This document shows, one piece after another, positions 1 through 30,436 of a DNA stretch of 30,436 nt; positions within the stretch are counted from its first letter, which is position 1; every line of letters starts with the position of its first letter. The stretch comes from Oculatellaceae cyanobacterium bins.114 (GTDB lineage: Bacteria > Cyanobacteriota > Cyanobacteriia > Elainellales > Elainellaceae), in contig JANRJA010000021.1 of NCBI GenBank assembly GCA_033764315.1, positions 1 through 30,436 on the forward strand. The letters run 5' to 3'. The notes under the pieces are model-generated. The model was given only the letters and a program-made list of their open reading frames with translations. It was not told the origin of the DNA and searched no databases. Both the position numbers and the translations under genes were made by a program.

Positions 1-193
1 AGGCAAAGGCAATGGCTCAAATCCTGATGCTGGGAAAGCTTTCTGACTCGCCTCCGCCCTATCGAATGTGGCTACGGCTATACCTCCTGACTTTTTTCTC
101 TCCTCTCATGCGATCGCTCTAGCCAGAGAAAATTTGGGGAACTGACCCAGCGAATGCTGCGGTTTCAACCGCCACTCCTCCAAGCATCAGATG

Positions 194-235
194 CACCCAA
201 CACAAAACACCCAACACAAAACACCCAACACAAAA
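194..235. repeat. Tandem repeat, 3 x 14 bp CACCCAACACAAAA (STRR-like)
   Basis: Exact copies at 194-207, 208-221 and 222-235. Confidence 0.9.
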
Positions 236-244
236 TTCAACAAA

Positions 245-356
245 ACGCGATGTGCAATTTAGGGATTTAGATCCCCGGTTTCTCGTTGGAGTTGACTGAA
301 AGGTGCCTTGTTACATCCCTAGAAACTGGGGGATCTGGAATAGTCACACATAGGGT
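245..356. mobile_element. ~110 bp MITE/REP-like dispersed repeat, copy 1
   Basis: Starts ACGCGATGTGCAA.TTAG...TTTAGATCCCCGGTT.CTCGTT like the copy at 26934-27044. Internal inverted repeat AGATCCCC.GTTTCT / AGAAAC.GGGGATCT. Confidence 0.65.
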
Positions 357-370
357 AAGCAAACGCAAAA

Positions 371-3300
371 TTAAGCAAACGCATAAGTTGCAGTGTTGGT
401 TGCAGCAAGAGAGCCAGCAATATTAGCCGCACTCAACCCAGTCACCCCTTCCAGGCTCATGAGCAAAGCACCAGAACCAAATCCTCCAGCGTTGGCAAGC
501 CGCAGTTGAGTGCTAGCTCCACTGACGACGACATCAACCTGCTCGATTTCAGTGATGGCTAATCGATCAAAACCCAGGTTAAACTGTCGAACCACGTCAC
601 TCCCGTCGCCACGCGCATAGAGCACGGTGTCGCGATCGCCATCCACACCCAGAGCCAAGACATCGTTCTCTGCCCCACCCACCAGCACATCGGCACCTAA
701 ACTTCCAGTGAGTGCATCTGCTCCATTGCCACCTCGCAAAATATCATTGCCAGCACTACCGTCTAAGGTGTCGTTGCCATCGCCCCCCTCAAGCAAATCA
801 TCTCCGGCTCCGCCATCGAGCACATCATTGTCTTTACCGCCATCAAGATAGTCGTTGCCTGACTCACCAGCCAATGTATCGTTTTCAGTGCCCCCTTTCA
901 AAAAATCATCACCCTCTCCTCCATTCAATCGGTCAATTCCGGCATCTCCATCAAGCACATCATTTTCGGTACCCCCGTTGAGGCGATCGCTCCCGGTGCC
1001 CCCGTTGAGATAGTCTTTTCCAGCGTCTCCTGCTAGCACATCATCCCCTGACTCGCCCCAGAGATAGTCATCTCCGTCTTGTCCTGACATGGAGTCATTT
1101 TGCTCGCCGCCATACAGAGAGTCATTTCCGACATCACCCCGCATGATATCTTGACCAAGTCCTCCAATCAGCGTGTCATTGCCTGTTTCGCCATTAATTC
1201 TGTCGTCACCTGCATCGCCACTCACATAATCGCTGCCGGGTCCTGCCGTGATCGTGTCGTTGCCTGCTTCACCCCAGAGCGAGTCGTTGCCCAACCCACC
1301 CATCAAGGTGTCATTTCCAGAACCCCCCATCAAAATATCTTGACCTGCAAAACCAATGACTCGATCAATTCCTGATTTGCCCAACATCACATTAGCGGCA
1401 TTGGTTCCCTTGAGCAGATTATTACGCCAGTTGCCTGAGATGGTTCTAACTCGCTGAGGCGCAAAGACAGAATCGGCTCCAGTTATCCGAGTTTGCCCAC
1501 GAGCAGACCCATAGGTGGCATTTCCAGTGATGGTGTTATTGTTGTCTCCGAGCGATCGCTCACGAATGCTATAGCGAGCACGATTGACGAGAGAACTGCG
1601 AACGAAATTGTTTTGCAGCGTGTTGTAGGTGGAATAAGTCAGGTTGTCACTGTAAAGCTCAACTTCACTATACGCTTCATTACGTGACTGTGAATTATCA
1701 AATATCCAGTTGTTTGCAATCGTGTTACCCGATGAGCTAAGAACCGCAACCCCATAGCGACCATTGCGTTGAATAACATTACCTTCAATATCATTGCCGC
1801 CTTCTTCAAATGAATAAATACCATTCGTTGAATTCAACGCAATTTGGTTGCTTTGAATGAATAAGTTGCGACTTCCTAACTGAATAGTGACTCCATTACC
1901 TCCGTTATCAATACTGACATTGTTGCTGACACGTGTGTTTTCAGAGTCTGTCACCAGGTTAATTCCGTGGCGATCATTATTGAATGTCAAATTGTTTTCA
2001 ACAACTGAATCAATCACTTTGTCGAGCGTAATTCCATCTAGTCCGCTATTCTCAACGATGTTATTGCGAATTGTAAGATTTGTAGTAGGTGTCCCATTGG
2101 CTGAGTTTTCGTGAGGATCAAAACCATAGGATGATGTGTTACGAATATAGAGATTTTCAAATGAGCTACTGTCATAAACTCCATAAACACCATACTTATT
2201 GCTTTTAACAGACTGGCGTTCACGGTTGCCATCGATCTGTAAATCGGCGATATGAGCGTTATAGATTTCAACGTTAGAACTCAGTAGACCCGGTCCTTGA
2301 GAACGAATGATGCCTGCATCACTCAGTGTGGCTTGATCTGTAAGACGAATGATGGTACGCCAACCAGATCCGCGTAAGGTAACGTTGCTTCTCAAGCGAA
2401 TGTTATCTGAGGTCGTAAACACTCCTGGTAATAAGACAACCGTTCCACTCCCTGCTGCATTAACTTCAGCGATCGCCCGATTAATGATTTCCTGATCATT
2501 GGTTCCAGTTGCCCGATAGGTTGCTCCTGCGGCTGTGACGGCGTCGGTGTCACTGGCAGCAATCACAATAGTCAGACTGGTTCCGGCGGGTGGGATGGAC
2601 GTGATGCGTGACGTGCTTGAAACATAGGTATTGACCTGGACAGGTTGATTGAGAGCATTGCCACTGGCATCATAACGACGCTCATAGGTGCGGAAACTGG
2701 TATGGGTTGGGTCAGCCGAATGCCAGACGATCGCATAGCCACCCGATGCCAAGCCTGTAATAGCCGCTCGACCGCGATCGCTGCTAGGAAAGGTATTGAC
2801 TTGAAGATCTTGATTAACAGGAGCACCGTTGACATCAAATTGTCGGGCAAAGACAGTGTAATCATCTGTAAAATTGGGCCGCGATCGCCATGTAATCACA
2901 AATCCACCCGTTGCTAATGCCGCAATTTGAGGCGTATTTTGTTCGCCTACGGTTCCAGCATTGACGACAAATTCGTTACCAATGGCTGTGCCATCGGCAC
3001 TAAAACGACGAGCGACAATGCCGTAGTTATCTCCATCCTGTCCGTAAGAGGCCCAAGTGGCGACAAATCCTCCATCCTTGAGAGCCGCGATCGCCGGACG
3101 ATTTTGAGAACCACTTGTGTAGGAGTTGATGCGAAATTCATTGCCAACCGCTGCACCACTAGCGTTATAGGTCTGAGCATAAACGCCATATTCGCTGCCA
3201 TCTTGAGCATTGGAGTGCCAACTAATCAGAAAATCACCATTTTGCAGAGCGGTCACGGCAGGTTTTGCCTGGTTGCCATCGGTAAAGGTGTTGACAGGAA

Positions 3301-3811
3301 ACGCTCTGCTCACAGGAGTGCCATCGGCAGCAAACACACGGGCAAAGACACTCAGTGATTGTTCATCGTCTTCTTGTTGACGTGAATCCCAAGTGATTAC
3401 AAAGTTGCCATTGCTAAGGGTGGCGATCGCCGCATTTTGTTGAAAGTTAGCTTGAGCTGTGTTGACTAAAAACTCCCCACTTAAAGCATTGCCTGCGGCA
3501 TCATAGCGACGGGCAAAAATGTCGTATTCAGTGCCTCCAAAGTTGCGAGATTGCCACGTCACAACAAAACTACCATCTGGATAAGTTGCGACAGCCGGAG
3601 TATCCTGGTTATCTTTTGTCGTGACATTAATTAAAAATTCCGTACCAATCGGATTGCCAGAGCCATCATAACGTTGAGCATAGATGCCAGTATCCATGCC
3701 ATCTTGATATTCTGACTGCCAAACAGCAATAAATCCCCCATTGGGCAAGGCCGCCACCGCAGGATGAGGCTGTTTGTATTGAGGCCGCGTGGTAATGTCA
3801 AAACCTGTCAT
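371..3811 (-). CDS. Secreted AlgE-type mannuronan C-5 epimerase/lyase-like protein: seven propeller-like repeats, right-handed beta-helix A-module, RTX Ca-binding repeats
   Basis: Seven ~55-aa repeats (PAVAALxxGGFVxxW..ARRYDxxG..EFxVN). Central module has LQIDGNR, YGFDPHE, GLDGITLD and NNDRHGIN, as in Azotobacter AlgE A-modules. Many GGxGxDxLx nonapeptides and no N-terminal signal peptide, consistent with type I secretion. Confidence 0.85.
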   Translation of the reverse strand: MTGFDITTRPQYKQPHPAVAALPNGGFIAVWQSEYQDGMDTGIYAQRYDGSGNPIGTEFLINVTTKDNQDTPAVATYPDGSFVVTWQSRNFGGTEYDIFARRYDAAGNALSGEFLVNTAQANFQQNAAIATLSNGNFVITWDSRQQEDDEQSLSVFARVFAADGTPVSRAFPVNTFTDGNQAKPAVTALQNGDFLISWHSNAQDGSEYGVYAQTYNASGAAVGNEFRINSYTSGSQNRPAIAALKDGGFVATWASYGQDGDNYGIVARRFSADGTAIGNEFVVNAGTVGEQNTPQIAALATGGFVITWRSRPNFTDDYTVFARQFDVNGAPVNQDLQVNTFPSSDRGRAAITGLASGGYAIVWHSADPTHTSFRTYERRYDASGNALNQPVQVNTYVSSTSRITSIPPAGTSLTIVIAASDTDAVTAAGATYRATGTNDQEIINRAIAEVNAAGSGTVVLLPGVFTTSDNIRLRSNVTLRGSGWRTIIRLTDQATLSDAGIIRSQGPGLLSSNVEIYNAHIADLQIDGNRERQSVKSNKYGVYGVYDSSSFENLYIRNTSSYGFDPHENSANGTPTTNLTIRNNIVENSGLDGITLDKVIDSVVENNLTFNNDRHGINLVTDSENTRVSNNVSIDNGGNGVTIQLGSRNLFIQSNQIALNSTNGIYSFEEGGNDIEGNVIQRNGRYGVAVLSSSGNTIANNWIFDNSQSRNEAYSEVELYSDNLTYSTYNTLQNNFVRSSLVNRARYSIRERSLGDNNNTITGNATYGSARGQTRITGADSVFAPQRVRTISGNWRNNLLKGTNAANVMLGKSGIDRVIGFAGQDILMGGSGNDTLMGGLGNDSLWGEAGNDTITAGPGSDYVSGDAGDDRINGETGNDTLIGGLGQDIMRGDVGNDSLYGGEQNDSMSGQDGDDYLWGESGDDVLAGDAGKDYLNGGTGSDRLNGGTENDVLDGDAGIDRLNGGEGDDFLKGGTENDTLAGESGNDYLDGGKDNDVLDGGAGDDLLEGGDGNDTLDGSAGNDILRGGNGADALTGSLGADVLVGGAENDVLALGVDGDRDTVLYARGDGSDVVRQFNLGFDRLAITEIEQVDVVVSGASTQLRLANAGGFGSGALLMSLEGVTGLSAANIAGSLAATNTATYAFA

Positions 3812-3877
3812 ATCGGATACTCCAGAGATGAGAAATACGATTTGTAATTGACTGGGAACAGGAATAAGGCGTCAGGA

Positions 3878-6058
3878 TTATGGGCGAGTTGTATTGCTCG
3901 AAATGGTGCTCAGTGTCTCTGTTGTCGAGAGATTGCCTCTCAACTGAGTATTGGTCGCGTCGATCAATACAACATCTTTGGCATTGGAATACTGATCGAG
4001 TGACACATATTCCACGACAACTTGGTTTGTATTTTGCAACACTAGACTTCGACCAGCACTGCGTTCTAGTCGCAAGTTGCGTAGTGATGATTGAGTCACA
4101 TGATTGAGAAAAATGCTGTCTGGAATGGAAGCACCTGACTCAAATTGAGGTCGCAGCGAGAATCCTTGTAAATGCACTTGTTCTAAGGGCAACGCTGTTT
4201 TTGGATCAGGGGCGATCGCGACAATCGCATGGGCTTCGGCTTGTGTTTTGGCATCAAACACCACATTCAAAATAGTGCGCTCGGCTCCCTGTCCGACAAT
4301 CATGGTCTGACTCCGCCGAATCGTGACAGGGTGAGAAAACAATAATTCCCCAATCGGTAAATTGATTTTCACGGTGCCTTGTTCCTTTGATAGCCCATTC
4401 ACTAATGCTTGCAGCGGAGCAGCATCATCTTTGTCATCGCCAGCAATGACCCCGTAATCTCTAGCATTAACTGTTTGAATGATGGGAGCTTCATAGTGAC
4501 TGTTTCGCCAAATGGCAACCATATCTTTAACGGGACTAAGCACCCCCAAGACCCAAAACAGCAACACTCCAAAGCAAAAGATTTGGGTAAAGAGCAAAAA
4601 CTTTGAAACACCTTGAGCAATTTGGACGGCGCGAGAATTGCCATCGGCTGAAAGTTTGCGATCGCCCCGATTAAACCAACGTTGTTGTGCCAGGTTCATC
4701 AGTGTCCAAATTTTGATCAACGCAGATGACCACTGCGAAAGCAACAGTAACGGTAAATGCACAGGCTTGAGAATCGATTCTCGATTCCAAAAGATGAGGG
4801 TCAATGTCAGCGATCGACTGAACAACAGCCAACACACAAGAACCCCCACCACTAACCATTTGCCGGTGAAAAGAGCGACTAATAGCAAGAAAGGTGAGAC
4901 TAGACAAGTCCACATGCTGAGGCGTTGATCAAGCAAACATAACCAGACAAACAATCCAGTTCGTCGGGGTCCCAATGCCAAAGCTCGATTGCCATTTCGC
5001 AGCATATTGCCAAACCAGCGACGCATATTTTGATACATGCGATTAAACAGCGAACCTGAGACTGTCTCAATGGAATAAACCACCACATCTGGAATGTACA
5101 GCAGTTCATAATTTCCTCGACGCAGCAACCAATACCAGGTCGTTTTGTCATCTCCAGAAAGAAATTTAAACTGTCCCCACAGCCAGTCGTTCAACATGTC
5201 ATTCTCTAACTGATCCGCAAAGGTTGGGTGCAGAGCCGCTTCACTGCGATAAAGCGAAAATCGTCCCGTTAAACACAACACTTTCTTAGACAGTGAGATT
5301 GAACACATTTGGTAGTGTCGTTGCGAAAACCGCAAATGAAACCACTCAGAGAAGATATAAGACCCCGACACAATAGGAACTTCATCCGTTGTGAGTGCTC
5401 CTAATTTAGGAAACATGACAAAGAATGGAAGACACCGTTGCAGCGTACCGGGGGTGATGACTGAGTCTCCGTCCATCAACCCGACAATTGTGTTTTTAGG
5501 TAAGTCAAGACGGGCAAGTTCTCTCAACCCCACGGCCAGTGCTTTGCGTTTGCCTTGTCCTGGATCAGCAACATGATAAACCTGCACAGAAGACAAGGTT
5601 GGATCTGCCAATTGCAGTGCTCGAATAATATCTGCATCTTCTTCGGGGCCGCTGCTGACGGTTACTAAAATCAGGGGTTGAGAAAACGCTTTTGCTTCTT
5701 CAGCGATCGCCCGAAACACCCGTTTGGTAATCCACGGTTTCTCTTTATAAGTTGGCACTAATAAACAGATAGGGGGCAGATCCTCTAGCGGAATTGCATT
5801 TGCTTGCCGACGCCAACGAGCAAAGACAAACTTTTGATAGATCCCCGATCGCAGCAGATGCAACCCAAACCAGAGCCAACGCCAAATACCAATGATTCCT
5901 AAACCGATTAAACTCGACCAACCCAAAGCTGCTAGTTTTGCTGGGTTATGTAAAGAGTAGAGACCAATCAAACCAAAAACTGCGATCGCCAACACAGCAA
6001 TCTGATTAAGATTTTGGATGATTTTTTGCCAAAGCGTTGAGACAGCCGCTTGAATCAT
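3878..6058 (-). CDS. alg8: Alg8-like GT2 mannuronan polymerase with C-terminal pectate-lyase-3-like beta-helix domain
   Basis: N-terminal TM helices, then PTYKE, DGD, LTGRFSLYR, LSGDDK and NMRRW GT2/Alg8 motifs, further TMs, then a VNARDYGVIAGDDKDDAAPLQAL beta-helix cap. ATG at 6058 preferred over the ORF-track start at 6115. Confidence 0.8.
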   Translation of the reverse strand: MIQAAVSTLWQKIIQNLNQIAVLAIAVFGLIGLYSLHNPAKLAALGWSSLIGLGIIGIWRWLWFGLHLLRSGIYQKFVFARWRRQANAIPLEDLPPICLLVPTYKEKPWITKRVFRAIAEEAKAFSQPLILVTVSSGPEEDADIIRALQLADPTLSSVQVYHVADPGQGKRKALAVGLRELARLDLPKNTIVGLMDGDSVITPGTLQRCLPFFVMFPKLGALTTDEVPIVSGSYIFSEWFHLRFSQRHYQMCSISLSKKVLCLTGRFSLYRSEAALHPTFADQLENDMLNDWLWGQFKFLSGDDKTTWYWLLRRGNYELLYIPDVVVYSIETVSGSLFNRMYQNMRRWFGNMLRNGNRALALGPRRTGLFVWLCLLDQRLSMWTCLVSPFLLLVALFTGKWLVVGVLVCWLLFSRSLTLTLIFWNRESILKPVHLPLLLLSQWSSALIKIWTLMNLAQQRWFNRGDRKLSADGNSRAVQIAQGVSKFLLFTQIFCFGVLLFWVLGVLSPVKDMVAIWRNSHYEAPIIQTVNARDYGVIAGDDKDDAAPLQALVNGLSKEQGTVKINLPIGELLFSHPVTIRRSQTMIVGQGAERTILNVVFDAKTQAEAHAIVAIAPDPKTALPLEQVHLQGFSLRPQFESGASIPDSIFLNHVTQSSLRNLRLERSAGRSLVLQNTNQVVVEYVSLDQYSNAKDVVLIDATNTQLRGNLSTTETLSTISSNTTRP

Positions 6059-6204
6059 AACAGACCACACAAGAAGAGAAAAATGAAGAGAGAAGAGGAA
6101 AGCAAAGAGAAACAATAAAGGATCAAGAATGAAGGATAAAAGTAGATCTGATTGTTACTTTTAGCCGTTAACTGCTAACCTTCATCCTTGCCTTAAACCA
6201 TCCT

Positions 6205-6639
6205 CTAATGGGTTACAGAAGCGCGAGCATAATCATCTTGTAGGCGAACAATGTCGTCTTCTCCCAGATACTCTCCGTTTTGCACTTCAATCAATACGAG
6301 TGGCAAAATTCCAGGATTCTCTAACCGATGATTGGTACAAGAAGGAACATAGGTCGATTGGTTTGAAGAGAGTAAGGTGACAGAGTCTCCACAATATACT
6401 TTTGCTGTTCCTGAAACGACTATCCAATGCTCACTACGGTGGTGATGCATTTGTAAACTAAGGCGTTGTCCGGGCTTGACTTCAATACGTTTAATCTTGT
6501 AACCCCGTCCTTCTTCTAAGACAGTAAATGATCCCCAGGGGCGGATCTCCGTCGCTGCAATTCCTTCTAACACAGGGGATAAAGCAGGAGTAGATACGGG
6601 GACAACAGCTACCTTAGAGACGGTTTGAACGTGAGACAT
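6205..6639 (-). CDS. Mannose-6-phosphate isomerase type II C-terminal cupin (AlgA/ManC PMI domain only)
   Basis: RPWGSF, LSLQMHHHRSEHWIVVSG, HRLENPG, IEVQNGEYLGEDDIVR. GGAGG RBS upstream. Confidence 0.9.
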   Translation of the reverse strand: MSHVQTVSKVAVVPVSTPALSPVLEGIAATEIRPWGSFTVLEEGRGYKIKRIEVKPGQRLSLQMHHHRSEHWIVVSGTAKVYCGDSVTLLSSNQSTYVPSCTNHRLENPGILPLVLIEVQNGEYLGEDDIVRLQDDYARASVTH

Positions 6640-6982
6640 CTGGCTTCCTCCACAACAGGAATCAATAATGATGAGATGAAATAGTAGTGAAACGGTCGGG
6701 TCAATTTTGAGGTTGGGTGCAACACCATCCTGGACAAGAGACGTTGTTGCACACCGGATTGTGGAATGCGCTAGACTCTAGGTCTGGAATCTAGAGTTCT
6801 AACTGGACATTAGGCTCGGATTCTAAGCGGGATACTTCAGGCTTCGATCGCTGCACTCTGGACTATATAGCGGCGTTTTGGGGTCTGAAGTTTTCTTTTG
6901 AGCAGAGAGAGCGATGCAACAGAGTTGTCCTGATGGAGTAGTCGCTGTCTGGGTTTGGGATAAATCATTGACTCATTCTCCC

Positions 6983-8296
6983 TTAAGCCACTGGGGCAGG
7001 TGTAGGCATCTCCAACTTGCGAATTGCTTGGGTTTCCCAAGTCATCAGGTCTAAAACAGGCTTTTCAGTGGCTTCCAGTGCAGCGGTAAATTCAGGACGA
7101 TGTTGAGTCAAAACGACAGCATCTGTTTGTTGCAGCGTCTGATCTAAGTCAGCGCAAAAGACTTGGCGAATTTGGGGCAACTGGCGTTCTAGATATTCCC
7201 GGTTGCTGCCCAACATGGTGTCAAGGTCAATGTCAGCGTCATGCACCACAATTTTGATGCCGTCTTGCCAGAGTTGATTAATCAGGTTGATCACTGGGCT
7301 TTCGCGCAGGTCATCGGTACCTGCTTTAAAGCTCAGACCTAAGATCGCCACACTGCGAACCCCCAGGTCATGTACTTTTAACCGAGCCGTGTCGATGTGC
7401 AGTTGATTGCTGGGCAAAATGGATTCCAGAATAGGGAGTTTTTCACCCAGACGGTAGGAGTTAAAGACCAGAGAACGTAAGTCTTTGGGCAAACAGGAAC
7501 CACCAAAGGCAAAGCCTGGTTTGAGATATTTGGGAGAAATGTTGAGCTTGGTGTCAGCACATAACAACTGCATGATGGTGTGACTATCGACTCCAATCGA
7601 GTCGCAGAGACGACCAATCTCATTGGCAAAACCAACTTTGAGTGCATGGAAAGCATTGTTTACAACTTTCAGGACTTCTGCATCCTCTAGTGCAATGCGA
7701 TAAATGGGAGCCTCAATTCCGTTGTAGAGTGCAGCGACGGCATCACCAGAACGGCTGTCAAGTTCGCCAATCGCAGTCAGAGGGGGTTGATAAAAATCCT
7801 TAACCGCTGTCGTTTCTCGCAAAAACTCTGGGTTCATTGCCAAGCCAAAATCAGTGCCCACTTGCTTGCCAGAGTGCTCTTCTAAAATAGGCAATACTTG
7901 ATTGCGAGTAATGCCAGAGAAGACAGTGCTACGCATGACGACTACATGATAGCGATCGCTCTGCTTCATGCCTCGACCGATTTCACGCGCCACACTGTAA
8001 ATATAGTTGAGCACAGGGCTGCCATCGGGGGCACTGGGGGTGCCAACACAAATCAAGGACATATCTGCCCAAGAGACATAATCTGTGCCATTGGTCACTG
8101 CTTTAAGATTGCCGTTGTCTAACCCTTGACGAATCAAATCATCCAAGTCTGGTTCTTTGATTGGGCTGAATCCCTGGTTAAACTTTTCGACTTTTTCAGG
8201 ATTGACTTCAACTCCAACTACATCATGACCCCGCTCAGCCAAACAGGCTGAGACAACGGTTCCAACATAGCCTAAGCCCCATACTAATACGCGCAT
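6983..8296 (-). CDS. algD: GDP-mannose 6-dehydrogenase (UDP-glucose/GDP-mannose dehydrogenase family)
   Basis: GLGYVG Rossmann motif, ICVGTPS, RSTV, NPEFLRE, DTKLNISPKYLKPGFAFGGSCLPKD (AlgD-type catalytic Cys segment), LGLSFKAGTDDLRESP. AAGGAG RBS. Confidence 0.88.
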   Translation of the reverse strand: MRVLVWGLGYVGTVVSACLAERGHDVVGVEVNPEKVEKFNQGFSPIKEPDLDDLIRQGLDNGNLKAVTNGTDYVSWADMSLICVGTPSAPDGSPVLNYIYSVAREIGRGMKQSDRYHVVVMRSTVFSGITRNQVLPILEEHSGKQVGTDFGLAMNPEFLRETTAVKDFYQPPLTAIGELDSRSGDAVAALYNGIEAPIYRIALEDAEVLKVVNNAFHALKVGFANEIGRLCDSIGVDSHTIMQLLCADTKLNISPKYLKPGFAFGGSCLPKDLRSLVFNSYRLGEKLPILESILPSNQLHIDTARLKVHDLGVRSVAILGLSFKAGTDDLRESPVINLINQLWQDGIKIVVHDADIDLDTMLGSNREYLERQLPQIRQVFCADLDQTLQQTDAVVLTQHRPEFTAALEATEKPVLDLMTWETQAIRKLEMPTPAPVA

Positions 8297-8486
8297 CGAT
8301 TTACTCCTTGATGATGTAACAGATTCAGGTCAGATCGTCCCTCAACAGAACTCGATAACCGTTCTGTGAGTAAAGGACAACCGTTTAATGCAGGTGCCTC
8401 ACGCAAAAGTAGCTACGTCATTGGCGACCCTCCTTATTGAAGTGAAGTGGAAAAACGGTGACCTCAACAGGCGAGATCTCAACAGA

Positions 8487-9770
8487 TCAAAAGTTGAGAA
8501 ATGACTGCTTACTAAAGGTAAGTTGTGCTCCTTGCCCAACTCCACAAAACTGCTGTGCACGCTCGTAGTTAGAGGGTGGCGGAATTCGCACCGTCACTCG
8601 TGTAAGAGCTTGTGCTAACAGATCAGGGGGAATCACAGGCACCAAAGCTTGGACTTGAGTACGGCGATTTTGCTCTTCGTTAAGATTGACCCCGCTAATC
8701 GGCTGCATCAAATCAACTTCCCCGCTGATTGCCTCTGGATATCCAGCTAACTCGACCGTAACGGGTTTTTGCACGTCGATTTGGCTTGCTTCTTTGGCAC
8801 TGACAATGACCTCAACCCACAAATCTGAACAGTCTAACAGGGTCAGAATAGGTTCTGAGCGATTGACCTGCTCGTTGCTTTCTTGCTCAGTGTGATAGAC
8901 CACACCCGTCATCGGAGCCGTCACCTCTAAATCTTGGCGATCGCTATAGAGTGAGCGAGCTTGTTTGAGGCGTTGCTCAGCACTTAACACCTCTGTTTTC
9001 AGAGTTGCCATTTGAGCTGAATATATCTGAATTTGCTCTTTTAATTGAGCTGTGTCTTGAGTGAAGGTGTTATTTAATGAGGGATATTGACTCATAATCG
9101 TGCGCGATCGCGATGCCCCTACCTCTGTTTTTAAGGCTTGCACCGCTTCTTGGGCACGTCGCACTTCTGCCTCTGCCGATTGCCAAGTGGCACGCAATTC
9201 ATCTACCCGTTGGGCTGAAACGGCTCCCTCATTTAGCAATTGTTGATAACGTTCATAGGTTGTTCGAGCAGTCGTTGCCTCAGCGATCGCCCCATCTAAC
9301 ACGGCTTGCTGTTGCGACATGTCACTAGAGGTTAACGTTGTTTCAACAGCCCAAACCGACTCATGTCGATTTGCCAGGGAATTGAGTTGATCTTCTAAAA
9401 ATGTTTTTACTTCTGATGCAGCCTGGAGTTGATTTTTCTTGGCTTCGAGATCACTTTCTAATTGCAACAACGATTGCTCAGTGGTGTGATCAATATTGAC
9501 TCTAGCCAATACCTGTCCCGATTCAACTTGCACACCTGGGCGAGCGTAGAAATCACCGATATTGCCGTCTATGGGCGATCGCAGACGTACAATTCGACCA
9601 TTCACGACTCCCCCATCAAGAACGAGGTGAGTCAGACGATAACTAATCGAGCTAGCCCCAATCAGAACAGCAGTCACCCCCAAGCTAAGGAAGGCTGAGC
9701 CAATTACCAAACGTTGCCAGGGAATACGAATCGGTAGAGTTGTTAGCTCATTCAATTTTGGATTTTGCAT
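8487..9770 (-). CDS. HlyD/membrane-fusion family protein, Alg44-like but without PilZ domain
   Basis: One N-terminal TM, lipoyl half-motifs (LRSPIDG..V.SGQVLA; VTAPMTGVV), long coiled coil, C-terminal beta-barrel. ATG at 9770 preferred over 9851. Confidence 0.8.
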   Translation of the reverse strand: MQNPKLNELTTLPIRIPWQRLVIGSAFLSLGVTAVLIGASSISYRLTHLVLDGGVVNGRIVRLRSPIDGNIGDFYARPGVQVESGQVLARVNIDHTTEQSLLQLESDLEAKKNQLQAASEVKTFLEDQLNSLANRHESVWAVETTLTSSDMSQQQAVLDGAIAEATTARTTYERYQQLLNEGAVSAQRVDELRATWQSAEAEVRRAQEAVQALKTEVGASRSRTIMSQYPSLNNTFTQDTAQLKEQIQIYSAQMATLKTEVLSAEQRLKQARSLYSDRQDLEVTAPMTGVVYHTEQESNEQVNRSEPILTLLDCSDLWVEVIVSAKEASQIDVQKPVTVELAGYPEAISGEVDLMQPISGVNLNEEQNRRTQVQALVPVIPPDLLAQALTRVTVRIPPPSNYERAQQFCGVGQGAQLTFSKQSFLNF

Positions 9771-10900
9771 ACCAGTGCTCAAGAACGATGGACACAGATG
9801 AACCACAGATGGTTGTGATATTTGCCAACAAAATTGCCAAACAAACAACACGTCTAACCATGCAATGAGGCAAATATTGCATCAATATTTTTTGATGTCC
9901 AGGAAAACAACCTCTGCCGAGAAAATGTTCTTAATATGCTCAAAACATTTTTTACTGATTTGAACATATCCCCATATCTGGCATTTAGCTGATACTTAAA
10001 AAGTTAATTGACCAGCATAGAAAAAAATATAAAGTTTTTGCGAGGAAGGAATTTTTTGTATGAAGTTAATATGAAGTGATAAAATAAAAAAATAATTGTA
10101 AGACAATAAAAAACCGCAAACTTCTTGATTAACAAGGGTTTACGGTAAAAACTATTTTCAATAAAAAATATTGTTTTCTCTTTTAATTTTTTATATTTAA
10201 TTAGGAAAAATCCTATTTTTTCCTAATTTAGAATATAAATAAAAATTTAAATAAGCTGCCAAAAAATCTTATTTATATTCCATAAGTAACTGTGTAATAA
10301 AGATATCTAAGCTCATCTTGATGGGCGTAGTTTTCTCTAACTACTTAAAGTGACTGAAATCTTAATAATAAAAATTTTGATTTGGTTGTTTCCGAGGCTC
10401 TTGTGATTGCTGTAAAGAGTAATCCTCAATCGCCTTGGAGAATGATGAAAATGTTGAGGTCTACCTCTTATAACTGTTGTAACTGTGAAACAGGTGAGGA
10501 CAGATTCATTAGACCCAGTGCTGATTCATATTAAGAGTGAATAGTGAACCTTACTTGCGTCAAAGCTGTCGTATCAACTATCTCAAATTGGCTTGGATAT
10601 ACCTAGATTTAAATCTAGTGCTAAAGAAATACGTAATTGAAAATACCTAGTCAATAGTACTGATGAGGATCGTCATTCTTCGTCTGCCTCAAGGTATAAC
10701 TCTAAAATCGGAGCGCAGACCTAATCCAATTTTTTAGTCAAAAGAATTTTTCTAAAGTAATTTTTTTTAATCTCTAAAAAATTTATAGAAGTCCAAAAGT
10801 GCCTTAACCCTTTGATTTGCAAGACTTTTAAAATATTTCTATTTATCTCCAGACTCAAATCTTTAAATAAAAGATGCGTTTTAATTGAACCAGAAAACTT

Positions 10901-10944
10901 AAAAAACTCACTCCACAGAGTGATTTATTTCTGTAGAATGAGTT
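10901..10944 (-). terminator. Probable intrinsic terminator of the CDGSH-DoxX-DODA-GST operon
   Basis: 15-bp stem (10905-10919 / 10930-10944) whose two mismatches are G-U pairs on the minus-strand RNA, followed by a U run. Confidence 0.55.
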
Positions 10945-11088
10945 CTTTAGGTGTTTAGCCACATCAACTTTTGGGAGTATCAAAAACTTAAAGCTGTATA
11001 TTGCTATACTCTTTGCCAGAGCTGTGCTGAAGCACCTGGCACTCTTTATTTTTTGATTGGCCAGTAATACGATTAATGAATTTATGAT

Positions 11089-12093
11089 TCAGACGAGAAT
11101 AGGGTGAGTTGTGGCTGGAGACGCTGGAAAGTGCAGGTTGCGATCGTGAGGCGCATCAAAGGCGATCGCTGGACCCATTGGAATAATACGATTTGGGTTT
11201 AATTCTGCGACCCCTGCATAATACAACTGCTTGACGTGTGTTGCGTCACACATCTCCTTTACACCGGGCTGCTGATACAAGTCACGAAAATAGTTCCACA
11301 AATTAGGGTAGTCTACTAAGCGTCGCAAATTGCACTTAAACAGCCCATGATATGCCAAATCAAACCGAAATAAGGTGGTGAAGATGCACCAATCTGCTAG
11401 GGTAACTTGATCACCACAGAGATAGCGTTGTTGACTTAACACAGTCTCCCAATGATCTAGTGCTTGAAATAACTCTGTCACCGCTTCTTCATAAGCTGCT
11501 TGAGACTTAGCAAATCCAGACCGATATACTCCGTTATTAATGGGTTGATAAATGGCATCGATCGTCTGGTCGATTTGCTGTTGTAAATGTTTAGGATAGT
11601 AATCAACACTGGCATGAGTCGCATCCTCATTAAACTCGGCGTTAAACATGGTAATGATTTGCCGAGACTCATTGTTAACGATCGTGTTGGTGTGCTTATC
11701 CCACAAGACTGGAACGGTGACTCGTCCTGTATACGTTGGGTTAGCCTTGACATAAATTTGCCAGAGAAAGTCAGCGTTGTTGACGTCATCTCGAACACAA
11801 CCGGGGTTGTCAGAAAAGGCCCACCCTTGTTCTGAAATGATTGGATCAACAATCGATAGCCCAACGACAGGTTCTAAACCTTTGAGTTTCCACAATAGGG
11901 CAGTGCGGTGTGCCCAGGGGCAACCCAATGAAATGTAGAGGTGATAACGTCCTGCTTCGGCTTTAAAGCCACTTGAACCGTCGGCTGTTACCCAATTGCG
12001 GAACAAGGTGGGCATACGCTGAAATTGCCCTTTTTCATTATGTTCTGTCCAAGCGGTAGTCCATTGACCGTTAACAAGTTGACCCAGTGCCAT
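11089..12093 (-). CDS. yqjG: Glutathionyl-hydroquinone reductase (GST Xi/omega-like, YqjG/ECM4 family)
   Basis: GRYHLYISLGCPWAHRT, TVPVLWDK, IVNNES, INNGVYRSGFA. Confidence 0.93.
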   Translation of the reverse strand: MALGQLVNGQWTTAWTEHNEKGQFQRMPTLFRNWVTADGSSGFKAEAGRYHLYISLGCPWAHRTALLWKLKGLEPVVGLSIVDPIISEQGWAFSDNPGCVRDDVNNADFLWQIYVKANPTYTGRVTVPVLWDKHTNTIVNNESRQIITMFNAEFNEDATHASVDYYPKHLQQQIDQTIDAIYQPINNGVYRSGFAKSQAAYEEAVTELFQALDHWETVLSQQRYLCGDQVTLADWCIFTTLFRFDLAYHGLFKCNLRRLVDYPNLWNYFRDLYQQPGVKEMCDATHVKQLYYAGVAELNPNRIIPMGPAIAFDAPHDRNLHFPASPATTHPILV

Positions 12094-12103
12094 GTGTTTC
12101 CTT

Positions 12104-12209
12104 TAGGTGTTAATTGAGGGGAATAGGTGTTAATTGAGGGGGAGAGAGCAGAGAAAGGATAAAGCAGAAAGGATAAAGGATAAGGGATAAAGGATAAGGG
12201 ATAAAGGAT
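12104..12209. repeat. 18-bp direct repeat plus heptamer STRR array (AAAGGAT-type x8)
   Basis: TAGGTGTTAATTGAGGGG at 12104 and 12124. AAAGGAT/AAGGGAT/AAAGCAG units from 12154 to 12209. Confidence 0.85.
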
Positions 12210-12267
12210 AAAGAGCAAGCTTGTGATCCTATCATTCCACTCTCTCTGTCTTTACTGATTGCGGGTA

Positions 12268-13047
12268 CTACGCAAAGGCATAAGCTGCCATGCTCAAGAT
12301 TCCATAGGTAAAACTGGAGTGAAGCCGTGTGCTTTGTGGGTTGTCACCCCCTGCACCGAGTGCCACAAACAAGGGAAGTAAGTGCTCATCAGTGGGATGA
12401 TTTTGAGTGGCGTAGGGGGCTTGTTGGCGATAGTTGACTAATGCCTCTGTGTCATGGCGGGCGATCGCCTCTGCCAACCAGTTATCGAATGCTGTAACCC
12501 AATCGGGAGGAGGGTCATGTAGGTCATAAGCCCCAAACATGCGTAGGTTGTGTGTAGCAGCACCACTTGCCAAAATTAACACTCCTTCTTCGCGTAACTG
12601 GGTTAAAGCCTGTCCTAACAGCAGATGATGATGAGTTCCTAACCGGGGCTGAATCGAGAGTTGTGTAACGGGGATTGTTGCCTCTGGATACATCAACATC
12701 AACGGTTCCCAAGCACCATGATCAAGGCCGCGATCGCCATCTACCACAACCTTAAATGCGGGTGCTAATGCCTTACTCACCTGTTCAGCCAGTGCTGGTG
12801 CTCCGGGAGCACCGTATTTCATCTGGTATAAGACTGGAGAAAAACCGCCAAAATCGTGAATTGTAGAGACGTTTTGTGCACTGCTGATGGTAGGGGCTTG
12901 AGTGAGCCAATGAGCAGATATGACAAGAATGGCTTTTGGGGTTCCTAGTTGTGTTCCCAATTGTTTGAGAAAATCAACCGCAGGAACGGCTTGTAACAGT
13001 AGCTCAGGGGAGCCATGAGAAATGAAAATGGCAGGAAAAATAGTCAT
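12268..13047 (-). CDS. ygiD: DODA-type class III extradiol dioxygenase (YgiD/LigB family)
   Basis: FISHGSP, ISAHW, IHDFGGF, GLDHGAW, SGAATHNL, HPTDEHLLPL. Confidence 0.9.
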   Translation of the reverse strand: MTIFPAIFISHGSPELLLQAVPAVDFLKQLGTQLGTPKAILVISAHWLTQAPTISSAQNVSTIHDFGGFSPVLYQMKYGAPGAPALAEQVSKALAPAFKVVVDGDRGLDHGAWEPLMLMYPEATIPVTQLSIQPRLGTHHHLLLGQALTQLREEGVLILASGAATHNLRMFGAYDLHDPPPDWVTAFDNWLAEAIARHDTEALVNYRQQAPYATQNHPTDEHLLPLFVALGAGGDNPQSTRLHSSFTYGILSMAAYAFA

Positions 13048-13266
13048 AGGTAGGAGAACCTAATTAAACTCAATTGAGAATCCGGGTTGAGCAGAGTCGA
13101 AACCCGCTGCCAGCGAGATTTAGAGCGTTAAGTGGCTTGTCCTGAGCGGGTTGAATGGGAGTCGAAACGCATCTTACCGTTCATGACACCCACCTACTTG
13201 GAAACACACAACTATGAGAGAAAAAGGAGAGCGGCGATCGCTACGCTTGATCAAAAACTAACTCAA

Positions 13267-13728
13267 TTAACGGGTTCGGTCAGGCAAGAGTGCGATCGTA
13301 CCTGATCCATATTGAACAATCATGAGCAATCCACCTATGATTGCTAGATTTTTGAGAAACATGATTTGCTGGAGTTGATCACTCAAATTTGTGTGAAAAA
13401 TGAGGGTAGCAAGTGCGGTAAATCCAATCAAAGCGATCGCTCCCCAACGAGCTTGATATCCCAATAAAACCGACAGCCCTGCTCCAATTTCAAGAGCGAT
13501 CGCGGCTATTAAAAATAACCCTGTTAGGGGCATTCCTGCTGCTGCCATATAGTCTTGAGTTGCTGCCGGATGCAACACCTTATTGATCCCCGACACCAAA
13601 AAGAGAACCGATAACAAAATACGAGCAATCAGTGGAATGTAATTACGAGTGGCGTAAAGTCCGCGATCGCTTGGTTCAGGTCTGGACAAGATGTCAGCTG
13701 CTTCAGAATTAAGAATGCGAATTTTCAT
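13267..13728 (-). CDS. DoxX family membrane protein
   Basis: ARILLSVLFLVSGINK, LEIGAGL, FH, FLKNLAIIGGLL; four TMs. ATG at 13728 preferred; start uncertain. Confidence 0.9.
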   Translation of the reverse strand: MKIRILNSEAADILSRPEPSDRGLYATRNYIPLIARILLSVLFLVSGINKVLHPAATQDYMAAAGMPLTGLFLIAAIALEIGAGLSVLLGYQARWGAIALIGFTALATLIFHTNLSDQLQQIMFLKNLAIIGGLLMIVQYGSGTIALLPDRTR

Positions 13729-13761
13729 AGAAGTTTCCCCCACTGGTTTACTGATGATTTG

Positions 13762-13953
13762 CTATTGGTGAGTGTTTGTGTTTGCACTGCCACTGATCTC
13801 GACCGTAGCGGCAGTCGGTAACTCTAACGCTAGAGGCTGAAATTCGCTTCCTTTGTGAGATCCGTTGCAGTAAGGAGCATTGCTAGAGTGACCACAAGTA
13901 CAGAGCCAATGTGTGCCAGCATCCAATCGAACTGTGAACGTTGGTTGAGCCAT
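13762..13953 (-). CDS. CDGSH iron-sulfur domain protein (single domain)
   Basis: WLCTCGHSSNAPYCNGSH matches the CDGSH 3Cys-1His [2Fe-2S] motif. Confidence 0.88.
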   Translation of the reverse strand: MAQPTFTVRLDAGTHWLCTCGHSSNAPYCNGSHKGSEFQPLALELPTAATVEISGSANTNTHQ

Positions 13954-14154
13954 AGGATTAAGTGAGGAGAATCAGTTTGATCAAGAAATGTACTAACACG
14001 TACTTTCTGTTTATAGATATAGCATAAATTTGTTTGGAGTCAAACAGTTTAGTTAGGAATATTTGACATTTGATAGATATGACATTTGATAGACATTTGC
14101 CCCCGACTCGGCAGACCCGCCGCAATCGAGTTGTCTAAATGGACTGCAAAAGTT

Positions 14155-14200
14155 TTGACAGCTCAAAATTATCTGCGCTAGAATAGTACAGTCATACTAT
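14155..14200 (+). promoter_or_regulatory. Sigma70-type promoter with overlapping putative cyanobacterial LexA box
   Basis: TTGACA (14155-14160), 18 bp spacer, TAGAAT (14179-14184). AGTAC-AGTC-ATACT (14185-14198) lies inside the palindrome ATAGTA-N6-TACTAT. Confidence 0.55.
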
Positions 14201-14357
14201 CTACTCTATGCTGCTTTAGCTGTGTTCAACCCTGGAGCAACAGCTATGATGGTGTACTTTTGGCTCCCTTCCATTGACCTTAACAGTCGGAGGAGTGGCG
14301 GTTGAAACTACCAGAACAAAATCGGCCTTCGTCGGTTCAAAACCCTCAGTCCGCGTC

Positions 14358-14385
14358 GGACGTTCGGCGAAGCTCGGTCGAGCCG
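14358..14385 (+). repeat. 28-bp small dispersed repeat, copy A
   Basis: GGACGTTCGGCGAAGCTCGGTCGAGCCG; 25/28 identical to the reverse complement of 27115-27142. Confidence 0.75.
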
Positions 14386-14495
14386 CAGACTTCGTTCCAA
14401 TAGCCGCGAGTTCATTCGCCCGGTTCAGTCCCCTAACTACTAGATGCGCCCTTAGAACACTAAATCTACATTTGTTTTTGATATTTCCTTAGTCT

Positions 14496-14933
14496 ATGAA
14501 ACTCTCTGAGATTCTTCCTGAATTGACCGCTAAATTTGAGCCACATGAGCACAAAAAACGCCAAGTGCCGGGTGGGGCAGATTGGTATTTTGTTCCCTGG
14601 CAAACCGTTCGAGCACGGCTCAACCGCATCTGCCCAGAAGATTGGACCAATATTTACTCAGATCTCACCTTTACTGAAGGATATTGCATTATTGTATGCA
14701 CCTTGACCATTTGTAGTGTGAGTCATCAAGGCATTGGCTCAACCCCTATTGAAATGCTGAGTCAGGAAGGCAAAAACGTTGCTTATGGCGATCCGATTGA
14801 GCGAGCAACAGCGGATGCATTTAAGAATGCAGCGGAACAATTTGGCATTGCTGCCTATTTAGATGCTCAAAGTAATCCGATGAAAAAGAAGGCATTTGTT
14901 GAATATGTCAGTGGTCGCAGTAGAGCGGCTTAG
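14496..14933 (+). CDS. Rad52/Rad22-family ssDNA-annealing protein
   Basis: YFVPWQTVRARLNRICP..W, beta hairpin with QGIG, YGDPIERATADAFKNAAEQFGIAAYL: Rad52-like annealing-domain signature. Confidence 0.75.
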   Translation: MKLSEILPELTAKFEPHEHKKRQVPGGADWYFVPWQTVRARLNRICPEDWTNIYSDLTFTEGYCIIVCTLTICSVSHQGIGSTPIEMLSQEGKNVAYGDPIERATADAFKNAAEQFGIAAYLDAQSNPMKKKAFVEYVSGRSRAA

Positions 14934-14986
14934 ACGAAATCCTACTGAAGTACCAGGTTAGGGTTCAGTGATTTTGGCAGTGACCG

Positions 14987-15769
14987 TTAGGCAGTAAGCA
15001 CTTCATCTTTTAGATCACCAATAAACATATGTCCCGGTGCATGGGTAATGGCAAATTCGGGCTTTGCTTGGTCAATCGCGATTTGAGTTGTAACGCCACA
15101 AGCCCAAAAAACAGGGACTTCATCATCACCCAGCGTAACCGCGTCTCCATAGTCTGGACGAGACAAATCATCAATCCCAATTTTGTCTGGGTCGCTAATA
15201 TGAATTGGAGCTCCATGAGCTTTGTGATAACGCGCTGTTACTTCTACAGCTCGAACAACCTGGCGCACCGGAAGAGGACGCATAGAAACCACTAAAGAGC
15301 TAGAAAAAGTGCGGCTAGAAAAGCAGTCAATGGTTGTCTTATACATGGGTACATTCTTCTTCTCCTCAATATGGCGCACAGGTAAACCTGCGTTCAACAA
15401 AGCGTTCTCGAATGAAAAAGAACAACCAATCAGAAACGTAACGAGATCGTCTCGCCAAAGCGGTCGAATATCAGTTGTTTCCTCAACCAGTTCACCCTGA
15501 CGAAAAACGTTGTAGCGGGGTAAATCTGTTCTAATATCAGCACCGGGAGCCAACCATTTAGGCTCAAACTCTCCTGCATCTATCACATCAAGAACTGGGC
15601 AGGGTTTAGGATTGCGCTGGCAAAACAGCAAAAATTCAAATGCTAATGGGTACGGCAATATTACTAAATTAGCTTGAACGTATCCTGGTGCAAGCCCTGA
15701 TGTAGGAGTTGTTAACTGATTCGAGCGACAACGCTGACGAATCTCGGCAGGAAGCATAGAAACTGACAT
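14987..15769 (-). CDS. DUF1445/UPF0317 putative hydro-lyase (D-glutamate cyclase-like, YcsI family)
   Basis: PTSGLAPGYVQANL, FCQRNPKPCP, DIRTDLPRY, GCSFSFE, VPVFWACGVT, ITHAPGHM. ATG at 15769. Confidence 0.9.
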   Translation of the reverse strand: MSVSMLPAEIRQRCRSNQLTTPTSGLAPGYVQANLVILPYPLAFEFLLFCQRNPKPCPVLDVIDAGEFEPKWLAPGADIRTDLPRYNVFRQGELVEETTDIRPLWRDDLVTFLIGCSFSFENALLNAGLPVRHIEEKKNVPMYKTTIDCFSSRTFSSSLVVSMRPLPVRQVVRAVEVTARYHKAHGAPIHISDPDKIGIDDLSRPDYGDAVTLGDDEVPVFWACGVTTQIAIDQAKPEFAITHAPGHMFIGDLKDEVLTA

Positions 15770-15864
15770 GATTGATTCTCCCAGTACAGCCACACGTAAT
15801 ACCGCTACAAGTTCTTAATCTGTTAATTCAAGCTGGTCTTGAACCATCTTATTTATGGCACTTG

Positions 15865-18800
15865 TCAACCTGTGGGGGTTCCAAATCCACCACCGCCTGG
15901 GGTTTCGATCGCAAAAATATCGCCTGGATGCATTTGCACTTCCGCTTTGCTGCTGAGAACTTCAATTGTGCCATCTCGACGAATGACCTGGTTGTATCCC
16001 ATTGCCCCAGGTGCACCGCCAGCCAAGCCAAAGGGTGGAATGACGCGATGACCAGATAAGATCGCTGCGTTCATCGCCTCTCGAAACTGAATACGGCGAA
16101 TGGCTCCATTACCCCCTTTATGTTGCCCCTGACCACCACTATGGGGACGAATGGCAAATTCTTGAACGAGTACTGGAAACCGCCACTCTAACACTTCTGG
16201 ATCCGTCAAGCGGGAGTTCGTCATATGGGTTTGGACGGCATCTGTTCCATCAAATGCTGCGCCTGCCCCGGAACCACCACAGATCGTTTCGTAATACTGA
16301 TATTTCTCGTTTCCAAAGGTGAAGTTGTTCATGGTGCCCTGTGCAGCCGCCATAATTCCCAACGCACCATACAAGGCATTGGCGATCGCTTGTGAGGTTT
16401 CGACATTGCCTGCGACCACCGCAGCAGGATAGCGTGGATTAAGTAGACAACCCTCTGGAATGATGATTTCCAGGGGTTTAAGACAACCGGCGTTGAGCGG
16501 AATGTCATCTTCAACTAATGTCCGAAATACATACAGCACAACAGCTTTGCAGATCGCTAGAGGAGCATTCAAATTGGTGGACTGCTGCGGTGAAGTGCCG
16601 GTGAAATCAACCCGAGCCGATCGCTGCTGATGGTCAATTGTAATTTGGACGCAAATCTCGCTGCCATCGTCCATTGCACAGCTAAAACTGCCATCGCTCA
16701 AGACATCGATCGCGCGTCGCACTGATTCTTCTGCATTGGCTTGAATATGCTGCATGTAGGCTTGCACGGTTGCTAACCCGTAATGATTAACCATGCGATG
16801 TAGCTCCTGCACACCCCTTTCATTAGCAGCAATCTGCGCGTGCAGATCAGCAAGATTCTGAGCCGAATTGCGAACTGGATGAGGATTATCAGTTAACAAT
16901 TTCAACAGCATGGCTTCCTGAAACTGGCCTTGCTTCACAATCTGAACGTTATCGAGCAAAACACCTTCTTGATCAATCGTGGTGCTGTAGGGCGGCATAG
17001 AACCCGGAGTAATGCCGCCAATATCAGCGTGGTGTCCGCGTGAGGCAACGTAAAACTGTGGTGTGCTGCTTTCTAGAAACACAGGTGTGATCACTGTGAT
17101 ATCAGGGAGATGGGTGCCGCCATTGTAAGGATTGTTGGAGATGTAAACATCTCCTGGTTTCATCTGGTTACCCTTGGCTTGCATGAGGCTACTCACACTT
17201 TCGCTCATCGACCCCAAATGCACCGGGATATGGGGTGCATTGGCAACCAGTTGCCCATCCTGGTCAAAAATAGCGCAAGAGAAATCAAGCCGTTCTTTAA
17301 TGTTGACTGAGTAGCTGGTGTTTTGCAGCGTCACCCCCATTTCCTCAGCGATCGCCCGGACTAAATTGTTGAAGATTTCCAGAAGAACGGGGTCAGGGGC
17401 GACGGTTAAAGACAGCAATGCGTTGAATTCACTCTCTTGTCTTACACTCTCATCTCTACTCAAAATTAAATGATTTTGGGGTGTTAATTCTGCATACCAT
17501 CCAGGCTCAATCACATTAGTTCCGGTCGGTTCAAGAATGAGCGCAGCCCCAATAATGCGATCGCCAGGTCTAAGGTCGTGGCGTTGATAAACAGGTGTAT
17601 TGTGCCAGTTACCTTTGGTATAGATCTGAATCGTTGCGATCGAGTTGAGGGGTGCCGCTCGACCAGATGTCAGAATCGGTTCTTGATGGGTACTAGTTTG
17701 TCCGACAATTTCCGCTGAAACAGCTTCTACAATCAGAACTTTATCTGGCATTGTAAACCCGTATCGCTGTTGATAGGCTTGCTCAAAATGTGTACGAAGA
17801 CTAACACAACGGTGGACATAATCTGTTACGTGTTCTCTTGCGTGATCCGTTGTAATTGTGGGATCACCATAATCGACGACAAGGGCAGAATCTGTACCTC
17901 CATAACGGAGATGCACTCTGAACAAAGTGTGAATTTGCGCCGCATCAATGCCTTGTTCAACCAGTTCAGTCTCTCCTTGCGCGGCGAGTACGCTCAGCAT
18001 TTGATCTAGCATGGGCACAACATCTGAAGCCAGTTCAACTTCGACCGCTTTTTCTTTGAGCGATCGCACATCTGCCAGACCGATACCATAAGCAGAAAGA
18101 ACTCCAGCATAGGGATGAATAAAAATTTGCTTCATTCCCAAGGCTTCGGCAATTAAACAGGCATGTTGTCCACCCGCACCGCCAAAACAGCACAGCGTAT
18201 ATTGGCTGACGTCATAACCCCGCTGAACCGAGATTTTCTTAATCGCATTTGCCATTTTGTCGATAGCGATTGAGATAAATCCTTCAGCGATTTGCTCTGG
18301 TGTACGCTCACTGCCTATCTTTGCAGAAATCTCGACGGCCAGTTGAGCAAACATTTGTTGCACAATTTCTGCGTCTAGAGGTAAGTTGCCCTCCGTCCCA
18401 AATACTGTCGGAAAGAAGGCGGCTTGCAGTTTGCCTACCATCACGTTGCAGTCTGTCACCGTCAAGGGGCCCCCCCGACGGTAGCAAGCAGGCCCCGGAT
18501 CGGCCCCTGCCGATTCTGGCCCTACCCGATAACGGTAACCGTCAAACGTGAGAATTGATCCACCGCCTGCGGCAACAGTGTGAATAGACATCATCGGTGC
18601 CCGGAGCCGAACGCCTGCCACTTCGGTTTCAAAGCTGCGTTCATATTCCCCATTGAAGTGAGACACGTCGGTTGAGGTGCCACCCATATCAAATCCAATA
18701 ATCTGATCAAATCCTGCCATTGTGCTGGTCTTGACAGCTCCCACAATACCACCTGCTGGCCCTGATAAAATACTGTCTTTGCCCTGAAAGCGATCGGCTT

Positions 18801-19611
18801 CAATCAATCCCCCGTTGGATTGCATAAACATCAGTTTAGGAGCTAAGGGCGTTGTAGCGGTGGCTTCCCTTCCTGCTAATGCAGTGGCTACTTGCTCCAC
18901 ATACCGTCGCAGAATGGGTGATAGATAGGCATCTACAACGGTTGTGTCTCCCCGACTGACAAGTTTCATCAACGGGCTTACCACATGGGAAACGGAAATT
19001 TGGGTGAAACCGATTTCACGCGCGATCGCCGCCATGTGTTGTTCATGCTGAGGGTAGCGATAGCCATGTAAAAACACGATCGCGCAAGCTCGAATACCAA
19101 CATCATAAGCCGATTGAAGAGATTGCATCAGGGTTTCATTGATCTGAATCGGAATTAATTGTTCTCCCTGAGCTGTATAGCGTTCTTCAACCTCAATCAC
19201 TTGCTCATAGAGCATTTCCGGTAATATGATGTGGCGTGCAAAAATGTCAGGACGATTTTGATACCCAATTCGCAGGGCATCGCGAAATCCTTTTGTAATG
19301 AGTAATAGGGTGCGATCGCCCTTTCGCTCTAACAGCGCGTTGGTTGCTACCGTTGTACCCATCTTTACGGCTGCAATTTGTTCTGTTGGAATGGGGGCAT
19401 CCACTGCAATGCCTAAAATCTCTCGAATCCCCTGAATGGCCGCATCCTGGTAGCGTTCTGGATTTTCAGACAGCAGTTTATGCACGACAATCTCACCATC
19501 AGGACGTGCTGCCACAATATCAGTAAAGGTGCCACCGCGATCGATCCAGAATTGCCAGCCGTATTGATTAGAACTAGCGATCGATAAGTTCTTTTCCTGA
19601 TCAAAACTCAT
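15865..19611 (-). CDS. oplAH: 5-oxoprolinase (ATP-hydrolysing), fused hydantoinase A/B type
   Basis: [80 protein letters not shown] at 19611 preferred over 19665. Confidence 0.93.
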
Positions 19612-19948
19612 GGGTATTTCGCTCCATACAGATATACCAATATACAGTTGAGTGATTTTCATCACATGGAAGATTTAATAACAATCAAGTTGTGATCAAT
19701 TTGTTTAAGCAAAACTGCAAGTCAGTTTTAAGAGTCATCAGGGAATGTCCAAGAAAACATGAAAATAATGACTGTAATGATAAACAAAGGAGAAGAGGAG
19801 TTGAGTTAAAGTTCTTCTTCCGCCTTGGGAAAAAGATTGAGGGTGAGGGCTACAAATGTGAGATACTCTCTGGCAACCTACTTTATATGTTATAGAGTAA
19901 AACACCGCATATCAAAATATGGTGTGAGATATAGTTTGGAGCCTACTA

Positions 19949-20911
19949 ATGACCTTTCAGCATCTCAGTTCATTTGAGTTAAGGCAGATTTGCTACTTTA
20001 TAGCCGTGGTGCAGGCTGGAAATAATTTTAGTGAGGCAGCCATCCGCTTGGGGATCAAACAGCCTCCACTCAGCCAAAGTATTCAAGCCTTAGAAAAATT
20101 GTTGAGTGCTGACTCCAAAACACCCCATGTTAAACTGTTCGATCGCAGCAAACGACCCATTGAATTGACAGAAGCGGGACAGGTTTTTTTGAAAGAAGTA
20201 CAGCTTGCTTTAACCCATCTTGATCGGGCGATCGCCCAAGCGCGACAGGCAAGCCAGGGTCAAATTGGACACTTGATTATCGGATTAAATAATGCTGTGT
20301 CGAACAGTATTTTGCCAGAGGTGTTGAAAGAGTTTCAAAAGCAATTTCCTAGTGTGGAATTAGAACTGCGTGAGGTCAAAATTCAGCAGGAAATTCAAAT
20401 GCTTAAAAGTCGTGAATTAGACGTTGTATTTCAACGCTCCCCTAGCTTTGAGCAAAACGATCCAGATTTAAGATTTCAACCGATTCTACAGGAATACTTT
20501 GTCGTTGCTCTGCCAACCTCTCATACATTATCAGAGCAAAACCAGATTTCTTTGAAAGACCTGGAGAATGAGCCGTTGATCTTGCCATCTTTAGACGTAC
20601 TGCCCTTTTACGAAGAGGTCATTACACTATGTAGAAAAACAGGCTTTGAGCCTAAGATTATGTCTAACATCACCGTTACAGGAGTTGTTGCGCTTTTGAG
20701 TTTAGTAGCATCAGAAAAAGGTGTAGCCATTCTGCCCAATCACGTTCAAACTTTGAAGCGCGATGGCATTATCTATCGAGCTATTCAAGATACAAGGTTG
20801 ACTCGACAAACGGCTGCTGTTTGGCGACAAAGTGATTCATCGATCGTTCTACTCAATTTTTTAAATGTGATTCAAGAAAACATGGGTCTACCTCTTTTAG
20901 ATTCTTGGTAA
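19949..20911 (+). CDS. LysR-family transcriptional regulator, divergent from oxoprolinase
   Basis: ELRQICYF..NFSEAA.RLGIKQPPLSQSIQALE..LFDRSKRPIELTEAG HTH followed by a substrate-binding domain. Confidence 0.93.
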   Translation: MTFQHLSSFELRQICYFIAVVQAGNNFSEAAIRLGIKQPPLSQSIQALEKLLSADSKTPHVKLFDRSKRPIELTEAGQVFLKEVQLALTHLDRAIAQARQASQGQIGHLIIGLNNAVSNSILPEVLKEFQKQFPSVELELREVKIQQEIQMLKSRELDVVFQRSPSFEQNDPDLRFQPILQEYFVVALPTSHTLSEQNQISLKDLENEPLILPSLDVLPFYEEVITLCRKTGFEPKIMSNITVTGVVALLSLVASEKGVAILPNHVQTLKRDGIIYRAIQDTRLTRQTAAVWRQSDSSIVLLNFLNVIQENMGLPLLDSW

Positions 20912-21010
20912 AAAAATTGGTATCACTATTGTTGTTTCAACCGTCTTATTATTTTGAGTTAAATCTAATCAGGCCGTTGTAGCAATCTCTCAAGTAGATC
21001 TCAAGTAAAC

Positions 21011-21220
21011 TATAGCGATCCTAAATGATTCATGAAAAAGCACCATACATTAAGGCCTTTGGAAAACTGAAGAATTGACGGTGCGTGACTCGCTCAAATA
21101 AGCATTTCACCGCTGAGAAGGATTGACACAAATGGTAGAACTCTCTGATGAACCGTTTTGCCTGGAGCCAAACGTCTTCAACGGGATTTTGTCGGGGGTC
21201 ATTGGGGGCAAAGCGATCGC
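21011..21220 (-). pseudogene. IS630-family transposase C-terminal remnant with terminal sequence
   Basis: FAPNDPRQNPVEDVWLQAK resembles the IS630 P..NP.E..W catalytic-Glu motif. TATAGCGATCCTAAATGATT at 21011 resembles cyanobacterial IS630 ends with a TA target. Confidence 0.7.
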
Positions 21221-21552
21221 CATCCATCCTCCATTGCTTTAAGCGATCGCCCCTTTTCTAGCTGAGAAGATAAGGTGGTTTCAGTTTCACCTGTTGTGGA
21301 GTATGCGGCTTCGCTTGTACTGCAAGGGTCGCCATAGGTGTAAGCGATCGCTTTTCACACTCTCAATCGAACCAAAAAGTCAGTTGTAGCAATGATGTCT
21401 GCTCCACAATTCTCAATAGACGGCGATGAGGTACAGTGTCGGAGCGATCGCCTCTAAAACAGTAGCTTTCAAATAACTTCTTCAAAAATTAAACCCTTTA
21501 AGTAGTTATCTTCCACGCATTGTTTAAACTCTTGCGTAACTTGACTTCAAGT

Positions 21553-22611
21553 TCACTCAAGTTTGCTAAGAAGAGCAATGAGTTCCACATCCTCACTTTG
21601 TCTTGCCCAAAATAATGCGTCGTGTCCTTCAGCATCTTGAATGGTACGATTAGCATGATGATGAAGTAGCACTTTTACTGTTTCTAAACGATTGATTCGA
21701 TCAGCGTCCATATAAGCACGAGCGAGGGATGCAGAAATTAAGGGAGTCGAACCGAAATCGTCTTTTGTGTTCACATCAGCACCGGCTATTAGAAGAGCCT
21801 TCACCGCCTGACAACATCTTTGTCCAGCGGCCACTATAAGAGCTGTCTGCCCATCTCTACCTTTGAATTCTAAATTAGCTCCTAAACTGATTAGAGTTTC
21901 AATAGCTTCCACTTGATTTCGGAAAGCAGATGTCATGAGTAACGACCACCCTTCATTATCTACTGCATCGACGCTCAATCCCTGCCCTATAAGCTGTCGT
22001 ATTTTTTCAACTTGTCCCTGCCTGATTGCTTGCTCATACAATTCAAGTAGGACGGTCTGCTGAGTTCCTGAGGCTTGGCTATCTGAAGGAATGCGAGTAG
22101 CCAGGTAATTAATAATTTCAGTATTGCCTGTCTGTGCTGCTGTTTGAAGAATGGTTTCGGCATCCTCTCCCAAAGCAGCCATGCTTGTACTCGCTTCAAT
22201 CAATAACTGAATCATGTTTAGATTTTCGCGCTCGACGGCAGCAACCAGAGGAGTCACTCCGTCGTCTTCTTCAAATTCTAAGTCTGCACCCGCTTCAATC
22301 AGCAGTTTTGCAATATCAATGTATCCAGTTTTGACCGCGATCAACAGTGGAGATGCGTTCTCGCTGTAATCGACAGGAACACCGATATCGAGTAACAGGC
22401 GAACCATATCAATATCGTTTTGCTCAACAGCTATGCCTAGAGCTGAATTACCCGAATCATCAACCTGCAAAATATCTTCACCCAATTCAATTAATCGGCG
22501 CACTTCCTCTAAATTTCCTCTTTGAATAGCTTGGTGTAACGAGGGAAGAGACACATCTTGTTCATCTAGCATGAATACCTCCTCAGCATTGGGTATGGTG
22601 CTGTTGAGCAA
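21553..22611 (-). CDS. Ankyrin repeat protein
   Basis: About eight to nine repeats of G.TPL..A...G..E.V.LL...GAD type in two blocks. Confidence 0.9.
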   Translation of the reverse strand: MLNSTIPNAEEVFMLDEQDVSLPSLHQAIQRGNLEEVRRLIELGEDILQVDDSGNSALGIAVEQNDIDMVRLLLDIGVPVDYSENASPLLIAVKTGYIDIAKLLIEAGADLEFEEDDGVTPLVAAVERENLNMIQLLIEASTSMAALGEDAETILQTAAQTGNTEIINYLATRIPSDSQASGTQQTVLLELYEQAIRQGQVEKIRQLIGQGLSVDAVDNEGWSLLMTSAFRNQVEAIETLISLGANLEFKGRDGQTALIVAAGQRCCQAVKALLIAGADVNTKDDFGSTPLISASLARAYMDADRINRLETVKVLLHHHANRTIQDAEGHDALFWARQSEDVELIALLSKLE

Positions 22612-22695
22612 TTACATGACAAAACTCATTGAGTTATGCCTGCTATAAGGGTATAAAGTTTTGAGTGTAACTGGTAAGTTTCGGACGATTTCCCT

Positions 22696-24336
22696 ATGGC
22701 ATGGTTTGGCTTCTCTCGGCGGTGGTGGCGGCTCTTGCTGCAAGGTGTTACCCTTTTTAGCATCTGTTTAGCATTAATTGTGGGGTGTGGTGCGCCACAG
22801 TCCAGCACGGATGGTAGTCCAGCGGCAGATGAAGGTGGACGGATCACAATCGGCACCACTCAAAAAGTAGACACCCTTGATCCGGCAGATGCTTACACCA
22901 TCTTTACAGGCATCTTGCTCTATAACATGGGCGATCGCCTCTATACCTACAAGCCAGGAAGCACAGAACTGGTTCCACAACTGGCAACCGAGATGCCCAA
23001 TGTTAGTGACGATGGGTTAACCTACACCATTCCCCTACGAGAAGGGGTAAAGTTGCACGACGGCACCGACTTTAACGCCAAAGTAATGAAATTTTCCATC
23101 GATCGCTTCATTCAAAATGGTGGAGACCCTGCTTTTTTGTTGGCAGACCTGGTGAATTCGGTAGAAGCAACTAGCGACTACGAACTGACGATGAAAATCA
23201 AATATCCTTTCGCAGCGTTTCCCGCGATTCTCTCGTTTTGGGGAGTTACGCCTGTCTCGCCTGATGCGTATGAAATTGGGGAAGGCAGCTTCAAGCCTGA
23301 ATCGTTTATTGGCACAGGTCCCTATAAGTTTGCTTCCCTCTCTCCTGACTCGATTCGCCTGGATGTGAACGAAGAGTATTGGGGCGACAAACCTGCGAAT
23401 GACGGTATTGACATTCAACTCTATGCCAGCCCTGCCAACTTGTATAACACCTTCCGCACAGGGGGATTGGACGTAGCCTATCAAACCCTTGACCCAGACC
23501 AAATCGCCAGTTTAGAACGGGAAGCAAGTTCTGGTGGCTGGAAAGTGCTTGAAGCAGGAACCACTGTGGTGAACTACTTGACCCTAAATCAGAAACTTGA
23601 CCCGACCAAGGAACTGAATGTGCGAAAGGCGATCGCCGCTATGATCGATCGCAACTTAATTAACGAGCGCGTCTTTCAGGGGCAGGCAGAACCACTCTAC
23701 AGCATGCTTCCTACCAGCTTCGACATCTACAAACCTGTATTTAAAGAAGCCTATGGCGATGGCGATTTTGAAAAAGCCAAAGGGTTTCTAACAGAGGCAG
23801 GCTATTCTGAGTCGAACCCACTCACCTTTGAAGTCTGGTATCCCTCGGCTTCGACACAGCGTAGCATTGTTGCCAACACCCTCAAGGAATCCATTGAAAA
23901 GGCTCTTCCTGGGCTAGTCACCGTTGCGGTTAATAGTGCCGAGCGTGCCACCCTGTCAGAAGGGGTTGACAACGGGCTTTATCAAACCGTCCTGCTCAAC
24001 TGGTATCCCGACTTTTATGACCCTGACAACTTTATTCAGCCTTTTGTGACGTGCGATCAAGGCTCACCTGAAACCCTGTGTGAAAAAGGGGCTAGTCAGG
24101 GTAATGGCTCGTTTTATTACAGCCTGGAAGCCAATAATTTAGTGAAACAGCAACGAGCCGAGCAAGATACAGAAGCCCGAAATGCTATTTTTGATAAGTT
24201 GCAAACGATGGTGGCAGACAATGTCACTTACATTCCGCTGTGGCAAAACAAAGATTACGTCTTTGTCAAAAATGGAGTTGAAGGGGTGGCGATCGAACCA
24301 ACCCAACAGTTCTTGTTGTGGCAAATTCAGAAGTGA
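22696..24336 (+). CDS. ABC transporter substrate-binding lipoprotein, family 5 (peptide/nickel)
   Basis: Lipobox LIVGC, TLDPA, PQLATEMP.VSDDGLTYTIPLREGV..HDGT, IGTGPY, VRKAIAAMIDR. Confidence 0.93.
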   Translation: MAWFGFSRRWWRLLLQGVTLFSICLALIVGCGAPQSSTDGSPAADEGGRITIGTTQKVDTLDPADAYTIFTGILLYNMGDRLYTYKPGSTELVPQLATEMPNVSDDGLTYTIPLREGVKLHDGTDFNAKVMKFSIDRFIQNGGDPAFLLADLVNSVEATSDYELTMKIKYPFAAFPAILSFWGVTPVSPDAYEIGEGSFKPESFIGTGPYKFASLSPDSIRLDVNEEYWGDKPANDGIDIQLYASPANLYNTFRTGGLDVAYQTLDPDQIASLEREASSGGWKVLEAGTTVVNYLTLNQKLDPTKELNVRKAIAAMIDRNLINERVFQGQAEPLYSMLPTSFDIYKPVFKEAYGDGDFEKAKGFLTEAGYSESNPLTFEVWYPSASTQRSIVANTLKESIEKALPGLVTVAVNSAERATLSEGVDNGLYQTVLLNWYPDFYDPDNFIQPFVTCDQGSPETLCEKGASQGNGSFYYSLEANNLVKQQRAEQDTEARNAIFDKLQTMVADNVTYIPLWQNKDYVFVKNGVEGVAIEPTQQFLLWQIQK

Positions 24337-24469
24337 GAGAGCGAGGGAGTCATGAAGTGAGTTTTGAATTCCTAGTGTTGAGTGCTGAGTGAGAGGATTT
24401 AACTCAAAACCCAAAACTCCATCACCCCACATCCCAATCACTGCCTCTTATCTTTCACTGAGGTAAACC

Positions 24470-24856
24470 ATGCAAACTGCTGGCGTTCATCACATTGCGA
24501 TTATCTGCTCCGATTACGATCGCTCTAAGCACTTCTATGTTGATGTGTTGGGTTTCACCGTCATTCGAGAGGTCTATCGCGAGGCACGACAATCTTACAA
24601 GCTCGATCTTCAAGTCAGTAACCATACTCAACTTGAGCTGTTCTCCTTTCCTAACCCGCCCCAACGGGTACAGTTTCCAGAAGCTTGTGGGTTACGACAT
24701 CTCGCCTTTGTCGTGCCCAATTTAGATGAGGCGATCGCTGACCTTGCTGCCAAAGGTGTTGAGGTAGAACCCATTCGCATTGATGAGTTTACCAACAAGC
24801 GGTTTACCTTCTTTAAAGACCCAGACAACCTGCCCCTAGAGCTATACGAACTTTAG
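24470..24856 (+). CDS. yaeR: VOC/glyoxalase family protein (YaeR-like)
   Basis: HHIAIICSDY.RSK.FY, SYKLDL, PEACGLRHLAF, FFKDPD.LPLELYE. GAGG RBS. Confidence 0.88.
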   Translation: MQTAGVHHIAIICSDYDRSKHFYVDVLGFTVIREVYREARQSYKLDLQVSNHTQLELFSFPNPPQRVQFPEACGLRHLAFVVPNLDEAIADLAAKGVEVEPIRIDEFTNKRFTFFKDPDNLPLELYEL

Positions 24857-24942
24857 AGAATCTCTACCAGAAGCCAGATTCAAGAGTGACCTGCCCAGTT
24901 AGACAATGAAGACCGAATTCTTCTGCAAAGTGAAAATTAGAC

Positions 24943-25959
24943 GTGGCAGGCACTCCTTCGGCGATCGCACACTACTTAAATCAGGTTCATGAAACCGAGT
25001 CGGCACTGCCCCTTAAAAACGAAGCCTGCCGCTCTAAATTTTGGGTGCATCCCCGGGTGACTCCCAAAGTTTTTCTCTTTTTACATGGGTTCACAGCCGC
25101 GCCCTATCAGTTTGAACCGATTGGTAAAGCTTTTTTTAATGCTGGCTGTAATGTGTTGGTGCCTTTACAGCCCGGTCATGGTCAGGCAGGGGAGTGGAGC
25201 CGCCATAATCCGCCACCCCTGCCCTGTGACATTAAGACTTATCAGCAATTTGTGCTGAAATGGCTAGAGATTGCCCAGACATTGGGGCAACAAGTGATAG
25301 TGGGTGGACTATCAACCGGGGGAACCTTGGCCGCCTGGTTAGCCTTAAATTATCCTCAACGCGTCGATCGGGTATTGTTGTTTACCCCTTTTCTAGGGAG
25401 CCGATATCGCCTCTTTGATTGGCTAATTCACTGGTTGCCCATCTATTTTGAGTGGTTTAACAAAGATGCATCCGGCAATTTTGGTTATAAAGGCTTTTAT
25501 GTACCTGCCTTACGAATTTTTTTGCAACTTGCAAAGGATGTTGCCAAGCAAAGCTGTGTCAGCACAAGTCCACCAATGTTAATGGTGTGTAGCGAGGGCG
25601 ATCGCGCTGTGAACCGGGCAAAACAACAGGCATTGTTTCAAGCGGTTGTATCGCGCCAACCCAAGTCCTGGTATTACTGTTTCGATGACTCGTTGCACAT
25701 CGAACATCGCATGATGACCAAGCTAGAAGACAATGACTACGAAGATTTAGTCATCACATTGGCAAGAGCCTATGTAGAGAGCGATTTAACCTGGATGCAG
25801 TTTCAACAACTGGCTCATCAGGTTACACAACCTGGCTCTGAAGCTGAGATCTCCTATTTGTTGAATCTTGATGCCCAACTCGCTACTAATTTACGGGCAA
25901 TGATGACTCAAGCTTTGGGGTGTGATCAGCTTGAATGCATCAGCCCATCTGATCAATAG
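24943..25959 (+). CDS. Alpha/beta hydrolase (esterase/lipase-like)
   Basis: FLHGFT oxyanion motif, PGHG, GLSTGG nucleophile elbow, candidate catalytic Asp (GDRAV) and His (IEH). Confidence 0.85.
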   Translation: MAGTPSAIAHYLNQVHETESALPLKNEACRSKFWVHPRVTPKVFLFLHGFTAAPYQFEPIGKAFFNAGCNVLVPLQPGHGQAGEWSRHNPPPLPCDIKTYQQFVLKWLEIAQTLGQQVIVGGLSTGGTLAAWLALNYPQRVDRVLLFTPFLGSRYRLFDWLIHWLPIYFEWFNKDASGNFGYKGFYVPALRIFLQLAKDVAKQSCVSTSPPMLMVCSEGDRAVNRAKQQALFQAVVSRQPKSWYYCFDDSLHIEHRMMTKLEDNDYEDLVITLARAYVESDLTWMQFQQLAHQVTQPGSEAEISYLLNLDAQLATNLRAMMTQALGCDQLECISPSDQ

Positions 25960-26006
25960 CTCTATTAATCACTTAGTAGATGAGTTGAAGCAGATAAAAC
26001 AATCAA

Positions 26007-26210
26007 TCAAACTCTAGCCAACACCTGCTTAGAAACAGGGAGAGTCGATCGAGATAGTGATGAAACTATGCCTAAAGGAGGTTGAATAGTCATCTCTAAA
26101 TCTTCCTCAAAGGAAGGCATAGATTGCCAACAATTCCGACAAAACCAATAGACTTGGTGATGTTGGATATGGCGTAGCATTAAATTTGAACAGCAAGGAC
26201 AGGTATTCAT
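26007..26210 (-). CDS. Small zinc-ribbon protein (cyanobacterial CPCCS..LRH..WFC..C.Q.MP type)
   Basis: Two CxxC pairs: CPCC and CRNC. Confidence 0.75.
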   Translation of the reverse strand: MNTCPCCSNLMLRHIQHHQVYWFCRNCWQSMPSFEEDLEMTIQPPLGIVSSLSRSTLPVSKQVLARV

Positions 26211-26541
26211 AACGTTTTAAAAGGGTAGTTGAAATAAAGCGATAAAGAGTTTTTTGCAGAAAAATCGTGTAAGTTATATGTTGAATTTCCGTATATTCAA
26301 CAGGTCAACACTATGAGTTTAAAAGTAAAACACAAATAAGTTATAGAGATGTCAGTAAAACTGCAAGAAAAGCAATGACTCGCAAATTCTAAGCGAGTGC
26401 CGACTAAAGTTAAAAATTAAAAAATCAGATTTTGTCTCTACTTTGAAATCGCCTTTGGATATGGCTCAAGGGGTCAACACACAGAAAGCCAAAGGAATAA
26501 ATGTTACGACCTTGTAAAGTATAGCAAGATTAAGCAACATA

Positions 26542-26841
26542 ATGCCTAACAAAACGACATACTGGCGATCGCTCAGTCTTGTTTTTCTAATGAGTGGCTT
26601 ACTTGGACTCACCAATGCTTATAAAGCTAATGCTTTACCTGGTCATTCTTTGGGGTTAGCATCTGCTTTTATCTATGGTGTAGCTTTCTTCGTCGGATTT
26701 CAGGCATCTCGTACTGCCCTTTATGGATTAGAGCAAAGGTTGAGTCAAGGAGTCGCCTTTGTGAGCTTCGCTGCGATCGTTGGAACAGGCTATGGAGTTG
26801 GGTTTGCTAGTCTAAATCTGATTACAGCAATTTTTAGGTAA
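26542..26841 (+). CDS. Hypothetical small membrane protein (about 3 TMs)
   Basis: ATG-initiated 99-aa ORF with three hydrophobic segments in an otherwise empty interval. Confidence 0.6.
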   Translation: MPNKTTYWRSLSLVFLMSGLLGLTNAYKANALPGHSLGLASAFIYGVAFFVGFQASRTALYGLEQRLSQGVAFVSFAAIVGTGYGVGFASLNLITAIFR

Positions 26842-26934
26842 TAAACCTTTCATGGCTGCCGATTTTCAAAGTTTTCAATGGTGCAGGCTTTAGAGAGCAA
26901 CCCACATGGCAAAGGCTCACCTTTTATACAGACA

Positions 26935-27044
26935 CGCGATGTGCAACTTAGAAGTTTAGATCCCCGGTTGCTCGTTCAGCATCCTCCAAGTAGTCTGATT
27001 TGCATTACAGCAACCGGGGATTTGGGGAAAGTCGCACACGGGGT
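26935..27044. mobile_element. ~110 bp MITE/REP-like dispersed repeat, copy 2, with 8-bp flanking direct repeat
   Basis: Homologous to 245-356. Internal IR ATCCCCGGTTGCT / AGCAACCGGGGAT. TACAGACA at 26927-26934 and 27045-27052. Confidence 0.7.
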
Positions 27045-27114
27045 TACAGACAGCAACTAATATCCATCTAAACAGTGAACCCTTTACGTTGCACTTGAAC
27101 CCACTGCGGCTTGA

Positions 27115-27142
27115 CGGCTCGACTGAACTTCGCCGAATGTCC
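27115..27142 (-). repeat. 28-bp small dispersed repeat, copy B
   Basis: Reverse complement is GGACATTCGGCGAAGTTCAGTCGAGCCG, matching 14358-14385 at 25/28. Confidence 0.75.
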
Positions 27143-27281
27143 TACGGCACCTCTCCTTGCCAAGGGAAGGTTGGGAGGGGTCGCACTTGCACCATCTACA
27201 CTACTTTCAAATCAAATCGCCAGTTCTGTAACCAAGATGTGTCGCAATCATTGTTATAGAACAGAGTTATAGAACAGAGCC

Positions 27282-28565
27282 TCAAGACCCTAACAAAAAC
27301 TCGTTAATCACACTCCATGCATTTGATTGAGCCGTTTTCTGACGAGCCGCAATGTAATCAGCGAGATAAACCGCATCTCTGGCAACGCCCGAAAACCGCC
27401 CTGACCCCCAGGTATATAACCAGGGAAGCCCCAAGAAATATAAGCCTCTGACAAGAGTGACCCCTCGTTCGTGACCAGGGTAGCCTTTGCCATCAAACAC
27501 AGGCACTTCAACCCAACTAAAATCAGATTGATACCCCGTACACCAGATCACAGTCGTGATTTTTGCCTGTTCACAATGAATCGTTGATGCCTCCGTTTTA
27601 GGTTGCCAAACGGGTTGATAAGGTGGGTCGATTGGGGCTTTAATCCGATGTTTCTCAATGAAGGCATCAATGCTCTTCTTGATGCTTTCAGCCACGGCAT
27701 CGGCCTGGTCTAAATTTTGTTTTAAGTCATCGGCAAATTCTAAAATGCCATTGCTAATTACTTTCAATCTGCCATGCAGTTTCATTCCTTCTAATGCAAA
27801 CTGCCGCAAGTCAATTTCACGTCCACCATCTCGACCCGTGACATAGTGATTGGCTTTCGTTCTCACTTTCTCTTTTTGCGGATGATCATCAATCGACAGG
27901 TCATAATAGCCCATCTGATCGAGCCAATCCACCACATCTTTGCCACGATATCGTCGGGGCGATCGCGGGGCACTGCCTACACATAAGTGAACTTGTCTTC
28001 CAGCTAGATGCAAATCTTCAGCAATCTGACATCCTGATTGTCCAGTTCCAACTACGAGCACGGCTCCATCAGGCAGGGATTGTGGGTTCCGATACTCTGA
28101 AGAGTGAATCTGCACAATCTCTTTGGGCAACCGCTCTGCAATTCTAGGTATTTTGGGCAGATGATAGCTGCCTGACGCAATGACGACCTGATCAGCCGTA
28201 TAGTCCCCTATCGAGGTTGCTAGTTCAAATACTCCTTGAGCTTCATTTTTACTAACTCTTAATACCTCAACGCCTTCTTTAATAGGTGGATTAAAGGAAG
28301 CGGCATATTCCTCAATGTATTGAACAATTTCATCCTTTTTCATAAACCCATTGGGATCGGCTCCTGGATAAGCAAAACCAGGAAGCTGACATTGCCAGTT
28401 AGGAGTCACCAGGCAGAAAGAATCCCATCGTTTTGAACGCCATGAATAACCAATCTGATTTTTCTCAAAAATGATGTGATCAAAGCCTCTTTCACTGAGA
28501 CAGTAGCTCATGGACAGACCAGCTTGTCCACCCCCTACGATGGCAACGGAATAGTGATTTTTCAT
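27282..28565 (-). CDS. MSMEG_0569-family (Nit1C NitH-like) flavin-dependent oxidoreductase
   Basis: GGGQAGLS, RWDSFCLVTPNWQC.LPG, GTGQSGCQIAEDLHL, NHYVTGRDGGREIDLR, LPWLYTWGSGRF. Confidence 0.85.
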   Translation of the reverse strand: MKNHYSVAIVGGGQAGLSMSYCLSERGFDHIIFEKNQIGYSWRSKRWDSFCLVTPNWQCQLPGFAYPGADPNGFMKKDEIVQYIEEYAASFNPPIKEGVEVLRVSKNEAQGVFELATSIGDYTADQVVIASGSYHLPKIPRIAERLPKEIVQIHSSEYRNPQSLPDGAVLVVGTGQSGCQIAEDLHLAGRQVHLCVGSAPRSPRRYRGKDVVDWLDQMGYYDLSIDDHPQKEKVRTKANHYVTGRDGGREIDLRQFALEGMKLHGRLKVISNGILEFADDLKQNLDQADAVAESIKKSIDAFIEKHRIKAPIDPPYQPVWQPKTEASTIHCEQAKITTVIWCTGYQSDFSWVEVPVFDGKGYPGHERGVTLVRGLYFLGLPWLYTWGSGRFSGVARDAVYLADYIAARQKTAQSNAWSVINEFLLGS

Positions 28566-28600
28566 GGGCTACTCTGCTTACTTTGATCGGTTCTACATGC

Positions 28601-28642
28601 ACCATAAAATCTCGAAATAAGTATCACCGTATCTCTTGATAC
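28601..28642 (-). promoter_or_regulatory. NtcA-activated (class II) promoter
   Basis: On the minus strand GTA-TCAAGAGA-TAC (28642-28629), 22 nt, then TATGGT (28606-28601): canonical GTA-N8-TAC-N22-TAN3T. Confidence 0.75.
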
Positions 28643-28755
28643 AGAATATTGAAGACTCAATCAAAGACTACATCTAAGGACAGGAGCGGGTTTTAGAGGC
28701 AAGGTCAAAGAATATATTTCACCCTCCTCCCCTATCTAAATGAATAGGTGCTCTA

Positions 28756-28787
28756 TTGATAGCGATAACACTTGATAGCGATAACAC
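28756..28787. repeat. Perfect 16-bp tandem duplication TTGATAGCGATAACAC
   Basis: Copies at 28756-28771 and 28772-28787. Confidence 0.85.
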
Positions 28788-28980
28788 TGAGGCGATCGCC
28801 AAGGGAATAAAAATTGGCGTTGCTGAATCTTGGGATGAACTGCTCTCATCCACAATCCCTGTACCTTGAGCTACTGTGTATACACGTCTCTGTCTTGTTA
28901 AGTTGAGCTTAGCAGAGCCAAAGCCCCTGATCTGCTCAAGACCCTTAAACTCCATAAGAGCCAGAAGTGATTGGGCGATC

Positions 28981-29007
28981 TATACTGCCCAGTAATGCAC
29001 ATTACTG
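28981..29007 (+). promoter_or_regulatory. -10 box plus palindromic operator upstream of P450
   Basis: TATACT (28981-28986) followed by CAGTAATG-CA-CATTACTG (28990-29007). Confidence 0.55.
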
Positions 29008-29031
29008 AACTTGAAGGGTCTATCAGACGCT

Positions 29032-30381
29032 ATGAAAACTCTGCCACCTCTTAAACAACCTGTTGCTTTACAGCGTATCCAATGGATTTTAGACCCAGTT
29101 GGCTATCTAGAAAGTAATTATCAACAATACCCAGATCTGTTTAGAGCAGATGGCATTGGTTTTGGCAGTGATATTGTGCTCACTAGTCATCCACAGATGA
29201 TGCAGCAGATCCTGACGAACGATCGAAAACAGTTCAGTGCTCCTGGAAGCCTCAACCTGATTTTAGAACCCCTGCTCGGTGATGCCTCAGTCATAACAAT
29301 AGAAGGCGATCGCCACAAACGACGACGCCAGTTGATCATGCCCTCCTTTCATGGCGATCGCCTTTCGGTTTATGGCGATTTGATCTGTCAACTGACTCAC
29401 AAAGCGTGCGAGCAGCTAACAGTCGGTGCGGTATTTTCTGCTCGTACGTTGACTCAAGCTATTTCTCTCCAAGTCATTTTTGAAGTCGTATTTGGTCTTT
29501 CTGAGGGAGCCAGAAATCATCAAATTAAGCAATTGCTAACGGCAATGGCAGACCGATTTAATTCGCCACTGACATCTGCTCTGTTATTTATCAAGGCATT
29601 TCAGAAAGATTGGGGGCCACGCAGTCCCTGGGGCTATTTTTTGAGCCTCAGGCAACAACTTGACGACCTTGTTTATGCTGAGCTTCAAGAGCGACGCACC
29701 CATCCCAATCCCAACCGCACCGATATTCTCTCGTTGATGATGGCTGCTTATGATGAAGAGGGTCAGCCTATGAGTGATAAAGAACTACGAGACGAGTTGA
29801 TGACTCTTTTGTTTGCAGGCCACGAAACCACCGCAACATCAATCGCATGGGCGTTATATTGGCTACATCAATATCCCAATGCCAAAGCGACGCTGTTGCA
29901 AGAGTTGAATAGCTTAGAAGACGCAGATCCTACAACAATTGCCAGGTTGCCCTATCTCACAGCGGTTTGCCAAGAAACGCTACGCCGCACTCCTGTGGCG
30001 ATGTTGACCTTTCCTAGAGTGGCTCTTGAGCCAGTCGAATTTTTTGACTACTCCTTTGACAGTGGCACGATCTTTATGGGTTGCATGTACTTAACCTTAC
30101 AGCGAGAAGACTTGTATCCCAATCCAAAGGAGTTTAGACCCGAACGTTTTCTAGAAAGGAAGTATTCTTCTTTTGAGTTCATTCCTTTTGGCAACGGTGT
30201 CCGTCGCTGTGTTGGGGAGGCATTAGCCCTCTATGAAATGAAGTTAGTATTGGCTACGATCTTGACTCACTATCACCTGGAGCTTGCTAACTCTCGTCCA
30301 GAAGTACCTCGCCGCCGGGGGGTCACGCTTGCCCCTGCCAGAGGAGTGCAGATGAGAATGTTGGGTAACTCAAAGAGGTAA
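29032..30381 (+). CDS. Cytochrome P450, CYP110-like
   Basis: AGHETT I-helix, ETLR, PERF, FGNGVRRCVG heme-ligand motif. ATG at 29032. Confidence 0.93.
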   Translation: MKTLPPLKQPVALQRIQWILDPVGYLESNYQQYPDLFRADGIGFGSDIVLTSHPQMMQQILTNDRKQFSAPGSLNLILEPLLGDASVITIEGDRHKRRRQLIMPSFHGDRLSVYGDLICQLTHKACEQLTVGAVFSARTLTQAISLQVIFEVVFGLSEGARNHQIKQLLTAMADRFNSPLTSALLFIKAFQKDWGPRSPWGYFLSLRQQLDDLVYAELQERRTHPNPNRTDILSLMMAAYDEEGQPMSDKELRDELMTLLFAGHETTATSIAWALYWLHQYPNAKATLLQELNSLEDADPTTIARLPYLTAVCQETLRRTPVAMLTFPRVALEPVEFFDYSFDSGTIFMGCMYLTLQREDLYPNPKEFRPERFLERKYSSFEFIPFGNGVRRCVGEALALYEMKLVLATILTHYHLELANSRPEVPRRRGVTLAPARGVQMRMLGNSKR

Positions 30382-30436
30382 AGAGAACAGTGCTATCTAT
30401 TTGTCAGTGTCAGGACTCAACCTGCTTACAGCAATT

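Follow-up and report, generated by a model that had tools for sequence, protein, structure and literature searches.

The gene at 371–3811 on the minus strand of the window (the whole stretch of 30,436 nucleotides analysed here, from contig JANRJA010000021.1 of the filamentous Oculatellaceae cyanobacterium bins.114) encodes a protein of the AlgE-type family and fold with an intact catalytic set, and it stands last in a syntenic cluster of five genes, after those for a membrane-fusion protein (MFP), a GDP-mannose 6-dehydrogenase, a mannose-6-phosphate isomerase (PMI) cupin and a GT2–beta-helix synthase. What we infer from these observations concerns the substrate, the activity, the secretion route and the role of an N-terminal propeller: the product is probably a T1SS-secreted, Ca-dependent mannuronan C5-epimerase that acts on the cluster's own polymannuronate. 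Taken as a whole, the cluster resembles a route, not described before, by which cyanobacteria could make an alginate-like polymer.

The ATG of the gene is preceded, about 10 nt 5', by a GGAG, and the 1146-residue product runs from a beta-propeller through an AlgE-type A-module to an RTX/R-module-like C-terminus. The N-terminal domain (residues 1–414; 2570–3811, minus) is predicted to be a 7-bladed propeller built of seven 55-residue repeats with a W-x-S anchor in each; it matched no Pfam family and occurs in a single copy in this genome. Its model (pLDDT 83.9, pTM 0.86) matches the CylK propeller (E 1.6e-12, TMq 0.69) and the PLL/CV39L lectins (TMt ~0.70). An earlier note on this DNA had given neither this 414-residue domain, nor the minus strand, nor the surrounding operon. 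The claim in the same note that RTX repeats lie C-terminal to the A-module is borne out by an array of Ca-binding nonapeptides of about 27 repeat units (residues 811–1053; 653–1381, minus), which Pfam HemolysinCabind matches at E 2.2e-60 in 11 stretches and which contains 23 strict nonapeptide matches; a tandem-repeat finder run on the gene DNA returned nothing relevant, the protein repeats having diverged at the DNA level. The non-repeat tail (residues 1054–1146; 374–652, minus) presumably carries the T1SS secretion signal region, and an alignment with 2agm, the R-module of AlgE4, spans residues 992–1142 (E 6e-7). The layout of propeller, one A-module and long RTX array appears to be new for AlgE-type enzymes.

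The A-module, a right-handed parallel beta-helix in its model, occupies residues 415–785 (in frame, 1457–2569, minus), very nearly the span of 1460–2570 that had been proposed for it. Its assignment to the AlgE type, whose A-modules are such helices of about 385 residues, is upheld by both sequence and predicted structure, AlgE6 and AlgE4 being the best matches by either. In a phmmer search of the PDB, residues 437–770 match AlgE6 (5lw3) at E 4e-34 and AlgE4 (2pyg) at E 1.7e-31, while the "alginate epimerase/lyase" 8ja4/8jaz is matched at E 1.4e-28 (Z 40.6); a literature search on the 8JA4/8XFQ structures found no relevant paper. The AlphaFold model of the module (pLDDT 95.1, pTM 0.93) has AlgE4 and AlgE6 as its top Foldseek matches (TM 0.82–0.84, rmsd 2.2), and the superposition on the AlgE4 A-module that the earlier note had called for gives, with VIA-align, Z 48.5 and an rmsd of 1.4 Å over 340 residues at 33% identity. 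The best-scoring beta-helix from outside the alginate enzymes, that of phi29 gp12 (Z 39.6), falls about 9 Z short of AlgE4 and AlgE6, and AlgG falls 15 short; 8ja4 is outscored by both in every comparison. AlgG (4NK6, 4OZY) shares the fold class of the beta-helix and a related chemistry but is a much weaker match (E 2e-5, Foldseek TM ~0.5, Z 33). A search with NF038177 (cut-off 700 bits) found no AlgG-type epimerase, and AlgG-type membership of the epimerase gene was rejected at the 21–22.4 bits obtained. The nearest named homologues are from Oscillatoria sp. FACHB-1407 (85%), Crinalium and Elainella, so that the phylum, which had been called unexpected, is Cyanobacteria; Pseudomonas homologues were retrieved at about 31% identity, and the named Azotobacter AlgE proteins were absent from the homologues retrieved in a short-length search.

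The catalytic motif YGFDPHE (residues 562–568; 2108–2128, minus) corresponds to AlgE4 Y149–E155 and comprises the proposed acid Y, D152, the proposed base H and E155; its degenerate back-translation matches once in the window, on the minus strand, and in 0 of 100 dinucleotide-preserving shuffles. Downstream in the same 1146-aa ORF, as had been described, follow GLDGITLD (residues 590–597; 2021–2044, minus), equivalent to AlgE4 G171–D178 and containing L172, D173 and D178, and NDRHG (residues 612–616; 1964–1978, minus), equivalent to N193–G197 and containing R195 and H196. The conservation of Tyr149, Asp152, His154 and Asp178, initially an alignment by eye, is confirmed by a HMMER alignment that puts Y, D, H and D exactly on those AlgE4 positions and in which E155, D173, R195 and H196 are likewise aligned and identical to AlgE4; roles for these active-site residues are described in PMC8824271, where the available text also records that D178 is missing from AlgG, which is Ca-independent. 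The overlay on AlgE4 suggests that the motif sits in the groove. In a 30-sequence alignment of relatives at 29–85% identity, Y149, G150, P153, H154, E155, D173, G174, D178, N193, R195, H196 and G197 (AlgE4 numbering) are kept in all 30 and the D152 equivalent in 29, and YGxDPHE is retained in 16 of 16 cyanobacterial loci. A catalytic set that does not vary in 30 sequences, with identity as low as 29%, together with a motif present at every one of the 16 loci, argues for selection on catalysis.

Around these residues the active site differs from that of the characterised enzymes. Positions 117 (K) and 172 (L) are in the epimerase states, while position 148 has S instead of either the G of epimerases or the R of lyases; in AlgE7, R148 is described as the main lyase determinant and as needed for lyase activity (PMC8824271). 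Relative to the Azotobacter and Pseudomonas types, the loop after K117 is shortened by 6–7 residues and leaves D119 and F122 with no clear equivalents; in AlgE-type enzymes D119 and K117 belong to a hydrogen-bond network, and F122 lies close to the Tyr and His of the catalytic set. A 6-residue insert follows E155. The part of PMC8824271 available to us reports that AlgE7 D119A and D119N retain 0.5–2% activity. The altered 118–127 loop adjoins the catalytic Tyr.

Secretion and Ca dependence, both proposed in the earlier note, are plausible from the RTX repeats, the lack of any hydrophobic N-terminus or TM-like segment in a search of the 1146-aa protein, and two HlyB-type T1SS ABC transporters that score above the curated cut-off elsewhere in the genome. 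Because there is no signal peptide, export would be expected to proceed through type I secretion.

The genes that precede the epimerase gene are all on the minus strand. The adjacent 745-aa ORF (3878–6115), whose database homologues begin at residue 16, encodes a putative Alg8-like family-2 glycosyltransferase (Pfam Glyco_tranf_2_3, E 1.6e-30) in which TM segments flank the GT domain on both sides and which ends in a beta-helix of about 200 aa (3878–4522). The likeness to Alg8 is suggested by the JGI automatic names of its homologues, "mannuronan synthase" or "Alg8", and by a language-model neighbour search that puts Pseudomonadota Alg8 closest to it among the named clusters of the ESM-Atlas (score 0.98). 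No NCBIfam model matched, a single-sequence PDB search gave no match, and a profile search of the PDB gave only weak N-cap and GT2 matches (E 0.006–0.5). The catalytic residues of Alg8 are D296 and K297; a literature search on them found no relevant paper. Aligned by hhalign to the A-module, of which it might be a degenerate form, the C-terminal beta-helix of the synthase reached a probability of 16%, with just a 63-column N-cap aligned.

Next come a stand-alone PMI cupin (6205–6639, E 4.6e-50), equivalent to the C-terminal domain of GMP/PMI enzymes, and an AlgD-like GDP-mannose 6-dehydrogenase (6983–8296), which matches 1mfz over residues 1–405 (E 5.3e-118, 398 bits) as against 2.8e-69 and 237 bits for the best UDP-glucose dehydrogenase; by these scores it is closer to GDP-mannose dehydrogenase than to the UDP-sugar dehydrogenases. 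The HlyD-family MFP (8487–9851) has one TM segment (residues 46–71) and no PilZ domain, and is presumed to be the Alg44 counterpart. Upstream of the cluster lies a 1.2-kb ORF-free, AT-rich region (9852–11088, 29% GC), presumably its promoter or regulatory region. It has no Rfam match at gathering thresholds and, at E<=1, two chance-level miRNA matches only; over 1–11200, a promoter scan found sites to be no commoner than in shuffles (14 vs 15.8), and a terminator scan found 17 sites against 10.2 in shuffles, none of them informative. Domains of AlgK, AlgX, AlgL, AlgI, AlgJ and AlgF were not found in the window, nor was an outer-membrane Alginate_exp porin found in the genome (90.7% complete), which does contain two PL14 matches.

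An association with synthase and AlgD genes is evident from the related loci, which were searched for with a 10-sequence A-module alignment; named relatives with the cluster include Oscillatoria sp. FACHB-1407 and Elainella saxicola E1. The GT2 gene is present in 15 of the 16 cyanobacterial loci with an A-module and AlgD in 14, the exceptions being cut by contig ends; wherever the flank is available (14/14) a GDP-mannose dehydrogenase adjoins the A-module, and it does so in G098 as well. A PL14 lyase gene occurs in 11 of the 16 loci, and one more shows a fragment match of 28 residues; PL14 also includes glucuronan lyases. The MFPs of the relatives carry EAL or receiver domains in place of PilZ, and a second putative epimerase architecture was found, PPC–A, with <=2 A-modules per protein and up to four copies of the motif per locus. 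Three sampled genomes carry the GT2 without an AlgD homologue (E<=1e-60), and the A-module is missing from all three; the GT2/MFP/PL14 core lacks AlgD in 3 of 5 genomes checked, which indicates that polymannuronate may not in every case be the product of this synthase family. In a sample of 400 other cyanobacterial genomes, one had the A-module and six had the synthase, a rarity that may explain why the cluster has been overlooked; our literature search brought up no account of a cyanobacterial alginate-type cluster of this kind.

Compared with Azotobacter vinelandii AlgE1–AlgE7 (2PYG/2PYH AlgE4, 5LW3 AlgE6), the protein has the same A-module fold at 33% identity and the same YG(F/I)DPH(D/E), D178, D173, E155, R195 and H196, along with C-terminal RTX repeats, an R-module-like tail and no signal peptide. 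It differs in its extra N-terminal 7-bladed propeller, the AlgE proteins being described as beginning with the A-module (PMC4444821); in its continuous array of ~27 repeats, as opposed to discrete R-modules of 4–7 repeats each; in a post-K117 loop shorter by 7, the 6-residue insert after E155, and S148; and in its cyanobacterial host and the location of the gene among those for biosynthesis, where Azotobacter has a separate algE cluster. Pseudomonas syringae PsmE and the Pseudomonas RTX/Ig-domain A-module proteins are likewise described as secreted and multi-domain, with one A-module, RTX repeats and accessory domains (PMC4444821). The accessory N-module of PsmE is, on the available account, an SGNH acetyl-hydrolase, whereas the propeller here belongs to no known family, and the Pseudomonas proteins, unlike the cyanobacterial one, retain the long 118–127 loop and G148. 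The Pseudomonas/Azotobacter operon is algD-alg8-alg44-algK-algE-algG-algX-algL-algI-algJ-algF-algA, and the cyanobacterial cluster resembles it in bringing together an AlgD-like protein, an Alg8-like GT2, an MFP in the place of Alg44 and a PMI (the C-terminal domain of AlgA). It differs in having five genes, with neither AlgG-type epimerase nor Alginate_exp porin found, a synthase with a C-terminal beta-helix and an MFP without PilZ; the lyase of its relatives is PL14, not PL5, and its epimerase is of the extracellular AlgE type.

We considered whether the protein acts chiefly as a lyase on alginate, or has both epimerase and lyase activity in the manner of AlgE7 or 8ja4, and would trim or remodel the polymer and build no G-blocks. 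Epimerases and lyases of the AlgE fold are described as having a common active site and a common first step (PMC8824271); the 8ja4/8jaz match is strong, position 148 lacks the G that pure epimerases conserve, and the 118–127 loop is altered beside the catalytic Tyr. This reading nevertheless appears unlikely, since the lyase residue R148 is absent, K117 and L172 are epimerase states, 8ja4 ranks below AlgE4 and AlgE6 throughout, and the separate PL14 lyase of related clusters, with its two matches in this genome, means that a dedicated lyase would already be available.

Homology alone is no proof of activity: Azotobacter AlgY, an AlgE homologue, is described as inactive on mannuronan (PMC4444821). 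The protein could thus be an AlgY-like inactive, Ca-binding matrix component or adhesin, its propeller and long RTX array recalling surface and matrix proteins, or it could modify another GT2-made polyuronate, as the genomes with the core and no AlgD would allow; the unconserved D119/F122 region is consistent with either. We consider such a role distinctly unlikely in view of the catalytic set that is invariant in 30 sequences, the motif at all 16 loci, and the GDP-mannose dehydrogenase that accompanies the A-module in every flank available and in G098. Highly improbable is an RTX cytolysin or toxin-like protein in which the beta-helix is incidental: CyaA and RTX hemolysins are among the top PDB and NCBIfam matches by score, but these matches are confined to the nonapeptide repeats (residues 800–1107), RTX_toxin reaches 156.7 bits against a cut-off of 1000, and there is neither a pore-forming hydrophobic domain nor an acyltransferase partner in the cluster. 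With the repeats alone matching, the toxin reading was rejected.

As a mannuronan C5-epimerase, the protein would act at the end of a short pathway. The PMI cupin and the AlgD-like dehydrogenase would lead to GDP-mannuronate, which the Alg8-like GT2 and the MFP would polymerise and move out of the cell; the epimerase would exit via one of the type I secretion systems of the genome and fold upon binding Ca2+, and its A-module would turn mannuronate residues of the polymer into guluronate. By analogy with AlgE4 and AlgE7, H567 would abstract H-5 and Y562 would re-protonate from the opposite face, while D565, D597 and E568, possibly with Ca2+, would neutralise the carboxylate. The propeller probably anchors the enzyme to glycan or sheath. 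Any new G-block pattern, which the earlier note had thought possible, would be speculative. More broadly, we regard as evenly balanced the proposition that some cyanobacteria have a self-contained, minimal alginate system unlike the 12-gene Pseudomonas/Azotobacter operon, with an Alg8-like synthase fused to a periplasmic beta-helix, an MFP with EAL, receiver or nothing for PilZ, AlgD and PMI, a PL14 lyase, no AlgG, AlgK, AlgX or porin, and extracellular AlgE-type epimerases of two new architectures.

AlgE-type epimerases set the gelling quality of alginate, and those that have been characterised come, as far as the available part of a review goes, only from Azotobacter and a few Pseudomonas (PMC4444821). 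For cyanobacteria, the available text of PMC4594306 on surveys of EPS genes records that the Alg44 architecture was not found and that NosD/AlgG-like proteins were very few in number, and one survey states that the full alginate mechanism "may be not truly present" (PMC6256058); chemical papers claim cyanobacterial alginate and, in their available text, name no genes (PMC10629183, PMC13488342). The locus is a concrete, testable five-gene candidate for a cyanobacterial alginate pathway and, if the assignment is true, would supply the missing genetic basis of the chemically claimed "cyanobacterial alginate". Its A-module clade is just 29–33% identical to known ones and has changed loops by the active site; in AlgE7, it is this region that sets the product pattern and the balance of epimerase and lyase activity. 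If true, the finding would also offer a natural photosynthetic chassis and fresh, divergent A-modules for tailoring G-content, and, if the enzyme is active, it would bear on sheath and biofilm biology, on metal binding in biocrusts and on light-driven alginate production.

The YGFDPHE motif that the earlier note placed at 2108-2128 lies on the minus strand within a 1146-aa ORF (371-3811, -), and its degenerate pattern matches once in the window, with 0 of 100 shuffles matching. GLDGITLD (residues 590-597) and NDRHG (residues 612-616) do follow it C-terminally, as do the RTX repeats that the note had read beyond the motifs (Pfam HemolysinCabind, E 2.2e-60; 23 strict nonapeptides at residues 811-1053); the span given as 1460-2570 becomes 1457-2569 in frame, or residues 415-785, the AlgE-type catalytic A-module. 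The window is the entire contig C178 (30,436 bp) of a 6.64-Mb draft genome of 251 contigs that is 90.7% complete.

A phmmer search of all PDB sequences matches this module to the A-modules of AlgE6 (5lw3, E 4e-34) and AlgE4 (2pyg, E 1.7e-31), with query residues 437-770 aligned to chain residues 16-361; the epimerase/lyase 8ja4, titled 'mannuronan 5-epimerase', matches at E 1.4e-28, and the match to AlgG is weak (E ~2e-5). An AlphaFold2 model of residues 415-785, computed from a 30-row alignment (pLDDT 95.1, pTM 0.93), has AlgE4 2pyg_B as its best Foldseek match (E 3.2e-21, TM 0.83/0.82, rmsd 2.2), followed by AlgE6 and 8ja4, with AlgG far lower (E 4e-10, TM 0.5). Superposed with VIA-align on the AlgE4 A-module, the predicted structure gives Z 48.5 and an rmsd of 1.4 Å over 340 residues, and the same values are obtained with AlgE6; 8ja4 reaches Z 40.6, the best unrelated beta-helix Z 39.6, and AlgG Z 33.

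The four AlgE4 residues that had been aligned by eye, Y149, D152, H154 and D178, pair in the printed alignment with Y562, D565, H567 and D597 of the epimerase-like protein, and E568, D592, R614 and H615 fall on AlgE4 E155, D173, R195 and H196. In the AlgE mechanism, as set out in passages of PMC8824271, H154 is the base and Y149 the acid, D152 and D178 handle substrate or carboxylate, and D173/R195 form a network. The overlay and the alignment would place these residues along the groove. Across 30 sequences with 29-85% identity to the query, comprising both cyanobacterial types, Pseudomonas proteins and others, AlgE4 Y149, G150, P153, H154, E155, D173, G174, D178, N193, R195, H196 and G197 are invariant (30/30), and D152 is retained in 29/30. 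Matches to the A-module among 1.84 billion representative proteins number 63 with a threshold of E<=1e-30, rising to 607 with E<=1e-10 and to 3048 with E<=1e-3; 133 of the best 150 contain the motif YGx[DN]PHx. The protein very probably belongs to the AlgE family and has an intact active site, and sequence and predicted structure, as far as they reach, bear out the earlier note's interpretation.

A few positions bear on whether such a module would act as an epimerase or as a lyase: in AlgE7 the main lyase determinant is R148, and pure epimerases are marked by K117, F122, G148 and L172, according to passages of PMC8824271. The epimerase-like protein carries K at position 117, S at 148 and L at 172, so its signature leans to an epimerase, though it is not identical to one. 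At position 148 the 30 aligned sequences have 17 S, 5 G, 3 H, 3 Y, one R and one A; at position 172 they have 22 L, 4 V, 2 K, one Q and one F. Among the motif copies of the best 150 matches, the motif Y is preceded by G 99 times, by R 14 times and by S and H 8 times each, so that S at this position is a feature of the clade. In the cyanobacterial sequences the loop after K117 is 7 residues shorter, and D119 and F122 therefore have no assignable equivalents; a 6-residue insert follows E155.

Residues 1-414, which have no Pfam match, consist of seven 55-residue repeats, each ending W-x-S, and since the model of this domain (pLDDT 83.9, pTM 0.86) has four strands per repeat we take the region to be a predicted 7-bladed propeller. 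Structurally it is closest to the propeller of CylK, a cyanobacterial enzyme (E 1.6e-12, TMq 0.69), and then to 7-bladed lectins of bacteria, among them CV39L, PLL and PHL (TMt ~0.70), all at ~13% identity; its nearest Atlas clusters carry no Pfam family, and the domain occurs once in its own genome. We infer a role in carbohydrate binding or anchoring. At the other end of the protein, residues 992-1142 match the R-module of AlgE4 (2agm, E 6e-7) in alignment. No hydrophobic N-terminus was found in the protein, and its genome encodes two HlyB-type ABC transporters above the curated cut-off; this is compatible with type I secretion without being proof of it.

The gene is the last of five on the minus strand (371-9851): an HlyD-family membrane-fusion protein (MFP) with one TM segment and no PilZ domain (8487-9851, -), a dehydrogenase (6983-8296, -) that matches P. 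aeruginosa GDP-mannose 6-dehydrogenase (AlgD) at 398 bits (E 5e-118) versus 237 bits for the best UDP-glucose dehydrogenase, a stand-alone mannose-6-phosphate isomerase (PMI) cupin (6205-6639, -; E 4.6e-50), a 745-aa family-2 glycosyltransferase (GT2; 3878-6115, -), and the epimerase-like gene (371-3811, -). The GT2 has TM segments flanking its GT domain and a C-terminal beta-helix; it has no match among NCBIfam models or PDB sequences. Homologues of it (982 matches, E<=1e-3) are auto-named 'mannuronan synthase' or 'glycosyltransferase Alg8' by the JGI pipeline, and the named Atlas clusters closest to it are those of Pseudomonadota Alg8 (score 0.98), so 'Alg8-like' is a well-supported lead for a still putative assignment. 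The beta-helix (3878-4522, -), which is ~200 residues long and follows the last TM segment, is conserved in homologues; the one similarity that could be detected is that of its N-cap to the A-module and the RbmB lyase, the YGxDPH motif is absent from it, and hhalign against the A-module gives a probability of 16%. It might serve as a periplasmic guide replacing AlgG, AlgX or AlgK. The first gene is immediately preceded by 1.2 kb of ORF-free sequence with 29% GC (9852-11088); this stretch has no Rfam match and may be a large regulatory region. The contig ends 370 bp past the epimerase stop, so a downstream neighbour could be missing; near this end, at ~205-250, lies a short tandem repeat with three copies of a ~14-base unit. 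Elsewhere in the window, a 145-aa ORF (14496-14933, +) with a Rad52/Rad22 family match (Pfam E 1.6e-7) adjoins a D-glutamate cyclase gene and a fused 1266-aa 5-oxoprolinase gene (14987-19665).

The closest named whole-protein homologues are all cyanobacterial (Oscillatoria sp. FACHB-1407, 85%; Crinalium, 68%; Synechococcales; Elainellaceae) and are named no more specifically than 'right-handed parallel beta-helix repeat-containing protein'; Pseudomonas RTX/Ig proteins come after them at ~31%. A scan of one genome per species yielded 45 related loci, 16 of them cyanobacterial (L002-L017), and their gene content was determined by tblastn with the window's proteins. In the cyanobacterial loci an Alg8-like GT2 adjoins the A-module in 15/16, an AlgD-like gene is present in 14/16, the MFP in 13/16 and the PMI cupin in 3/16; where a locus is without one of the cluster genes, a contig end truncates it. 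Everywhere but in L012 the genes run MFP-AlgD-(cupin)-GT2-epimerase; YGxDPHE is retained in 16/16. Eight loci (L002-L009) share the propeller-A-RTX architecture and eight (L010-L017) have a second one, a PPC domain with one or two A-modules per protein (for example L010:7976-11137 and L007:6504-8252); L007 encodes both. Up to four motif copies occur per locus (L012: 6355, 8005, 10442, 12098), which recalls the multiplicity of Azotobacter AlgE1-7. A gene for a family-14 polysaccharide lyase (PL14) is found in 11/16 loci (L010:11287-12177, Pfam E 3.6e-64), with a 28-residue fragment match in L009; counterparts occur in L003-L006, L011, L012, L014-L017 and L056-L059. The window's own genome (G000) has two PL14 matches on other contigs (G000:C97:87693-88280 and G000:C141:22781-23173), one with an internal TAG. 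Outside the phylum, at two loci of Defluviicoccus (Alphaproteobacteria) MAGs, an A-module of 29-30% identity (L018:5882-6949, L019:10001-11068; motif GYGFDPHE) occurs together with a GT2 of 40% identity to the window's synthase.

The MFP persists in clusters where the epimerase is without an RTX region, and export of the epimerase is therefore not its purpose. The MFPs of relatives frequently bear an N-terminal cytoplasmic domain, either EAL (L005:1898-4042, L056:6780-8900, L060:11145-13994; E 1e-47 to 1e-51) or receiver (L004:3017-4882, L009:489-2363, L061:127-1953); the window's MFP has neither. The EAL copies keep EVL and lack DDFGTG and EGVE, which we take to be catalytic motifs of EAL domains. 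These features support the MFP as partner of the synthase, and it appears to be a counterpart of Alg44 that carries another kind of sensor.

In 400 other genomes spread evenly over the phylum, the A-module (E<=1e-30) occurs in 1 (G098) and the Alg8-like GT2 (E<=1e-60) in 6, whose GT2 genes are flanked by MFP in 6/6, PL14 in 4/6, AlgD in 2/6 and the A-module in 1/6. Whole-genome searches of five of these six genomes at E<=1e-60 found an AlgD homologue in two (G098, G172) and none in G083, G194 and G080, each 99% complete; at their loci (L056, L058, L059) MFP-GT2-PL14 stands without a GDP-mannose dehydrogenase homologue at that threshold. The A-module therefore always accompanies AlgD, and the synthase/MFP/PL14 core can occur without AlgD; the counts behind both statements are small and include related, non-independent genomes. 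The former supports mannuronan as the epimerase substrate; the latter cautions that this synthase family may produce polyuronates of other kinds elsewhere, for example in G083, G194 and G080.

The observations establish family, fold, intact catalytic set and conserved synteny with a GDP-mannose dehydrogenase, and the predicted function, which we consider likely, is to epimerise polymannuronate made by the protein's own cluster. The GT2/MFP pair would polymerise GDP-mannuronate and the polymer would be exported; the epimerase, secreted through a type I system and folded with Ca2+, would turn M into G within the polymer through the AlgE mechanism, and PL14 would trim the product. Known alginate producers have AlgG, encoded by all alginate-producing bacteria according to a passage in a review (PMC4444821), whereas the cyanobacterial system is without it; their AlgE porin was likewise not found in this system, and AlgK, AlgX, AlgL, AlgI, AlgJ and AlgF domains are absent from the window by Pfam search.

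A phylum-wide survey of EPS genes reports, in the passages bearing on this, that it found the Alg44 architecture nowhere and that proteins with a NosD domain were very few (PMC4594306, 2015). Alginate has been claimed for a Synechocystis isolate from FTIR, GC-MS and NMR (PMC10629183, 2023) and called a common cyanobacterial EPS component (PMC13488342, 2026), with no genes named in the relevant passages of either. We found no description of a cyanobacterial AlgE-type epimerase or of such a cluster in the literature searched, which lay outside subscription journals. The finding is not categorically new: both chemistry and family were known before, and automatic annotation already calls the neighbouring synthase 'Alg8'. 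It is more than an ordinary annotation gap: an AlgE-family member of new architecture, in a compact, unusually composed, alginate-like cluster, in a phylum without a genetically defined pathway of this kind.

Follow-up and report, generated by a model that had tools for sequence, protein, structure and literature searches.

A cluster of five genes in Oculatellaceae cyanobacterium bins.114 probably directs the synthesis of an unacetylated alginate, a mannuronate/guluronate copolymer that, to judge by the encoded proteins, would be exported via TolC and epimerised outside the cell. The homologies, motifs, folds, gene order and co-occurrence described here are direct observations. An earlier sequence-only reading of this DNA had proposed an alginate-like polymer made by reduced machinery, and the proposal is supported by a GMD-clade dehydrogenase, an Alg8-family GT2 and the genome-wide lack of AlgK, the porin and AlgX/J/F. 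A literature search found no description of these cyanobacterial loci.

The cluster and its genomic setting

The window, the whole stretch of 30,436 nucleotides that was analysed, is an entire contig of a genome estimated to be 90.7% complete. An ORF check placed five co-oriented minus-strand frames at 8487-9851, 6983-8296, 6205-6639, 3878-6115 and 371-3811, with Pfam domains, in gene order, HlyD_3, UDPG_MGDP_dh, MannoseP_isomer, Glyco_tranf_2_3 and Beta_helix plus RTX; both places and domains fit the five genes first proposed. The identical five genes, in identical order and at 80-90% identity, are found in genome G001, and the grouping is thus not due to chance. In G011, four of the genes lie on one contig (64-84% identity). 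It had been suggested that the cluster could extend left of position 1. This was not borne out, because in G001, which is 100% complete, there are only five genes and sensor-kinase genes follow the epimerase gene. The nearest named homologues are cyanobacterial. A recent foreign island was considered and rejected, since both GC (0.473, against 0.476 for the genome) and the density of HIP1 sites (17, with 15.2 expected) agree with the genome.

Precursor enzymes

The second gene (6983..8296, minus strand) encodes an AlgD-type GDP-mannose 6-dehydrogenase of 437 residues. Its best PDB match is the GDP-mannose dehydrogenase 1mfz (398 bits; the best UDP-glucose dehydrogenase scores 237), in an alignment that is free of gaps from 1 to 405, and it is 45% identical to AlgD of a Pseudomonas-type operon. 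H217 and C268, which we take to be His217 and the catalytic Cys268 of GDP-mannose 6-dehydrogenase, are retained. A tree, the check suggested for telling AlgD from UDP-glucose dehydrogenases, confirmed the assignment: the protein falls inside the AlgD/GMD clade, separate from the housekeeping enzymes of UDP-glucose-dehydrogenase type. The genome also holds a separate housekeeping enzyme. GMD-clade enzymes are present in unrelated polysaccharide clusters too (in G021, and as a second copy in G034).

The third gene (6205..6639, minus strand) encodes a stand-alone phosphomannose-isomerase (PMI) cupin of 144 residues (PF01050, E 5e-50), which corresponds to the C-terminal half of AlgA and is 51-57% identical to three AlgA proteins at their C-terminus. 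The same three queries gave no match to the pyrophosphorylase half anywhere in the genome, and the proposed equivalence to AlgA therefore holds for the cupin half only. A second copy of the cupin, 77% identical, lies on contig C115.

Synthase and adaptor

The fourth gene (3878..6058, minus strand; likely start ATG 6058, with the frame open to TTG 6115) encodes a processive GT2 synthase. The protein is 36% identical over 424 residues to the Pseudomonas mannuronan synthase P0361 (E 1e-77), and it keeps the processive-GT2 motifs D215-G-D217 (DxD), G321-D-D-K324 and R366-W367 (xxRW, here RRW) as well as E350, the equivalent of the essential E322. The same query recovers Pseudomonas-type Alg8, and the proposed Alg8-type assignment stands, the trees having comprised Alg8-family sequences with no BcsA outgroup. 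H323 and E326, residues that affect the response to c-di-GMP in P. aeruginosa, are absent. The nearest solved fold to the model (pLDDT 87.7) is hyaluronan synthase; PDB GT2 entries gave no sequence match at E<=1. After the last predicted transmembrane helix, positions 3911..4483 (minus strand) encode a short, presumably periplasmic and non-catalytic beta-helix (PF12708 below the cut-off, E 1e-4) whose Atlas neighbours are beta-helix families; the homologue P0122 has a PL14 domain in its place. Alphaproteobacterial homologues sit in alg-like operons with annotated algF, MBOAT, Sel1 or alginate lyase genes. A sample around L150, meant to capture canonical Pseudomonas operons, contained non-canonical ones only, and the canonical operons came from separate sampling. 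The synthase search also returned one match among viral contigs.

The GT domain of the synthase is about 55-64% identical to cyanobacterial homologues from AlgD-less loci, against 36% to Pseudomonas Alg8. We therefore infer the donor, GDP-mannuronate, and the product, beta-1,4-mannuronan, from the neighbouring genes only.

The first gene (8487..9770, minus strand) encodes a membrane-fusion adaptor of 427 residues with a single N-terminal transmembrane helix, a long alpha-hairpin, and lipoyl and beta-barrel domains. The start at ATG 9770 is that of the G001 orthologue, the frame being open to GTG 9851. EmrA is the best PDB match (E 4e-8). Against Pseudomonas Alg44 there was no BLAST-level match and no HMM match at E<0.01; a profile comparison with the transmembrane and periplasmic part of Alg44 gave a probability of 98.3% (E 1.6e-14), and the adaptor scored highest on the Alg44 profile among 12 adaptor-like proteins of the genome (62.7, the others at most 48.1). 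It shares with Alg44 a transmembrane helix and a periplasmic membrane-fusion domain, encoded beside alg8. No PilZ domain was detected with Pfam, and only about 20 residues precede the transmembrane helix when translation starts at ATG 9770. The earlier description as HlyD/Alg44-like is thus correct for the membrane and periplasmic part and fails for PilZ: the adaptor is not an Alg44, although it may function like one. The hairpin interval spans about 195 residues, compared with about 37 in two Alg44 proteins. The adaptor gene is co-oriented and upstream of the synthase gene in 22/22 named cyanobacterial loci, and the adaptors of some relatives have, where Alg44 has PilZ, either a receiver domain or a degenerate EAL domain. 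According to the available parts of two reports, the PilZ domain of Alg44 is essential in P. aeruginosa (PMC3815931, PMC4436075); that nothing in the cluster replaces it speaks against the alginate reading.

Secretion components and lyases

A tblastn search of the 90.7%-complete genome found neither AlgK nor the porin; PF13372 likewise gave no porin, and is also absent from the complete genome G001. Weak Alginate_exp matches occurred in two of five other genomes tested. No AlgX/J/F turned up in the 91%-complete genome, and the ALGX profile matched 0/5 genomes and 3/3 positive controls. The PL5 lyase profile PF05426 matched none of four cyanobacterial genomes (Bacteroides matched; the intended control, G496, did not). 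An AlgG query gave a weak match in this genome, to the A-module of the RTX protein only, and an unlinked MBOAT protein on contig C113 is 33% identical to AlgI. The proposed lack of AlgK, porin, AlgX/J/F and AlgL thus extends to the searched genome, PL5 included, with one correction: a PL14 lyase is encoded on another contig. It is closest to the alginate lyase 5gmt (E 2e-33; vAL-1, E 3e-8). PL14 was present in 13/13 synthase-positive and 1/50 synthase-negative genomes and, in an even draw across the phylum, in 7/7 and 2/394, respectively. One AlgD-positive locus additionally carries a PL7 alginate lyase. TolC-family genes are found at three places in the genome, none of them linked to the cluster.

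Distribution and choice of donor

The synthase family is patchy, occurring in 7/401 genomes of the even phylum draw, and the A-module in two of the 401, both synthase-positive. Among 13 synthase-positive genomes the A-module was found in five, every one with an AlgD orthologue, and in none of 50 synthase-negative genomes, counts that are not independent since kin share genes. G304 has AlgD and the synthase with no A-module match. Database entries of two cultured strains, Floridaenema aerugineum BLCC-F46 (L104) and Oscillatoria sp. FACHB-1407 (P0003 and P0290), list a synthase together with an A-module protein. Weak GT matches in G023 and G036 were not counted as family; G036 is one of the 50 negatives; G023, at 76% completeness, was excluded.

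In 19 of the 22 named cyanobacterial loci, the adaptor and synthase genes are usually accompanied by PL14, with no AlgD or epimerase. In two of these genomes no dehydrogenase was matched, and five that were tested have a single UDPG/GMD-family gene each. Since most cyanobacterial synthase homologues occur without AlgD, an Alg8-type GT2 does not by itself imply alginate. AlgD appears to have been lost in this sister group, whose product may be a different polyuronate, for example glucuronan. Leptothoe spongobia TAU-MAC 1115 (L101) is one such AlgD-less strain. In G190 an unlinked AlgD lacks the catalytic Cys motif.

An unlikely alternative extends this to the present cluster: the synthase would produce some other polyuronate or a mixed one, either glucuronan built from UDP-glucuronate or a copolymer of ManA and GlcA, with the AlgD and A-module genes serving only to modify it. 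Besides the 19 loci from genomes with no AlgD orthologue, it draws on the five genes of AlgD-less genomes, all placed by the tree in the housekeeping clade, on the non-cyanobacterial loci L164, L197 and L124, where Alg8-family genes lie beside UGD-clade dehydrogenases and PL14, on the glucuronan lyases included in PL14 according to the part available of PMC11890756, and on hyaluronan synthase, the nearest solved fold, being a UDP-sugar enzyme. Against it, the cluster has an intact GMD-clade gene, the A-module bears a mannuronan-epimerase site and it was seen only together with AlgD. Synthases of AlgD-positive loci also share a DP motif before GKR (11/11, AlgD having been seen in nine), where the others have Q (27/27), though Q does not mark the donor: as a donor marker the motif was rejected, because Q is found in 25/31 non-cyanobacterial loci, many of them with GMD.

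The epimerase-like RTX protein

The fifth gene (371..3811, minus strand) encodes a protein of 1146 residues that resembles AlgE-type mannuronan C5-epimerases and combines a beta-propeller, an A-module and RTX repeats. The propeller (residues 1-400; 2612..3811, minus strand) has seven repeats about 55 residues apart. Its fold matches are CylK and lectin propellers at 12-14% identity, the Atlas search returned unnamed clusters only, and it possibly binds a surface or sugar. The A-module (1487..2572, minus strand) matches those of AlgE6 (E 1e-34) and AlgE4 (E 6e-32) at about 30% identity, and its top fold match is the AlgE4 A-module (TM 0.83 on the target, rmsd 1.8-2.2 A). All four catalytic residues are kept, Y562, D565, H567 and D597 corresponding to AlgE Y149, D152, H154 and D178 (residue roles as in PMC8824271). 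The region at what we assume to be the position of the calcium loop is unlike that of AlgE4. The RTX calcium-binding repeats and C-terminal module (374..1459, minus strand; PF00353, E 2e-60) make the protein a putative type I secretion substrate, and two HlyB-type transporters score above the cut-off in the genome.

According to the available part of PMC4444821, AlgE-type sites may act as lyases and AlgY is inactive. At the positions that separate epimerases from lyases, K536 corresponds to K117, L591 to L172, and S561 stands at R148, so that three of four are not of lyase type. Of the epimerase pattern K117, F122, G148 and L172, the Lys and Leu are matched, Ser replaces Gly/Arg at 148, and position 122 aligns ambiguously. 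The proposed AlgE-type epimerase is upheld as to fold, catalytic residues and RTX repeats. The epimerase-type determinants are mostly, not wholly, present, and the protein may act as an epimerase rather than a lyase.

That the cluster yields plain mannuronan or a polymer low in G, with the RTX protein mainly a lyase or binder that remodels or releases the sheath and no gelling by calcium, seems very unlikely. AlgE7-type enzymes do cleave with the same four residues, identity to AlgE4/6 is about 30%, position 172 of the G011 homologue P0292 is a Lys, as in lyases, and one AlgD-positive genome lacks the A-module. Yet the absence of Arg at 148, with Lys at 117 and Leu at 172, is the epimerase pattern, AlgE6 and AlgE4 (123 and 114 bits) outscore the bifunctional 8ja4 (102 bits), and the genome has its separate PL14 lyase. 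That the cluster is silent or a relic and makes no polymer, as its patchy family, the apparent loss of AlgD in the sister group and the G190 gene might suggest, is scarcely credible given five intact frames, conserved in G001 and G011, and catalytic motifs retained across dozens of homologues.

Proposed mechanism and relation to known systems

We infer the substrate, linkage, export route, G-block content, expression and biological role of the cluster from these features. In the alginate pathway that we favour, the PMI cupin would supply mannose-6-phosphate to the cellular GDP-mannose pathway, and the AlgD-type enzyme would oxidise GDP-mannose to GDP-mannuronate. The synthase would polymerise beta-1,4-mannuronan and pass it across the inner membrane and along the beta-helix that the synthase itself carries in the periplasm. 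Docked on the synthase, the adaptor could use its long hairpin to reach a shared TolC-type channel, an arrangement that would stand in for AlgK and the AlgE porin. A type I system would secrete the RTX protein, which would convert M to G on the unacetylated polymer outside the cell, and the PL14 lyase may trim or clear the polymer as a substitute for AlgL. G-block formation cannot be read from sequence, so a calcium-gelling sheath stays a candidate property only.

More tentatively, the family may descend from an old adaptor-synthase-PL14 exporter of polyuronates via TolC. The window would keep the original unacetylated, G-block alginate form without c-di-GMP control, and the larger, derived branch would have shed both AlgD and the epimerase, moved to UDP-glucuronate and glucuronan and, in places, been re-wired to c-di-GMP through a degenerate EAL adaptor. 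If true, gelling alginate would have a photosynthetic route, and one synthase family would contain a natural pair that differs by a switch of donor. The AlgD-less sister type raises a sharp question of donor choice.

To our knowledge, alginate production has so far been established in brown seaweeds and, among bacteria, in two non-photosynthetic genera only. The bacterial producers named in reviews, in the part available, are Pseudomonas and Azotobacter (PMC3815931). With their system (algD-alg8-alg44-algK-algE-algG-algX-algL-algIJF-algA) the cluster shares an AlgD-clade dehydrogenase, an Alg8-family synthase, a PMI domain and an adaptor of the inner membrane that corresponds to Alg44 outside its PilZ domain. 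The cluster differs in that it has five genes where that system has twelve, and AlgA is represented by its cupin half alone. Its adaptor has no PilZ and a far longer hairpin, its synthase bears an additional beta-helix and the lyase is an unlinked PL14, with AlgK, porin, AlgX/J/F and PL5 lyase not found. AlgE1-7 of Azotobacter vinelandii and PsmE of P. syringae share the A-module fold, the catalytic residues and the RTX repeats that follow. Here, at about 30% identity, a 400-residue propeller precedes the A-module, the RTX tract is single and long, and the protein is the sole epimerase candidate, encoded inside the biosynthetic cluster.

Cellulose secretion in Thermosynechococcus vulcanus, as far as it is outlined in the available part of PMC8892547, uses BcsA, BcsZ, an HlyD-like and a TolC-like protein (Maeda et al., 2018). 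There too, a processive synthase is combined with an HlyD-like adaptor and an enzyme that cleaves the polymer, and a TPR scaffold and a porin are lacking, but the GT2 family and donor are others, PilZ is on the cellulose synthase and an epimerase is absent. Atypical alginate operons of environmental bacteria have also lost algKE or modification genes; that study mentions no cyanobacteria, and its accessible portions name neither PL14 nor EAL or receiver adaptors (bioRxiv 10.1101/769745). A survey of EPS genes across the cyanobacterial phylum found no Alg44 architecture, and its main text draws no special attention to these loci (PMC4594306).

If the alginate reading is true, five or six genes allow some filamentous cyanobacteria to turn CO2 into alginate. 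This would matter for the chemistry of the sheath, for calcium binding and for tolerance of desiccation, and would offer biotechnology a compact acetylation-free cassette and new epimerases. The cluster would also offer a test of how Alg8 is activated without PilZ, and of whether an adaptor-TolC duct carries a polyanion.

Upstream region

An AT-rich non-coding stretch 5' of the first gene (9852..11088; GC 0.29 in 10001-11000, no ORF of 90 residues) is a likely control region. An Rfam search of it gave no match, and promoter-like sites were not enriched over shuffles; the scan placed a single promoter-like site at 9901-9873.

A five-gene cluster is a probable alginate pathway

The five open reading frames, all on the minus strand, lie where the sequence-only reading had placed them. 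The window is the entire contig C178 of a genome that is 90.7% complete, and the cluster had been thought possibly to extend leftward beyond position 1. In a same-genus relative with a 100% complete genome (G001), however, the same five genes (80-90% identity) occur in identical order and are followed by sensor-kinase genes; thus, the unit is complete. Its GC content and HIP1 density agree with the rest of the genome. The cluster is outside the canonical twelve-gene alginate operon family; an alginate pathway is its most likely function, and a probable one.

The top solved relative of the dehydrogenase is the GDP-mannose dehydrogenase (GMD) of P. aeruginosa (398 bits, versus 237 for the best UDP-glucose dehydrogenase, UGD). 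Identity to AlgD from a canonical Pseudomonas-type operon is 45%, against 32% for the genome's second family member, on contig C32. H217 and C268, which we take to be functional residues of GMD, are present. In a FastTree phylogeny of 62 sequences, a check that the sequence-only reading had proposed, the cyanobacterial cluster dehydrogenases formed a single group (support 1.0) among GMD-type proteins, separate from the housekeeping enzymes.

The Alg8-family GT2 is 36% identical to a Pseudomonas mannuronan synthase across 424 residues. It keeps DGD, GDDK and RRW, as well as the counterpart of E322, a residue essential in P. aeruginosa; H323 and E326, involved in the c-di-GMP response there, are not conserved. 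In fold, its model (pLDDT 87.7) most resembles hyaluronan synthase, a GT2 that is processive and forms a channel. Since a single transmembrane helix is predicted after the conserved W-x-N-R loop, the extra C-terminal beta-helix would be periplasmic; in the homologue P0122, a PL14 lyase domain is fused in its place. P0129, P0131 and other non-cyanobacterial Alg8-family proteins of 870-960 residues have longer C-terminal extensions, beta-helix-like in both examples examined. JGI automatic annotation already names many homologues mannuronan synthase or Alg8, and one viral-collection contig (L202) carries an Alg8-family gene (36%).

The predicted structure of the epimerase-like protein (pLDDT 85.9) comprises a seven-repeat propeller, an AlgE-type A-module and an RTX tract, with the AlgE4 A-module as best fold match (TM 0.83 on target). 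Y562, D565, H567 and D597 correspond to the four catalytic residues of AlgE, and three of the four lyase determinants are absent and one is ambiguous, as both sets appear in the accessible part of PMC8824271. The genome encodes two HlyB-type transporters.

Missing and added parts

AlgK, the porin, AlgX, AlgJ, AlgF and AlgL, which the sequence-only reading had noted as lacking from the window, were not found by genome-wide tblastn (E<=0.01) or family searches in the 90.7%-complete genome. Acetylation is only unlikely, because an MBOAT gene is present, unlinked to the cluster. A search of the genome for AlgA's pyrophosphorylase half gave no match. TolC-family genes occur in three places, all unlinked. 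An intact PL14 lyase, with the alginate lyase 5gmt as nearest relative, is encoded on contig C97; a second PL14 match (L089, C141:22781-23173) is partial, with an internal stop.

The adaptor is not an Alg44

In a profile comparison the adaptor matches Alg44 over its transmembrane and periplasmic region (probability 98.3%, E 1.6e-14), and it is the top scorer among the genome's 12 adaptor-like proteins against the Alg44 profile. It has no PilZ domain, and its hairpin interval is about 195 residues, versus about 37 in two Alg44 proteins, the two of seven in which the pattern matched properly. A profile from 32 cyanobacterial adaptors recovered Alg8-adjacent partners in many other bacteria, with matches often beginning about 150 residues in, and an unrelated ABC adaptor of the window's genome outscored them; Pseudomonas Alg44 was not recovered at E<0.01. 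The window adaptor is not an Alg44.

Elsewhere, other domains occupy the place of Alg44's PilZ. Adaptor-EAL fusions occur in genomes G120 and G190 and in five of 22 named cyanobacterial loci from the best 80 of 600 matches; the loci listed for this fusion type, whose EAL domains look degenerate, are L067:6780-8900, L065:11145-13994, L091, L092, L093, L108 and L110. A receiver-domain fusion is found in G304, the locus listed for that type being L064:127-1953. In six aligned EAL domains ExLxR is kept and DDFGTG and EGVE, two typical EAL motifs, are missing, suggesting from sequence that these domains are c-di-GMP receptors. As the window adaptor lacks a sensor domain, control of its cluster may be transcriptional.

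Distribution and the AlgD-less type

In an even draw of 401 cyanobacterial genomes, including the window's, we found the synthase in seven, PL14 in nine (all seven plus two) and the A-module in two. In a chosen panel, 7/13 synthase-positive versus 0/50 synthase-negative genomes had an AlgD orthologue (53% or more), 5/13 versus 0/50 the A-module and 13/13 versus 1/50 PL14; relatives among the counted genomes do not count as independent. One of the seven AlgD homologues (G190, L066:8899-10398) is unlinked, lacks the catalytic Cys motif and is possibly a relic; the synthase of G190 falls among those of the AlgD-less type.

The best 80 of 600 matches gave 79 loci, 22 of them cyanobacterial (L091-L112). 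Among these 22, the adaptor is directly upstream of the synthase in 19, and AlgD lies between them in three, plus PMI in one; PL14 is inside the examined flank in 18. AlgD and A-module occur together in 3/22 from these best 80 matches (Floridaenema aerugineum, Phormidium R1S1 and a Microcystaceae MAG). For the remaining 19, no AlgD orthologue was found genome-wide; two of these genomes gave no dehydrogenase match whatsoever and are probably incomplete. AlgD-less adaptor-synthase units are widespread, usually with PL14 adjoining, and further ones are L014, L016, L020, L021, L023, L067 and L068.

Cyanobacterial synthases form one group in which AlgD-positive lineages branch first and AlgD-less ones are nested (FastTree, 93 sequences; IQ-TREE fast mode, 38 sequences), suggesting that AlgD was lost in the latter. 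The DP motif common to the AlgD-positive synthases, however, would also fit their monophyly. The AlgD-less type may make glucuronan, with UDP-glucuronate as donor, or else mannuronan, if its housekeeping enzyme is promiscuous; in a brown alga, all tested GMD/UGD members had GMD activity, according to a figure legend (PMC5778160). In other phyla, the Alg8-family synthases of L164, L197 and L124 adjoin UGD-clade enzymes and PL14.

The largest cyanobacterial version seen (L062, 8316-19330, genome G132) encodes PL14, PMI, adaptor, AlgD, synthase, an A-module protein with a PPC domain and signal-like N-terminus replacing RTX, and a PL7 lyase. L097:658-9161 has two tandem adaptor-synthase pairs, then a single PL14. 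In a complete synthase-free genome (G009, L199:2575-10104), PL14 is one gene from a 1954-residue propeller-RTX protein.

No description of these loci was found in the literature searched, subscription journals being mostly outside its scope. The main text of PMC4594306, as far as accessible, reports no PilZ+HlyD protein in cyanobacteria and omits the locus tag of a 716-residue Lyngbya 'alginate synthesis-related protein', which is listed with a 940-residue neighbour in its supplementary domain-screen sheets. The accessible part of a study of atypical alginate operons leaves cyanobacteria unmentioned (bioRxiv 10.1101/769745); the epsSMASH preprint, seen in part, has Rhodobacter alginate clusters, and its supplements could include cyanobacterial cases. 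Alginate was claimed on chemical grounds, without genome data, for a Synechocystis isolate (PMC10629183, in part).

Elsewhere in the window, the 145-residue product of 14496-14933 (+) matches the Rad52/22 family (E 2e-7). The stretches 11089-13743 (-) and 14987-20911 hold ordinary-looking genes: those for glutathione S-transferase, LigB dioxygenase and DoxX, and a hydantoinase/oxoprolinase-family gene accompanied by a D-glutamate-cyclase-family gene and a divergent LysR gene.
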